From Macrostomum lignano (Eukaryota), in assembly GCA_002269645.1 (NCBI GenBank), contig NIVC01000106.1, positions 310,001 through 374,000 on the forward strand: DNA of 64,000 nucleotides. Direction: 5' to 3'. The notes below the pieces were generated by a model. That model was not told where the DNA came from. It ran no database searches and was given only the letters and a program-made list of their open reading frames with translations. Each line of letters opens with the position of its first letter. Positions within the stretch are counted from its first letter, which is position 1. The translations under genes and the position numbers were made by a program. This document shows positions 1-64,000 of the stretch, piece by piece.

Positions 1-310
1 GGATCCCAAATAAAATCCCAATCTGGATCCCAAATAAAATCCCAATCTAGATCCCAAATGAAATCCCAATCTGGATCCCAAATGAAATCCCAATCTGGAT
101 CACAAATAAAATCCCAATCTGGATCCTAAATAAAATCCCAATCTGGATCCCAAATAAAATCCCAATCTGGATCCTAAATAAAATCCCAATCTGGATCCCA
201 AATAAAATCTCAATCTAGATCCCAAATGAAATCCCAATCTGGATCACAAATAAAATCCCAATCTGGATCCCAAATAAAATCCCAATCTGGATTCTAAATC
301 AAATCCCTAA
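1..310. repeat. 24-bp tandem repeat (GGATCCCAAATAAAATCCCAATCT)n, about 12 copies, in USP5 intron 3
   Basis: Unit read directly; degenerates toward about 340. Confidence 0.9.
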
Positions 311-431
311 AATCCTACAATCCAGATCCCTCAAATCCCTAAAATCCCACAATCCAGATCTTCAAAAATATGAGAAGTTTCTCAATTCTTAATCTAAATT
401 CCCAAAATCCCAAAGCCGAGAATCCTCTCAC

Positions 432-1004
432 CAGCTCAGCAGCAGATTCGGGCTGATCCGCAGGAAATTTGAGCTCGACTTCGCCCGGCTGCAAACCGCC
501 GCAACCGCGCAAAAATCCGATATCGATAAACTCCGGCACGTCTAATTCTACGTCTAATTTCTTCGGGCACCAATTATTATCGATGGTGAACTTTCTGGCG
601 TGCAACAGCAGATAGTCGGGAAAGCTGGCCAAGCGACTCTGCTTACTAGCCGGTCCTTTAGCCTTAGTGGCTGGACTATAGAAATCTTCGATGCATTCAA
701 CAGCACTGAAGGCTTCTAGACAGGCTTTGAGAGACACCCGAGGCGGCGGGGCGCCCGAATCTCCAGTGCCAGCTCCATCCAAGGGAATGGGGAATGACAG
801 GGACAATTCCCGGCGACTCTTGTAGGCCACCTGACCCGACTGGCCGCACTGAAGCCGGTCTTCGATGTCGAAAGCGAACACTCGGCCGGGGTTGTCGGCT
901 TGGGCCAGACTGCTGCTTCGCTCCACCAGGGTGAGCAGGTGGAGAAAAAACTCGAAGGAATCCTGCTGCCGGCTGGTTGAGAACTCCGGGTGGCCACGAC
1001 CCAC
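432..1004 (-). CDS. USP5: USP5/USP13 (isopeptidase T) exon 3, catalytic UCH domain part
   Basis: VGRGHPEFSTSRQQDSFEFF...FPDYLLLHARKFT...PKKLDV motifs; CAG acceptor at 1007-1005, GTGAGA donor from 431; 573 nt, phase 0. UBA and His-box exons are outside the window. Confidence 0.88.
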
Positions 1005-1021
1005 CTGTCGAGGTTTGCGTG

Positions 1022-1460
1022 GGTCAGCTGGGTCAGCTAGTGGGTCACTAGTGTCAGCTGGGTCAGCTAGTGGGTCACTAGTGTCAGCTGGGTCAGCTAG
1101 TGGGTCACTAGTGTCAGCTGGGTCAGCTAGTGGGTCATTGATATGTTTCAGCTGGGTCAGCTAGTGGGTCATTGTCATTGATATGCATCAGATAGGTCAG
1201 CTGGTGGTTCATTGATGTGTCAGCTAAGTCAGCTAGTGGGTCATTGATGTGTCAGCTAGTGGTTCATTGATGTGTCAGCTAGTGGTTCATTGATGTGTCA
1301 GCTAGTGGTTCATTGATGTGTCAGCTAGTAGGTCATTGATGTGTCAGCTAGTGGGTCATTGATGTGTCAGCTAGTGGGTCATTGATGTGTCAGCTAGTGG
1401 GTCATTGATGTGTCAGCTTGGGTCATTGATATGCATCAGATGGGTCAGCTGGTGGGTCAG
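1022..1460. repeat. Intronic minisatellite of 23-30-bp units built on GTCAGCT(A/G)G
   Basis: Tandem GTCAGCTGGGTCAGCTAGTGGGTCACTAGT and GTCAGCTAGTGGTTCATTGATGT units. Confidence 0.85.
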
Positions 1461-1529
1461 CAAAGTTAACCATAAATAATGTCAGCACAATGAGTCAACA
1501 CTAAAACGAGTCCAACATCCCGGACTCAC

Positions 1530-2294
1530 CAGAGTCCTCAGCATCTGCGGCCGGATACCATAAGCTGGAGCCAGATCTCCCGGTTTCGGAGGCTGCTCAG
1601 GCTGCTGACCCTTAGCGGGTGCCGAGTACTTTCCAGACAGAAGTCCATCAGCCAGCTTAGCCAACTGAATATCCAGACTCGATACGGGATCGGACCTTTC
1701 CCTCTCCAATATGCCTGATCTACCATCGTAGTACCTTCGCACAAATGATGGCACAGCGAACAGCAGCTGCAGCACCGAGTTGATGTAGCAGGAGTTACCC
1801 AGATTGCGCAGACCGGTGAGACCCGGCCCACCAGCAGGCACCAGGGCTTTGCCAGTCTCCTGAATCGAATCCCACTCGCGCATGTTGGCTTCAATCTCCA
1901 ACTCATTCATAGTTTTATCAACTTTTCTCATAGCATTTAAATCGATACCAAAATGCTTGAGATGCTGCTCAAGCTTACTATCCAGCACCATATTATCCTC
2001 GGCATAAGAGTACACATCGGCGCCTTGAGCACAGATGGTGCCCAGTTTAACAGCCAGAGGATAGCCAGTCCTCTCATAGTGCTCAACAGCGTGGTTGTTG
2101 CCGCCGGAGCCGTCAAAGTAGCGCCGGCCGCACAGGATGGTGCCATCAGTCAGGTTTAGCCAGAGATTGTCGCGCTTATCACACTTGGCGCACTGCCAAC
2201 CGCTGGGCGGGATTTTAATCCCATTGTCCAGCTGGACTAGGCTGGAAGCGTGCTTGGACTCTTGGCGAGTCTCGCCCTCCCACGTGTTGCTGGC
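1530..2294 (-). CDS. USP5: USP5/USP13 exon 2: ZnF-UBP domain and Cys box
   Basis: [23 protein letters not shown]...NNHAVEHY zinc finger; GLTGLRNLGNSCYINSVLQ Cys box; TTCCAG acceptor at 2295, GTGAGT donor at 1529; 765 nt, phase 0. Confidence 0.92.
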
Positions 2295-2473
2295 CTGGAA
2301 GGGTAAAGTACATATTAACAACTTACTTTGTAGCTCAATATGCAACCTTGTACTTCTGGTCTGCTGAATATCCTTCTGAATTCTAAATTCAAAACTCAAA
2401 ACTCGAAACAGCGGTCGAACTTTACATATTGCCGCAATACAAAGTGGGCTATCTAGGGAATATTAAGATCTAT

Positions 2474-2735
2474 GGTTGTAGCCTAGTGGTTAGAGCATCA
2501 GACTCACGACTAAAAGGTCGGGGGTTCGATTCTCAATCAATCCACTCGGAAAAATTTGTGACTTTATTAAAGCCAGACACTTAACTCTCTGAATTGTTTC
2601 AGTTCACCCAGCTGTAAAATGGGTGCCAGCATTAGCTGGGGTAATTGAGGGTGCGCTTAGCGACCCACGACTTCTGGGATTGAACAGCCAGCGAGCGCCA
2701 GCAAGAAAAAAATGCCCACTTAAAAATTACAATTA
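2474..2735 (+). mobile_element. tRNA-derived SINE with a CORE-like domain in USP5 intron 1
   Basis: A box TAGCCTAGTGG, B box GGTTCGATTC (2523-2532), then TGTGAC...CACTTAACTCTCTG...CAGTT...CTGTAAAATGGG resembling the MIR CORE consensus; TTACAATTACA tail; no clear TSD. Confidence 0.6.
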
Positions 2736-2938
2736 CAGACGTCTAACTAATTAGATGACGAGACAATTAGCCCTAATAATACAGTTATAGTTACTCCTGC
2801 CGTTTACCTAAAATTACGGTAATTTTTGCTGTTTTCTTCATAAGGTACGCCACAGTTTTGGTGTAATCAGTTATTATTATTGTGTTTGTAAAAGTACAGT
2901 ATGCTCTTTCCACTCTTTCCAGAATAAACAATTCTCAC

Positions 2939-3418
2939 CTGAGCCAAAAGCTCCAAAGTGTGAGCCGATTGAGCAGCCAAAACTCCATCAATGCTTAATC
3001 TAATCCGTTCCGGCAAACAGTCATTTGGCAACGGCATAGCAACAGCTTCCGGCATCAGGTACAAAGAGTTGGATTCTTCAAACGAATACTGCGACTCATT
3101 GCCAGCAAAGCCATCGGCTGTGCCAATAGCCAATCTAGTTGGTTTCTTAGCTGGCGGATCTTCAACAACATTCGCTGGCACCTCTTTCCATCGACGAATG
3201 CGGCGATACTGCAGGTATAGTCTATGGCCGAACCTGGAGTAATACAACGGCAAGAAGTCTAGACCGACGCCGTGAAACGATTTCAAACAGATAAATAAGC
3301 CGTTAGGGCTCTCGGGATTGTCGCACGAATAGAGGCATTCGTCTTTGTAGACCCGACTGTGCTCAGTTGGAATTGAGCAGTGGCTATCCGCTAGGCTTGC
3401 TAGGAGTTGAGCGTCCAT
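2939..3418 (-). CDS. USP5: USP5/USP13 exon 1 (160 codons)
   Basis: MDAQ...RVYKDECLYSCDNPESPNGLFICL...KKPTRLAIG matches the USP5 N-terminus; CAG|GTGAGA donor at 2939/2938. Confidence 0.88.
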
Positions 3419-3586
3419 GGGCTTAGGTTGAAGTTTTTAGTAAGCTCAGTTGCTTTGCGTTGGCTTAATATAGTAGTAAAATAAGCTGAAAGATAAAGTG
3501 ATTAAGTTTAAGTTGGTTTTAATTAAGGACATTTCCAATGATGAATAAACATTTCCGAGTTCCGACTAGGAACTGGAAAATGCTTT

Positions 3587-4140
3587 TTAGAGATGGAAAC
3601 GGACATTTCCACAATGGAAACAGACATTTCCGCAATGGAAAGCGGACATTTCCACAATGGAAAACGGACATTTCCACAATGGAAAACGGACATTTCCACA
3701 ATGGAAACAGACATTTCCACAATGGAAACGGACATTTCCACAATGGAAAGCGGACATTTCCACAATGGAAACGGACATTTCCGCAATGGAAAGCGGACAT
3801 TTCCACAATGGAAACAGACATTTTCACAATGGAAAGCGGACATTTTCACAATGGAAAGCGGACATTTCCACAATGGAAACGGACATTTCCGCAATGGAAA
3901 CGGACATTTCCACAATGGAAGCGAGCATTTCCGCAATTGAAACGGACATTTCCACAATGGAAGCGAGCATTTCCGCAATTGAAACGGACATTTCCACAAT
4001 GGAAACGGACATTTCCACAATGGAAGCGAGCATTTCCGCAATTGAAACGGACATTTCCACAATGGAAGCGAGCATTTCCGCAATGGAAACGGACATTTCC
4101 ACAATGGAAGCGAGCATTTCCGCAATTGAAACAGACATTA
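3587..4140. repeat. 21-bp tandem repeat (AATGGAAACGGACATTTCCAC)n, about 26 copies, upstream of USP5
   Basis: Unit read directly; produces the METDIST/WKRTFPQ ORFs in all frames. Confidence 0.92.
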
Positions 4141-4789
4141 CTGCAGTCGAAATTTTCAAAACTAAAACGAAATTTTGAATTTCGGAATCCAGCTCCACTA
4201 ACAACTGATTATGGCAATTATTTATCCTAATTAATTAACTACACCAAAGCTTCATCACTCAGGATAAAAAAGACGTTTAACAAAACAAACCTTTGCTAGA
4301 ACAGAAAATAAAAAGCTATTTATCAAGCTCTTTAAATTCACTATTGCACTATTTACTTAAGCTTTATATAGTTTAAAACAGTATAACTGTTGTGAACTTA
4401 GATGTAAGAAAATAAGTCAAAAAGTGCAAAAAACTATTAAATAGAGAAGCTTGATAAAATAATATTATGACTAAGTATATAGAGGCACAGAAAACATTAC
4501 TTGTTCAAAATGAAATAGTGATAAAAATCAGAAAAATTCGGGCAATGTTTGCAGTGTACTATTGAAAATCAATGCTAGTTAGGCAAGAAGACTGCAATAT
4601 ACTGCAGTAAACGCTTAATATAACAGATAATAGAAATATAAAATATAAAGATTGTCTTTGAAATACTTATTGTATAAAATCGCATATATAAAGAAAACCT
4701 TACTAATTTCAGAAACTATATATATATAAAAGACTGACGTACAGTTAAGATTACGTAAATTGGGTGATGTCACGTGTCTTCTGTACGGG

Positions 4790-5630
4790 CAAGCCGGTAA
4801 GAGTGGGGGGATGGTGGGTCTGGCGTGTACACTGAGGGGCAGGCGGGTAGAAGTGAGGTGGTGGGTCCTAAGTGTACATTAAGGGCATGCAGGCAGGCCG
4901 GTAGGAGTGGGGTGGTGGATCTTGCGTGTACACTAAGGGGCAGGCGGGTAGAAGTGAGGTGGTGGGTCCTAAGTGTACATTAAGGGCATGCAGGCAGGCC
5001 GGTAGGAGTGGGGTGGTGGATCTTGCGTGTACACTAAGGGGCAGGCGGGTAGAAGTGAGGTGGTGGGTCCTAAGTGTACATTAAGGGCATGCAGGCAGGC
5101 CGGTAGGAGTGGGGTGGTGGATCTTGCGTGTACACTAAGGGGCAGGCGGGTAGAAGTGAGGTGGTGGGTCCTAAGTGTACATTAAGGGCATGCAGGCAGG
5201 CCGGTAGGAGTGGGGTGGTGGATCTTGCGTGTACACTAAGGGGCAGGCGGGTAGAAGTGAGGTGGTGGGTCCTAAGTGTACATTAAGGGCATGCAGGCAG
5301 GCCGGTAGGAGTGGGGTGGTGGATCTTGCGTGTACACTAAGGGGCAGGCGGGTAGAAGTGAGGTGGTGGGTCCTAAGTGTACATTAAGGGCATGCAGGCA
5401 GGCCGGTAGGAGTGGGGTGGTGGATCTTGCGTGTACACTAAGGGGCAGGCGGGTAGAAGTGAGGTGGTGGGTCCTAAGTGTACATTAAGGGCATGCAGGC
5501 AGGCCGGTAGGAGTGGGGTGGTGGATCTTGCGTGTACACTAAGGGGCAGGCGGGTAGAAGTGAGGTGGTGGGTCCTAAGTGTACATTAAGGGCATGCAGG
5601 CAGGCCGGTAGGAGTGGGTGGTGGGTCTTA
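4790..5630. repeat. 101-bp G-rich tandem repeat, about 8 copies, each unit made of two related halves
   Basis: CTTGCGTGT recurs at 4921, 5022 and 5123. Confidence 0.92.
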
Positions 5631-5942
5631 AGTGTACAAATTAAGAGGCAGGCGGCTGTTTTGTAATAATAAACTGGCAACCTCAAGATCACTCGGTTCA
5701 GATAGATAACACGACACAGACGGTGAAAAAGCAGGTAGAAGTAAATCAACTAGAATAAGCATTGACTAGAAGATTTTTGATTGATTATATCAGGTTCCGA
5801 AAAGCAATCGATAAAAAAATCGATCGACTTATTTATTAATCAACCCTGATGCTGATCGGCCTGCAGCTCGGCAACAGACTTCTCCGACTTTTTCATTTTG
5901 GCCATATCGATACCAAAATGCTTGAGATGCTGCTCAAGCTTA

Positions 5943-6913
5943 TGATGTGTTCCTTATTACCAGTCCTCAACTGTAATCAAGGAACAATCACTTCTAGCTC
6001 TGTAGCTAGGCAACCCAGTAATCAAATGAAGGTATTCAATTACCTTTGAGTCCTTAAATGAGAGCTCTCGTAATAATCCTCGTCCGTAGTATCGCGATCA
6101 GTAACTTTCCTGTCCTTCAGGAAGTTTAGGCGCCTGGTAACAGTTGATCTGGTCCGTTATCTCCTTTGTCCTCTTGACTTCTTGCCGGCCGGTATCTGTA
6201 GTTCGGACCAATCGGAAGCTTCCAAATTAACAATGGGGATCCCTGCGCCAAACTGCGGTTTAATATAAGCCTACTCCTTCTAGTAGTGCCTCTATGCACT
6301 CTAGGTATGGCTCCGGAAACCACTGATAGTCTTCTAAGATCTATCAGGGGCAGTCCTTCTGGAGACTGCAACCAGTGGAGTCTAAACAGACTCAAGAGTC
6401 TCAGCAGACTCAAATAAACTCAAGTCTCAATAGACTTGAGCGAGACGTCTCAACCAACGGGCGCAAATGAGTAAGGCTTACCGCAAGAACTCGTCCACGA
6501 CGCGAGTTTCTTCAGGAAGGCTTCACTAGAGCTTCCTCTTCGGAGCTTCTCTCTCTTGGAGATTTTCTGGCTCCGGGTCCGTTCCGGACCACTTGTATTT
6601 ATAGGCGTTCAGACCTCTCTCGAGGTCGTACATCACTGTCTTCGCAAATGTCAAAGGGTCACGATTCGGTGGCTGTCAAGCATGACAGGGTAGAAAGTTG
6701 CGCAACTAGTCTACTGTAAAAGCGCATGATTGGTTACCGTAGCTGGTAGACTTTGATTGGTTCATCCGGGTGCAACCCGAGTGCAAACCAAATGATGACT
6801 TGAAGGTGGGGTTTGAGTTTGAGTTTAGTAGTATTTAGTTTACTACTAAATAAAATGTGTGAGTAGTACATTAACACTTTTATGTCTTCTTACGGGAGGT
6901 AGAACACTCTACA
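5943..6913 (-). repeat. 3' LTR (971 bp)
   Basis: Minus strand TGTAGAG...CACATCA; TATAAAT box near 6596-6602; no difference from 15472-16442 seen by eye. Confidence 0.95.
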
Positions 6914-6930
6914 AAATCTCCCATGTTTAC
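6914..6930 (-). promoter_or_regulatory. Candidate polypurine tract (AAACATGGGAGA) next to the 3' LTR
   Basis: Position is right, but the tract is short and imperfect. Confidence 0.35.
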
Positions 6931-7131
6931 AAAAAACTCGTCCCGAGTTTTAAATAGAGGATTGAAACGCATAAAAAGTTCAAGCATGTCTTTATAATAA
7001 TCATTTGTCACAAGTGTTACAGGTATTTAGTAATGGGTAGTTAAGAGCGTTGGTTATAAAAGTTATTTAAAGGTAAGTATACGCATGCAAATAAAATGTT
7101 TTTGGTTACAGTATTGACATGTGCGCCAAGA

Positions 7132-7344
7132 CTAACAATAGGCGCACTGCCGCAAACTACTTCTACCTATCGGGCAATTCTGCCAGAGCTGAATATAATG
7201 TGAGTCGCTTAAATATTGTCCGCATATGCGATGTCTGTTTTCACAAATAATTGGTGGCTTGACAGCCAAGTCATCAGTTAAACATATTGGGCATTCGTAG
7301 AGTTGCTGTAGTTGGGGCGCCTGTTTGGACAGTGCGTTGCCCAT
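7132..7344 (-). CDS. Small accessory ORF (70 aa) with a degenerate SINA-type RING finger and MGxxxS N-terminus
   Basis: MGNALSK; CPIC...PPIICENRHRICGQY...CPIGR; lies between the pol stop and the 3' LTR. Confidence 0.5.
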   Translation of the reverse strand: MGNALSKQAPQLQQLYECPICLTDDLAVKPPIICENRHRICGQYLSDSHYIQLWQNCPIGRSSLRQCAYC

Positions 7345-7455
7345 TGTCGTCGTCGCTTGAAGTTTGAAGTCGCTCAGATTAGTCGCCTCTTACGACAAGC
7401 TTGCGAAGCTGTAGAGCTATTCTGACCCGGTCTCTACACGGGTTGTTTTCGCAAC

Positions 7456-10400
7456 TTAACGAGGTCGCAGATTGTAGCCATGTTGCTGGTTCTCGGTTGA
7501 TGTTTGTGTCTCCTCGTGTTTTGTTGCGATGTGGCGGTTCGCCGAACGCGTGCGATCAGCGTTGTCTAGTGACGGTAAAAACGTTGTCGTGTCAGTGTTG
7601 ATCTTCTTTAGTCGATGAATGTGCACGTAGAATTGGTGCTGATGAGGATCTTGCACATTGGCCAGGCGTGCCGTTGTCGGTGACGTTAGTTGGACCACTC
7701 GATATGGTCCTTTGTACTTCTGTGCGTGTTTGTGCGTCTGTTGCGGCGGATAGTGCAGGTAGACGATGTCGCCGGCTGTCAGAGTTGTCGATCTCGTGTC
7801 GGTGCCGGTGGTTAGAGCCACCTGATTGTCGATGTTGTGCTTGGCTACTTTCCATGCGAGGTGTAGTTGCGTGACGAACTTTTGAATGGACGTCGGGACT
7901 TCCACATATTGCGATGGTAGTAGTTGCTGTGCCAATAGGTTTGGCGGCTGGAAGTCTCGCCCAAACATTAGAAAGAATGGCGTATTGTCCGTTGATCGAT
8001 GAATAGCGCTGTTGTAGGCCATTGTTACTGCTTGCAGGTAGATGATCCAGTCTTCCGGCTGTTGATGCGCGAAGTGTGTAATCATCTCGTGCAGGTTGCG
8101 GTGAAACCGTTCAACCATGTTCGCCTTCGGATTGTAGGTCGATGTGTAGATCTGCGTAATGTTGAGAATCTTCACAACTTGCTGAAACAGTTGAGACGTA
8201 AACTGCGATCCGTTGTCTGACGTAAGATTCTTCGGCGTGCCGTACTTGCAGATGATGTCGTTGAAAAAGCTCATTGCCACCGTCTGAGCTGTGATGTCCG
8301 GTATCGGTATGGCGATAGCAAACTTCGAGAAGATATCCAAGGCGGTTAGGATGTAGGTGTAGGCTATGCCCTGGAGACAGCTCGGTGGTAGCGGTCCGGT
8401 GATGTCGATGCTTAGACAGTCCATTGTAGTCGACTTCGGAATGGACTGTAGCTGCGGTTTCTGTCGTCGTCCTGTCTTTGATGCAGCACATGAATGGCAG
8501 TTGTTGCAATACTGCTTGATGTCGCCGTACATAGTTGGCCAAAAGTAGTATTGTCCCACTCTCGCGATGGTCTTTGCGGCCGACAGGTGTCCAGCGAGTG
8601 GGTTGTCGTGCAGCTCGTTGAGAATTGCTTGCCGAAACGAATATGGTATGTAGATTTTAGGTTTGTTGTCACTCATCCAGTAGAGTCGTGACTTGTTGAT
8701 TGTTAAATGTTGTCGCTGCTTGCGCAGGAATTTTCGTTCCACGGGGCTGAGCTTGATGTCCTTGTCGTTGTTTTTAACTGCTATGTAGAAGTTGTCGTGT
8801 TCCGTCTCATCCACCAATTCCTTGATGTTAGGGATTGGATGAATGGCGTTGACTTCGTAGGCTCTTGACAGGGCGTCCGCGGCCTTGTTAGTAATTCCTG
8901 GTTTGTAGACGAGCTTGTAGTTGTAGTCCTGGATCTTGAGTGTCATCCTGATGAGTCGGTTGTTTGTTTGTCCTTTTGTAGTTACGACGTAGGTCAGCGG
9001 TGCGTGATCTGTGCGTACTATCGTCTGTAATGGAGATCCATAGATGTAGTAGTGAAACTGTCGTAGGGCGAACAGAACTCCTAGTAGTTCTCGTTCCGTA
9101 GCTGACCATTTTGTCTCATTCGGTTTAAGTGCTCGACTGACGTAGGCTATAGGTCGTTCCTTTTTGTCTTCAGTTTCCTGTAGTAGGACTGCTCCGAGTC
9201 CCGTTCCTGAGGCGTCTGTCTCGATGATGAAGGGTTTGTCGAAGTCCGGATGCTGTAGCAGTGCGTCTGATGTCAGCTGTCGTTTGATTTCGTCAAAACT
9301 TTCTTGTTGCTTTTGTGTCCAATTCTCCTGCTTCCATTTGTCGAACTTGAGCAGGTCGTACAGCGGCTTTGCTGTCTTCGCGAAGTTGGGTAAGAACTTT
9401 CGGAAGTATTGCGCAAGTCCAAGAAATGATTGGACCTTCGTTTTGCTAGTTGGCGTAGGAAACTTTTTCACTTTATCCACGTTGTCTGGGTCCGGTGAAA
9501 TTCCTTTGGCTGTCACCTGATGTCCCAGGTAACGCACGTTGTCTCGGAAGAATTTGCATTTAGTTGGTTGTAGCTTCAGACCTTGACGTTGTATAAGCGC
9601 GAGGGCCTTCTCCGTCGCTTCATAGAGTCGTTCGAAGTCTTCTCCGTAGGCCAAGATGTCGTCAACATAGTGCAACAGGTTCGTGCATCCTGCAAGCATG
9701 TATGCTGTTAGTCGGCTCATCGTTGCTGGGCTGTTGCTGAGTCCCATCGGCGATCGATTGTACTCGTATACTTGTCCATTGTAGGTTTTGAAAGCCGTGT
9801 ACTGTCGTGACTCTTTCTCGATTTCAATTTGCCAAAATCCATGACGTAGATCGAACACTGTGAACAATTTTGCCGTGTTGAGCTTTGCTAGTAGTTCGGA
9901 GATCTTCGGTAGGCTTTGCTGATCCGTCGGTATGTACTTGTTCAGTAGTCTGAAGTCACATACGAGTCGTCTTTCGTTAGTCTCCTTCTTTTGCACCAAG
10001 AGACATGGTGATGAGTATGCTGAAATGGCTTTGCTGATGATGCCGTGTTTCAGCATTTTGTCGATAATCTCATCGAAGTGCTGTTGCAGATGCTTGGCGA
10101 TCGGGTACGGTTTGCACTGAATTGGTTCCGTGTGCGGCAGAAGTTTGATTTCCTGTTTGATGTCCTTGGCTCGTCCGATGTCGTAGTCATGGTGGCAGAA
10201 AGCGTCGTTGTACTTCCACAACAGCTGTCGAACTTTCCTCTTTTGCTGTTCCGTAATCGGGCTGTCATCCAAATTGATCTTCTTTTGAAATTCTTCCTCT
10301 GTTAGTCGTGGAGTCGCTTGCTCAATCAGCATAACCGATGCTTGGGTGTTGAGATGACCGATGCACATTCCTTGTCGTAGATGAACCGTTTCTGTGTTCG

Positions 10401-13400
10401 GGTTGAATATTTGTACTGGCAGCTGTTTATCTTTTGCAACCAGTACTAGTGCCGTAGGCATCATAATTTGGTGTTTAGCCGTGACTCTTCTGTTTGGGTC
10501 GAATATCATTGCTTCCTCCGTTGCGTTAGTTGCCTTTGCCTTTATCCAGCAGGCGCTCTCCGGTTGGATGATGACATCTTGTTGCAATGTTACTTTTGGT
10601 AGTACTCGGATCTGGTTGATCAATGGTTGTTCTACCGAGTCGATCTTGAACGTTTGCTTATTGAAGTCGAAGGTCAATGGTAGTCGAAGCTGCTTGAACG
10701 TGTCGATGCCAACAATAACGTCCTGGTTTGGGAGTCTGTCGATGACGTACGTTGGAACTGTCAAGTGTTTATTAGCGATTCTTAAATCAATGTCGGCTTT
10801 TCCCAGAATGTTTAGCGAATGTCCTCCTGCTCCTGCAACTGCGATTGTTGCTGGCCGTAGAGCAAGTCGTAGCTTGTTGCACAGTTGTTTTGATATAACT
10901 GTGATGGAGCTGCCGGAATCGAGTAGCGCTCGACATGGTAGATTGTTGATTACCACTTGAGCCATGGCTTTGCCAATTTCGGCGTGTAGAGTACATACGT
11001 AGTTCTCTGGCCATTTTGGGTCTTGCTGTTCTGCTTGATAGTTGGGTGGTTGTATTCTTGGTGCCGTTGGTGTTGTCGGAATCGATGGATATAGCCGCGT
11101 TGCTAGTGTCGGTTGCCCTTGAACCTCACGATGTGCAGTTTCTGTTAGTTCTAAACTGTTGTCGCCTTCCGTTGTCGTTCTTTGCATTATGGCATTCACT
11201 GTCTTCTTAGCTCTTGGACAAGTTTGACTGAAGCACCGTACGATCGACGAAATGATGAAGATTGCCGTGACAATCCACACAATGCAAGCACCGTAGAAGA
11301 TGAATCCTTGATAGAGACTGCCTCTTCCATTGAGCAGCTCCCAGAAGCTGTTTGTCCAAAATGATTTGATGGCGCTGTCCATTGAAACAAGGACGGGAAA
11401 TCTTCCTGTCCCGGTTCCTTTGTCCTTTCTTGTGAACAGCTGGTGAATCATCTTGCGTTGGGTGATGAACGCTTGCAAGAAGTCGTTGATCGTCCATCCT
11501 GGTGTTATCTCGTCAAGTTGGATATCGGCGAATGGCGTATACTTCGTTCTGTTGAATCGGATTTTCAAATCCTCCATGTCGTAGTTTTCGTCGACGATTA
11601 CTTCCGGTTCTGTGATGTTTGCTGTCGTTCCAGTTGTTTTGATGACGTGTAGTGCATTGTCCAGTTGATAGTAGTTTGCTGCCGTGGTGCAAGGTCTCGG
11701 TATTGCGGTGCCAACGATGATGTTGTGTACCGTGTCCAAGAATCCTTGAATTCGTTTTCCTTCGTAGAACGCTTCAATCCTTGGCTTGTCGTAGCAGGTT
11801 GTTGACGTGTTCGACGGCAAGATGTTAAAGTGCTGTATCGGCGTGCACTTGTATATCAACAGATGCTCGTATATTGGAACTGCCAAAACGTTCGTCATTC
11901 CGGTGATTTTACGAAAAGTCATCGTAGGGTTGACATAGTAGTTTTGTCTGGCATAATTTAAGTTGATTGCGTGCATTTTGCAAGTTAGCTGGACCAGTGT
12001 TCGATGCAAGTGGTTTAACTGGTTGTGTAGATTGTGATCCAAAGCCGTTATCTTTGCTGACAGTAGTCGGTTTGACACCAGTTTGGGACGTTCGATGTCA
12101 CGTCGTCGTCTGTTCTGTTGTTCCTGCTGTTGATACGTTCCGTTGATGATCGCCAGAAAGGTTTGTTTGTCGTCATCTTTTACGTAGACTGGTATCTCTT
12201 GTTCCGAGATGAATAGTGTCTTGTCTGTATCCTTGCATTTCAGTTTTTGCTCGACTGGTTTCTTTTGAAACGTCAGTGCCAAGTCTCCTGACTTTGCCAA
12301 AAACGTGTTTGACAGTAGGCCTCCTTCCACTGTGTGGTACTTTTGTAGTTGACAGTCGATTTCCGTCTCAACCTTCCAAGCGAAGAAATATTGTCGTGAC
12401 TTTGATGGCTCTTCGTAGTGTGGATCGGCTCTGTGCACTATCTGCCATCGATAGTCTGGATGATACGTTGGACTCAGCGGTAGGCTGTAGAGTTCTGCAT
12501 TTCGCAATATCGGCGTTGGGCACCATCCTTCGCTGTATCGGCATTCACTTAGTTGCAGTTGCAGTGATTCCATTTTCTCGTACGGATTGTAGTAGAACGG
12601 AACATTCCTGATTAGGTAGCTGTTGCGTGCCGTGTAGTCAGGCCATCTTTCATTATAGTGGACATATCGACCGTTTGCCACATTCTTTGTTCGGAAGAGT
12701 TGTGCGTTGCCGACCTTTTCATCAGGTTCTAGTACACCATCTTTGGAGAACAATGTCTGGTTCCATCGTAGGCAGTCAGCGTGCGACACATGTAGCTCAT
12801 GCTGTCGGAATCGGATTCTGTTCCATTGTCCTCGCCATATTTTTTCGACTAGGTGCTTGTCTCTGAAGCACACGATTCCAAGTTGTCGATGCTTCTTGAT
12901 GTTGGCTTTGTAGAGATCGATTGTGATCTTTTTTGGCTTCGCCTGGTTTGTCTTGAAGTAGCTGCATTTGATGTCGGTTGGTATCTTGTAGATCATCGGT
13001 TGGATATGCGCATCCGTTGGACATATCATTGGTTTCTCCATTGCTGTTGCTTTGGTGACTACTGCCGTCAGTAGTATTATGATGATCCAGAATATCCAGA
13101 ATCGCCATTTTCTGAACGTTGCCGTTGTCTTTGCTGGCATTGGCTGCGGCTGCCATTCGTTATCTTCTACGTCCGCATCGTATTCTTCCTCTTGTTCCAT
13201 TGGCGTTTCCGAGCGCAAGGCATCCGATTCGTTCCGCTGCTTGTCGTCTTCATCATTTTCTTCCTTGCTTTCTTCCGATGTTGTAGTTGTGTCACTCCAT
13301 TGTCTGCGGTACCTCACTTCGGCCTTGTAGTCGACCGTTTGGATGTAGGCTTCACCATTTCGTTTATAGCGGATCTCGTAGCATTGATCGCTGTCGGAGC

Positions 13401-14775
13401 TTAGATTTCTTTCTTCCATTCCTTTGTGCCTTCCGTCTTCATGTTCTTTGTCGGCGGCTCGGTTGTCATCAGCATCATTGTGCATCTCATAATCGTGATC
13501 GCTGCTTTCTTCTTGCTGTTCTTCTTCCATCTCCGCATTTCCGTCGTTGCTTCTTTCGTTGTCATCCTTCGTTGCCAGTTCTTTGTCGTTGCTTTTGTTT
13601 GTTTCTTCTTTTCTTTCACTGATGTCGCTTGACAATGTTTTTTCTGTGCTCACTTCTGTCTTTTCTTCTTCGCTGTCAATGTTAGTTTCTTTCATTTCGA
13701 CCATGCTGATGTTTTTTGTCTTTTCGCTGCTCTCCACATCGAGCCAGTCGATTTCATTGATAGTGAAGTCCATTTCTAAGTCGTCTATCGTGAAGACTTG
13801 CTGCTCTTGCTGTTCGCTTTCCGGTGTGTACGTGATGGCGTTTGCATATCGTTGCATCGCTTGCGTTGGTTGCTTGGGCATGTATCTGGTGTTTCGCGGT
13901 CTGTAGCCATTGTTTCCGAAGCGTTTCGTGTTTTGCTGCTGCCAATTTTGATGTTGTTGCCATGGTTTTTGCGGCTTCCTTCTGTTGAATGGCTGTCGCT
14001 GCATGTCATTTCTTGTTGACCGATGAGGACAATGTATTTGGTAGTGTCCTTCTCGTCCACAGTAATAGCATCTGGCTTGGGCTCGTTCATTTCGTCTTTT
14101 TTGTTCGGCGATAACGGCTGTTTGATGTTGCATCAATTTGTTTAGTTGCTGTGTCAGTTTCTGCACTTCTGTGTTGCCGGTTGTCATTAGTGGAGCGCTT
14201 GCTTCCCACTGCATTCCGCACCGTAAAAGGTCTTCCTCGGTTTCAATGTTTTCGCGTAGAAGTCTATCTCGGAGTGACGGCTGTGCATTGTTTATTACGT
14301 GCAGAATCAGATTTTGTTCGCGATCCATCAATCGCTGTCGCTCTCTAGCGGCTAATTCTGCCGCACCCAGAGGTGGTTGGTCTGCAGCTGGCAGTGTTGG
14401 CTGATGCAGTGCCTTAATTATCTGACGGATGTCGTCCACAAAGGTCAGGAAGGATTCGGTTGGCTGCATCCTTCTGTTATGCAACTTGTGCAGTAGCACT
14501 GATCTGTTTGTGCCACAGCGGTTGAAGTGTGCGCGCAGTTGAATGATTAATGCTGGGTAGTTTTGCTGTGTTGCCGCGTCTAGTTTACCATAAATCTCTC
14601 GTGCAGTGCCTTGGAGGAGTGGTGGCAACAGTTGCGCTTTTTCTGGATTTTGTAGGTTGTATTCCCTACATACCAGGTCAAAATGATCAACAAAGGTGTT
14701 AAAGTCTTTTTCCATAGAAAAGGTGCCAACTGTCTCTTTGATATCTCTGTGCACCGTTGGATTGCGCCGCGCCAT
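7456..14775 (-). CDS. 2439-aa Gag-Env-Pol polyprotein
   Basis: CCHC knuckle CYYCGREGHYQIHC (14029-14070); internal signal peptide (13042-13107); furin site RRRR (12100-12111); TM (about 11238-11310); protease LLDSGS (10912-10920); RT YVDD (9658-9669); RNase H TDASG...ADALSR; integrase HHCC, DITG/DNGSQF/ERFH and GPY motif. Confidence 0.96.
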   Translation of the reverse strand: MARRNPTVHRDIKETVGTFSMEKDFNTFVDHFDLVCREYNLQNPEKAQLLPPLLQGTAREIYGKLDAATQQNYPALIIQLRAHFNRCGTNRSVLLHKLHNRRMQPTESFLTFVDDIRQIIKALHQPTLPAADQPPLGAAELAARERQRLMDREQNLILHVINNAQPSLRDRLLRENIETEEDLLRCGMQWEASAPLMTTGNTEVQKLTQQLNKLMQHQTAVIAEQKRRNERAQARCYYCGREGHYQIHCPHRSTRNDMQRQPFNRRKPQKPWQQHQNWQQQNTKRFGNNGYRPRNTRYMPKQPTQAMQRYANAITYTPESEQQEQQVFTIDDLEMDFTINEIDWLDVESSEKTKNISMVEMKETNIDSEEEKTEVSTEKTLSSDISERKEETNKSNDKELATKDDNERSNDGNAEMEEEQQEESSDHDYEMHNDADDNRAADKEHEDGRHKGMEERNLSSDSDQCYEIRYKRNGEAYIQTVDYKAEVRYRRQWSDTTTTSEESKEENDEDDKQRNESDALRSETPMEQEEEYDADVEDNEWQPQPMPAKTTATFRKWRFWIFWIIIILLTAVVTKATAMEKPMICPTDAHIQPMIYKIPTDIKCSYFKTNQAKPKKITIDLYKANIKKHRQLGIVCFRDKHLVEKIWRGQWNRIRFRQHELHVSHADCLRWNQTLFSKDGVLEPDEKVGNAQLFRTKNVANGRYVHYNERWPDYTARNSYLIRNVPFYYNPYEKMESLQLQLSECRYSEGWCPTPILRNAELYSLPLSPTYHPDYRWQIVHRADPHYEEPSKSRQYFFAWKVETEIDCQLQKYHTVEGGLLSNTFLAKSGDLALTFQKKPVEQKLKCKDTDKTLFISEQEIPVYVKDDDKQTFLAIINGTYQQQEQQNRRRRDIERPKLVSNRLLSAKITALDHNLHNQLNHLHRTLVQLTCKMHAINLNYARQNYYVNPTMTFRKITGMTNVLAVPIYEHLLIYKCTPIQHFNILPSNTSTTCYDKPRIEAFYEGKRIQGFLDTVHNIIVGTAIPRPCTTAANYYQLDNALHVIKTTGTTANITEPEVIVDENYDMEDLKIRFNRTKYTPFADIQLDEITPGWTINDFLQAFITQRKMIHQLFTRKDKGTGTGRFPVLVSMDSAIKSFWTNSFWELLNGRGSLYQGFIFYGACIVWIVTAIFIISSIVRCFSQTCPRAKKTVNAIMQRTTTEGDNSLELTETAHREVQGQPTLATRLYPSIPTTPTAPRIQPPNYQAEQQDPKWPENYVCTLHAEIGKAMAQVVINNLPCRALLDSGSSITVISKQLCNKLRLALRPATIAVAGAGGHSLNILGKADIDLRIANKHLTVPTYVIDRLPNQDVIVGIDTFKQLRLPLTFDFNKQTFKIDSVEQPLINQIRVLPKVTLQQDVIIQPESACWIKAKATNATEEAMIFDPNRRVTAKHQIMMPTALVLVAKDKQLPVQIFNPNTETVHLRQGMCIGHLNTQASVMLIEQATPRLTEEEFQKKINLDDSPITEQQKRKVRQLLWKYNDAFCHHDYDIGRAKDIKQEIKLLPHTEPIQCKPYPIAKHLQQHFDEIIDKMLKHGIISKAISAYSSPCLLVQKKETNERRLVCDFRLLNKYIPTDQQSLPKISELLAKLNTAKLFTVFDLRHGFWQIEIEKESRQYTAFKTYNGQVYEYNRSPMGLSNSPATMSRLTAYMLAGCTNLLHYVDDILAYGEDFERLYEATEKALALIQRQGLKLQPTKCKFFRDNVRYLGHQVTAKGISPDPDNVDKVKKFPTPTSKTKVQSFLGLAQYFRKFLPNFAKTAKPLYDLLKFDKWKQENWTQKQQESFDEIKRQLTSDALLQHPDFDKPFIIETDASGTGLGAVLLQETEDKKERPIAYVSRALKPNETKWSATERELLGVLFALRQFHYYIYGSPLQTIVRTDHAPLTYVVTTKGQTNNRLIRMTLKIQDYNYKLVYKPGITNKAADALSRAYEVNAIHPIPNIKELVDETEHDNFYIAVKNNDKDIKLSPVERKFLRKQRQHLTINKSRLYWMSDNKPKIYIPYSFRQAILNELHDNPLAGHLSAAKTIARVGQYYFWPTMYGDIKQYCNNCHSCAASKTGRRQKPQLQSIPKSTTMDCLSIDITGPLPPSCLQGIAYTYILTALDIFSKFAIAIPIPDITAQTVAMSFFNDIICKYGTPKNLTSDNGSQFTSQLFQQVVKILNITQIYTSTYNPKANMVERFHRNLHEMITHFAHQQPEDWIIYLQAVTMAYNSAIHRSTDNTPFFLMFGRDFQPPNLLAQQLLPSQYVEVPTSIQKFVTQLHLAWKVAKHNIDNQVALTTGTDTRSTTLTAGDIVYLHYPPQQTHKHAQKYKGPYRVVQLTSPTTARLANVQDPHQHQFYVHIHRLKKINTDTTTFLPSLDNADRTRSANRHIATKHEETQTSTENQQHGYNLRPR
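11230..13110 (-). other. Envelope glycoprotein domain, herpes gB/chuvirus G-like class III fusogen, inside the polyprotein
   Basis: TCKMHAINL...VNP...LLIYKCTP...TCYDKP...QGFL...PRPC follows the gB WCELQN...LNP...VSTCVP...CYSRP...GQL...EPC pattern; sequons NQT, NGT, NTS, NIT, NRT; signal peptide, furin site and TM. Confidence 0.75.
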
Positions 14776-15451
14776 GTTGTTGATGGGATAGAACGGTAGC
14801 TCTAGGTCTGGGTCGATTTGTAATGGATCTTCCAGTGTGGTGTTTCTTTCGAAATAAACTTCGGTTGTAACTGATTGTCTCGCGGCGCTTTTGACACCTC
14901 AATTTGTTATGTCTGACCTTGAACGGAATTCGGCTTTTGGCTGCTTTTTCTGACCTCTTATTCGCTGGCTGATTTTCGCACTTATGCGGCGTCCCGCAAA
15001 GTGTATCTTTAAAGTGCTTGAAGTGCAGCTGCTTCTTGCTTTTTTCAAAGGCCTTTCTTGTCTTCGTGACGTGCCTTGTCACGTTTTATCAAATTTCGGT
15101 TTGTTTTAGCTTTCGTCAAGTGTTTTTAATTTCGGTTTTGTTTTAGTGTGTATTGATTATTTTTCGGTTTGTTTTCAGTGTACCGGACGTTGTTTTCGGT
15201 TTTGTTTAAGGTTTACTCTTGCTCGAGCTCGTTAAAAACAAAAATTTAACACGCGTGCTCAAACGTTACTCAAAATTGACAGGTACTCAAGCCTGTATAC
15301 CAAAACTTTTACTCGAGTTTCAAATCGTACAAAAATCGAAAAGTGTCGAAAAGTGTTACCTCTAACACGTGCGCGCAAAATTAATGAAGTCGCTCTTTCG
15401 TCACTTTACAATAGCTTGGCCAGGCTATTGCTCAAAAGTTTGAGTAGTGCC

Positions 15452-15469
15452 GAGAGGGCGAGATCACCA
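15452..15469 (-). promoter_or_regulatory. Primer-binding site (TGGTGATCTCGCCCTCTC); primer tRNA not identified
   Basis: TGG starts 2 nt after the 5' LTR end. Confidence 0.6.
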
Positions 15470-15471
15470 AT

Positions 15472-16442
15472 TGATGTGTTCCTTATTACCAGTCCTCAAC
15501 TGTAATCAAGGAACAATCACTTCTAGCTCTGTAGCTAGGCAACCCAGTAATCAAATGAAGGTATTCAATTACCTTTGAGTCCTTAAATGAGAGCTCTCGT
15601 AATAATCCTCGTCCGTAGTATCGCGATCAGTAACTTTCCTGTCCTTCAGGAAGTTTAGGCGCCTGGTAACAGTTGATCTGGTCCGTTATCTCCTTTGTCC
15701 TCTTGACTTCTTGCCGGCCGGTATCTGTAGTTCGGACCAATCGGAAGCTTCCAAATTAACAATGGGGATCCCTGCGCCAAACTGCGGTTTAATATAAGCC
15801 TACTCCTTCTAGTAGTGCCTCTATGCACTCTAGGTATGGCTCCGGAAACCACTGATAGTCTTCTAAGATCTATCAGGGGCAGTCCTTCTGGAGACTGCAA
15901 CCAGTGGAGTCTAAACAGACTCAAGAGTCTCAGCAGACTCAAATAAACTCAAGTCTCAATAGACTTGAGCGAGACGTCTCAACCAACGGGCGCAAATGAG
16001 TAAGGCTTACCGCAAGAACTCGTCCACGACGCGAGTTTCTTCAGGAAGGCTTCACTAGAGCTTCCTCTTCGGAGCTTCTCTCTCTTGGAGATTTTCTGGC
16101 TCCGGGTCCGTTCCGGACCACTTGTATTTATAGGCGTTCAGACCTCTCTCGAGGTCGTACATCACTGTCTTCGCAAATGTCAAAGGGTCACGATTCGGTG
16201 GCTGTCAAGCATGACAGGGTAGAAAGTTGCGCAACTAGTCTACTGTAAAAGCGCATGATTGGTTACCGTAGCTGGTAGACTTTGATTGGTTCATCCGGGT
16301 GCAACCCGAGTGCAAACCAAATGATGACTTGAAGGTGGGGTTTGAGTTTGAGTTTAGTAGTATTTAGTTTACTACTAAATAAAATGTGTGAGTAGTACAT
16401 TAACACTTTTATGTCTTCTTACGGGAGGTAGAACACTCTACA
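15472..16442 (-). repeat. 5' LTR (971 bp)
   Basis: Same sequence as 5943-6913; the identical 95-aa ORFs at 6126 and 15655 show the same 9529 offset. Confidence 0.95.
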
Positions 16443-16934
16443 CTTACTATCCAGCACCATATTATCCTCGGCATAAGAGTACACATCGGCGCCTTGAGCA
16501 CAGATGGTGCCCAGTTTAACAGCCAGAGGATAGCCAGTCTTCTCATAGTGCTCAACAGCGTGGTTGTTGCCGCCGGAGCCGTCAAAGTAGCGCCGGCCGC
16601 ACAGGATGGTGCCGTCAGTCAGGTTTAGCCAGAGATTGTCGCGCTTATCACACTTGGCGCACTGCCAACCGCTGGGCGGGATTTTTATCCCATTGTCCAG
16701 CTGGACAAGGCTGGAAGCGTGCTTGGACTCTTGGCGATCAGACATGTTTTCCAGTATAGAATAAAGCAGCTAAGCTGAAAAACAATAAAGAAATAATAGA
16801 TTAATTTTTTCATAAGATTTGATTTGCATATTTAATGGGCCTTTAATTGCCTCTGAGGGCCTGTCGAACCCCTCCCTGACGCTTTATCGGGTAGTGTCTC
16901 TACACCCTCCCCGATTCTACAGGTGACTGCTCTA

Positions 16935-17945
16935 TCCCCTCCCTGATGCTTCAGCTGGCACTGTCTGTATCCCCTCCCTGATGCTTCAGCTGGCACTGTC
17001 TCTACCCCCTCCCCGATGCTTCAGCTGGCACTGTCTCTACCCCCTCCCTGATGCTTCAGCTGGCACTGTCTCTACCCCCTCCCTGATGCTTCAGCTGGCA
17101 CTGTCTCTACCCCCTCTCTGATGCTTCAGCTGGCACTGTCTCTACGCCCTCCCTGATGCTTCAGCTGGCACTGTCTCTACGCCCTCCCTGGTGCTTCAGC
17201 TGGCACTGTCTCTATCCCCTCCCTGATGCTTCAGCTGGCACTGTCTCTACGCCCTCCCTGATGCTTCAGCTGGCACTGTCTCTACGCCCTCCCTGATGCT
17301 TCAGCTGGCACTGTCTCTACGCCCTCCCTGATGCTTCAGCTGGCACTGTCTCTATCCCCTCCCTGATGCTTCAGCTGGCACTGTCTCTACGCCCTCCCTG
17401 ATGCTTCAGCTGGCACTGTCTCTACGCCCTCCCTGATGCTTCAGCTGGCACTGTCTCTATCCCCTCCCTGATGCTTCAGCTGGCACTGTCTCTACGCCCT
17501 CCCTGATGCTTCAGCTGGCACTGTCTCTACGCCCTCCCTGGTGCTTCAGCTGGCACTGTCTCTATCCCCTCCCTGATGCTTCAGCTGGCACTGTCTCTAC
17601 GCCCTCCCTGATGCTTCAGCTGGCACTGTCTCTACGCCCTCCCTGATGCTTCAGCTGGCACTGTCTCTACGCCCTCCCTGATGCTTCAGCTGGCACTGTC
17701 TCTATCCCCTCCCTGATGCTTCAGCTGGCACTGTCTCTACGCCCTCCCTGATGCTTCAGCTGGCACTGTCTCTACGCCCTCCCTGATGCTTCAGCTGGCA
17801 CTGTCTCTATCCCCTCCCTGATGCTTCAGCTGGCACTGTCTCTACGCCCTCCCTGATGCTTCAGCTGGCACTGTCTCTACGCCCTCCCTGATGCTTCAGC
17901 TGGCACTGTCTCTATCCCCTCCCTGATGCTTCAGCTGGCACTGTT
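16935..17945. repeat. 35-bp minisatellite (GATGCTTCAGCTGGCACTGTCTCTACGCCCTCCCT)n, about 29 copies
   Basis: 35-bp period measured (17225 to 17260); no spacers. Confidence 0.93.
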
Positions 17946-18339
17946 TTTACCATTGAATTGAGTAAAAGCAAACATTGTTGGTATAAAAATGAAAAGGAAA
18001 ACACTGAAAAAGCTACATCAAATAAGTTGTAATTCTGAATACTCATTCTAGCATTTATTTTTTCGTTCATTTCAGTCTAAAACGAGCAAGCAACTAAATT
18101 CAGGTCCAAGACTGACAGAACATATAACAGGTTTGAAATCGCATTAAAATGATTGAAAAAATGCATGTTTGCCATAAAGACAGCATATCAATACGGCTAC
18201 GATAACGTTTTCTACTATAAAATATAAAATATTACACTAGTAAGCAACCAGACACCAATCTCTTTCAACAGCGACCCAATAAACTCTAATACCATTAATT
18301 GACTTTTTGATCTTATTAACTGACATGTAAATCTTAATC

Positions 18340-18810
18340 TCATTAACTAATCTCTCAATCTCACCTGTACGGTCCATCTCTAATTCTTACCTATAGAATC
18401 CATCTATCAATCTCACCTGCACAATCATTCTAACAATCTCACCAGTACAATCAATCTCTCAATCTCACCTGTACAATCAATCTATTAATCTCACCTGTAC
18501 AATCAATCTATCAATCTACCCTGTAAAATCAATTAATCTCACCTGTACAATCAGCTTATCAATCTCACCTACTACAATCAATCTATCAATCTCCCCTGTA
18601 AAACCCAAAAATCTCACCTGTACAATCAACTTTAAATCTTACCTGTATAATCAATCTCTCAATCTCACCTACTAAAATCAATCTCTCAATCTCACCTGTA
18701 CAGTCAATCTCTCAATTTCACCTGTGAAATCAATTTATCAATCTCACCTGTACAATCAATCTATCAATCTCACCTGTACAATTAATCTATCAATCTCACC
18801 TGTAAAGTCT
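18340..18810. repeat. Degenerate ~26-bp repeat (AATCTCACCTGTACAATCAATCTATC)n
   Basis: Recurrent ATCTCACCTGTA core. Confidence 0.8.
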
Positions 18811-18903
18811 AACTCTCAAAATCGCTCTCATTGAATTGAACTATTCTAAAAACCCTGTCAAAAAAGAGAGTACATGAAGTACCTACATACACTGGTAGCT
18901 TTA

Positions 18904-19351
18904 TTAAACACTTAAATCGATTTTTCTCAACCATTTACACAGCAGCAATCGGGCAGGCGACACCAGCGCAGCCTCGGGCCTGTGCAAGCTTCTCAAACTC
19001 AGCCAGACATAATTGGTCCGATCAATCTGCCACAGCAGAGATCGATAGCCAATCAGCGGCAGGAAGCACAGGCGGGCATCAGCTGATAGACAGCCAGTAG
19101 CTGCTGCTTTTTCCAGATCGGCACTCAGGCACTGGTGATGCGCCTCGGCAGATCCGACAATCTCCTTGATCAGATTGGCCAAGCTGTTGCCATGCTCATT
19201 CGGCTGCTCGGCGGTGGCTTTTGCGGCCGAGTGTAAGTTCTCCGGCGAGGCAATGCCGTGCCGTCGGAGTTCGGCTTCGGGTAGTTCGCAGCGACCACGG
19301 TTGATCATTATGTTGGCTGAGGCTGACAGGAAGCGGAGGAGACCGACCAGC
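18904..19351 (-). CDS. Terminal exon of an NDUFAF6-like (squalene/phytoene synthase fold) gene
   Basis: G-LVGLLR...[15 protein letters not shown]...[15 protein letters not shown]...[21 protein letters not shown]...KWLRK parallels the NDUFAF6 C-terminal half; TCCAG acceptor at 19352; upstream exons not found. Confidence 0.55.
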
Positions 19352-19429
19352 CTGGATGAAGGAGTTGTGGGGCGGCGACAGAATGCAGGCAAAGACAGAC
19401 ACAGAAAAAAAACACAAAGACAGACAGCC

Positions 19430-19485
19430 ACAGACAGATAGATAGACAGACAGACAGAGAGACACAGACAGACAGACAGACAGAC

Positions 19486-19517
<32 letters not shown>

Positions 19518-19578
19518 GCAGACAGACAGACAGACAGACAGACAGACACACAGACACAGACAGACAGACAGATACAGA
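19430..19578. repeat. (GACA)n microsatellite
   Basis: Read directly. Confidence 0.95.
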
Positions 19579-20498
19579 CAAACATAACGAGCGTAGAATG
19601 CTGGTAGAGTCGCTCGCTTGGCGAGAAGAATAAATAGAAAGCTTAATATCAACATCTGAATATGATTGCAATTTCTAACAACTTCAACGCGTTTCGCACG
19701 CCATGGTGCATCGTCAGGATTTTATTAGACCGACCCGAGAAATTGAGATTGAAAGCGATTGATTTCGTTCTGAAACAGACAGGATTATCAATCGCTTTCA
19801 ATCTCAACCTCTCAAATCGGTCTAATAAAATCCTGATTTTAGGATAAAATCCTAAAAATTACCTTAGGTGTCTACTGTACTAGTATATTTTGAAAAAGGT
19901 ACTGGTCTAACATAGCATATCTAAAATTTGTAGATATATATGTTTGCATCCACAGGTTTATCTAAAAGCTCCTTGTATATATCTGCACATTTTTGAAAAG
20001 CATAATCACAATACATAACTTTTCTACTTGATTTTGTCTTAAAATTCAGACTATTAATGGTCAATAGAATATACACAATTCTTACAAGCATGCTTTTAAA
20101 AAGATTAGTTTCAAACAAACAGATACTTAATATTTATATATACTAAAAGCTATCAAAAGTAATTAACTAGGCCTCTCATAGCCTTAGCATATCTAGTAGA
20201 GTCTATACAAGTACCATAATTGACTTGATACTCAAAAGTTGAGTAATCAACATTATTTTTTAATTTAAACTTGAGGAATCTCATACAATGTTGCTTTATA
20301 CTAGAGTAGTTGAGTTGAGTCAAGTAGTTGATAAGATTTGAAATAGCTTATTTGATTATAACTTTTAAATGTAAACACTACTATATTCTAAGAAAAAGTA
20401 ATTAAAAATTCTTATTATGCTTGAAACAAAATGTTTTATTTATCAATATATTTTCACTATAGAAATCAGGTAAAGTGGCTTGCTTGATGAAGAGTAGA

Positions 20499-20652
20499 TA
20501 AATAAAGGTAAATATCAACATGAAGTACCATTTGAGTTGCCGATGCATTTCGTCCATTTGCATTACGAAAACGATGACGATGTCCTAATGCAAATGGACG
20601 AAATGCATCGGCAAATCAAACAACACTTCATGTTGATATTTACCTTTATTTA
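20499..20652. mobile_element. 154-bp palindromic MITE-like element, possibly TA-flanked
   Basis: TAAATAAAGGTAAATATCAACATGAAGT pairs with ACTTCATGTTGATATTTACCTTTATTTA; inner 28-bp arms also pair. Confidence 0.6.
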
Positions 20653-21704
20653 TTTTCACTATAATATAAGGGGTCTTTAATATACTTGATACAAAATCAT
20701 CATATATTGAGGTTGCTCAGTTGCAACTATTTTGAAAATGATGGTACAAAATATATTATTATGTAGAAAGCTTAATCTTATCTGCATTTGTAAATGTTTA
20801 ATTTCTATGTATATTTAAAAGTTGATGTAGGGGGCCTTGCTTTATAGGTTAAGACACAAAAAAGGAATTATGATTAGCTTTATGATAGTTAATTTGGTAA
20901 TATCTGTGTTGATAACAGGTTACTTTAGAAGTTCAGTGCTAAATGTATATAGACTCAGAGAACATTCAATGCCAATTATTTTAAAGTTTTTGTTTTTTAA
21001 AGGTAATTAAAACATATATGAAATTAGGAATTCTGTTTGTTTCGCCCTTAAACCATTTTGGCCATGGACGTTTCACCCCTAGAAACTTTTGGCCCATAGT
21101 CTGTTTTGCCCATAAACCAGTGTGGCTATAGTACATATTTTAACCAAAATGGTGATTATGTAATTAAGAGATATAGCCATATATATATGTATTTAATTTT
21201 GTCTTTTTACTATGCTAATTTTTAGTTTTAATGTGTAACAAAATATGAATTGTTGCTATAACATGAGTTATTATAATTGTGAATTATTACAATTTTTATT
21301 CTAAGAAAATCTCCTTTAAAAGTGTGATAAGCCTCTTTAATTAGAGGATGAGAAAGGGTTATGGTAAAACCAGAAACACTAAAAGAATAGATCTGTCAAC
21401 CTTTTCCAAGTTAGGCATTCTTTGCCACCTTGGCCAAACTGGTTCAATTGGCTTAGAGTAAAAATGATCAATAGTCAAAATAGTCTATGGGCAAAATTGT
21501 CTATAGGCAAAATGGTCTGGGGGCAAAATATCAATGGCTAAAATAGTTTATAGGTGAAATAACTAGCTAACAATTTGGACTACCTACCAAATTGAAGAGG
21601 ACAACACAAATATTTTATTGCATGTATATTATATAAAATTATAATTTGAATTCTAATTACAAATATATACATCAATTAGGCTACATATGCACACATAGAT
21701 GGAC

Positions 21705-21788
21705 GGACAGACAGACAGACAGACAGGCAGACAGACAGACAGGCAGACACACAGATAGACAGACACACAGATAGACAGACACACAGAC

Positions 21789-21831
<43 letters not shown>

Positions 21832-21950
21832 GAGACAGACAGACAGACAGGCAGACACACAGATAGACACACAGACAGACAGACAGACAGACAGACAGGT
21901 AGGCAGACACACAGACAGACACACAGACAGACAGACAGACAGACATACAC
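21705..21950. repeat. (GACA)n microsatellite
   Basis: Read directly. Confidence 0.95.
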
Positions 21951-24900
21951 ACACATTATGCATAGAGTAAAACAATAGGCCTAAGATCAAATAATAGCTA
22001 AGTTAATAAATTAATAATAACAAATAGAAATAAAAGCAAACAGTTAATCTAGAAAATAAATACAGAATAGAAAAGTTAAAGAATTCTCAAGACTCAAAAT
22101 TAAACATCATCTTAAAAATGGTAAAAATTGTAAAAGACTGTAAAAATATTATAAAAAATATTACAATAAAATTTGTAAATAATAGACACTCAATAACCAA
22201 TGTTTTATAAAATATACATTTGGCCAAAAATACCTTATTACCAATTGGAAATATCTCAATATCTAATCTCTTTAAGTAACACTGACATCAATAAGAAATG
22301 TATAGTCATTACTAACCATGGCTTCTTTTAAAGAAATATTTCATTACAAAGTGGTTACTCTCCTATCTGCCCCTTATGTGATTAAGAGAAGGAAATATTG
22401 ATTGCTATTTTTTATGACATAACCAGAAAATGTTATTTTCTAGTTGAGTTGACAGTCATTTTATCTGCTGCCAGTTTGTCTGGCACTCTTTTGTCTGCCA
22501 AAATATGATGCAATCATATTGTCAACAAAATATTAAATACAATGTCAGTCTAAAGGAAATATCTAGACTGTATATCTTAAAAATATTCAAAAGTAAAAAT
22601 AAGGAACTCCTTTTTTAAAGTATGAGTATAGTTATACATATTATTTTAAGACTTACCAAATGTTGACTTGACATATAGGTCTATATAAGTATATAATTTG
22701 AAGTTAAGTTTATATAAACTTTGCAACAGGATAGCAAATATTTTATCATCATTGGATTGGGATAGGGCCAGGAATCATAATAATGCTTATAATCATATTT
22801 AACTACAAACTACTTTATCTTCTAATTCACTAACAACTAACTGTCACAATACTTTTTTTAACAAATGTTTATATTAAATATATTTTTTGAAATATTGCAT
22901 TAAACAATATTATGCATGCAAAAAAGATATCCTTGATCACATGACTCTTTGCATAACTTGCTAGATAAACTCACCATTCTAGATTGCATCTATAACCTAC
23001 ATTTGTGATTTTTTAGGGCTCTAGTCTAGATAGATAAAGATCCTTGGACTAGATGCCACTTTTGCAAGCTTTTCTGTTGCTTGCATGGGACAGGTCATAG
23101 GTGGGTGTGGCCCTAAGTAAGGGCAAGGCTAAAGATACCTTTCTATTTGTAGCTTAAGTTCATAAGTTGCAAATTGCAATAGGGGCTTTGCGGCTTTAGC
23201 CTAGGGCCATTCTGCAATTCTGCCTAGGGCCTAGGGCCATTGTAGCATTCTGCCCCCTAGCATAAGACAGTAAATAAGAAAGTAATCTATCACCAAACCT
23301 TTAAAAAATAATTAGTTTGTGCTAGCTAGGCCTAGCCTAAGGCCTATTCCTAGTATGTGCATAGTGCATAGAAGTATATATATAAACCCTAAGACTAAGG
23401 GAATAAGATCAAGTAAGTAATATAGATCATAGGCCTATTCATGGTGTTAGGGGCGGCGATTTCTTAGTTTCCCGCATTTAATTATAACCCCCACCCCCCA
23501 CCACCCTTGAATAGAGGGCGAAATAATTCCGTAAAATAATTAAATGCGGGAATCTTCAGGATCGCCTCAGGGGCCTATATAATAATACAAAATGACTCAT
23601 GAGTTCATAGGATGGTAGGACTTTAGGAGTATATAGAACTACTCATGTTCTTATACAAGAGACTTAGGCCTAATATTGTGCTATTGTAAACATAAAAATT
23701 GCCTATAATCTTCTAGCTAGGCCTAGGCCTAGTAAATCTACATAACATAACATTCACTGATTCACATAATATTTAGGCCTTAAGTAAAAGACATCCAATA
23801 CTAAGCCTACTGTCATTGACTCATTAGAATTTATGGTTAGACCAAGCATATACTGCATTGCATAGCAAATTAGCAGTGCATACTGGGATGATACTGCCTA
23901 GGCTAGGCCTACTCAAATATAGGCCTAATTCTAATTCGATGCCAAATACCAGATGCCAGATGACTATAAATATAATGACAATGACAATTAGTATATCCGT
24001 AGTAGGTAGGTAGGCTTGCGTACATATACATGGCAACGACCTTGAAGGACGACTTAGTACTACTTATGTCGTCCTTGATACAAGGCGCGTGAAGGCGGTA
24101 GAAGTATAGTCCTTGGACGATAAATGACCATCTTGTTAAACGCAACCCCGTAACCAACAATTACTCTTAACTTAAAAATACGCCGTAGAAGGCTGAAACT
24201 AACGTTGATTACATTATTTGATTACTCTTTATTTAAAAAAAATAGTGAGTAGATGAAGTAACTACATGAATCATTAGTAACTTTGTTAATATTTCCCTTT
24301 AAAGGCTACAAAATATCAAAATGCAGCGTATTTTGTAGAATTCTGACCATACCAAGGACTATACAAAATCTATTAAAATGGCTTGCTACTATTTTACCCT
24401 CACTACCCCGGTAGCAATAATCAATACACACCGATATGGATTTTCGCACTTCTTATGGATCTGCTGTCCTAGCTCCCAAAGGTCCCAGGTCAATTCGGTG
24501 ACAAGACATTTCGGTGACAACAACTTCGGTGACAACTTGGGACGTTTCGGTGAAACCAGTGGTCAATTCGGTGACAAGCTTTTTAGACTTGATTTGACTA
24601 TTTTTCGTTGTTAAATATTAATATATATAAGCTGTTAATATAAACTCTTATTAAAGTAATAAAGGTTCGTATGCTATACTATCAATTATCATTTTGTTTG
24701 AGTGCGTTTCGAGGCATAACACTTATGTTTAACAGCGCGCACTTAATTTTATCCATACTTTTAATTTTTCAACCCAAGTCAACGACAATTGATTATTAGA
24801 TTTTTTGTACTACATCTACATGTACATGTATTGTAGATGTACATGTACGTCTTAAAAGCCATTGAACGAGTTCAGAAAACAACTGTATATCTATAGCGTA

Positions 24901-25707
24901 GCTTATGACTGTACATGTTTTTATGTGCTAATTCAGGGACTATAAGGCAAGGGGCGCCAATAGGGGCGGACGTACCCGCGGATAGAGCTTGATAGAACTT
25001 ATTGAGCCCCCAAAAACCTAAGTTTGCACCCTTTAAACTAGATTTTTCGCCTCCTACACGCATTTTTTGCACCCCTAGCTTAAAAATTGGCGCCCCTCAT
25101 ACTCATGAATTATTGGCGCCCAAAACTTGGACCGACCCCCCCCCGCCCCCTCCCCCCCCAGCGAATGATGTATAGTCAAAGGCTATAGCTTCTTATTGGT
25201 GTCTGATTTTCGTAAACAAATTTATTGTGGTTACTAAATCAAGTTATTTTAAAGCAATTAGTTACAGTACGTATACAGTGTAAGTATATGAAATTAATCG
25301 ATAGTATAATGAGCTGAATGATACATCTAGTTCAGTTATTTAGCAGTGTATTTTAGCAAGGATAGAGAAGCAGTACACATATTTGCACCAAAAAGGCGTC
25401 AACACAAGTCGACACAACATGTACAGTACAATATAATGAGTACGAATGAGAATGAGAGTAATTCAGCTGGCGCAACCAGCTGGGGCGGAGGGCGGTTGCC
25501 CCTCCTTCGGGGGACCGGAAAAAATCAAAGGGGACCAAGCGAATGATTCGCCCCCCCTCAACAAATTTCTGGTTGCGCTACTGCGAGAGTACATGGTATA
25601 CGCGAGTAGTATAGTTCCCTAAATATCCGGCCTTGATTCTAGTACATGCACAGTCTAGTGTATATGTCTAGTACATATGTAGTCTTTGGTGCAACACAGT
25701 CGTCATG

Positions 25708-28242
25708 TCACTTCGGATTAAAGAGACGACCACAGGATTTAAGCAGCCGCCGAGTGCTTCGAGTACCTTGTTCATGTTCCGCCCAGTAGCGAAACAAACG
25801 AGACTGAACTGTGCGGTAGCCTTGCCGCTGCTCTCGACGCAGTACCCCTCTGGACAGCAGGTGAGCCTGGAGTGGCACCAGGATAGCTTCCTCGTGGAGC
25901 AGTTGCAGCAACAGATAGAACTGGAGGTTGCGACTCCCAGCTTTACGGTTTAGGCGATAGTGCCAGCCCTCCAGGTCGTTGTTAGTCCTGATGGGCTGAC
26001 CAAACACGCAAATGTCATCCGCTTTCCAGTTGCTGCCTTCGCCCAACCATGTACTGCCAATGTACTCGCATAGTTCCTGCAGTCTTTCGTCTGCCTGAGC
26101 AGCTTGCGAAGCTCGGAGGCTTTCAAAGACCTCGTTAATCTCGTCACGTGGCAGGTACGGCAGTGCCATCAACTTCCGGACGAACCGTTCTGTGCCATCA
26201 TCATCACGATAGGACTGCTGCAGACCCACGTTCTGAACTTTTCGCCAGACTGCCTGGGTCCAGTGGAAATTGCAGCCCTGCACTTCAGCCTGCGGAAAGA
26301 TGCGTCGAACCGCCTTCCAGGCTGGCTGCTCATAGTCGAGAACGAATCTCGCGGGTGAGAAATCGGGAGCGAATCTTCGAACTTCCCTTAAAATGGCTTT
26401 GTAGTCCCGGGTTCGTCTCCCAGACATGATAATGAAGGCCAATGGTACCTTTTTTGGTTTAAATAAAACGGCTTTTAGAAAAAAATTAAATATATAGGAT
26501 GCACAAACTATGATTTGCGTATTCCGCTACTAAGAGTAACACCATTTGATTTAGAGTTTCTATGCTATGCCTCCATGCTTTATACGAGCGTACTTGGTGG
26601 GCTTTATACTTTATGCTTTATGCTTTATACTTTATAAGCGTTTCAGTAGGAACTTAATTATTACCTGTTTTATTTGTCCTTCCGCCCTCAGAAAACCATG
26701 AAGTGAATAGAGCTGCACAAAAGGCCTTCTTACGATTGAGAAGGTTCCGTCCATGTAGATGTCGGAAGTTTTTTTCAACAAAGCAATCTGTTGCTCAGTC
26801 GCAAAGACAAGGTGACGACGGTCCCCGACTCGAACATCGCTTCTGTAAAAGCCATTGGGAATCGCTTCGTGCTGCAGCTCAAAGTTTAATGTCTTTGGCT
26901 CCTCTGGCCGTTGCCTTTCTCGAAAACGATTAGCTGTTCTAGCAAGATTCGCTGGATTTGGCAAGTTTTTAGCCTCTGACGAACGATAACTGTGTAGAAG
27001 TCGCTTCTCAGATAGAGCCGCAGCAGATTTGAAGAAATCCGCATCTGCTGATGTCTTCACGTCTCGAATAATTTTTCGTACTGCACAAGCATCAGCTGTT
27101 GGTGCATGGCAGTGGTTCCTTTTTCCTGGTCGGAAGTCTTCACCGGCTCTGCGATTTAGGGTCGCACAGCATGGCGTATGTCGATTGCGCTGAGTGCATC
27201 TGTAGTATTCGTGATCACCACGCCTACGGTGAAAACCATAGCTGTATCCTTTTGAGGAAACAACAAGGACTGAACCTCTATTGCTTCCGTTTTGAAGTAC
27301 CTCAAATGTCTCTGGACGATTGTGATCAGCGACTGGTTGAGGGTCTGGGTCTTCAATCGATGAATCAGCAGTAGCAGCAACTTGGATCTCAACATCGCTC
27401 TCTACCTCATCACTTTCGCTACCACCGGCAGCAGCAACTTCGATTTCGGCATCGCTCTCTACCTCATCACCACCGGCAGCAGCAACTTCGATTTCGGCAT
27501 CGCTCTCTACCTCATCGCCACCGGCAGCAGCAACTTCGATTTCGGCATCGCTCTCTACCTCATCACCACCGGCAGCAGCAACTTCGATTTCGGCATCGCT
27601 CTCTACCTCATCACCACCGGCAGCAGCAACTTCGATTTCGGCATCGCTCTCTACCTCATCACCACCGGCAGCAGCAACTTCGATTTCGGCATCGCTCTCT
27701 ACCTCATCACCACCGGCAGCAGCAACTTCAACCTCAGCATCGCTCTCTACATGTATCTCCTGAGTAGTGCAGATCATGCAGCACCAAGAAAAAGAACTCT
27801 TCTTCATCAATTTCTTATACTGTGCAGCAGAAATGAACGATGCTCCTAAAATAAAAAGCAAAAACAATTTCAGCCATTTATCATCTCTCCACATACCCTC
27901 TCTCCTCTCACCTCCTCTCCCCACCTTCTCTCCCCTACTCTCTTTTCCTCTTCACTCTCTCCTCTACCTTCTCCCCCTCTACCCTCTCTCCCCACCTTCT
28001 CTCCCCTACCCTCTTTTCCTCTTCACTCTCTCCTCTACCTTCTCCCCCCTCTACCCTCTTTCTCCTCTTCCATTTTAAGAATGAATACACACTAAGTTGA
28101 TGGAATGCAGAATATAGGGCATAAACTTACCAGTCAAACACAGTCGATGGAACCAATGTTTGCACTTGTCACAATTTAATGCAGGCTCCTCGTCAGTTAC
28201 TGCTCTGACACACGCTGGACAGACGTCTTCTTCGACTTCCAT
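25708..28242 (-). CDS. Spliced PHD-acidic repeat-FLYWCH-MULE transposase, about 677 aa (exons 28242-28131, 27845-26665, 26448-25708)
   Basis: PHD C4HC3 (CPAC...CDKC...HRLC|...CMIC) joined across a phase-1 GTAAGT...TTTTAG intron; FLYWCH (YYRC...C...HCH); YMDGTF, LDYE...GCNFHW, RTNNDLEGWH; phase-0 second intron KQ|VPLAF. Confidence 0.85.
27365..27750 (-). repeat. In-frame 48-bp repeat encoding (VESDAEIEVAAAGGDE) x about 8
   Basis: 48-bp period measured (27541 to 27589). Confidence 0.9.
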
Positions 28243-31217
28243 CAGACAATTGAGCTAGTATTCTTTAGCTAGCTAGTTGCTTTTTAGATGCAGAGAAGAT
28301 ATTAAGTCGATATTCTTGAGTGTTAAAGAGTAAATATATAGTGCGCCGACTGGTAGCTATATGGGTCTTGCGTTCAATTGCTTCTGTACAAGTATTGATA
28401 TAGGACGCATGCGCAATATACACGTAATGTGATGGCGTTTTAACCAATAGAATATCACAATATCACAGAATTTCGATTGCGTAGAAAGTAAGCAATTCTG
28501 ATTGACCACATCCGTTTAAATTACCTAGCATAACTTAATGCTGGTTCTGTGATTCATGGATTTAGCGGTTAGCAACCAGTAATTGTGATGTAATGAGTGC
28601 CAACAAGAGCACAGCAATTTTCTTATATAGTATAATTATCACATTCACTTAACTGTGTTGCTGAATGAACGAATAAGTGTTATTCATTTACTAAATGTAG
28701 AAGACCAAGTTTTGTATGACTTTACATTTGTACACATGTGTTTATGTTAACATGGTCACGATCGCCACGACCATAAGTTCACAGTACAGCTTTGTCAATA
28801 AGCGCCAAAATTAATTACATGATAAATTTCAAGCCAACTCACCCATAATCTATACTCTGTGAGGCGCACATACAGGTTCCTAGTCACTTCGTCATCTGCC
28901 ATTTCGTCATCTGGGGTGTCTGGGGTGCCCACCTCGACTAGGGTCACTTCGTCATCTTGATTTGCATGCACTACCTCAAGAGAGTCATTTCGTCATCCAC
29001 CAGTTCCAACTTCCAAGTGAATTGATGTGGCAATTAAACATATTTACATGGAATCCTAATCATCCCAGTCATTTTGACATCTCGATTGATAAAACCTGTC
29101 GATCGATCGGTTCTGCTTGCCGCAGCTGATAGTTAATAAAGACAAAAATAGTTTACACTAACTCGAATCTCACACAGATTGATTGGTTTGATGACGAAGT
29201 ATCCAGCATAACTAAATATTTGGTCACTTCGTCATATTATTTTTCAAAGCTACTTTGCTTCTGGTCACTTCGTCATCCGATATGACGAAATGGAATATGA
29301 CGATCTGACCAGTGACCCACATACAGTAGCGGATCTAGAATTTCATTTGGGGGCCGAAGGGGGGCCGGGGCGTCGGTCCAAGTTTTGGGCGCCAATAATT
29401 CATGAGTATGAGGGGCGCCAATTTTTAAGCTAGGGGTGCAAAAAATGCGTGTAGGAGGCGAAAAATCTAGTTTAAAGGGTGCAAACTTAGGTTTTTGGGG
29501 GCTCAATAAGTTCTATCAAGCTCTATCCGCGGGTACGTCCGCCCCTATTGGCGCCCCTTGCCTTATAGTCCCTGAATTAGCACATAAAAACATGTACAGT
29601 CATAAGCTACGCTATAGATATACAGTTGTTTTCTGAACTCGTTCAATGGCTTTTAAGACGTACATGTACATCTACAATACATGTACATGTAGATTGTAGT
29701 ACAAAAAATCTAATAATCAATTGTCGTTGACTTGGGTTGAAAAATTAAAAGTATGGATAAAATTAAGTGCGCGCTGTTAAACATAAGTGTTATGCCTCGA
29801 AACGCACTCAAACAAAATGATAATTGATAGCATACGAACCTTTATTACTTTAATAAGAGTTTATATTAACAGCTTATATATATTAATATTTAACAACGAA
29901 AAATAGTCAAATCAAGTCTAAAAAGCTTGTCACCGAATTGACCACTGGTGTCACCGAAACGTCCCAAGTTGTCACCGAAGTTGTTGTCACCGAAATGTCT
30001 TGTCACCGAATTGACCTGGGACCGCTCCCAAACCTTATCTCCCTATTGCTTTTAGGGAATTACCCACCTTTTTATTTCTTTTTCGTAGAATCTTAATGTA
30101 CAATATTCTTTTATCTGCTTTCCACCTAGCCAAGGACCTATATATATAATTGGTCCTTGATCTTAGCTAGCACATGCGCAAAAGCGCACACTGCCCAGCT
30201 CTTTCACTGCGCAAATATCACAGCCTGCAATTATCATTTACTGTAGCACAATTGTAGCATGGGAACACTCGATCAGTTTGCATGATCTGTGATCCCCGCC
30301 TAGCCTTTCTCACTCCATTTAACTACTCGAGCAAATAATCATCTTCTATACTTCTCAACTTTGTTAAGTGACTAACTATAAATGCTCGCAAAACCCTTGC
30401 CAGAGTTGCTCGCTATACAGCAATGTTTCCTTCTTATTTCCTGCTGTTATTTCTACTTGTAGACATGGAGCATTTGGCAGACACTCCCACACTTTTTACC
30501 TGCGCACCCAACTGTCCATGCAATTCTTCCCATGTTTGTTTTCAACTCCCCGCCAATTTATTTCATTTTCTTCTGCTATTACTCTGAGTCTGACTGCTCA
30601 CTATTGTGTACATGTATGTTCCTCCCGAATTCTCTTTTAAACTCAACTGCACATACAGAGTGCTTAACTAGTAGAGTCGCACACCCTACTCGCGTGATCA
30701 GGCTGGCCCACATCCTCTCCATTTCTTCATTATTTCAGCAGTCCTGCCCCCTCCCAATTTTTGTGCACCCTTCCTCTTCCCCTGTGACTCATGCTTCTCA
30801 TGCTTATCGCCTAAACACCACTATATGCTTCGAGCACCAACCCCACTTTTCTATATTTCAAAATAATTCATGCGTGTGACAATTAATTTATATCATCCCC
30901 TATCTCCCCAAGCCTTAATCTTCCTGCAGCTGTTATGTAATCCCCCATCATAAATCATTTTCTTCGTTGTGCCCCACCCCAATTTCTCGGCTAATCGCAG
31001 CACGTCTGGCAGGTGACGTCACCAGGTTTGCTTGGTGACGGAGGGCAAAGACAAGTCACGGCTTTTAAATATCACGCATCATATGCGCCTCACGTGATCG
31101 CGTGGCACGTGATCTGAGGATGATCTTGTAGATAAGAGCTCGTTTTGAGCCCTGAGCTGTCAAAACCTGTCCTAACCTGTCTGAACCTGTCCACTGGACT
31201 TTCTCCTTTCTCCCACT

Positions 31218-31400
31218 CAGGGACTACTCAAACACCGGGACGGGAAACTAGGAGTTTTTCACGAGGCTGGTCTTTTAGCAGCTGACGAGGCTGGCTGGTT
31301 TACTTTCATAGAGCGATGCGCTGTGTTACTTTGTTGTTAATGGTCATTTTCTACTGCTGCTAAAAAACCAGCCTCGTAAAAAGTTCCTAAGTAGTCCCTG
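31218..31400. mobile_element. hAT-type MITE (183 bp)
   Basis: CAGGGACTACT...AGTAGTCCCTG termini, longer imperfect inverted arms, 8-bp TSD CTCCCACT (31210-31217 and 31401-31408). Confidence 0.85.
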
Positions 31401-32594
31401 CTCCCACTCTGGTTTTACCCCGGCCCCTGACACCCGACCTCTTTTCTGACTCACTGCTTTTCCTCTGAAAGTGGCACTTCTTGATTTTACTCCCGTCTCT
31501 CCCCTTTGCTAATTTACGAGTAACTATGCACCCTTCCGACGTGTTTCGGCTGGGCTGATTGTCCGCGTGACTGCAGCCGCCACCGTGACCATCCGACGGA
31601 CCACCGCGTCAAGCGCAGCAGCCCTGCCCGCCGGCCGCGTCTGTATAAGGTATTTTTTGTCTGTTGCGCTGCCCTTGGGTATAGTCAGCCCCGGTCTTCT
31701 CCCCCCATTGCTCACCATCTTCTAATCTTTAAATCATAGCTTATTAATTAAATCCGTTAGGGCCAAGTTTAGGGCCAGTAATTCAGAGTATTAGCTATAT
31801 ATTCAATTTACTAAGCAGGGCATGAAATCGAAGCTGAGGATCAGAGGGGAAGGGGAAGATCAATGAGTATGAGCCGAATTTAACCAATTAATAGTCGTGT
31901 AGCAGCAACAATACGAGCTATTGTACTTTTAAAATAAGTCGCGTTAGGATGTGCACTGGGACCTGCAATTCCCCATCCCTGCTGCATCGAACCTTTCTAT
32001 AGGAGGAAAGACATTAAGATGACGTTATCTACTATCCATCCTTGGAATCCTGGGGCTTAGGAGGGAATCGCGTAGTCTAGGGTCGCTCACCAGCTGAAAG
32101 ATCCCGCCTATGCAAGAGTCCTCATTTGCAGCACTGACTAGACTGTACTTGTAAGCCTCGCATTGAGTCACTTAACTTTAAGCTGCCGAATGATCAACAG
32201 AGCTGACCCGAACTTTCTGTCCAGATAATGGGATCTTGTTGGCCGCAACGCCAGCTACCGCACCATTCGGAGGCAGACAAAGTCTAGGGTACGAGGCCTG
32301 GCTGCTGTACCTCTCATCGTCAGAGCCCAGGGGTTTCACAGGTGTTTCCATACAGCCCGGGTTTACGCCATTCATTTTCTGATACTCACCCCATTGACAC
32401 GCCATTGTTCTCTCCTTTCACTCTATTTTTCTCGACAGTTTTACTCGTTTACCCTCGAACGGCATCATATCTATCAGTTCCTCAGAATTGCGTCACTGCC
32501 TACCTGGATCTATCTTAATTTTCCACTTGTGACACGTGATGGCCCCATGCTTTTAGAAACAGGTCCGTGACGTCAGAATTAAGACCGGAGGCCA

Positions 32595-32596
<2 letters not shown>

Positions 32597-32646
<50 letters not shown>
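32597..32646. repeat. (GA)n microsatellite
   Basis: Read directly. Confidence 0.95.
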
Positions 32647-32650
<4 letters not shown>

Positions 32651-34803
32651 TGTGACTTGGACTCGGATAGGACGCCATATGTCAGCTGAACGTCGGTTGT
32701 AATGTAAAAGTACATACTTTTAGACGCTGGATTGCTGTGCTGGTAACCTAACTGAACCCTACGGATTTGACCGACGACAGAGAGTACTGCTCGTCCTAAC
32801 GCGCGGTCCACTTCAGCCATTTCACTGCTGCTTTTTGCAGTTGTCATTCTGACGTTTTGATCGACTTAAAAAAATACAAATTGAATCAGTTTGCAAAAAT
32901 TATTGGCTAAAAAATTTACCGCCTAAGCTTTAATAGAGTTGAATTTTGCACCATATGTATTTTGATTTATTGTAGGTCAAAATCGATCCGAAAAAATGGA
33001 TTAGCAAACCAGCTCACATCTGAGCACACCAGCTAACAAGTGCAACAACACCCTAGGCAGTCGCTGACATCAAGGCTGTGAGGTCGCTGGCAGCAGCGGG
33101 TCCTGCTGGCCCAACAGAAGCTGGCGACAATTTAGGCCCAATAAAATAAACTGGGGAGGTCAGCTTCATGGAAATGGGCAGAGAGGGCAAGTTAAAGTGC
33201 ATGTATAGCGATGAAGCTGCACGCAGATTCCCATGATTCCCACAAAAGGCGCAGGCCAAGCAAGACTTGGGATTGGAAGATGGGGAAGCCTATCCAAGAA
33301 CATGCATCACGTGACCACTGAACAGACCATAAAACCGCCGCATAGGCAACCTGTGATGTCATCATACCAGTACAGCCGCGGTTGGCTGGGATGCGATGGG
33401 ACTTTGGGGAGCAGCGCTATCATAGCGTGCAAAAAAACAAAAAAGCAAAAAAAATTGGGCTTCAAATTGATTAAACAAATAATTACAAAAATCTTGGATA
33501 AGCAGGAGTAGGCGTAAGGAAAAACAAGCAAAGGTTTGGGTTGAGCTATTTTTTTAGTCAAAAGATGTACCGTCACGGAAAAATAGTTCGAAGAAAATCG
33601 GTTCAGCCATTTTTGCTAAAATCGATCGCTACCTAAGATTAGATAGATAGATAGATACCTACCGACAGACCATTTTTAGTATGGAAGATTCGCTCTCACT
33701 ACCACTAAATAAACATTGTTTTGTGTGCAGATTCCACGTCATTAAATATTTCCTCGTTGCTCCGTGCATCTGCAGTCGCGTGATTTGACGCCAGTTTTTT
33801 ATGGCAGTCTGAACGAGTCTTGAGAACTTTACGAGTACACGCTTTGGTGGGTCCAGGATCATGTTAGAGGTGATCGTTACGCGCACGTGGGGTCTCATAC
33901 TAAGGTCTTATGATTGGAAGAATTTGTTTGGCAATATTTAACATGACACAACATAACATATAACATTAACATACAATAACAAAACATAACTTAACACATT
34001 AACAAACAGGAGAAAATCGTGAATCCAGGGTGACAGGGTGACAATTATATGTTAAAGTTCGATAAGGCAAGGCTTATTTTTAGAAAACTTAATTGGGGTC
34101 AGAAGTCTCACCAAGAATGACAGAATTCAATGTGTATAGGTAACAGCGAACTAAGATACCCATAAATTTAAATATCATCTTTAATTTACATTTAATTCAC
34201 TGGGAATTAGCAATTTGATTCCATTAACTAGCTACACAAACACAATACGCAGGAAGACAAATTCAAATTCATGAAATTAGAAATATTATTAAGGTTTACA
34301 ATAAAACAGCAAATTAGAAAAAAACTGGGTTTGAAATAGCTAGTATCAAATAATTCTTCGTAGATTTCGACAGTTCTCAATAAAAAATCAAGACAGAGGA
34401 AACGGTGATCGATGAGGGATAATATGCGCTAATGCTGGATAGCTGAGTTACAAAAATTAGCAATATTCCACCCCACTTTTGAATACTCTGCAACATTATT
34501 TAGCAACAGAATCGATTGAACTAATCACAACCGGGATTTGCAATGCCAATAAAATAATTTAAATAAAATAATAATTTAGTTGCAACTTCTGGTGAATCGA
34601 ACACGAACAGTATAAGCACCGCCAATAAAAGGATCAGCATTTAAAAATCCTATTTAGCAGCATTTGTACAGAAACGTCAATCAGCAGCCCTCTTGCACAG
34701 AACCGACTTCATTACCTCTATTATGAAATGCCATGCCTATAGTAGCTACGAGCTAACAAATATTTACTATAGCGGCTGGCCTCATATGGTGGTTTAACCA
34801 TTT

Positions 34804-35166
34804 TTTTTATTAGAGGCAGGGGGGTTGTGTGCACCCTGGCGCACTTTAAGCGACATAGGCACACAACCGGCGAGAGGCATTACTGCCCATTCCGCCGACT
34901 CCCCTGAGCAGGCATACAAGCGCGCGGATACGTACGCAGGCACACACTCACACAGGAGTGTACAGCGGCCCTAACTTTATATTATCGTTAGGCATGTACA
35001 CTTCACTGCGCCTTGGGGGGTTGGCTCTCAAGGCCGTTAATTGCACGAGCAGAGCCAAGCCGAGATTCCAATTCAGCCCCAAATTAATGTGACTGCACTT
35101 GGAATCGAGCCTGGGTCGCTGGCACACCAGAGCAGCTGCGCTACCGCTGGGCTACGGCCATTTAAA
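34804..35166 (-). mobile_element. tRNA-derived SINE with an A-rich tail
   Basis: Minus-strand head TGGCCGTAGCCCAGCGGTAG...GGCTCGATTCC; poly(T) at the left end; 14-bp TSD TGGTTTAACCATTT (34790-34803 and 35167-35180). Confidence 0.8.
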
Positions 35167-35403
35167 TGGTTTAACCATTTAACAATTATTTAAGTTTTCT
35201 TACAATTTTACGAGAATATTCGCAATTTTACCACTTGTATTTCATTCCTAACTATAAAATGCTTCAATTCAAACTACTTGTAGTTATCTTCACTTACGGT
35301 TTTAAGCTTACTTTAAGCTAGCAACATAAACAACCAACCAAACATTACCAACAGAAACCTCCAGTGAAAAATACAGTCAGTTGGTTTGCCTTTAGCCTCA
35401 AAA

Positions 35404-37107
35404 TTACCTTCTTAACTTAAAAATGTTGGCTATTGCGTCAGAAAAGACAACACGATTTGTGCGACCAAAACTTGACAGCCGATCGAAAACCGGCCTGCTC
35501 TGAAATTGTTCGCAGATTGATAAAACTGACCGACTTGAACTATCTCTGTCCGTGAGACAGTCTGGTCCGAGCTCGTTCACCAGCCACTCGAGTGCTGAGC
35601 TGCTCACTTCATTGATAGCAGCACAGTGCACTGCAGTCTTGTTTTGCCTTCCTCTCAGCTTGAAACACTCGACTCCATTCATCTTCTCTTTGATGAACTG
35701 CATTGATTCCGCCTTCTGGAACTCAGCCGCAATGTGGATGACTGTGTCATTGTCTGCATCTCTGTCAGTGAGACAGTCTGGTCCGAGCTCGTTCACCAGC
35801 CACTCGAGTGCTGAGCTGCTCACTTCATTGAAAGCAGCACAGTGCACTGCAGTCACGTCTTGCCTTCCTCTCAGCTTGAAACACTCGACTCCATTCATCT
35901 TCTCTTTGATGAACTGCATTGATTCCGCCTTCTCGAACTCAGCCGCAATGTGGATGACTGTGTCATTGTTTGCATTTCTGTCAGTGAGACAGTCTGGTCC
36001 GAGCTCGTTCACCAGCCACTCGAGTGCTGAGCTGCTCACTTTATTGCATGCAGCACAGTGCACTGCAGTCTTGTTTTGCCTTCCTCTCAGCTTGAAACAC
36101 TCGACTCCATTCATCTTCTCTTTGATGAACTGCATTGATTCCGCCTTCTGGAACTCAGCCGCAATGTGGATGACTGTGTTATTGTTTGCATCTCTGTCAA
36201 GAAGACAGTCTGGTCCGAGCTCGTTCACCAGCCACTCGAGTGCTGAGCTGCTCACAGCATTGAAAGCAGCATAGTGCACTGCAGTTCTGTTTTGAAATCC
36301 ACTCATCTTGAAACACTCGACTCCATTCATCTTCTCTTTGATGAACTGCATTGATTCCGCCTTTTGGAACTGAGCCGCAATGTGGATGACTGTGTCATTG
36401 TTTGCATCTCTGTCAGTGAGACAGTCTGGTCCGAGCTCGTTCACCAGCCACTCGAGTGTTGAGCTGCTCACTTCATTGCAAGCAGCACAATGCACTGCAG
36501 TCATGTTGTTAATTCCTCTCAGCTTGAAACACTCGACTCCATTCATCTTCTCTTTGATGAACTGCATTGATTCCGCCTTCTGGAACTGAGCCGCAGTGTG
36601 GATGACTGTGTTATTGTTTGCATCTCTGTCAGTGAGACAGTCCGCTTCGAGTTCGAACATCAGCCATTGGAATGTCGATCCATGATCTGTGAGATTCTCA
36701 GCTGCCCTATGCATCACTGTTTTCTGCCTGCTATCTCTTGCTTCGAATGGGTTCCAGTCCGCTTCTGCTGCCTGCAGCTTCTGTTTCAGGAACTCCATCG
36801 TCTCCGCAGTCTGACTCTTTGCTGCCAGGTGAGTCACCGAGTCGCCATCGCTATCAACCAGCCGAAATATGTCGACCCCGTGCCCCATCTCCAGTAATCG
36901 AAGAACCGGCAGTCCGTCTCTGTCCCGAGCTGCAGCAAATATGACGCCTTTGGCGAAGTCTTCTCCAGGTCCGACGATGCTCTCGGACACCTGGAACAGC
37001 AGATCATCAGTCAGCCGTTCGTCTCCGGCTGCTACCGCCTGCTTGATCTGCCTAAAGAGATGCTGAGAGGCCTCGTATTCGCTGAACTCGCTGGGACTCA
37101 GAGCTCT
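35404..37107 (-). CDS. Ankyrin-repeat array protein, large exon; candidate upstream exons 41975-41967 (MAE) and 40443-40300
   Basis: About five near-identical 72-aa (216-bp) double-ankyrin units (TVIHIAA / TAVHCAA); TTTCAG acceptor at 37108. The upstream exons splice in phase 0 with open frames, but that model is tentative (about 0.4). Confidence 0.8.
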   Translation of the reverse strand, partial: RALSPSEFSEYEASQHLFRQIKQAVAAGDERLTDDLLFQVSESIVGPGEDFAKGVIFAAARDRDGLPVLRLLEMGHGVDIFRLVDSDGDSVTHLAAKSQTAETMEFLKQKLQAAEADWNPFEARDSRQKTVMHRAAENLTDHGSTFQWLMFELEADCLTDRDANNNTVIHTAAQFQKAESMQFIKEKMNGVECFKLRGINNMTAVHCAACNEVSSSTLEWLVNELGPDCLTDRDANNDTVIHIAAQFQKAESMQFIKEKMNGVECFKMSGFQNRTAVHYAAFNAVSSSALEWLVNELGPDCLLDRDANNNTVIHIAAEFQKAESMQFIKEKMNGVECFKLRGRQNKTAVHCAACNKVSSSALEWLVNELGPDCLTDRNANNDTVIHIAAEFEKAESMQFIKEKMNGVECFKLRGRQDVTAVHCAAFNEVSSSALEWLVNELGPDCLTDRDADNDTVIHIAAEFQKAESMQFIKEKMNGVECFKLRGRQNKTAVHCAAINEVSSSALEWLVNELGPDCLTDRDSSSRSVLSICEQFQSRPVFDRLSSFGRTNRVVFSDAIANIFKLRR

Positions 37108-37439
37108 CTGAAATCGGATTAGGCAGATAGTTATAATTAGGCTAGGGTAATTAAAGGCCTATGATATTGGCTGTGAAACTTAAGGACATATAGGTAAATT
37201 GGGAAGGGCAGAGCAGAAACATTTTCGCTCGGTTCGGTCGTGAGTGTCGTGCTATGTGACTGCAAAGTGGCAGAGCAGTTGTTTTCCGCTATCATGTTGA
37301 TGGGCTGCCGTGTCATCACCTGGCAGCCTTTCCGACTTTTTTCGACATGATCTTTGTAGGTAAAGCGCGATATATGAGAAAGCACCATTTCTGTTTGTCC
37401 GTTGCTCAACTTGGTGGTGCCGCTATCTACACTTCCTAT

Positions 37440-38330
37440 CAACGACGTCTACGAGTACTCTCTGCTTCGGCGGGGTGTATGCAGAAACTAGCAGAATTCG
37501 CGAGAGACAGCCGATGATATCGCCCTGCTGTCCTTTAACCTCTACGCGACAGGTGGTGCTTGGCATCACCCTTGTTGCCAACGGCTGTGCCGAAATCGGG
37601 ACATAGACTATTTGACAGTCGCTACGAACAACTTTGTTAGTTTTCCTAGGAGCCACGTTGAAATCAATCAGACCATGGCCGGGTTCCATTTGATTGCCGA
37701 ACTGCCACATGTCATTGGTGTTATCGACTGCACAAATGTCGCTATCAAGAGTCCAACTAACAATGAGTATGTTTTTGAGAACAGAAAATCGTTTTATTCT
37801 ATTAATGTTCAAGCTGTGTGCAGTGTCTCAATGTCATTCACGAACATTCTAGTACGCTGGCCGAGAAGTACACACGATTCTTTCATATTCAACAACTCTG
37901 CATTAAAGGAGATTCTATCAGAAGTGTTAGTGGCAGTATTCCTCGTCGGTGATAGTGGATATCCTCTGAGACCATTTCTCATGAAGGTTTTCGACACTCC
38001 AAAAGAGATGCAAGAGAGACCGACTTCAACCGGAGGCTGCGACAAACTCGGGTGAAAATAGAATGTTCATTCGGGATTCTAAAGTCTCGATTTTAATGCC
38101 TGAATCGTCATTCCGCAAGTCTCCGATTCCATCCGAGCAAGTTTTGCTTGATAATAAGCGCCTGTTTTGTGCTGCATAACATTGCGATCAACAGAGGAGT
38201 TCCACTGGTTGTGCCGATCCAGCCTGACATCAATGACGAACCGGAGGATGTTGGCGTCGATGATATTGGAGCTAGAAGAGCCGAGCGAATTCGCATCGTA
38301 CATTTGATACAACATGCAAGTAATCAGTAA
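37440..38330 (+). pseudogene. Degenerate PIF/Harbinger transposase (HARBI1-like)
   Basis: IGVIDCT, RKSFYSINVQAVC, WPRSTHDS, LVGDSGYP, then a frameshift to IECSFGILKSRF* ...ACFVLHN; in-frame stop near 38094. Confidence 0.85.
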
Positions 38331-39681
38331 AGAGGCCCTGGAGCTGGGCCATTGTGGGCACGAGGTTGGCGGCGCGGTTGTTCCGGATTTCGGTCTGGAG
38401 CTCGAGCGGGAGGCGGTTCCAGAGTGCGTAGACGCGGCTGTCGAGGGTGCACGCGAGCTCACCTAGGCGGAGTAGCTGGCCGGTAGCGAGTCGGAGGGCG
38501 TCGGTGTAATTCTCGAGCTCATCCAAGTCGGAGGCGGAGCTGCAGTGAAGAGCGAAAAGGATCTGGAAGAAGGCGTTTTTCTGCTCCTGGGCATCGGCGT
38601 AGTTGGCCTGGAGGACGCGGCAGGCTTCGGCGTAGGCGTTGGGCTGGCAAGCGTCGAGGGCGCCAAGCTTCCGGAGTGCCGAGCCAGAGTGAAGACCGCG
38701 GAGCGCCTCAAACTTATCGACGTCGTTGAGACTGGATTGGTCGACGCGGTAGAGGAAGGCGTTCCAGAACCCGGGGAATGCGGTTGGGTCGGTGCCGTCG
38801 AATGTCGGGAGACGAACCTTCTGGAGAACAGTGGAGTGGATTAGAGCGGCCGGATCGCTATCGCTGGTTGCGGACGACGACTCAGATTTCAGGGCAGGAT
38901 GGGAATTAGCGGCGAGCTGTTGTATGAGCAGCTGATTCTGCTGCATCATGGCGGTCATAGCGGTCAGGAGGGCGTTGATATCGACGGAGGCAGCGGGAGC
39001 TGCTGCAGGGATCGCAGTTGTGGAAGGAGCAGCGGGAAGAGCAGATGTCGCGGCTGCTGAAGCAGCAGGCGGCGGGTCACTGGCTTTGACGTGCGGCTGC
39101 TCCGCGTCGATTGGCGCTTCAGCAGAGGCTGTGCTGTGGTCGTTCTTGGACTGCTTGATCTGGTCGCCAGATAGGTCAGTTGTTGATCGCGTGATAACCA
39201 TGGTAATCCGGACGCTCTGCTACCAATTTGTAGAATAGATTCGTCGAGGAAGAGAGAGGAACCACGCTCTGCTACCAATTTGTGGAAGTTGACAATAAAC
39301 TAATATTGAACGAGCGGTTAGCGGGAAGGAATCAGTAGAAGAGAAGCAGAAGTGAAGGGCAGAAGCCGCGAGTTGAACTTGAATTTATACTAACACAGAG
39401 AACAGGGTAGCTGAAATGTCTGTGGCAAATTAACGGTTATGCTAGTCTGTGGGAAAAGCGTGGTAGACGAAGGGAGCCAGCTAACTGATAAGTACGAGTC
39501 TGTATTGCAAAACAGAAAGTAGAAATATTTGAAGGATGAAATCGCCAAGACCTCGAATTTGACAAACTTGCTCGGATAGCTAATGAAGTCAGTGTTGCTG
39601 CCTGCAAGATAGGTGAAGAATTTCTACTTTCTAGACAAGCAGGTCATTAACATGGAACTCTATCGCATCGCAGAACTGACA
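38331..39681 (-). mobile_element. 5' fragment of a BEL/Pao-like LTR retrotransposon (LTR 39281-39681, PBS, truncated gag)
   Basis: TGTCAG...CCACA LTR; TGGTAGCAGAG PBS (initiator-Met type); gag from ATG 39201 with DUF1759-like LPTFDG...FWNAF...DKFEALR...Y; ends abruptly against the Harbinger remnant. Confidence 0.8.
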
Positions 39682-41170
39682 CGGTGTCTTCGGCTGCGTC
39701 GACGGTCTCGCCCTGCTATTCTCAACAACAACAACAACAACTGTTCTCAACTAGTGATGAGGCGCTAACGAATGATGCTCGCCAATGGTGCCTCATTCCT
39801 TTGGTTATTGCGCTTGTACTTTGCTTCCACAGCTTCTACTTAATAATTAATAATATAACTACTTAATAATAATAAGTCAAAGACTTTCTGCCACCCAGCT
39901 CAGCCTCAGACACTTCGAGATGTTAAATCAGCAAGCAGTGCGACTTGATGAAATATTGGCTTTCATGCTGACCTGACATCCTTGATGCTGGATGCCATCA
40001 GAGTCCCATAACCATTTAAATATCTCGCTCGAGTGCAGGAAGGAAAGTCGCGTTGCAAGAACAGGACTTCAGGAAAGCTTGAATAAATAAGCAACGCAAT
40101 AATTGTACTTTATATCGACAATCATTTATTTATTTTGGATAAACGCAATAAAATATACTTATTACCAGTCAATGGGTAGTGGGTGCATAATGTACAGAGA
40201 AACAGCTTAATGATATTACGAGCTAAGTCGTAACCAAGTTACCAAGAACACAGGTGAGTCAACAATGACTAAACGCATCCAGTCTTAGCGCGTTCATACG
40301 CTGGTGTGACATGCTGAACTTCTCAACACTTCTTGCAAGTCGCTCAGGCAACAGCCGAATGGTTGACATATGATGTCATGTGATCGCCCTTGCGGATCAT
40401 GCAGGTCTGAAATGCTGCGACTCCGAGACGTCTCAAAGCGCCACTGAAATTCTTGTCATTGTCAACTTCGCGGCAGCTGTTGAGTACATCGCGCATAACA
40501 CAAAAAGCAGAAACTGCGGTGATTCTCAGCCAAAGATGCAAAAATTATATTTCGTAATATTGCAGATGGTGGACCCAAGTATAAGTACAAATCCTAAGAA
40601 AAAACTGCTTAGTTTTTTAATCTGAAAATGGATTCTGATTACCTCATCACTATGAGAAACCGTGTATTTAATAATGGCAATTATGTCGAATTTACGTAAA
40701 AATCAAAATACAGAACTTTGATACTTTTATAACTGTAGAGATGAGGTATTAAAAGAGCAAAGCGCACATTTTATGGATCAATTATGGAATAAGCTGAGCC
40801 GCTTCATCAAGCTCGCACTGGCGCAGTCACGGCTGTGAATGTTTTGTCAAAGTCTGGCGCAATCATCGAGCGAGCAAACTTTAAGTGACGCAACAGCGCA
40901 GTGCAAACTGCGTCAGCGCTGGCAAAAGTGCGCAATAAAATTCAGTAAATTTTGCACTGCGTTCAAAACGGAGCAGCGAATTAAAGGCGCCCGCCTTCGC
41001 CAGTGCGCGGTTGCGAGAGCGACTGCTGTTCTCAGGCTCTCAGGCTACAGCAGCCTGGCCAATTATCGTGGAGGAAGGGATGACGGCAGGCAGTAAGGGG
41101 AGCAAGACTGGATGATTGCGGTGATATTGAAGGTCAAACCTGAGCAAGATCTAATGAGTTTTGATTGCTT

Positions 41171-41865
41171 TGTAGAGGTTCATTCATTGAATGTTACTGT
41201 AAGTAGAACAATGCACACATTCGCAGCAAAGTTAAACTTAAACGTTACGCTCCAAAGATCTTAAGCTTGCTGGAGCAGCTAAGCGAGGCTACATCTCTGA
41301 GGGAAATAAATAGCGTTTGGTAAGCCTTTGTTCGAGTCTTCGTTATTTGATTATTGAGAGCGATTTTATTGCCGGCTATTACTGATCAGTTGAATTACTG
41401 AATTAATTGAATTTGAGGCCTCCCTATTCCTAAGGGATTGAATAGGATCTGCGGACCCTTTAAGGATTATCGATTTAATTGATTTTGATACCCTAGAGTA
41501 ACCGATAGGGGCACACGACTCCGATTCCGTTATTTCTAGAAGAAGACGCCCTTTCTGGAGGACGTCGTTATTGTTATGGAGTTGACTTTGTTATTAGGGC
41601 GCATCTCTGATAATTGACTTCTGCACTCGAGGAATTCTTCGACGTCGACGGATTAAATTGTAACGCTCTCACATTCGGCCGATTTTTAGAATTCAAGAAG
41701 ACTACTCCGGAGGAAGACTCCATAGAAGACTACGAGCCCTACGAACCTGCTCGACAAAGAAGAGGAGCCCGCACCCGTGAGTGATCACTGAATTTTGTTC
41801 CCAGGCTTGCGGTCTGGAAGTGAGAGTTTTCGTGTGACTGATCACCACCCGATTAAACTCTTCAG
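41171..41865 (+). mobile_element. Solo LTR (695 bp)
   Basis: TGTAGAG...CTCTTCA termini with 4-bp TSD GCTT (41167-41170 and 41866-41869). Confidence 0.7.
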
Positions 41866-42109
41866 CTTGATGGCTTGATAATTTTGATAGTTCTTGTAGA
41901 TAAATGCAAATATTCAATTTCTACAGCACGGCATACACAATAGACAGCCAGCTGCTTAGTACTCACCTCAGCCATGGAGCTGCACGAGTGCCTTCGGCTG
42001 CTCAAGGGCGGCTGAGTCGCTGCCGAGGTGCTGACAGAGCTGATGTGCTGCGTTGAGTTTGAGATGCGTCTGAGAATGGAGGTGGGACTTACGATGACGG
42101 TGGTGTACA

Positions 42110-42940
<831 letters not shown>

Positions 42941-43764
42941 GGCACTCACCGGTTACTCTTTGTGAACTGTGCTGTGAGGATTCAGAAGCAAAACAGTAAA
43001 GTTATGCCTGTAGCTTCTGTAGCTTCTCTGCTCCAAAAAGCCAATGCAGTCTAAGAAAATTCTCGAGTCTGCCTGAGGCCGATGTGAGCTGAGACGCTCC
43101 AAGAGGCCCCTTCTGCATCTCTTAAAGAGAAGCTCGAAACGAAGAAAGGCAGAAAAGAAGGCAGACAGAGAGAGCTGCAAGCAGATGGAGAACAATAGCG
43201 AGCTCAGCATCCATGCCCGCCTCTGTGCACCCAGCCTGATGAAGCTACTGTATTGAATTGAGCTGAATTGTTTTCAGATGCTCGGACAGGTAAAGGGCTG
43301 CCACTGCACTCATACGGTCTTGAGCATAGAGACAGCTCTCTAGCCCCCTATGCTGTTGCTAGGCAGCTCAGACCCCAACCTCACAGAGGTGGAATCGAGC
43401 TCGGAGACGGAGTGCTGGGGAAGGCGGGGACCCCAAAGGCATTGAACTGAATGGTCAATTGAAATGACAGCAATGCACAGTTTTAAAGCACAGTTGCACA
43501 GTTTTAATTTTGTACAAGCGATTCGGTAAGACTCGTGTTTTCATATTTGAAAAAATGTCGAAAACGCTGCTTGCTATTCTTGCTGTAGAGAAGTGTGCTG
43601 GCTGTCTAATGGTGGGTGCGTTAGATAAGGGGCAAGGGGCTGCAGGTCGGGAATGCAGGTTGTCTGTTAGATCACAACTAAGGCCCTTACAGTACATTTT
43701 TCATGTACTTGACTCTCTAAAGTAAAAAAGTAATGAATAGTCCCTACGGTCAGAATCAGGAATC

Positions 43765-44225
43765 GGAATTAGGGATCAGGATTGAGGATCAGGATTGGGG
43801 ATCAGGATTGGGGATCAGGATTGGGGATCAGGATTGAAGATCAGGATTGGGGATCAGGATTGGGGATCAGGATTGGGATCAGGATTGGGGATCAGGATTG
43901 GGGATCAGGATTGGGGATCAGGATTGGGGATCAGGATTGGGGATCAGGATTGAAGATCAGGATACTACTATGGACTGGCAGATGTGTTGATTTTGGGAGG
44001 GGGGTGGGTGTCAACCCTCCTCGCCTCTCATTGGCTGGCGCCCCGATCACTAGGTGATCGATACCCGTATCGATATCGGCGCTCGGCGCGCGCGCCGCAG
44101 GCGCGTGGCGCCAAGCGCCGTCCAGCCGCAGGCGCACCCTCCCGATATTAGATCCCAATAAATCAATCAGATCCCAAATCAATCAGATCCCAAATCAATC
44201 AGATCCCAAATCAATCAGATCCCAA
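43765..44225. repeat. Roughly inverted short tandem arrays, (GGGATCAGGATTG)n on the left and (AATCAATCAGATCCCA)n on the right, around a GC-rich hairpin
   Basis: Arrays at 43765-43960 and 44150-44225. Confidence 0.8.
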
Positions 44226-44987
44226 GCGCACCCTCCTGAGCCGCAGACGCCCATGCCGCAGGCGCCCCGAGTGTACACTCTCCCGAGCCAAAGGTACACT
44301 CTCCCCAGTACACTCTCCCCAGTACACTCTCCCGATATGTACACTCTCCCACTCTCCCGATATGGGTGTACACTCGCCCAATACAGGTGTACACTCTCCC
44401 GATATGTAGTCAACGATACGTACCCCGCAGGCACCCTATACCTCACGCCCTGCCCCCACCTAGCCTCTTCCCCTCTCTCACCCACATCTCAACTAGCGAA
44501 ATCGAACCCAGGTCGCGCCCATACTAGGCCACTACACGGTTTGGGGGTATAGGGAGCGAGAAGTTTTAACCCTGATGCTGACGCAGCCCTGTACAGTGAG
44601 CGTGTACGGGCAGAGAGGGGTGGGGCGGACAGAGAACCAGCCACTAGGTTGTTATACTGTTGAAGCATAGGGAGCGAGAAGTTTTAACCCCGATGCTGAC
44701 GCAGCCCTGTACAGTGAGCGTGTACGGGCAGAGGGTGGGTGGAAAGAGATGTGAATAACACAGCCTGCTGCAGGAGCCGGATAGAGAGGCGCATGCTAGG
44801 ACAGAGAGACAGTGTGAGTCACACACACACCCACAGAGAGAGCCGTACAGAGGATAGAGAGCTCCCTCCCCAGTTGCAGGGGACAGAGAGGCAGGCAGGG
44901 TATGCAGGGGCATGCGAACAGTCAAGGGGCCACGCGAGGATAGAATGGAGGAGCAGAGATGTGTATGGACAGAGAGCAGGCCACGCG

Positions 44988-46476
44988 TGCGTAGTGTGAG
45001 GGAACAGAAACATATGGAGCAGGAGGGAGATAGGAAGCAAACGCGCAGGGTAAGGGAGCCACACAGGGCGGTACAGTGAGACACGGGCAGGGGTGGAGCC
45101 GTGCGTGGACAGAGCTGAACGGCATGGTCAGCTGCAGGAATAGGATGATAGAGAGGCGCGGATAGGAGGGACAGAGAGCAGTGTGCAGGGGTAGGCAGCC
45201 ACGCTGGCAGGGAACAGAGGCGCGTGTAGCCAGTTGCAGCCCGGGACAGAGAAGTGTGAAGGGGGCCTGGGACAGAGTTCCGAGCAAGGCACAGAGAGGT
45301 AGGGTCCGGTAGCCATGTATAGACAGGGACCCACGCGAGGGCAGGACAGGGGAGTAGACATGCAAGTTGCATGCAAGGCCAGAGAGGTGTGCGCGGAGGG
45401 AGACAGAGAGCAGTGTGTAGGGGTAGGTAACAGCAAACTTTAGTAGAGGTGCGTGCGGGGACGGAGAAACCAGTCTGAGCGTACAGAGACGTTACAGAGA
45501 GGTACACAAACAGAGAACAAAGCGAGCAGAGCACATGTGTAGGCGCAGAGACGTGAGGGAGAATCGACCAAAACACGCTATGTATTATCAAAAGTTGGTT
45601 TTAGTGCAGCATATTTAATAGTGGGTAGTATAATAGTATGTACATAGTAGGTATAATGGTAGTAATAATAGTAAGTATATTAGCCCAAAAGGTAGGCTAA
45701 AACAGGCTAAACTGTGTGTACGCATCCTCATCACCCCACAAGCCCCCTCTCCCGCCAGATTCACTCTTCCAAACCCTCCTGTATTGCTGTATGAAGGAAA
45801 ATATAGTGTAAAAATACAGATGTTAACCGTCAGACCGCTGAAATCAGGGCACACTAGAGGGGGTTTCGGGGTCTGCATGCTCTATGTAAGCTGCTTGAGG
45901 AGGTTCCAAGGGCGTTGTGAGGGTTTCCATTATGTTTTGAAAAAACTAGGGGCTTAAATACAACGTTTTATTAAAAAAGTAGGTTATTTTAATGAAATAG
46001 CTGACACAATCATTGTCGAGAGTAGAAATTTTTATAAGAAACCAGGCATTTTAGCAAAAATAAACCTTCAAACCACATAAAATTGAATAAAAAGCAGACA
46101 TTTTCAATTATAAACCGCAAGTATTTTAATAGAAAAGTAAGCAAACAAGGCACAAAAGCAGCAAATTTTACCTTTTTTATTTTAATGTTACTGTTAAGGT
46201 AGAGAGTAGAAACTTGTGAGCTGTACGGAGTTAGAAAGTATTAACCATTATGTATCGTATGAATTATTAGTTCAGTACCAGCCATTGGTCAAGCGAGCAT
46301 TTATGAAGTTATTACGAGTGATGAAGGGATAGAGAGCTATATACAGGAAGACAGTATCCTTCTAAACCACCACGAACAGATTGCTAATACAGATAAGCTT
46401 TGTCTGTGTGCAGTATGAGTAAGCGAAGGCGGGGCAAATACTTTTCCACATGCCGGACAGAACAGTATTGTGCTAG
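44988..46476. repeat. Left TIR, outer verified part (pairs with 62512-64000)
   Basis: Constant coordinate sum 108988 (45615/63373, 45128/63860, 46471/62517); probably extends further left. Confidence 0.93.
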
Positions 46477-48312
46477 GATTTCTCTCGAAATCGCGGTACG
46501 TTACTAGTTTTTATCACACCATCCAGATGCGTCAACTAGTCAGCAGTAGTCATTTATATGTTATTAGAACTTACAAACCCAGGTCAGGTAAATATTACAA
46601 AGAGTATATTACGTACACACGCCAACTCCGAATACCAAGCCATACTAGTCTACTTGCAGTGCTCCTGGAGGGAAGGGACGGTCAAGAGTTACACACCAAG
46701 AATGCATTCACACAAAGAGTACACCACTCGAGCCCCGTCCATGCGCCCCGATATGTATGACGCAGGCAACCCTCCCGACATGTATGCCGCAGGCGACCCT
46801 CCCGACATGTACCCAACATGTATGTCGCAGGCGACCCTACTGACATGTACCCCGACATGTACACCCTACCAAATGGCACTCGAGCCACAGGTGCCAAGCG
46901 GCCCCCCGAAATGTACGCCGCGGGCGCCCCCCCTCCCGAGCCGAAGGTACACTCTTCCAATATGAGTGTACACTCTCCCAATACAAGTGTACACTCTCCC
47001 GATATGAGTGTACATCGATTTGTAGTCAACAATACCTATTAACACAAAATTAGGCTAGTGAAAACTACTTATAGTAGGTGAAATTGCGTATATTTACGTA
47101 AAAAGTAAGCAAAACACATATTAATCACATCAGTAGGTGTAAATATCAGGGCATAATACATATTACGAAACATATAGGTGTACGGACATATAGAATTAAG
47201 CATATGGACAGCAAAAACACACAATGTAGGTGCATTTATCGATATTTTGGCAGAAAAGTAGGTGAAATAGACAAAATAGTAGGTATAATTCACAGAACCT
47301 ACTCATTAGTGTAGTAGGCGCTTGTAGATGCTAGTATATTGTAAAACATAGGTTGAAATACACATACGCACAGTAGATACAAGTATAATGCAGGTGCATA
47401 TGCACACACTGTAGATTCGAATTATGTAGATGCATAGGCTAAAATACACACATCGTAGAGACAGAAGCAGGCATAATGCAGGAAAATTATGATACATATT
47501 AGTGCGTAAAGTATCATATTATGACACGCTGTAGCACATATTGACATAATGCAGGGGAAAATATTGACAGAAATAGTACACAATTGTAGAGGTAACAACC
47601 CGCCAACTAGTAAGGGCATCCAGCACTTGTTCAGGTTTTTATTATTTCGAGACGAGTGTCATGCCCCCGCAAGAGATCTTATCAGAAATTTGTTGAACTC
47701 CACTGCAACTCTCCCAGAGCCTCCAAATGCGAGTTTTTAACCCAGGGTCGAGTACAAAGGACCCGCCCACTCTTAACCCCAAGGGGTGATCCTAGCGGAG
47801 ACCAAGTACAGTGCGGACGGAGAGGGATAACAGAAAGCGCTGCACTGCACCAGACCGTGGGGCTGCATTCCTCCCCCGAGGTAGGCGCGTCAGCTCCCAC
47901 TCCTCATTTAACCATCAAGTAAACTAAAGAAGTCAAGCAGAAAGCCTTACTATCACCTGCAGCCAGCACAAGTAAGAGTACTTTCCACTAGAGAGCTATA
48001 GTGCAAGATTCGCGAGCCAAGTTGAAGCACACCAAATTACACTAAAGACATATGTATTAAAAAGCATACCGGCACCTCTACAAAAACACAGTATGTACCG
48101 ATTAAAGTTGCTTTTGGTGCAGTGTATTTAATAAAAAGCAGGTACCTAACACAAAAGTAGGCATCAATGCAGTGCACGGACTAAACTGTATTTACAAACG
48201 CAGGGCAACGAACTACACACAATGTAGCGCATAGACATAATTGTACGCATAAATGTACGCAATTTCCGGTATATAGGACCACATGTACGCAAATGTACAC
48301 AATGTACACAAA

Positions 48313-48389
<77 letters not shown>

Positions 48390-48476
48390 AGGCGTATCCT
48401 GCAGAGCGCATCCTGCAGCGCCGATCGCCGCAGGCGATGGCGCCATCGGCAGGAAGCTCTTGCTGTGAATACGCCT

Positions 48477-48553
<77 letters not shown>

Positions 48554-50391
48554 TTTGTGTACATTGTGTACATTTGCGTACATGTGGTCCTATATACCGG
48601 AAATTGCGTACATTTATGCGTACAATTATGTCTATGCGCTACATTGTGTGTAGTTCGTTGCCCTGCGTTTGTAAATACAGTTTAGTCCGTGCACTGCATT
48701 GATGCCTACTTTTGTGTTAGGTACCTGCTTTTTATTAAATACACTGCACCAAAAGCAACTTTAATCGGTACATACTGTGTTTTTGTAGAGGTGCCGGTAT
48801 GCTTTTTAATACATATGTCTTTAGTGTAATTTGGTGTGCTTCAACTTGGCTCGCGAATCTTGCACTATAGCTCTCTAGTGGAAAGTACTCTTACTTGTGC
48901 TGGCTGCAGGTGATAGTAAGGCTTTCTGCTTGACTTCTTTAGTTTACTTGATGGTTAAATGAGGAGTGGGAGCTGACGCGCCTACCTCGGGGGAGGAATG
49001 CAGCCCACGGTCTGGTGCAGTGCAGCGCTTTCTGTTATCCCTCTCCGTCCGCACTGTACTTGGTCTCCGCTAGGATCACCCCTTGGGGTTAAGAGTGGGC
49101 GGGTCCTTTGTACTCGACCCTGGGTTAAAAACTCGCATTTGGAGGCTCTGGGAGAGTTGCAGTGGAGTTCAACAAATTTCTGATAAGATCTCTTGCGGGG
49201 CATGACACTCGTCTCGAAATAATAAAAACCTGAACAAGCGCTGGATGCCCTTACTAGTTGGCGGGTTGTTACCTCTACAATTGTGTACTATTTCTGTCAA
49301 TATTTTCCCCTGCATTATGTCAATATGTGCTACAGCGTGTCATAATATGATACTTTACGCACTAATATGTATCATAATTTTCCTGCATTATGCCTGCTTC
49401 TGTCTCTACGATGTGTGTATTTTAGCCTATGCATCTACATAATTCGAATCTACAGTGTGTGCATATGCACCTGCATTATACTTGTATCTACTGTGCGTAT
49501 GTGTATTTCAACCTATGTTTTACAATATACTAGCATCTACAAGCGCCTACTACACTAATGAGTAGGTTCTGTGAATTATACCTACTATTTTGTCTATTTC
49601 ACCTACTTTTCTGCCAAAATATCGATAAATGCACCTACATTGTGTGTTTTTGCTGTCCATATGCTTAATTCTATATGTCCGTACACCTATATGTTTCGTA
49701 ATATGTATTATGCCCTGATATTTACACCTACTGATGTGATTAATATGTGTTTTGCTTACTTTTTACGTAAATATACGCAATTTCACCTACTATAAGTAGT
49801 TTTCACTAGCCTAATTTTGTGTTAATAGGTATTGTTGACTACAAATCGATGTACACTCATATCGGGAGAGTGTACACTTGTATTGGGAGAGTGTACACTC
49901 ATATTGGAAGAGTGTACCTTCGGCTCGGGAGGGGGGCGCCCGCGGCGTACATTTCGGGGGGCCGCTTGGCACCTGTGGCTCGAGTGCCATTTGGTAGGGT
50001 GTACATGTCGGGGTACATGTCAGTAGGGTCGCCTGCGACATACATGTTGGGTACATGTCGGGAGGGTCGCCTGCGGCATACATGTCGGGAGGGTTGCCTG
50101 CGTCATACATATCGGGCGCATGGACGGGGCTCGAGTGGTGTACTCTTTGTGTGAATGCATTCTTGGTGTGTAACTCTTGACCGTCCCTTCCCTCCAGGAG
50201 CACTGCAAGTAGACTAGTATGGCTTGGTATTCGGAGTTGGCGTGTGTACGTAATATACTCTTTGTAATATTTACCTGACCTGGGTTTGTAAGTTCTAATA
50301 ACATATAAATGACTACTGCTGACTAGTTGACGCATCTGGATGGTGTGATAAAAACTAGTAACGTACCGCGATTTCGAGAGAAATCCTAGCA
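46471..50391. repeat. 3.9-kb foldback (two ~1.93-kb inverted arms, 71-bp GC-rich apex at 48398-48468) inserted in the left TIR
   Basis: Mirror ORF pairs (47069/49571, 47306/49367, 47422/49245); (CA)n and (TG)n flank the apex; a few substitutions and 1-bp indels between arms. Confidence 0.93.
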
Positions 50392-50525
50392 AGTAGTAGG
50401 GGAAATGTGGACTCTGCCGCAGGAATTTCCGTGGGAAAACCACGGGCCTATGTGTGTAAACATAGCGCCTATGTAAATGCATTGGTGGACTCTGCCGCAG
50501 GGAAAGCCATGGAAATTCCATGGGG
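50392..50525. repeat. Left TIR, inner part (pairs with 62377-62511)
   Basis: AGTAGTAGGGGAAATGTGGACTCTGCCGCAGG...CCATGGGG is the reverse complement of the right copy, with a few mismatches. Confidence 0.88.
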
Positions 50526-50589
50526 CCTTAGTGAGAGAACATAGGCCTATGTTTTTCTATTGCTGTATGTCTGCTGCAGTGGTTTAGTC

Positions 50590-50596
50590 TATATAA
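50590..50596 (+). promoter_or_regulatory. TATA box candidate (TATATAA) upstream of the PC4-like gene
   Basis: About 65 nt before ATG 50660, just inside the TIR. Confidence 0.45.
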
Positions 50597-50659
50597 GGAC
50601 CAAAAAAATCTCTTTGATTCATGAAAAATCGAATTTTTTTTTCTGTTAGAGTTTAAGTC

Positions 50660-51424
50660 ATGGACATCGGCGAAGGATATAAACTCCAAATACAGGAGTA
50701 TGAAGGAGTTATGTTCATTGCTATCAGAAAATTTTACCGACATGGCAGCACTGCGAGTTTGAAACCTGGAGTCCCCGGCTTCAATTTGAACATCCGTCAG
50801 TGGGAGAAGCTCAAGGAGTTGAAGCGATCACTTGTCAAGGCGGCCTTGGACAAACAGCCAAAGGTTGTCAAACTCGGCTTCGATAAGTTCATCGAAGTGA
50901 AAAACGGCATTATCTGGTTAAAGCGATTGCCGGAGGACTGCTGCGACGAGTTTCTTAAGCGGAACACCGTGCCGCTGACACCGCCGCTGTGGCGAAAGCT
51001 GTGGCAGTACGCGGATTGGATCGACGAGCAGCTATCGGCTCCACGTGAGATTTCCGATGCATACGAGCTGGAGTCGGGATCTTCCTCCGACAGCATCGAA
51101 AATGAAGACGATGCTGGCGAAAACGCGGAAGAGACCAAGCCGGTAGTGAAGGCGGAGGACGATGCTGCTGCTGCTGCTGGCGAGGCTGGCATGCCATCCA
51201 ATCTGCAAATCGACACAGCGTTTGCCACTTCAACGCCTCTGCAACTGACCAAGCCAGCAGCTGGAGCGATTCCTCGGCAGGACACTGATCTGCAAGAGGA
51301 CCCAGTCTGGTACCAGTTCCGAGCTCAAGCAGCCGCCGCTGAGAACGCCAGGAAACGCAAGCAGCCGCCATTCGCTCTGCGCAGATTGGATGCCATGAAG
51401 CTGCCCAGGCCGTGCTTCGACTGA
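50660..51424 (+). CDS. PC4/Sub1-like ssDNA-binding protein, probably two PC4 domains plus an acidic tail
   Basis: DIGEGYKLQIQEYEGVMFIAIRKFY...KPGVPGFNLNIRQWEKLKE matches the PC4 pattern; weaker second copy LGFDKFIEV...VPLTPPLWRKL. Confidence 0.78.
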   Translation: MDIGEGYKLQIQEYEGVMFIAIRKFYRHGSTASLKPGVPGFNLNIRQWEKLKELKRSLVKAALDKQPKVVKLGFDKFIEVKNGIIWLKRLPEDCCDEFLKRNTVPLTPPLWRKLWQYADWIDEQLSAPREISDAYELESGSSSDSIENEDDAGENAEETKPVVKAEDDAAAAAGEAGMPSNLQIDTAFATSTPLQLTKPAAGAIPRQDTDLQEDPVWYQFRAQAAAAENARKRKQPPFALRRLDAMKLPRPCFD

Positions 51425-51591
51425 TTGCAGACCCTCTGACATTGAGACAAACTCTGTGCTACGAGCTATTTATCCAGACCTGCTTTCCATCTCTTTGTTT
51501 GAAAAAATATATATGCTTGCTTTCACATGCGCTATGCATTTTCAATGTCTTAAGAAAACCTAAAAATAAAAATGTTTCTTTGTTTCCGAAA

Positions 51592-52659
51592 ATGGAAAAA
51601 ATTTATTTCAACCCAAATCAGCCTGCGAGCTATTGCAGTTCTTCAAAACTGCAACCTGAACTGCGAAAAAGAGGCGAGCATATTGGAGTCAAGAGCATTG
51701 AGCAGTGGCTAAGTCAGCAGCCAGTACACACTCTGCATAAGCCAGCTAGAGTACGATTTCCAAGGGCGCCAATAATAGTGAGAGCCATTGATGATCAGTG
51801 GGAGATGGATCTGGTGGAAATGATTCCATTTGCAAAGTATAATCGCGGGCATAAATACATTCTCACCTGCATTGATGTTTTGTCTAAATTTGCAATGGCC
51901 AGAGCACTGAAGTCTAAGAGCGCGGCAGAAGTGAAATCTGCGTTTGAGAGCATGCTGAAGAGCTCAAAGCGGCAGCCGCGCACTGTCCGCACAGATCAGG
52001 GAAAGGAGTTTGTCAACGCAATTTTTCGCCAGTTCTGCATAGACCGGGGGATTCTGGCGTTTCCAACTAGCAGTGAGCACAAAGCAGCCATAATTGAAAG
52101 ATGGAATCGAACTTTAAAAAGCAAGATGTGGCGTTACTTTACTCACAACAGCACTCTACAATGGCTTGATGTGCTGCCTAAACTGGTCAAGTCCTATAAC
52201 AATACTTTCCACAGAAGCATCAAGACTACACCAATGAATGTCAGCAAAGCAAACGAGACTGAAGTGTGGATGAACCTTTATGATGGGAAAGCGATTGAGA
52301 CAGTTGAGAAACTGAGAAAACCGAAGTTCTGTGAAAACCAATCAGTGCGGATTTCCAATGCACCCAGACTCTTCAGGAAGGGATACAAGGCGAACTGGAG
52401 CGAAGAGGTGTACACCATAGTGTCTAGGGCACCAAAGCATTATCCCTACATGTACAGGATTCGAGACATGAAGGGGGAAGACATAAGAGGCCTCTTCCAC
52501 GAGCATGAGCTGCAAGCTGTTCCGGACTCGCAGCGGCTGTATGTAATCGAGAAGGTTCTGAAGACTGAGAAGCGGAAGGGTAAGATCCGATATCTCGTCA
52601 AGTGGGCCGGCTACAAGTCCACTGACTGGGTGGATGAGAAGGACTTAAGAAAAGTGTAA
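51592..52659 (+). CDS. Polinton retroviral-like integrase with C-terminal chromodomain
   Basis: QWEMDL / TDQGKEF / IERWNRTLK DDE triad; IEKVLK...YLVKWAGY chromodomain; likely start MEKIYFNP. Confidence 0.95.
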   Translation: MEKIYFNPNQPASYCSSSKLQPELRKRGEHIGVKSIEQWLSQQPVHTLHKPARVRFPRAPIIVRAIDDQWEMDLVEMIPFAKYNRGHKYILTCIDVLSKFAMARALKSKSAAEVKSAFESMLKSSKRQPRTVRTDQGKEFVNAIFRQFCIDRGILAFPTSSEHKAAIIERWNRTLKSKMWRYFTHNSTLQWLDVLPKLVKSYNNTFHRSIKTTPMNVSKANETEVWMNLYDGKAIETVEKLRKPKFCENQSVRISNAPRLFRKGYKANWSEEVYTIVSRAPKHYPYMYRIRDMKGEDIRGLFHEHELQAVPDSQRLYVIEKVLKTEKRKGKIRYLVKWAGYKSTDWVDEKDLRKV

Positions 52660-52689
52660 GATACCGACATTGTGCAGCCATTCCCAACT

Positions 52690-53498
52690 ATGAGAAGCAT
52701 CATCATTTGTAGCGAAAATGCTGAAGGTACTCCTAGTGACTTTCATTTTCACCTGCCTTCATCTATTTACTTGGATCGAAATGTGGACTATGAGGCAGGT
52801 CTGGCTGAAATCCATCTGCCTGCTGCATGGTTCAATGTTGACGAGCCTTACTGCTTCACTGTCTCAGATGGAAGAGAGCATGAGGCCCTGGTTCTTCAAC
52901 CCGGACGCTTTGCTAGAGTGGAGGAACTGGTTGAGCGCATGAATGAGCTGCTGGCCAACTCTGAGTCACTGTTCTTCGATGCAATGAGCGAAAGGGAGTC
53001 TGAAATGGAAGCTGATGAGTCCGGTTTAATGGGGCGAGCAGCGCTAGAGATATTGGCATAAAGTTTGAAATCCAAGAGTTGAGAACAGTAGTGCTCAACA
53101 ACACGGCTCGAGCAGAATTGTTCCTTCCATCAAGTAAAATTCTGCAGTGGCTGGGATTCGGAAACCAGCCTGTGAAGATCCCACCCGGACGGCAAGTGTC
53201 ACTCTGCTGCATCGGTTGTCCGCCCACCAACCTGATCAACTTGCACTGCAGCATTGTGGAGCGAACAAACTGTAACTGGAACTCCGTGCTGCGAACTGTG
53301 AGCATGTCATCCGATGTCGAATGGGGCAGCTACATGAGCAAAGTGTTTAAGAAAGCAATTTTCTTCCCGATTCAGAAAGCTAATTTTCTACATGGCATTA
53401 GATTTCAACTGCGTGACATCTTTGGCTACTCACTGACTGCTCGGAGCAGCAGCCCTGTTCTGCTCACAGTTCATATTCGGGAAAGGCTAATACAATGA
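52690..53498 (+). pseudogene. Minor capsid (penton) protein, one frameshift near 53040
   Basis: DFHFHLPSSIYL...YEAGLAEIHLP..WFNV N-terminus; C-terminal INLHCSIV...LRTV...FQLRD...LTVHIR in another frame. Confidence 0.75.
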
Positions 53499-53905
53499 AC
53501 TACCAACAGCTGATTCGTCAGTATTCAGGGACTCTGGCAGGAAGCCAAAAGCCGGCGCTCTATGGCTGTGGGAGTTTTCCAGGAATCATGACTTACCAGC
53601 CTCCTCCAGAAGCTTCCACAAAGTCAATATCGCTATCAAAGCCAGCCCATACCACCGCCAGCGGTAGCAGCAGCAACAGCAGAAGCAATAGAAACAGACC
53701 AAAGCAGCGACTAGTCAAACAGGGCAGTAAGAAGCAGACAAAAAAGAAGAAAAAGAGTAAGACGGAGAAATCACCGAAAAGAAGCCAGTCAGGGCGAAAT
53801 AAACCTAAGAAAGGGAGGTCTAAAACTCAAAGCAAGAAAACAGGCAAAGGAAAGCAAAAAGTGAGCAAAAAGACTGTGAAACGTGTTCTGGACTCGCTCT
53901 CATAG
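53495..53905 (+). CDS. Small Lys/Ser/Arg-rich protein, probable DNA-condensing core protein
   Basis: 136 aa with a highly basic C-terminal half; ATGA overlap with the penton stop; sits between penton and MCP. Confidence 0.65.
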   Translation: MNYQQLIRQYSGTLAGSQKPALYGCGSFPGIMTYQPPPEASTKSISLSKPAHTTASGSSSNSRSNRNRPKQRLVKQGSKKQTKKKKKSKTEKSPKRSQSGRNKPKKGRSKTQSKKTGKGKQKVSKKTVKRVLDSLS

Positions 53906-53907
53906 CA

Positions 53908-55191
53908 ATGGCTTACGGATTCAACCCGAGACTCGATTTGTTCAAGTCCCCCATGCTGCAGACTGCCATTGAAAAATCCACATATGTTGATATTCACCCC
54001 GTGAACTCTATTGCTACTAACTCACCTATTGAATTCGACTGTCATCCATCGGCTGATGAGTACACTGATCTGCTGAGCTCATTCCTGTATATTCGCTGTC
54101 GCCTAGTCCGGCTTGGCGGGGCTTTGATGAGGGAGGAGGTTCGAAATGCCGATGGAGTTGTCACTGAGCGCAGAGACAGTGGGGTGCACCCAGAAAACTT
54201 TGTCCTGTCTACGGCATTCTCAGATGTAATCGTGAGCATCAACCAGCGCATTGTCTCAGGCGGAGACCAGCTCTACCCCTACCATGCCTACCTAAAAGCT
54301 CTCATGGGCTCATCCGATGCTCAGCAGTTAAAGTTCTACCCCGCCGGATTCCTGGAACCCGAAACTGCTGCTGAGGGGCATGCCGAGAGACACAGGGAGT
54401 CCCGCTGGGTGGAGTATGCGGGACCGCTGCTCAGCGACATCTTCCAGTGTCCTGTTCTGCTGCTGAACAATTTACACCTGCACATCAAGCTGATGCCCAG
54501 CGATACTGCATTCGCCATCCGAACCCCAGATGAGAACAACACAGCCTACCGAATGGAAATCTCCCACTGCATTCTGAACCTGCGCCGAGTCAAAGTGGCG
54601 CCTCACATCAGCCTGGCGCATGAGCAGGGACTGACCAATCAGAACGCACTCTACCCCATCGAGCGAACCGAAATGCAAAACTTTATTCTACCCCAGGGAA
54701 TTCAGTCAAAAAATATTGAAGGATTCACCCATGGCAAACTGCCGAAGTTCGTTATGCTGGTCTTCGTGAACCACCGAGCCTTCAATGGCCATCACCATTC
54801 CAGCCCCTTCGAGTTCCAGAGCTTCAACCTCAGCCAGCTAGCACTAAAGAAAGGTGGTGAAGCCATGTGCCACGCTGCATTTGCACCTGAGAATAATTCA
54901 TTCGTGAGAGAGTACTTGCACTACCTGAAAAGCTGTCAGTCAGCCAGCCCTACCAACTCGGTTCCGTGGGTCCCCTACCAGTTGTTCTCCAACGGCAACA
55001 CAGCTTTCGCATTCGATCTCACGCCTGAGGGAGCGGCCCTGTGGTACGGACAGAAGGAGGGCAATTTGCGGCTGGAGATTCGCTTCCGACAGGCCCTGGA
55101 GGAGCCTGTATCTCTGATTGTTATGTGCCTGTATGACTCACTGATTGAAGTCACCAAGCACAGGGAGATTCTGCTAGATTTTCCATCCTAG
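53908..55191 (+). CDS. Major capsid protein (double jelly-roll)
   Basis: 427 aa; LDLF...QTAIE..YV...P....SPIEF, YTDL..SFLY, YPYHAYL, A.YP, P....LVFV...AF.G....PF.F, Y...F..G....AFDLTP motifs typical of Polinton MCP. Confidence 0.9.
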   Translation: MAYGFNPRLDLFKSPMLQTAIEKSTYVDIHPVNSIATNSPIEFDCHPSADEYTDLLSSFLYIRCRLVRLGGALMREEVRNADGVVTERRDSGVHPENFVLSTAFSDVIVSINQRIVSGGDQLYPYHAYLKALMGSSDAQQLKFYPAGFLEPETAAEGHAERHRESRWVEYAGPLLSDIFQCPVLLLNNLHLHIKLMPSDTAFAIRTPDENNTAYRMEISHCILNLRRVKVAPHISLAHEQGLTNQNALYPIERTEMQNFILPQGIQSKNIEGFTHGKLPKFVMLVFVNHRAFNGHHHSSPFEFQSFNLSQLALKKGGEAMCHAAFAPENNSFVREYLHYLKSCQSASPTNSVPWVPYQLFSNGNTAFAFDLTPEGAALWYGQKEGNLRLEIRFRQALEEPVSLIVMCLYDSLIEVTKHREILLDFPS

Positions 55192-55214
55192 GAGTACGCT
55201 GGCGCAACGCTAAT

Positions 55215-55712
55215 ATGGATGCTTTTCAACTGCTTAAACTGGCTAAAAGCTTTTTGCCACAAAATAACTGTTTAATTATTGTCTTGAATTCAATAAATAA
55301 AACATCTTATGCTTTAAACATTATTCAGCGAGCAACTCTCAAAAGAAATTTATCTCGATGTAAGTTTATTTTCTTTCTGCTTCAGTACGGCTCGTCCTTT
55401 GGTCACTGGGTGGTTTGTTATGCTAATAAGGAGAATTCCATAGAACTCTTTAACTCTCTGGGCTGGGACTCCAGCACTTTAGAGATCATTCACAGAGCAC
55501 TGAAATCCTTTTGGTATTCTCCATTCTACTTACGTAGCAATGTGAATCGAATTCAGAGCTGCGACTCTGCTAAATGCGGTTTGTTCTGTCTCTTGTTTGC
55601 CTATCAAAAGTTTCGTTTCAAGCGCTCGTTTGAGTGGGTTCTGCGGCACCTCCATGCAAATCAGCAGAGCCACTTGAATGAAAGAATTCTGCAAAGGTTT
55701 AGAGTTGCTTAA
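55215..55712 (+). CDS. Adenain/Ulp1-like maturation cysteine protease
   Basis: GHWV...FNSLG...RIQ...KCGLFC; the catalytic Asp position reads Asn. Confidence 0.85.
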   Translation: MDAFQLLKLAKSFLPQNNCLIIVLNSINKTSYALNIIQRATLKRNLSRCKFIFFLLQYGSSFGHWVVCYANKENSIELFNSLGWDSSTLEIIHRALKSFWYSPFYLRSNVNRIQSCDSAKCGLFCLLFAYQKFRFKRSFEWVLRHLHANQQSHLNERILQRFRVA

Positions 55713-55765
55713 GAAAAAAGAAATTTAATTAGACTTTTAAAATCAAGGATTTAGCTCAACAGGCG

Positions 55766-56415
55766 ATGGAAACACGTGAGCGGATAAACTGTTATGATTG
55801 CGCCTGCGACAGGGAAGCTGCATGATTGTCAGCGGGCCTACAAATGCAGGAAAGACAACCTTCGTGAAACATCTGATACAATACAAGGATGTCCTGTTTG
55901 ATGTGAAGCCTGGGAGAGTTCTGTGGTACTACGGATTTCACAAGCAGCACACTCTGAGCTCAGCAGTCTCGGCGTGCACTGCAGCAGGGATTTCCCAGCA
56001 GTATCGAGACCGCACTGAGACCCAATGACCTGGTTGTATTTGATGACCTGATTGAAGAAACTTCCAATTCTGCTGCAATGCGAAATGTTTTCACTGGAAT
56101 TGCCCATCATTTGCCCTGCTTTCTGGTTATGCTGACCCAAAATGTATTTTTTAAAGGGAAGGAGTTGCGAACAATGAGTCTGAATGCGATGTACTTTGTG
56201 ATCATGAAGAACCCCAGAGACCAGCTGCAGATTGCGGCGCTGGGCAGGCAGTGTTTGCTGAGAAGCCCGGCTTTCTGCTGTCAGTGTTCAAGCACGTGAC
56301 ATCGCACGGCAGGGGAGCCTACCTGCTCCTGGATTTTCACCCTTCCACCCCTGATGAGCTGCGGGTCCGGGCTCGAATCCTGCCCAATCAGCGACCCCAC
56401 CTGGTTTACACTTAA
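55766..56415 (+). pseudogene. FtsK-like packaging ATPase with about three frameshifts
   Basis: Walker A GPTNAGKT, Walker B VVFDDL, LTQNVF...RTMSLNAMY...KNPRD and YLLLDFHP lie in different frames. Confidence 0.88.
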
Positions 56416-56432
56416 GAATAACAGCCGAGATT

Positions 56433-56780
56433 TTGGCATTTGTTCTATATTCTGCAACACAAATGATAATGGAAACCTTTGACTCACATGAAAGTTTGTT
56501 TGATGTTCTCGCGTCACCGAAATATTCCATCAGCTTTAAACGTCTGTTGATCAGAGCGGGTCCAAAAGCCGTACGTGAATTTCTCATTGAGGCCTGCTAC
56601 AACCTATTGCAAAACACTCTGTCGTTCTCACTCACTGAAAAGGCAGCGCTGGTGAAGCAAAAGCAAATAATCCGCAAAATTTCTACACATAGAAGAACTG
56701 CGGATCTGCTAAATACGGGTTTTATCAAAATTCTCTACATTCTAATAAAGCTAGTGAAGAAAAAGAAGCAAAATGAATAA
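56433..56780 (+). CDS. Conserved small Polinton protein
   Basis: LIEACYNLLQNTLSFS..EKAAL...IIRKI pattern resembles a small ORF common in Polintons; co-oriented in the cluster. Confidence 0.6.
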   Translation: MAFVLYSATQMIMETFDSHESLFDVLASPKYSISFKRLLIRAGPKAVREFLIEACYNLLQNTLSFSLTEKAALVKQKQIIRKISTHRRTADLLNTGFIKILYILIKLVKKKKQNE

Positions 56781-57495
56781 GTTCTCAGAAATGGTTCTGA
56801 TCCCCAAGTCAGAGTACGACATGCTCACACAGAATTTGAAGCCAGTCGAGTCTGAAATGGACACTGCTGTGAGATATGCGCAGAGGAAATGCAATGATAT
56901 TTTGCTTGCCGAGGATTGCCCAGACGATGTGAAAGCTGCCATGTACCATGATGCGATGAAGAGTTTGCTGGCCAAGCGCAAGCGGACTGGAAAGGATGGT
57001 GCGGTACCTGCGAGTGATGCAAAGATGCTGAAAACTGATATTGCACAAAGCAGCTGGGGGGAAAAGATCACCCAATCCGTGCCGCAGAAGTTTAAAGCGA
57101 GAGCCCGCAGTCTATGGGCCATCCTATCTGGCAATCCCTCTCTGATTCAGGTGTCCGAAAATGGCGAGGCGCAAATTTCTGGGAAGACAATACCCTCCTC
57201 AAACATCCTGGATTTGTTTCACAGTGCGGTGAGGGATTCGAAATGTGCCAGCGAGCCGGTAGGCTGGAGTGAGTTTGTCTCATTGCTTCAAGACAAAAAG
57301 CTTAACATCCCAGCTTCGGCTATAGGAAAGTCAGTAAGGCAGCTAATTTCTAAACCGGCTGTTTCTCCAGAGACCACCCCTGCACATCATACAGTTAAGG
57401 GATTCGGGAGTGGGAGAGCCTGGCTACACCTGAGCAGGAAAAAAAACTATTTAAGAAGGGGAACTGAGTCGGCTTCCCGACATCTTGCGTCTTGA
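56773..57495 (+). CDS. Conserved Polinton hypothetical protein (240 aa)
   Basis: NGE..ISGKTIPSSNILDL....V.....EPVGWSEF...L....IP.S.IG motif; start overlaps the previous stop. Confidence 0.65.
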   Translation: MNKFSEMVLIPKSEYDMLTQNLKPVESEMDTAVRYAQRKCNDILLAEDCPDDVKAAMYHDAMKSLLAKRKRTGKDGAVPASDAKMLKTDIAQSSWGEKITQSVPQKFKARARSLWAILSGNPSLIQVSENGEAQISGKTIPSSNILDLFHSAVRDSKCASEPVGWSEFVSLLQDKKLNIPASAIGKSVRQLISKPAVSPETTPAHHTVKGFGSGRAWLHLSRKKNYLRRGTESASRHLAS

Positions 57496-57507
57496 AACCA
57501 TCCGATC

Positions 57508-58021
57508 ATGAACTATATTGACTTCCAAGGCTTCCCACGCGAGAGATCGAGCAGAGATTTCGTTGTGAAGGAGCTGGCCATTGCCCAAGTCCGGGCTGGC
57601 AGTTACCATATCACTCATCACGTGTACGCCTCTCCGTTCTCATGGGACAGAATCTCACCTGAGATGCAAGTACATTACAGAAAGCTCTCAAAGAATTTGC
57701 ATCATTTCAAGTGGACAGATGGATCCCGACCGTACATGCATTTGGCTAATGACATTCTAAACATTGCTTACGGTCCCACCTGGACAAGCGGGGTGAAAAA
57801 GTCCATCTTTCTGACTGAGCTGCTTGGCAGACAGGTGTACAACCTAGAGGATCTGGGATCACCTTTGATTCAAGCATCTGATACTGGTTGTGCAGTGAAA
57901 AATGTATTACTGTACTACAACTGGCTGAAACCGAAGTTCTGTATCAACTTAAGAAGCGAGGTGTGCCCGCACCACTCAAAAGCTCGCAAAGACAGCACCA
58001 CTGACAGAAAGGACTCTCTAA
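57508..58021 (+). CDS. DEDD/DnaQ-like exonuclease-type Polinton protein; a frameshift probably lets it read past a TAA-ATG junction to 58353
   Basis: IDFQGF...FVVKELAI, HFKWTDG..PY, VYNLEDLGSP, CAVKNV motifs. Confidence 0.6.
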
Positions 58022-58585
58022 ATGAGTACACCTGCGACAGCCCTGCGAGTGACCAATCTGGTCGGCGGCGTGGATCTGAGACTTGCTGGAGACAGGGGTG
58101 CCCAGTTGCCTCTGCGGGAACTGGCTCTCAGCATGGCTCATGTCATCTATCGCCCCGTCTGGCCCCGAGTGCTTATCAAGAGGATGCGGAGTCCCAGAGT
58201 GACTCTATTGCTCTATCCGACTGGACAACTGAGTATCTGTGGCGCCCGGAGCTACTCGGCCTCAGTCAGGGCCGCTCGTCGCTTCGTGGCTATGCTGCAT
58301 CGCAGAGTGCCTGCTCAACTGCTGCCTCATCAAACTGTGCATGTGCGGATTAAAACTTTTACTGCGCATGGGAAAATTGACTTGTGCAGAGCACTTCCCC
58401 TCGCTAATCTTGTGAACACTTTACCAAGTGCTCAATATGAGCCAGAGTCATTTTCTGCTTTGATCTGCAAACTAAGCTTCTGCAAATGCCTGCTTTTTCA
58501 CAATGGCTCATTCGTTCTCAGTGGTGCAAAAACAATGAGCATGCTAATTTCCGACTTTTCCTTGCTTGTCCGTTTTCTGTGCTAA
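58022..58585 (+). CDS. TATA-binding-protein-like protein (core saddle only, 187 aa)
   Basis: Repeat 1 VTNLV...YRPVWPRVLIKRMRSPRVTLLLYPTGQLSICGARS...AARRF; repeat 2 YEPESFSALIC...LLFHNGSFVLSGAK. Confidence 0.85.
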   Translation: MSTPATALRVTNLVGGVDLRLAGDRGAQLPLRELALSMAHVIYRPVWPRVLIKRMRSPRVTLLLYPTGQLSICGARSYSASVRAARRFVAMLHRRVPAQLLPHQTVHVRIKTFTAHGKIDLCRALPLANLVNTLPSAQYEPESFSALICKLSFCKCLLFHNGSFVLSGAKTMSMLISDFSLLVRFLC

Positions 58586-59302
58586 TAATAACCATATGTT
58601 TCAACAATTAAATAAAAAGACGACAGCTGAACAAAAATATAATAATCTTGCATGCATATACCACGTATTAAGATGCGTGCATTTTAATCAATATACCTGA
58701 AAATCAGACTTCGATCGACTTTTTCTTTATTTTATTAACTGAAATCGCAATATTAGTTTGAGTATAGAAAATTTAATCAGACCACAACCAACTCAAGAAA
58801 AAAAGCACACCCATCACTCAGATTATGCACTGCTAAGACAAATAAAAACGAACAAGAACTAGCAGAAATGAAAAAGGAAGCCAATATTTTTCAGATAATC
58901 ATTGGATAATGGTTACAAAAAATATGAGTAGCAAAGCTAGCAAAGATAAAAAAGGACAGTAACTCAGTTCATTCAATTGTGCAAAAATTCAAGGATAGTA
59001 AAAAAGAGGAAAGCCAGACCAATATGACGCAAATTATTCCAACATGGCTTTCACAAGTTCGTATTGAAATAAATCTGGAACAACTCAACTCGAAAATGTT
59101 ACGTTCAGTTAGTTGCTTAGAGACTACAAATATGTAACTAACTGAATTGGCTCTATTCGTTCCAGCATTGTCATTATCATCATCATCCATCATTATCATC
59201 ATCATCATCATTCAGATTAATTAAACCACTGAAACAATTCATGGAGTACATAAGTAAAAGTCAATAAATTTCAACGCCAAGGTTACACAGATGTGCAAAG
59301 CA

Positions 59303-60226
59303 TCACTCTAAGCAGTCCGCTGTCCTTTTCGGACTACCCCTGATTAACAGCTGAAAGTGGCCGAACGGAAGACTTGAATTCGAGCCAGTCCACGCTCGCT
59401 TGTCCTCCCAGATACTGAGAGCGAGCTTACGTTGCTCAATGGTGAAAACGCGATGTTTCTCACTTCCAATTCGACGAACAGTGAGCGACAGCTTTGAAGC
59501 CCCCTTGAAAATCTTGACGTAGTCGTCGTGGGAGACTTCATTCTTCAGCACGCTTCGTTGGATGCCTTTTGCTTTTGCTTTGCATGCCGCCGAGCTTTCA
59601 GCGAGGAAAGAATAGAGCTTGGGCCTTAGCAGCACCCACTCAATCTGTTGCAGTCCACCAGCTTCATCTTTAATGCAGCCTAGCTTGGCCTTTAGCCGAT
59701 TCGAGAAAGGAGGATGATTAGTGAGAAAATTGGAGGTGTCCAAGAGGCCTTCGGCATGCAGGATTGGCAGCACTTCTCTCTGCAAACTAAGGTTCTCTAA
59801 GCTCAAAAACAACGAGTCTGTATCGCCACCGCAAACTCGAACTCTTGCTCCATCACGGAATTCTAGCATGGGTTTTATTTTGTCATAGTAAAGTCGATAC
59901 ATGATGATCTTGGAGCGATCTAGAACACACTGCCCCATGAAAATTGGCCGATCAAGAGTTACTTCGCGCTTTTGAAGCTCAAAGATGCTGAGTGACGGCG
60001 TAATGATTGTGAATGATGCGACATTTGGTTGAGAAGAAACAGTCTTGGCTTTTTTCTTGTCACTGCACACTCTGATGTCCCGCCGCTTGCGCACGTTCTC
60101 CATTGTTTTGCCAAACAGGGAGTTATTTTTCAGTTTATAGAAATCCTTCTCGAAATCATTTTTCGCCATAGAGCGCTTCTCGCTATTCATCTTAATGTAG
60201 TCCGCGAAGACAGGTTCTTCGCTACA
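59303..60226 (-). pseudogene. C-terminal remnant of protein-primed DNA polymerase B
   Basis: KLKNNSLFGKT (motif B), GDTDSLF (motif C), LGCIKDE, LRPKLYS, KAKGI; motif A, exonuclease and terminal-protein parts are absent. Confidence 0.9.
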
Positions 60227-60486
60227 TTATTAGAAGCACAAGTTAAAGAAGGAGATTGCAAACCCAACCAGAATCAAACCCAATCTGCATTCACACCCAA
60301 GCACAGCTTGATCAACGCGCACTGCCTGCATAAATATGAACTTTAAAAATAGCAATGAGATGTTGAAAAGAAAAATAAACATTATTCACTTTTTCAATAT
60401 ACGGATAATCATGCATCTCGCAATTTAATTCAACACAAAATGTTGCTAAATTAATATTTAACGACTGGTACATTAGAATTATTAGT

Positions 60487-61398
60487 TTAGAATTGAGAAT
60501 TGCTCAGGCGAATACGGAAAGCCCCTCCCAAGTCAATCCAATATTCACCCGTAACACTGTTGGGCAGAACCAGCTGGATGCAGAGAGGTGCTGGCTGCTG
60601 CACTTCATTAGCGGCCGCAGGCTGAACCTCAGTCGGTGGCGGCGGTGGTGGAGGCGCAGGGCCCGAGTCCATATCGCGAATCACGTCGGACAGGCTGACT
60701 TCGACCGCAGGCTGAACCTCAGTCGGTGGCGGCGGTGGTGGAGGCGCAGGGCCCGAGTCCATATCGCGAATCACGTCGGACAGGCTGACTTCTGCCACCA
60801 TCCTGGCACGCTCCATATTTTTTCCGGGAACAGGGATTGCACGCCGCTGCTGCTGCTGTTGCATTTCTTGCTGCTCCTGTGCTTCAGGCTCACCATCGAG
60901 GTTCTCGAAGAAAGCGGTGTCCAGCTCATTCAGCTCGAAGTCAGGGGTGCCACCTCCATCAGCAGCATCAAGCAGGGGAGCTCCGACATCACCATCAAGT
61001 AGAGCAGCAGAAGCAGCAGCAGGCTGGGCGTTGGGCTGGTCACCAGTGTTCGTTGATCGGCCGCATAAGCTCGTGATAACTTGACTCAAAGTGCTCACCG
61101 GCTCTCGAATGCGTTCTGCCGCCCTGTTGCGTTCCTCTTGACGTGCAACTTCCAGAGCAGTAATGCGTGCCTGCTCGCGGTCCTCAGCAGAGCTCCAGTT
61201 AACAGTCGAATGATTTTTATGCCTTCTGATTTGGCCTCTAACGGTGAAGAGCTCAACGGACTGGCATTCATGGCATAGTAGCCATCGGGTGACACTGCAG
61301 CCTTCATTCGCTACATGGTGCTTTAGTCCACCGAGCATACTAATATTGCAGGTGACACACACCTCATGAACGTAGGATGGGCACCGAGAATGGCTCAT
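60487..61398 (-). CDS. 303-aa protein with Cys/His zinc-binding clusters, acidic/Gln-rich middle and a duplicated 30-aa Pro-rich unit
   Basis: CVTC...H and CHEC...H..H clusters; 90-bp direct repeat (60621/60711); TATA-like motifs near 61504-61538. Confidence 0.6.
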   Translation of the reverse strand: MSHSRCPSYVHEVCVTCNISMLGGLKHHVANEGCSVTRWLLCHECQSVELFTVRGQIRRHKNHSTVNWSSAEDREQARITALEVARQEERNRAAERIREPVSTLSQVITSLCGRSTNTGDQPNAQPAAASAALLDGDVGAPLLDAADGGGTPDFELNELDTAFFENLDGEPEAQEQQEMQQQQQRRAIPVPGKNMERARMVAEVSLSDVIRDMDSGPAPPPPPPPTEVQPAVEVSLSDVIRDMDSGPAPPPPPPPTEVQPAAANEVQQPAPLCIQLVLPNSVTGEYWIDLGGAFRIRLSNSQF

Positions 61399-62376
61399 GG
61401 TTTAAAATTTAATCAAGGGTTTTTTGTGAAAATTTGAAATTTCGAAGTCCGTTTAAATATCAACAAAATCTATTTTTAATGGCTCAGTAGAAGTTTTCAG
61501 TCCTTATATCCAAATCACCAGGCAATATCGCCTATATACACACACACAGATATGTTTACACGTTACATATGTGTATGCACTAATTATTTTCTTACCGTTA
61601 TTGAACGATAATAATAATAAAACTGATAACATTCCCCCCGTCGCGTGCATCAGATAGTTCTAAAGACCTCCACCCCAGACCTGCACCCCACTTCCCCGCG
61701 GCCAAATCAGCAGTATCAAGAAAAACAATAACAAGGCAATAAACGGCTCTTTGCAAGCTCACTTTCACAACAAATTCAGTCCAATTTGCGAGACTCGTAC
61801 TAAAGTGCGGAGGAACTCATGAACATAGGCCTATGTATTCCCACTGCCAACAAAGTTTAAATATTGTGGAGATCGGAAGCCAGGTTCGCCCAATTTTCAA
61901 TTAACTATGGCTAATGTACACTAGAGAAGTTTTTTACTATTTTTAGAGAGTCAGTTTTGGGCTTCCCAGGAACTTGTGCTGCTTTCCCCTGCGGCAGAGT
62001 CCACCAATCCATTTACATAGAGCTCTATTCGGCTTTTTTCATTGAAGATCGAGTAGTAGGAAAATGAAAAGCGTCAAATATTTCTTTTTTTTGTCTAATT
62101 AGCTTAATTACTTCTCAAAGGATAAAAACATTTTCATTTAAAATCTAGAAACTAGTATTCTTTTGAAATGTTTGAAATGTTATTTCAAATTCGTCCTTTC
62201 GTTTCTATAGAAATACGATAAAAGATCGAGAAAATTTCTCGAACCGAATTCCAGAATCGGATCGCGGTTTTGGAACCGACTATGAAAACGGAACAGACAA
62301 TATGAAAAGCTTCGAACCGATTCTGGTCCTGGAATCGGTCATATGAAAAGCCCGTATATTTCGCTCTCCGACCCCC

Positions 62377-64000
62377 CCCCATGGAAATTCCGTGGCTTTC
62401 CCTGCGGCAGAGTCCACCAATGCATTTACATAGGCGCTATGTTTACACACTATAGCCCCGTGGTTTTCCCACGGAAATTCCTGCGGCAGAGTCCACATTT
62501 CCCCTACTACTCTAGCACAATACTGTTCTGTCCGGCATGTGGAAAAGTATTTGCCCCGCCTTCGCTTACTCATACTGCACACAGACAAAGCTTATCTGTA
62601 TTAGCAATCTGTTCGTGGTGGTTTAGAAGGATACTGTCTTCCTGTATATAGCTCTCTATCCCTTCATCACTCGTAATAACTTCATAAATGCTCGCTTGAC
62701 CAATGGCTGGTACTGAACTAATAATTCATACGATACATAATGGTTAATACTTTCTAACTCCGTACAGCTCACAAGTTTCTACTCTCTACCTTAACAGTAA
62801 CATTAAAATAAAAAAGGTAAAATTTGCTGCTTTTGTGCCTTGTTTGCTTACTTTTCTATTAAAATACTTGCGGTTTATAATTGAAAATGTCTGCTTTTTA
62901 TTCAATTTTATGTGGTTTGAAGGTTTATTTTTGCTAAAATGCCTGGTTTCTTATAAAAATTTCTACTCTCGACAATGATTGTGTCAGCTATTTCATTAAA
63001 ATAACCTACTTTTTGAATAAAACGTTGTATTTAAGCCCCTAGTTTTTTCAAAACATAATGGAAACCCTCACAACGCCCTTGGAACCTCCTCAAGCAGCTT
63101 ACATAGAGCATGCAGACCCCGAAACCCCCTCTAGTGTGCCCTGATTTCAGCGGTCTGACGGTTAACATCTGTATTTTTACACTATATTTTCCTTCATACA
63201 GCAATACAGGAGGGTTTGGAAGAGTGAATCTGGCGGGAGAGGGGGCTTGTGGGGTGATGAGGATGCGTACACACAGTTTAGCCTGTTTTAGCCTACCTTT
63301 TGGGCTAATATACTTACTATTATTACTACCATTATACCTACTATGTACATACTATTATACTACCCACTATTAAATATGCTGCACTAAAACCAACTTTTGA
63401 TAATACATAGCGTGTTTTGGTCGATTCTCCCTCACGTCTCTGCGCCTACACATGTGCTCTGCTCGCTTTGTTCTCTGTTTGTGTACCTCTCTGTAACGTC
63501 TCTGTACGCTCAGACTGGTTTCTCCGTCCCCGCACGCACCTCTACTAAAGTTTGCTGTTACCTACCCCTACACACTGCTCTCTGTCTCCCTCCGCGCACA
63601 CCTCTCTGGCCTTGCATGCAACTTGCATGTCTACTCCCCTGTCCTGCCCTCGCGTGGGTCCCTGTCTATACATGGCTACCGGACCCTACCTCTCTGTGCC
63701 TTGCTCGGAACTCTGTCCCAGGCCCCCTTCACACTTCTCTGTCCCGGGCTGCAACTGGCTACACGCGCCTCTGTTCCCTGCCAGCGTGGCTGCCTACCCC
63801 TGCACACTGCTCTCTGTCCCTCCTATCCGCGCCTCTCTATCATCCTATTCCTGCAGCTGACCATGCCGTTCAGCTCTGTCCACGCACGGCTCCACCCCTG
63901 CCCGTGTCTCACTGTACCGCCCTGTGTGGCTCCCTTACCCTGCGCGTTTGCTTCCTATCTCCCTCCTGCTCCATATGTTTCTGTTCCCTCACACTACGCA
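62377..64000. repeat. Right TIR of the Polinton (runs off the window)
   Basis: Reverse complement of 50392-50525 joined directly to 44988-46476. Confidence 0.93.

Follow-up and report, generated by a model that had tools for sequence, protein, structure and literature searches.

The locus described here, located in a 64,000-nucleotide window of Macrostomum lignano DNA (the whole stretch that was analysed), raises the question of how a retroelement that encodes its envelope protein between Gag and Pol, in the same reading frame, makes, separates and packages its proteins. An earlier note on this DNA had described one uninterrupted ORF of 2439 aa. This was confirmed: the frame has no internal stop and runs on the minus strand, an orientation that the note had omitted, between window positions 7456 and 14775, where the plus strand is riddled with stops. 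Features characteristic of Ty3/gypsy elements were present, namely two LTRs with TG...CA ends, a target site duplication (TSD), a primer binding site (PBS), and protease (PR), reverse transcriptase (RT), RNase H (RH) and integrase (IN) in that order with gypsy-type domains (Table 1).

Table 1. Features of the Gag-Env-Pol element and its target site, in window coordinates.
Feature	Window position	Residues (aa)	Strand	Remarks
5' LTR	15472..16442		-	971 bp, TG...CA ends; TATAAA at LTR position 311
PBS	15458..15469		-	12-mer, 2 nt inside the 5' LTR end
5' leader	14776..15471		-	696 nt, ATG-free
Whole ORF	7456..14775		-	Gag-Env-PR-RT-RH-IN, 2439 aa
Gag, capsid-like	14011..14775	1-255	-	single CCHC knuckle, aa 236-249
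Linker	13141..14010	256-545	-	basic, then acidic; length varies; weakly constrained
Internal signal segment (predicted)	13042..13140	546-578	-	hydrophobic core behind a basic flank; small residues precede the conserved Env start
gB-like class III ectodomain	11320..13041	579-1152	-
Furin-type site RRRR	12100..12111	889-892	-	R-X-K/R-R retained in both family A and family B
TM helix (predicted)	11230..11319	1153-1182	-	hydropathy
Env-to-protease tail	10990..11229	1183-1262	-	in frame
Aspartic protease	10690..10959	1273-1362	-	Pfam
RT core	9514..9993	1595-1754	-	Pfam
RNase H	8923..9321	1819-1951	-	Pfam
Integrase zinc finger and core	8128..8649	2043-2216	-	Pfam
3' LTR	5943..6913		-	no difference from the 5' LTR
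TSD CTTA, left copy	5939..5942		n/a
TSD CTTA, right copy	16443..16446		n/a
Empty copy of the targeted host repeat	1941..2268 (about)			single CTTA; 37 nt matched to the left flank, 295 nt to the right

The earlier note had spoken of activity in the case of intact LTRs, and the 971-bp pair was indeed identical throughout (971/971) and flanked by a 4-bp TSD, which was confirmed because the empty target repeat in the same window has one CTTA. Identical LTRs indicated a recent insertion, to be read with the caution that assembly can homogenise repeats. The surrounding window is rich in repeats. The suggestion that the element may be active appears reasonable as far as transposition is concerned, given the identical LTRs and numerous near-identical copies. 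The PBS 12-mer recurred in 12 of 16 fetched loci, among them family B (see below), and a pattern search for the corresponding primer tRNA gave no match. No additional ORF of more than 70 codons was found in the leader or the 3' region. We conclude that this Ty3/gypsy element is autonomous, has transposed recently and belongs with those of GAG-ENV-POL order and gB-type Env.

All four enzymatic domains were placed by Pfam behind the TM helix in Ty3/gypsy order, as had been proposed, and named relatives of Pol included 17.6/297-like and gypsy proteins. For Gag, Pfam returned DUF1759 alone (E 0.004), PDB matches were confined to the knuckle, and the single-sequence model (pLDDT 49) was too poor for a fold search; its ESM Atlas neighbours at 0.91-0.94 included Ty3_capsid, Retrotrans_gag, PNMA and zf-CCHC clusters. 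The protein has no Gly at position 2 and hence no myristoyl anchor. The acidic linker of about 270 aa that had been reported behind the knuckle is present, but the stretch from knuckle to signal measures about 295 aa and is acidic in aa 326-545 only (72 D/E vs. 27 K/R), aa 256-325 being basic. The acidic part showed dN/dS values of 0.37-0.43.

The ectodomain contains 12 Cys and five N-glycosylation sequons besides the RRRR motif, in agreement with its prior description as Cys-rich, probably glycosylated and furin-cleavable. Searched alone as a single sequence in Pfam, it matched PF24664 with an E-value of 1.8e-5 and 23.4 bits, under the 27-bit cut-off. HMMER yielded 53 Env relatives among 1.84 billion proteins, and a full-length homologue search of the Env region gave two. 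The Env profile was built from an alignment of 40 members, comprising 34 of the 53 HMMER relatives and six copies from this genome; 26 of the members matched PF24664 and three matched herpes gB. Against the PDB, all 49 sequences matched by this profile were gB (best E 1.2e-16). The AlphaFold monomer model of the ectodomain was of moderate quality (pLDDT 72, pTM 0.47); its top Foldseek match in the PDB was herpes gB (E 4e-21, TM ~0.48), and VIA-align superposed 422 residues on gB with a Z of 12.6 and an rmsd of 6.9. Among predicted viral structures, a Nyavirus glycoprotein came first (E 5e-24). The gB-like core that had been suspected from the letters thus came out positive in both the profile and the structural comparison. 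Two loops at strand tips (approximately aa 647-652 and 704-711) carry aromatic residues that are retained in family B, and in view of their place in the modelled class III fold they may represent the fusion loops. Compared with three family A copies, Env had dN/dS ratios of 0.12, 0.09 and 0.06, near those of Pol and far under those of the acidic linker; judged by these ratios, Env is under purifying selection. In one Env relative (P0044), a BEL/Pao protein, env follows pol, so that this type of Env is not confined to the GAG-ENV-POL layout.

The fusion of Env into the polyprotein was found to be a trait of the family rather than of this copy, with other copies showing the same order. In the genome-wide env search, 76 of 257 candidates were scored and 80 matches listed, at least 11 of which, including that of the window, sit in open frames of 2461-2538 aa. 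Among the matches listed, env preceded RT by 1091-1164 nt in every one of 52 env-RT pairs; 36 of these were in frame and 16 out of frame, the latter being counted against the single-polyprotein model. Thirteen loci were fetched, mostly picked for their long frames, and in 10 of them the knuckle, both hydrophobic segments, PR and RT occurred in one frame. The window copy represents a shorter-linker subfamily (2439 vs. 2498 aa). Family B, with an Env 64% identical and saturated synonymous sites, still forms one frame of 2480 aa, and the single-ORF families C (P0005, 2852 aa) and D (L035, a 2458-aa open frame) have the layout of the window element. By these sequences, no fewer than four divergent families with a single ORF (A-D) are present in the genome. 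Named proteins with 97-99% identity belong to Macrostomum lignano, in which family C is annotated too, and a UniRef record (P0003) independently links the Env tail to Pol with 97% identity. In three of 15 candidate loci, Env was in frame with Pol (L034), part of the single frame of family D (L035), or in unchanged position within a frameshifted copy (L036). No sister without env or with a separate env was present among the 52 env-RT pairs and these three loci, a sample found partly via env. A nested insertion or a misassembly that happened to fall in frame could be suspected in a repeat-rich window, with small frameshifts in 16 of the 52 env-RT pairs, but such an artefact is ruled out by the long-frame copies (at least 11 of the 80 listed), the four families, record P0003 and the nematode proteins of the same layout, and its probability is negligible.

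Those nematode proteins, from Globodera and Panagrolaimus, and further proteins share the order of the window element, while Env is only about 22-29% identical to the nematode-type relatives. Among the relatives are eukaryotic gene models in which exons may have been joined, as is clearly the case for P0002. Of 133 eligible rows, 68 entered the RT-RNase H tree: 22 in which Env precedes RT, 16 with names and 30 drawn at random. P0013, which was below the coverage limit, was omitted, as were P0002 and P0056. The tree was made by a quick method with SH-aLRT support only, from database relatives without Ty3, Cer1 or gypsy references. The flatworm rows formed one clade (96, starred), sister to the nematode-type rows (94, unstarred), with the nematode rows at 98 (starred). 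The layout requires five changes on this tree, at least two of them forced by starred branches, in agreement with the reported non-monophyly of GAG-ENV-POL elements (PMC13524379).

The novelty implied by the earlier note did not hold, since the GAG-ENV-POL order with a gB-type env has already been published for nematodes, bryozoans and flatworms (PMC13524379). According to the text of that study, elements from Nematoda, Bryozoa and Platyhelminthes have gB-type Env only, arranged GAG-ENV-POL (Chary and Hayashi, eLife 2026, PMC13524379), and the finding of env between gag and pol in a nematode Metavirus is credited there to Sacco et al. 2022 (J Gen Virol 103:1739). Its table has nine flatworm rows, including one from Macrostomum (Platyhelminthes_Rhabditophora_Mlig_errantivirus_2, 16 copies), and gives RT clade S for the flatworm rows and R for the nematode rows examined (PMC13524379). 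The terms 'polyprotein', 'frameshift', 'splic', 'single ORF' and 'fused' are absent from its main text, which leaves the single frame and its topology undiscussed; its figures or sequence repository may state the single frame. The literature search, with most subscription journals outside its scope, returned no other relevant paper. The gene order and the kind of element are therefore known and add little as a discovery; what remains is the mechanism.

A signal segment and a TM helix had been predicted near aa 557-578 and 1156-1180, and hydrophobic stretches were indeed located at aa 554-581 and 1153-1186. The integrase contains a third stretch, of marginal hydrophobicity (peak 1.51). The topology was derived from hydropathy and charge, not from SignalP or DeepTMHMM. 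Just before Env, a hydrophobic core (KD13 above 2) was found in 22 of 26 Gag-Env proteins, the search anchor probably having been placed too early in the other four, and on top of the core the N-side was more positive in 18 of the 26. A flavivirus-like topology, with Gag cytosolic, Env luminal and Pol cytosolic, would fit the sequence of the element and its relatives. Signal cleavage probably occurs after aa 578: in family A the segment ends in A-T-A, with small residues at -3 and -1, Ala/Ser runs precede the Env start in many relatives, and the core is short, at about 13-15 residues. These same features argue against an uncleaved anchor, in which case Env would span the membrane twice and Gag-Env-Pol would stay one chain until the element's protease acted. 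Such an arrangement seems improbable to us, even though the end of the segment is variable, family B has a Pro near the expected cut, and some gB-type Env ectodomains are described as flanked by two transmembrane domains (PMC13524379).

The absence of a frameshift that had been claimed was also borne out, by one frame and by the lack of a shared XXXYYYZ slippery heptamer across four aligned copies. Indels across 20 loci were mostly scattered, and four of the 20 share a one-base frameshift near Env-tail codon 1204. This was considered as a regulated gag-env/pol form and rejected, as it comes without a slippery site and without a restart Met and in differing sequence backgrounds; we attribute it to breakage or to a sequencing error that recurred. 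The proposed 1:1:1 ratio of Gag, Env and Pol could apply at most to translation, since the single-ORF element Tf1 reaches a Gag:IN ratio of 26:1, apparently by Pol degradation (PMC7175516); equal translation need not give equal amounts in particles.

One frame could still give rise to several proteins, if a cis- or trans-spliced or internally started RNA produced Env or Env-Pol and a shorter RNA extra Gag. The window's subfamily has a Met at aa 546, where the signal starts, as in a textbook N-terminal signal peptide of family A; retroelements generally need much more Gag than Pol, and spliced-leader trans-splicing occurs in flatworms. However, the 30 residues upstream of the core lack a Met in family B and in 19 of the 26 Gag-Env proteins (the other seven have one), the linker from Gag to the signal is open in families of very different length, and between families A and B there was no island of synonymous-site conservation that would mark a shared splice signal. 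Subgenomic RNAs, the main rival reading, are an unlikely source of Env. In contigs from four sequencing runs, no intron-like joint inside the ORF was found among 15 of 21 joints, and single X1 contigs run through the junction of linker, signal and Env (12994-14114) and through the TM region (11024-12107); none of the listed runs is recorded as RNA, their RNA status was guessed and contigs drop rare forms, so that they constitute no evidence either way on splicing.

We favour, with a probability of roughly 60%, a polyprotein route that combines an internal signal, a split by signal peptidase, Pol carried on the Env tail, budding and fusion. The genomic RNA would be translated from the first ATG into one polyprotein, and the signal (aa 546-578) would enter the ER membrane such that its N-side faces the cytosol, leaving Gag cytosolic yet membrane-anchored without myristoylation. 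A signal peptidase cut near aa 578 would separate Gag from Env-Pol; the ectodomain would be glycosylated, trimerised and cleaved by furin at aa 892, and the TM helix would stop transfer, leaving PR-RT-RH-IN on the cytosolic Env tail. As Gag and Pol would no longer be one chain, Pol would have to ride on Env and be packaged through it rather than as Gag-Pol. Gag and Env-Pol could then co-assemble on one membrane and bud, after which the element's protease would release capsid, nucleocapsid and enzymes. Candidate protease sites, all of them pattern guesses, follow the nucleocapsid, precede PR and RT and separate RNase H from IN; these are kept in family B. Further candidates in the linker and the Env tail are absent from family B. 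Surplus Gag could arise only post-translationally or from some RNA form outside those seen. Finally, Env would fuse the particle with a neighbouring cell, probably of the germ line or a stem cell. We suggest only tentatively, with the odds somewhat against it, that this assembly route, in which signal peptidase splits Gag from Pol, the Env signal anchors Gag and the Env tail delivers the enzymes, is undescribed for LTR retroelements.

The last steps might also not take place, if the element moved within the cell only and Env were kept as a membrane scaffold, for Pol delivery or for cell-cell fusion, with no infectious particle leaving. No particles are on record; moreover, the published survey gives the transmission route as unknown outside Drosophila and notes that herpes gB needs partner proteins (PMC13524379). 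Against this speaks purifying selection, under which the ectodomain is retained in full, together with the furin site and the aromatic residues of the two predicted fusion-loop tips, as does the consistent presence of env in the 52 env-RT pairs and three loci (partly env-derived, as stated above), and we regard movement restricted to the cell as rather unlikely.

If the polyprotein route is true, it would depart from the rule by which Pol enters particles fused to Gag, tie transposition to membrane budding, and imply a class III fusogen that works without herpesvirus partner proteins; with Pol delivered by the Env tail, even ordinary retrotransposition would depend on the envelope and on budding. 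The spread of gB-type envelope retroelements is described as unexplained outside Drosophila (PMC13524379). Families B, C and D are missing from the nine flatworm rows of the published table (PMC13524379), and with at least four single-ORF families in one flatworm genome, the route, if true, could be watched in a laboratory animal. The value left thus lies in the processing model with Pol on Env, as we infer it, and in the three more families in the same genome.

Among known elements, the closest in the published table is Mlig_errantivirus_2, with which the window element shares the host species, the gB-type Env, the GAG-ENV-POL order, an identical PBS 12-mer and multiple copies (PMC13524379). 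Its LTR offset of 9727 nt lies inside the range of family A (9529, 9747 and 9890 nt), and Mlig_errantivirus_2 is probably family A, an assignment made from the PBS, which family B shares, and the LTR offset rather than from alignment (PMC13524379). Of the features of gB-type GAG-ENV-POL errantiviruses, the following were found here: an Env with the HSV gB fold, the gene order, an intact element between LTRs and multiple copies.

As in the nematode endogenous retroviruses (ERVs) of Sacco et al. 2022, Env precedes pro-pol (PMC13524379). Unlike them, the window element has a flatworm host, its own RT clade (96, starred) and an Env of the low identity given above. The nematode elements reportedly have a continuous gag-env-pro-pol ORF with a nyamivirus-like Env, and are also said to carry extra ORFs, unlike the window element with its bare leader and 3' region. 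Both the Nyavirus glycoprotein as top viral fold match and the sister position of the Globodera and Panagrolaimus proteins of this layout (SH-aLRT 94) are consistent with the ORF and Env reported for them.

The errantiviruses gypsy and ZAM have a frameshifted gag-pol and a spliced env. Like the window element they combine a Ty3/gypsy Pol with an envelope gene, and their infection from somatic to germ-line cells in Drosophila provides a model for the fusion step (PMC13524379); unlike it, they have an F-type Env in a separate ORF after pol (PMC13524379), an arrangement not found here. The modelled ectodomain fold resembles herpesvirus gB and nyami-/chuvirus G, which are class III fusogens, but identity is 10-15%, the context is a retroelement polyprotein and no gH/gL partner is encoded. 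Tf1 of fission yeast is likewise a single-ORF Ty3/gypsy element with no frameshift (PMC7175516). It differs in having no envelope and in that its Pol is released from Gag only by the viral protease. In flaviviruses, the signal of the protein that follows anchors the capsid, an analogy of logic for which no homology is claimed, and in foamy viruses, again by analogy only, budding of Gag needs the Env leader peptide and Pol is not made as Gag-Pol.

Beyond the family of the studied Ty3/gypsy element (family A), three more single-ORF Gag-Env-Pol families were linked to the same genome. Family B, represented by loci L021 and L022, was the closest, with an RT 82% identical to that of the window element, followed by family C (proteins P0005, P0056, and P0057; about 43%) and family D (locus L035; about 39%). 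In the RT-RNase H tree, in which P0056 was not among the 68 rows, one clade united families A, B, C, and D (starred SH-aLRT support, 96*). The Env ectodomain of family C was interrupted by a long Thr/Ser/Pro-rich insert, and family D carried three CCHC knuckles.

Around codon 1204, within the Env tail, four of 20 loci (L005, L006, L007, and L012) had in common a frameshift of a single base, and their Gag-Env frame stops a short way beyond the TM helix. This shared frameshift had no slippery site. In the family A copies L023, L024, and L025, dS relative to the window copy was uneven along the ORF, ranging from about 0.03 to above 0.9, and this patchiness points to recombination between subfamilies. 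The LTRs of these three copies (78–90% identity) were more divergent than Pol. The spacer between PR and RT (aa 1371–1540), which may resemble a degenerate dUTPase-like fold, showed a dN/dS of 0.05–0.07.

Both sides of the element (window 1–5700 and 16800–22100) were rich in tandem arrays, with units of 21–26, 35, and 101 nt in addition to short-period repeats. Further features are listed in the table below, including an ORF with DUF1759, a domain known from BEL/Pao Gag. Judging from its sequence, the region 44988–64000 is probably a Maverick/Polinton-like element, with 1489-nt terminal inverted repeats that extend beyond the window end; several more of its ORFs were without any Pfam match.

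Features of the window with their positions
Feature	Window position	Strand	Description
PR-RT spacer	10156–10665	(−)	170 aa; no Pfam match
Mutator-like DNA transposon	24481–30023		Long inverted repeats (98–99%); FLYWCH and MULE transposase ORFs
Ankyrin-repeat ORF	35404–36888	(−)	Made of a 216-nt tandem unit
DUF1759 ORF	38272–39201	(−)	Pfam
Palindrome	46471–50391		Near-perfect, about 3.9 kb; inside 44988–64000
PC4-domain ORF	50660–51424		Pfam; inside 44988–64000
Integrase with chromodomain	51592–52659		Pfam; inside 44988–64000

A Gag-Env protein of the window element's type (P0018) was recorded in the databases on a 9-kb contig under a bacterial MAG (Kangiellaceae); the contig is probably of animal origin and was binned with a metagenome. 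Five other database proteins (P0069, P0073, P0075, P0077, and P0083) were Env-before-Pol polyproteins of 2774–4057 aa that formed their own RT clade in the RT-RNase H tree, with strong matches to PF24664, the Pfam family matched by most of the aligned Env ectodomains of this gB-like type. Extra domains occurred in three of them: P0069 has a ubiquitin-like domain as well as ankyrin repeats that lie between Env and PR, and P0073 and P0075 have an Ig domain C-terminal to the integrase.

Follow-up and report, generated by a model that had tools for sequence, protein, structure and literature searches.

We have found that two short words, P[TS]AP and [LIM]YPx[LI], recur between the Env transmembrane (TM) helix and the protease in a clade of gag-env-pol retrotransposons of the flatworm Macrostomum lignano, where they resemble late domains carried on the tail of a fusion protein. 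Taken as sequence words, these two are a clade-wide feature, and their combination with PPxY, as found in the window (the whole 64,000-nt stretch of DNA that was analysed), is a trait of one family. The motifs are very probably under selection.

The window element is an intact single-ORF gag-env-pol Ty3/gypsy LTR retrotransposon. Two LTRs with a target duplication enclose domains in the Ty3/gypsy order PR-RT-RH-IN. As in HSV/gB-type gag-env-pol errantiviruses, env sits between gag and pol, a gB-fold ectodomain lies between a signal segment and a TM helix, and the genome holds multiple near-identical copies, with at least 40 matches at 93-100% identity over the linker region (40 scored of 76 candidates). 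The features are listed from the 5′ end of the element (a slash in a peptide marks a putative cut):

5939-5942 and 16443-16446, target duplication CTTA (4 bp) flanking the LTRs
15472..16442, minus strand, 5′ LTR of 971 bp (TG..CA), identical to the 3′ LTR
15458..15469, minus strand, primer binding site of 12 nt, just inside the 5′ LTR
7456..14898, minus strand, gag-env-pol single open frame of 2480 aa, first ATG at 14775
14029..14070, minus strand, CCHC zinc knuckle (one) of Gag NC
13036..13113, minus strand, internal signal/anchor segment by hydropathy, aa 596-621, with basic residues in front
11308..13041, minus strand, predicted Env ectodomain, herpes gB-type class III fusogen (AlphaFold and Foldseek)
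12100-12111, minus strand, furin-like RRRR in the Env ectodomain
11251..11307, minus strand, Env TM helix, aa ~1198-1216 (hydropathy peak 2.43)
11188..11199, minus strand, candidate viral-protease site VNA/I by pattern match, ~15 residues past the TM helix
11080..11094, minus strand, LYPSI, ALIX-V-type motif, aa 1269-1273
11059..11070, minus strand, PTAP, TSG101-UEV-type motif, aa 1277-1280
11038..11049, minus strand, PPNY, WW/NEDD4-type motif, aa 1284-1287, specific to the family of the window element
10984..11019, minus strand, conserved W-P and candidate Env-tail/protease junction VCT/L
10675..10989, minus strand, aspartic protease (Pfam Asp_protease_2, RVP), DSG at 10912-10920 (aa 1327-1329)
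8923..9993, minus strand, reverse transcriptase and RNase H (Pfam RVT_1, RT_RNaseH)
8128..8649, minus strand, integrase zinc-binding and core domains (Pfam Integrase_H2C2, rve)
7132..7344, minus strand, short degenerate RING-like accessory ORF of 70 aa (longer double-RING forms in sister copies)
5943..6913, minus strand, 3′ LTR of 971 bp, identical to the 5′ LTR

An acidic spacer separates the CCHC knuckle of Gag from the hydrophobic signal segment (aa 596-621), which appears to start Env translocation. The AlphaFold model of the ectodomain (mean pLDDT 62) had herpesvirus gB for all of its top Foldseek matches (E 1.2e-18, prob 1.00, 10-14% identity), and its predicted fold is that of herpesvirus glycoprotein B. 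A 95%-identical UniRef protein carries the name Macrostomum lignano; the phage collection gave no match. The element type is known: errantiviruses with the gag-env-pol order and a gB-type Env have been reported from Nematoda, Bryozoa and Platyhelminthes by Chary and Hayashi (eLife; PMC13524379), who catalogue Platyhelminthes_Rhabditophora_Mlig_errantivirus_2 for this species, with the same host, a gB-type Env, the gag-env-pol order and the same 12-nt primer binding site (supplementary file 1). It differs from the window element in its LTR, listed at ~864 vs 971 bp.

The element interrupts a USP5-like gene, within one of its coding exons (zf-UBP; 5939-5942 / 16443-16769). An uninterrupted copy of this exon, 99% identical, lies nearby at ~1974-2268, so that the effect of the insertion may be buffered by a local duplicate of the gene. 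Elsewhere in the window, long perfect inverted repeats with arms of 1489, 740 and 538 nt (44988-50391 and 62512-64000) are nested like a foldback element or are an assembly artefact; inverted arms of ~680 nt placed 4.2 kb apart (24481-25160 / 29348-30023) probably belong to a DNA transposon.

In the budding of enveloped viruses YPx(n)L binds ALIX, P(T/S)AP binds TSG101 and PPxY binds NEDD4 ligases. Matches to all three consensus patterns are found in a disordered segment of the window polyprotein, on what hydropathy suggests is the cytosolic side. The minus strand from 11094 to 11038 reads LYPSIPTTPTAPRIQPPNY within the 2480-aa open frame, and LYPSI, PTAP and PPNY lie in one 19-residue stretch, with coordinates and frame exactly as the initial annotation had given them. 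Its placement of the motifs behind the Env TM helix holds as far as the interval between TM helix and protease is concerned; the cluster begins ~50 residues past the helix, not directly behind it, and ends ~40 residues ahead of the protease Asp. LYPSI had been described as only an approximate match to YPxL; the short ALIX pattern in ELM is [LM]YPx[LI], and LYPSI fits it, making it a better match than had been allowed. The strict forms of P[TS]AP, [LIM]YPx[LI] and PPxY occur once each in the whole polyprotein, all in the tail cluster. With the YP motif taken loosely (YPx1-3[LI]), shuffling the 80-residue linker 300,000 times brought all three together twice.

At the nucleotide level, no stable RNA structure was found over the motif codons (−4.9 kcal/mol). 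Subfamilies do not differ by any silent change in the eight codons over YPSIPTTP (11068-11091), although such changes are seen in 29 of 57 invariant codons; this absence may be due to chance. The MetaClust gene model P0002 skips the motif stretch and was treated as a putative prediction artefact.

Within the family of the window element (family A), the 19-mer is read in the protease frame at 27 of the 30 loci fetched, the other three being frame-shifted; these near-identical copies are too close for testing conservation. A comparison of 17 distinct haplotypes from 49 loci (overlapping fetches included) revealed no variation at the 10 core motif residues, whereas 26 of the 60 positions in the rest of the linker vary (Fisher p 0.006). 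Between subfamily copies the x of PPxY varies (PPNY, PPIY, PPTY, PPGY) with P, P and Y kept, and L is replaced by M ahead of YPSI (LYPSI / MYPSI). Word-seeded protein searches returned matches from family A only.

Env searches in the genome led to further families, fetched as 53 loci. These form three deep lineages, 33-42% identical in RT-RNaseH, and a branch H, all together one clade with moderate support (84/91). The cross-family count used one linker per family (n = 10), leaving out further copies from families already represented, C-type copies in a degraded state, which contain a stop and do not read PSAP (L104, L105, L110), copies with deletions that lack the linker (L092, L093, L106-L108) and fragments of env that have no protease close by (L101-L103, L113). 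P[TS]AP is present in eight of the ten linkers (A, B, B2, C, D, E, F, K; 0.235 expected from composition-preserving shuffles) and [LIM]YPx[LI] in seven (A, B, B2, D, F, G, K; 0.035 expected likewise); the families are kin and thus not ten independent trials, so the shuffle counts overstate independence. Both motifs are found in all three deep lineages. When gapped 4-mers were counted without bias, PxAP ranked first (9/10 linkers; 500 shuffled sets reach at most 7), and YPxI was found in 6/10, a count reached by 37 of the 500 shuffled sets. PPxY occurs in one family tail of ten (0.36 expected) and is not enriched. The conservation among relatives that the initial annotation had proposed as a check is thus above chance for two of its three motifs; among the ten family tails PPxY, and with it the complete triple, is seen in family A only.

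The order and spacing of the motifs change between families (YP ahead of PTAP in A; PTAP ahead by 8 residues in B and F and by 25 in D), as those of short linear motifs do, and the two words are kept although the linkers have little else in common. A conserved W-P stands 31-38 residues ahead of the catalytic Asp in 9 of the 10 families. Exceptions to the motif pattern are family H (L079, open through PR), without any of the motifs; family G, which reads PPAP; families C and E, without the YP motif; and one copy of family B (L062, open over 2502 aa), which reads PNAP.

Several other traits were observed in these families. RING-like accessory ORFs lie between pol and the 3′ LTR in lineage I elements (L066, L061, L063, L090), often two in tandem with a doubled Cys-rich unit in each; in family A the first begins with the myristoylation-like MGxxxS. 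The window ORF (7132-7344) is a remnant of 70 aa in which two Cys have been substituted, and the RING-like ORF had 107 matches in the genome. Neither 'RING' nor 'accessory' occurs in the main text of PMC13524379, as far as available. Internal-deletion derivatives recur in family B (L106, L107 and similar, with an open frame of 1031 aa; L092, L093): some have lost pol but retain gag, the RING ORFs and half of env, others are without TM helix, tail and protease, and they are possibly mobilised in trans. The Env of lineage II (L067, L069, L071) has an insertion of ~200-240 residues near the furin site, between two ectodomain halves, which is Thr/Pro-rich by opposite-strand reading.

Among 1.84 billion representatives, a search without a profile found 51 matches, 35 of them with a usable tail; the other 16 are P0002 (family A), P0005 (family D) and 14 sequences truncated before or just after the TM helix. 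P[TS]AP was found in 5 of the 35 distant tails (0.21 expected; 0 of 3000 shuffles), [LIM]YPx[LI] in 2 (0.15 expected, p 0.01) and PPxY in 2 (0.67 expected, p 0.14), the last again not indicating that PPxY is kept beyond family A. Some motif is present in 8 tails and none in 27. Among the five P[TS]AP tails, P0006 and P0007 resemble the flatworm lineages and one belongs to a Haemonchus contortus protein. As a control, 20 proteins were checked over the 130 residues that follow NC; neither P[TS]AP nor [LIM]YPx[LI] occurs there. The motif signal, as read from these tails, is strong in one clade and scattered elsewhere.

The putative partners, TSG101 and ALIX, are present in the host genome together with an HD-PTP-like gene. 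The UEV domain of host TSG101 (L114, G000:C629) is identical to the human one at 9 of 12 peptide-contact residues (list from PMC7650771); the changes at contact positions, Y63H, R64K and F142V, may shift its motif preference. Host ALIX keeps the KFYxxL stretch and has a PSAP of its own, which hints that PSAP recognition survives in the host. It is likely that the tail motifs bind TSG101 and ALIX.

Hydropathy and flanking basic residues suggest a topology in which the polyprotein would be threaded through the ER membrane, with Gag cytosolic on the signal anchor, the ectodomain luminal, and tail-PR-RT-IN on the cytosolic side, held by the Env TM helix. With Gag, ectodomain and tail on these predicted sides, the motifs belong to Env and not to Gag, and the motif segment would be the cytoplasmic tail of a gB-type Env, doubling as a spacer between Env and protease. 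P[TS]AP in this tail would recruit the TSG101 UEV domain and [LIM]YPx[LI] the ALIX V domain, PPxY being an additional ubiquitin-ligase hook in family A; clustered Env tails would then recruit ESCRT at the neck of the budding particle, at the plasma membrane or in the endosome lumen. Later, the viral protease would cut behind the motifs (VCT/L) and perhaps also ahead of them (VNA/I), stripping the motif peptide; both cuts together would free a peptide of ~67 residues. The pattern [VIAY][NC][ATS][IVL], fitted after the fact, occurs four times in the 2480 aa: after NC, ~15 residues past the TM helix, before PR, and at RT/IN. Related words are found at the same tail position in families F and G (IRA/I, IRT/I); in families B, C and E no match to the pattern was found there. 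We lean towards ESCRT-driven particle release as the main job of the motifs.

Other readings have to be weighed against particle release. ESCRT and NEDD4 motifs on transmembrane tails usually direct cargo sorting, and the motifs, standing on such a tail, could route Env, with Pol attached, to multivesicular bodies or to vesicles of the exosome kind, or serve Env turnover or an intracellular step of retrotransposition. This we consider unlikely but a serious competitor: the YPXnL-ALIX contact of LINE-1 ORF1p works without an enveloped particle (PMC5478143) and ZAM reportedly moves by endosomal/exosomal routes (PMC3383448), whereas the absence of the motifs from the env-less gypsy loci examined (0/20) is more in keeping with a role tied to the envelope than with a general one inside the cell, and two redundant ESCRT entry points are typical of budding viruses (PMC8402826). 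Sorting and particle release overlap if particles bud into endosomes. The YP motif might also be unrelated to ALIX, with P[TS]AP as the only ESCRT contact. It could be a YxxPhi endocytosis signal, of the kind that occurs in herpes gB tails, or an aromatic-Pro protease site like LYPAL at MA/p12 of MLV. Indeed, every [LIM]YPx[LI] also matches YxxPhi, which is present in 8/10 linkers (2.9 expected), and in families D, F, G and K the YP motif lies 6-12 residues ahead of the conserved W-P near the protease start. However, in 7 of 8 the Tyr is followed by Pro (+1) and preceded by L, I or M (−1), beyond what YxxPhi needs; sites of the VNA/I type, which are better protease candidates, mark the other domain borders and lie downstream of the YP motif; and the YP motif shifts with respect to the protease (38-58 residues ahead of the Asp) and swaps order with PTAP. 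Such a role of the YP motif is improbable in our estimate, a figure that overlaps those of the other readings. We give almost no credence to functionless motifs arising by chance in a Pro/Thr/Ser-rich linker; the linker is of low complexity and PPxY alone is at chance level across families, but composition-preserving shuffles and the substitution pattern reject chance for P[TS]AP and [LIM]YPx[LI].

As to origin, the initial annotation had suggested that gag may have been split by an env insertion, parting NC from a p6-like peptide. The motif peptide does stand directly before the protease, as p6 does in HIV; in some homologues (P0054, P0016) the Gag-Env frame stops right behind the tail; and the candidate cuts on either side could release a free peptide. 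Still, this origin finds no support in our data and is quite improbable. Two hydrophobic segments stand between NC and the motif tail, and the predicted topology, placing the motifs on Env, does not make the tail continuous with Gag on the same membrane side. The env-bearing lineages are each other's best RT matches, and the env-less comparison was made with 20 loci from the next-best Ty3/gypsy RT matches, all with no env match. In these, P[TS]AP or [LIM]YPx[LI] was found in ORFs >250 aa of 0/20, and the motifs in Gag or in the NC-PR linker of 0/20, a weak test, as most of the loci are 35-40% identical in RT, three are decayed copies in which the Gag-PR join cannot be read, and the remaining ones are distant; one of the 20 has PPPY. 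Late-domain-like words do occur on the Gag side in the sister families B (PPPY/PPAY), D (PSAP) and E (PPRY), but they lie upstream of env. No NC-tail joint skipping env was seen among the matches listed in four contig sets (weak evidence, three of the runs being presumed RNA); one piece among the sequencing-run contigs spans 11024-12107 (C-half of Env, TM helix and all three motifs), which says nothing on expression or splicing. Moreover, disordered tails readily give rise to short motifs.

Gag and matrix proteins have been described as carriers of late domains, which are position-independent (PMC8402826). Those of retroviruses (PTAP and YPXnL in HIV p6; PSAP, LYPAL and PPPY in MLV) belong to the same three classes and are likewise redundant and protease-adjacent (PMC8402826); here the candidate late domains are on a Ty3/gypsy Env tail, two membrane passes from Gag. 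Bluetongue NS3, a membrane glycoprotein of the virus and not a capsid protein, bears PSAP and PPRY in its cytosolic part (PMC7409164), but NS3 is non-structural and no fusogen, while the carrier here is a fusion protein fused to Pol. LINE-1 ORF1p is also a retroelement protein that uses ALIX through YPXnL, in an intracellular role and, unlike the window element, without an envelope (PMC5478143). A 2012 review described ESCRT use by errantiviruses as not known (PMC3383448), and PMC1224870 and PMC8278194, in the parts available, treat late domains on Gag or in references only. The available main text of PMC13524379 does not mention late domain, ESCRT, budding, PTAP or cytoplasmic; its 7 supplements (first 400 characters of cells) contain no late domain, ESCRT or PTAP, and PSAP three times, twice inside ectodomain sequences. 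Among the matches listed in our literature search, none dealt with late domains on the Env tail of errantiviruses. The Env-tail signal is likely absent from print; the bioRxiv paper on LTR elements of this species was covered in part, and Sacco et al. 2022, on nematode gag-env-pol elements, could mention tail motifs. Thus, the element type and the motifs are known, and the placement on the Env tail is unusual.

In MLV, the viral protease removes part of the Env tail, the R-peptide, at maturation; to our knowledge, this peptide is short and bears no late domain. The elements described here possibly share such trimming of the Env tail, with a cut predicted by pattern match only. We tentatively suggest that the flatworm errantivirus clade and, separately, some nematode-type elements may have transferred the task of budding from Gag to their fusion protein, and that the protease clips off the motif peptide as a combined p6 and R-peptide, possibly switching the fusogen on. 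If this reading is true, only particles bearing both Env and Pol recruit ESCRT. The host is a laboratory flatworm in which gene knock-down is possible, allowing a specific and testable answer. Conserved and movable TSG101 and ALIX motifs on the Env tail would put late domains on the fusogen, not on capsid or matrix. The tail motifs suggest that these elements really make enveloped particles, and the two motifs kept across distant relatives point to how such invertebrate elements exit cells.

Follow-up and report, generated by a model that had tools for sequence, protein, structure and literature searches.

What a mobile element without an RNA polymerase would do with a transcription factor of its own is the question raised by a TBP-like gene in the flatworm Macrostomum lignano. 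In Polintons, the timing of capsid-gene expression and the existence of a true viral cycle are both open, and a dedicated TBP paired with a late-type promoter box would provide a direct test. The gene lies in a stretch of 64,000 nucleotides, referred to here as the window, and a first-pass annotation of the sequence had read it as a Polinton gene. The analysis below finds the Polinton TBP gene to be real, conserved and widespread, and to come with a candidate for a cognate promoter code. Beyond what that annotation had noticed, the locus includes an overlap between the TBP gene and an upstream 281-aa open reading frame (ORF), a PC4-like protein, and a box shared upstream of most genes of the block.

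The element and its TBP-like gene

The TBP gene is encoded by a 12.1-kb Polinton (50392-62511), as had been proposed. Its terminal inverted repeats, 134 nt long, end in AGT repeats, and the 6-bp target duplication CTAGCA flanks the element on each side. Terminal repeats, target duplication, integrase, protease and ATPase identify the element as a Polinton/Maverick, and its capsid labels are given by position and mutual homology. It sits inside one arm of a near-perfect host palindrome (window 44988-64000, centre ~48433), and the mirror arm retains the empty target site at 46471-46476; the insertion therefore postdates the palindrome. The segments 44988-46476 and 62512-64000 were considered as terminal repeats and rejected, as they are the arms of the host palindrome that received the element. 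A second terminus-like word, AGTAGTAGG, is found on the plus strand at 62052, inside the element and ~460 nt from its right end. Elsewhere in the window are an ankyrin-repeat ORF built of 216-nt repeats with 85-96% identity (35404-36888, minus strand) and two features unrelated to the TBP finding: a DDE_Tnp_4 fragment (37675-38055, plus strand), which we take to be Harbinger-like, and a DUF1759 gag-like ORF (38272-39201, minus strand).

Table 1. Features of the Polinton, in window coordinates
Feature	Position	Strand	Remarks
Left terminal inverted repeat	50392-50525	+	Starts AGTAGTAG; CTAGCA 5′ of it at 50386-50391
Canonical TATA box TATATAAGG	50590-50598	+	Before PC4-like gene; putative early-type promoter
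PC4-like gene, 254 aa	50660-51424	+	ssDNA-binding/coactivator fold; Pfam PF02229, E 3.6e-6
Box CTTAAGAA	51549-51556	+	Before integrase
rve integrase with C-terminal chromodomain	51592-52659	+	Pfam
Box CTTAAGAA	52644-52651	+	In integrase 3′ end, before putative minor capsid gene
Putative minor capsid gene	52690-53490	+	Labelled by position only; no Pfam match; frame apparently broken here
Basic ORF, 136 aa	53495-53905	+	Nearest box TTTAAGAA at 53346, 147 nt upstream, outside the tested interval
Box CCTAAGAA	53804-53811	+	Before major capsid gene
Putative major capsid protein, 427 aa	53908-55191	+	No Pfam match; position and homology to the gene of other elements
Adenain-like cysteine protease	55215-55712	+	Pfam PF00770, E 7.7e-5
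Box CTTAAGAA	55708-55715	+	Overlaps protease stop codon, before ATPase
Packaging ATPase homologue	55766-56415	+	tblastn pieces; frame apparently broken in window copy
Box CTTAAGAA	56411-56418	+	Before 105-aa ORF; overlaps apparent ATPase stop
105-aa ORF	56463-56780	+	Conserved, family unknown
240-aa ORF	56773-57495	+	Conserved, family unknown
Box TTTAAGAA	57450-57457	+	Before 281-aa ORF
281-aa ORF	57508-58353	+	Tail covers 109 codons of TBP gene
Box CTTAAGAA	57948-57955	+	Upstream of TBP gene, inside 281-aa ORF
TBP-like gene, 187 aa	58022-58585	+	ATG-to-TAA ORF, two repeats
AATAAA	58611-58616	+	26 nt past TBP ORF end; putative polyadenylation signal of block
Protein-primed DNA polymerase B remnant	59303-60211	-	Residues 629-917 of a 955-aa relative
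Cys/His-rich ORF, 303 aa	60487-61398	-	TATAAGG upstream at 61502-61508 (-)
Right terminal inverted repeat	62377-62511	-	Followed by CTAGCA at 62512-62517

The polymerase of this copy is reduced to its C-terminal ~290 aa, with the N-terminal two thirds absent, so the copy is polymerase-defective and a non-autonomous derivative; the polymerase of a related family-A copy matches residues 1-952 of the family-B enzyme. The truncated layout (window 59303-61398) is identical at a second locus, L046, and a non-autonomous derivative carrying the TBP gene has therefore multiplied. Family B has a homologue of the PC4-like gene, as do 19 of 27 loci of group M, defined below, and by eye each protein chain (window 50660-51424; L092:1302-1793) seems to contain two PC4 repeats in tandem. 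The N-terminal part of the 281-aa ORF resembles unnamed arthropod clusters (0.97) and, weakly and as a lead only, Maelstrom (0.88). The element, its TBP ORF included, is covered by contigs of four runs whose RNA origin is a guess, and these are uninformative on expression.

The TBP-like ORF is intact, has the two repeats expected from the first-pass annotation, lies in the same orientation as the integrase-capsid block, and has no N-terminal extension. It matches Pfam PF00352 in two stretches (E 3.3e-21; 75.3 bits against a cut-off of 22.9), and 35 of the 36 PDB matches listed are TBP-containing structures (E ≤ 4.4e-9), the best being archaeal and eukaryotic TBPs. The predicted structure has a pLDDT of 95.6 and superimposes on human TBP (1cdw) with a TM score of 0.82 and an rmsd of 1.9 Å; the 97-row alignment behind it includes cellular TBPs, so the model leans on them, and a single-sequence model (pLDDT 43.9) was too poor to use. 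A TAA immediately precedes the ATG at 58022, as had been noticed, but it is not conserved: other subfamilies have 4-26 open codons 5′ of the TBP start.

Phenylalanine wedges, central asparagines and the TFIIB stirrup have textbook roles in TBP. In yeast numbering, which we take to be correct given that host TBP carries the expected residue at 26 of 26 checked positions, the protein keeps N69 (N12), E186 and E188 (E140, E142), F190 (F144), F207 (F159) and L205. It has changed F99>P48, F116>Y65, V122>S, T124>C, N159>T112, V161>T114, P191>S and V203>K. Its wedge set is accordingly P48, Y65, F144 and F159, and the canonical four phenylalanines and two central asparagines are not found. The earlier reading of this set as W, Y, F, F is right for the last three residues and wrong for the first, as two MAFFT alignments place W47 in the R98 column and P48 in the F99 column; the retained stirrup YEPE (Y139-E142) and the lost second asparagine had been read correctly. 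E186 and E188 are invariant in all 14 family A and B sequences. The product is a member of the TBP-fold family and not a canonical cellular TBP, and its residue pattern supports an altered DNA-binding face together with a retained TFIIB stirrup.

The first 332 nt of the TBP gene are overlapped, in another frame, by the 281-aa ORF. In all 10 family-A copies this upstream frame is free of stops across 106-110 TBP codons (chance ~0.01-0.04), and in all 5 family-B copies (L067:7525-8406) across 121-128 (chance <0.005). Synonymous divergence in family A is much lower in the overlapped half, reflecting either double coding or recombination.

Breadth, selection and origin

Searching the host genome with the TBP-like protein gave 152 matches, which are not copy numbers, with 150 of 235 candidates scored; 94 of the 150 listed genome rows are stop-free and near full length, with 71-100% identity. 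Another Polinton gene lies beside the TBP gene in 50 of 52 loci examined, the two exceptions being broken fragments. All four Polinton families found in this genome (A to D) encode a TBP-like protein. Family B is a full Polinton with a 955-aa polymerase, a PC4-like gene and the same overlap of TBP and upstream ORF; its TBP is ~35% identical to that of family A and gave 24 near-complete matches. Families C and D had been chosen as negative controls, and they too carry the frame, in 7 of 9 and 4 of 4 contigs, respectively (in the other two family-C contigs the stretch examined does not include that end of the element), leaving no TBP-less Polinton family found in the same genome as a control.

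The C and D frames (L178:1145-1699; L182:4727-5260) have no ATG at their start. At L178 a pyrimidine-rich AG stands just 5′ of the frame and suggests splicing at this point. The family-D frame is overlapped by an upstream ORF with a canonical TATA box, and the family-C frame (L213, minus strand, 2545; L206, minus strand, 3289) continues stop-free into a P-loop sequence, ~470 aa open in all, where the extension presumably resembles a nucleoside kinase. Residue 186 is D in family C, and family D is without F207.

A profile search returned family A- and B-like proteins from metagenome sources and many short divergent TBPs, one group of which includes multi-copy oyster proteins annotated 'TBP 2-like'. 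Scanning with this group gave 82 loci, of which 2 are viral and 80, the best of 101, come from metagenomes. Of the 82, 50 have one or more Polinton core genes (29 of the 40 that are at least 4 kb long), and 19 have a PC4-like gene. The scan used the peptide YEPELFP, and conservation of positions 186-191 in these loci is by construction. The 27 best metagenome and viral loci are referred to as group M, and 25 other loci with core genes as group O. Multi-copy 170-aa 'TBP 2-like' annotations, such as those of Crassostrea virginica, may be Polinton genes rather than host paralogues. Viral-contig scans with the family A/B alignment and with a second short-TBP alignment detected no relative, and a third detected two giant-virus-like loci; a scan of prokaryote genomes gave one chance-level match of 25 aa, and alignment of the most divergent short TBPs yielded no usable pattern.

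The gene is under purifying selection. Values of dN/dS are 0.06-0.35 in family A, measured on the non-overlapped half where computable and with several pairs saturated, and 0.14-0.72 in family B, where the signal is weaker. The protein is 28% identical to host TBP, and AU tests on 38 rows reject its grouping with host TBP or with animal TBP (p 0.0004 each); grouping with TRF2 is not rejected (p 0.19). TRF2 is not grouped with it in a 69-row tree, and its residue pattern differs, the wedge columns of host TRF2 reading Y, R, H and F. That tree omits 36 of 105 rows that were near-duplicate, partial or redundant. In it, all 32 Polinton-located proteins fall on one side of a 98/89 branch, away from cellular TBP, TRF2 and archaeal TBP; also on this side are 20 rows whose context is unknown, two giant-virus-like contigs among them. 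Given the long branches, a single origin of Polinton TBPs is no more than likely. The TBPs of the two giant-virus-like contigs (L110, L112) keep canonical DNA contacts, and these contigs possibly represent a donor group, or else their placement reflects long-branch attraction. Profile search and phylogeny had been suggested as checks on the first-pass annotation, which described a captured basal factor; an element-encoded TBP fold with an altered DNA face is supported, and a recent capture from this host is not. In the host, neither the TBP gene nor the TRF2-like gene has introns over the core, and the assembly contains each of them three times (L031:2210-2866; L032:1842-3014).

A shared upstream box and its variants

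Most genes of the capsid/integrase block share the box YWTAAGAA, which is strand-specific and mostly located 40-75 nt 5′ of the ATG. Its core TAAGAA occurs 20-110 nt upstream in 7 of the 10 block genes, and 7 of the 9 TAAGAA sites of the block fall in such pre-start intervals, which make up 12.7% of it. The motif was first noticed by eye and its enrichment computed afterwards; the placement has p 1.5e-5, top of 2984 hexamers and marginal after correction. No box was found in the tested 20-110 nt before the protease, 240-aa and basic genes, the protease lacking it in all five family-A upstream regions. Where the box lies inside the 281-aa ORF, conservation of its codons is no more than weakly unusual: all 7 copies also agree at 16 of the 46 comparable codons. 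Canonical TATA boxes precede the PC4-like gene (8 of 8 upstream regions inspected) and the polymerase-side genes, and TAAGAA precedes most block genes. Neither terminal repeat contains TAAGAA: the nine plus-strand sites all fall within the gene block, and both minus-strand sites are internal. Stop codons were rejected as the origin of the TAA, as no annotated stop coincides with 23 of 26 family-A sites or with 39 of 48 group-M sites, and TAANNN words other than TAAGAA are much less frequent.

The dominant box differs between element lineages: CTTAAGAA in family A, TATAAGYA in C, TATAAATA in D, YGTAAGAA in group M and YATAAACA in group O. TAAGAA is the top upstream hexamer in family A (26 observed, 3.9-4.0 expected) and again in the distant elements of group M (43-46 observed, 14.8-15.3 expected). 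It ranks third in family B (7 against 1.7), where canonical TAAAAR is enriched about alike (8 against 2.6) and the signal is therefore weak. Corresponding counts are 25 against 5.0 for TAAGYA in family C, 14 against 3.6 for TAAATA in family D, whose box is a canonical TATA variant, and 54 against 14.0 for TAAACA in group O; sites of one group do not count as independent observations, and the C, D and O patterns were picked after de novo ranking. Families C and D inhabit the same host as A and B and have no excess of TAAGAA (2 against 1.4 and 0 against 0.5), so the box follows the element and not the host. Eight partial Polinton contigs (4-16 kb) without a TBP match gave a weak signal for canonical TAAATA (10 against 4.1) and no TAAGAA excess (3 against 3.6).

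With the six groups taken together, the interval 30-59 nt before an ATG contains 91 non-stop sites, compared with 3 on the opposite strand; a further 26 sense sites are less than 30 nt from the first ATG, so the cut-off is not sharp. The box precedes the TBP gene itself in 5 of 5 distinct upstream regions of family A, 0 of 22 in group M, 0 of 1 in family B and 2 of 21 in group O. In group M, whose TBPs have S, T or C at residue 205, 27 of 46 sites carry a G at box position 2; in family A, which keeps L205, none of the 26 sites does. Yeast TBPm3 (I194F, V203T, L205V) reads TGTA, according to the accessible part of PMC1636458, and the apparent link between residue 205 and box position 2 parallels it, as a single evolutionary contrast that is in effect one comparison. 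The occurrence of YWTAAGAA before 7 of 10 block genes, and of a dominant box for each TBP lineage even within one host, are new here.

A possible late-gene factor among known systems

The reading favoured here, with a probability of about 0.7, is by analogy with the TATT system of herpesviruses: the TBP-like protein would be a late-gene specificity factor that recruits host TFIIB and Pol II. The terminal genes, namely the PC4-like gene and those of the polymerase side, would start from ordinary TATA boxes through host TBP. The element TBP would then bind the variant box (YWTAAGAA in family A) at TATA distance before the integrase, capsid and ATPase genes and their neighbours, kinking DNA mainly through its intact C-terminal phenylalanine pair and recruiting host TFIIB and Pol II through the YEPE stirrup; in family A, the box before the TBP gene would add positive feedback. 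Redirection of host Pol II had been proposed for this locus before, and the matching upstream box now lends it support, with recruitment itself inferred. The chances are about even for a broader proposal, namely that flatworm and animal-associated metagenomic elements form a large, undescribed Polinton branch in which an ancient TBP lineage has co-evolved with its own box, giving each family a private, orthogonal late code on host Pol II and one flatworm genome several TBP/box pairs. These pairs would be a natural series of altered-specificity TBPs and evidence of a staged viral life cycle.

Four other explanations were weighed. The boxes might be weak TATA variants read by host TBP or TRF2, with the element protein as a decoy for TBP inhibitors or TFIIB that aids the element or damps host transcription. 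Such a decoy is unlikely: loss of F99 and N159 could indeed weaken DNA binding, the family-D box is canonical and the stirrup is better conserved than the DNA face, but three different boxes occur among four families in one host, and N159>T/S and V161>T/S recur in distant lineages, unlike random decay. It is also quite unlikely that box specificity is set by another element protein (105-aa, 240-aa, 281-aa or PC4-like), with the TBP-like protein serving as an unselective scaffold for a small pre-initiation complex of viral type. EBV BcRF1 offers a precedent, binding TATA and TATT equally in vitro and requiring partners (accessible text of PMC4893493); the overlap locks the TBP gene to the 281-aa ORF in families A and B, and TAAGAA is common to A, B and M though their TBPs are ~20-35% identical. 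However, tblastn, with its limited sensitivity, found a homologue of the 281-aa ORF beside TBP in 0 of 27 group-M loci and no PC4-like match in group O, and the box has the distance and about the length of a TATA box.

Very unlikely is a role of the protein in bending DNA at the terminal repeats for replication or packaging, with the PC4-like protein as single-strand binding protein and the boxes serving something else. A PC4 fold suits strand-displacement replication, and the TBP and PC4-like genes adjoin in family B and group M; the absence of TAAGAA from both terminal repeats and the retained TFIIB stirrup count against this role. The last candidate, a functionless host TBP retrocopy nested in the element as a passenger, would resemble the present gene in structure given the intronless host TBP, and was refuted: identity to host TBP is low, the AU test rejects host grouping, the gene is under purifying selection and present in four families, and the check for a nested retrocopy found neither an A-run of at least 8 nor flanking direct repeats longer than 6 nt. 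Its probability is close to nil.

If the protein is a late-gene specificity factor, a herpesvirus-like solution would have been arrived at in a distant virus group. Polintons would then also provide natural variants of TBP specificity, a property for which the engineered TBPm3 is among the best-known examples.

The protein shares the two-repeat saddle and residues N69, F190, F207, E186 and E188 with cellular TBP and TRF2/TLF (PF00352). It differs from them in F99>P, N159>T, V161>T, T124>C and P191>S, and also in having no N-terminal extension and in residing on a mobile element at high copy number. Many giant DNA viruses encode their own RNA polymerase. TBPs of giant DNA viruses and mirusviruses are likewise virus-encoded and give the best viral structure matches (E 8e-11 and weaker), at 12-20% identity among the top matches; those of the giant-virus-like contigs L110 and L112 have canonical DNA-contact residues, unlike Polinton TBP.

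In its terminal repeats, 6-bp duplication, integrase, protease, ATPase, capsid genes and pPolB, the element resembles the Polintons, Mavericks and adintoviruses of Starrett et al. 2021 (PMC8502044, accessible text). The first-pass annotation had placed TBP outside the usual Polinton core genes, and the rarity this implies is not supported: the gene is common in Polintons, and the Fig. 5 legend of that paper already includes the label 'TBP'. The available text mentions it once in the main body, without analysis, and gives no promoter box, breadth or selection for TBP, all three of which are provided here. In openly accessible text, no published analysis of Polinton TBP or its promoter box was found, and the label occurred in the accessible Polinton literature of the same scope in this paper only. 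A term look-up found neither TBP nor TATA in 10.1101/2024.03.18.585575, 10.1101/2023.08.22.554363, 10.64898/2026.06.19.733378 and PMC8097293; PC4 in PMC11662393 and TBP in PMC10675990 concern unrelated matters in the parts available.

The closest functional parallel is with the late activators of beta- and gamma-herpesviruses (EBV BcRF1, KSHV/MHV68 ORF24, HCMV UL87), which combine a TBP-fold protein with a variant TATA box before structural genes in viruses that also encode no RNA polymerase of their own (PMC4893493, accessible text). Herpesvirus TBP-like proteins are ~10% identical to TBP according to that text, compared with ~26% for the Polinton TBP core. They act in a six-member viral complex (accessible text of PMC6541308), whereas the Polinton protein is a bare 187-aa core with a TFIIB stirrup. 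A single herpesvirus protein, ranid herpesvirus ORF75 (E 6e-4), is among the 50 viral fold matches listed. By analogy, Polinton TBP would work like the herpesvirus TBPs without being placed in their family, and where herpesviruses use a TATT box, the box of Polintons differs from one element lineage to another.
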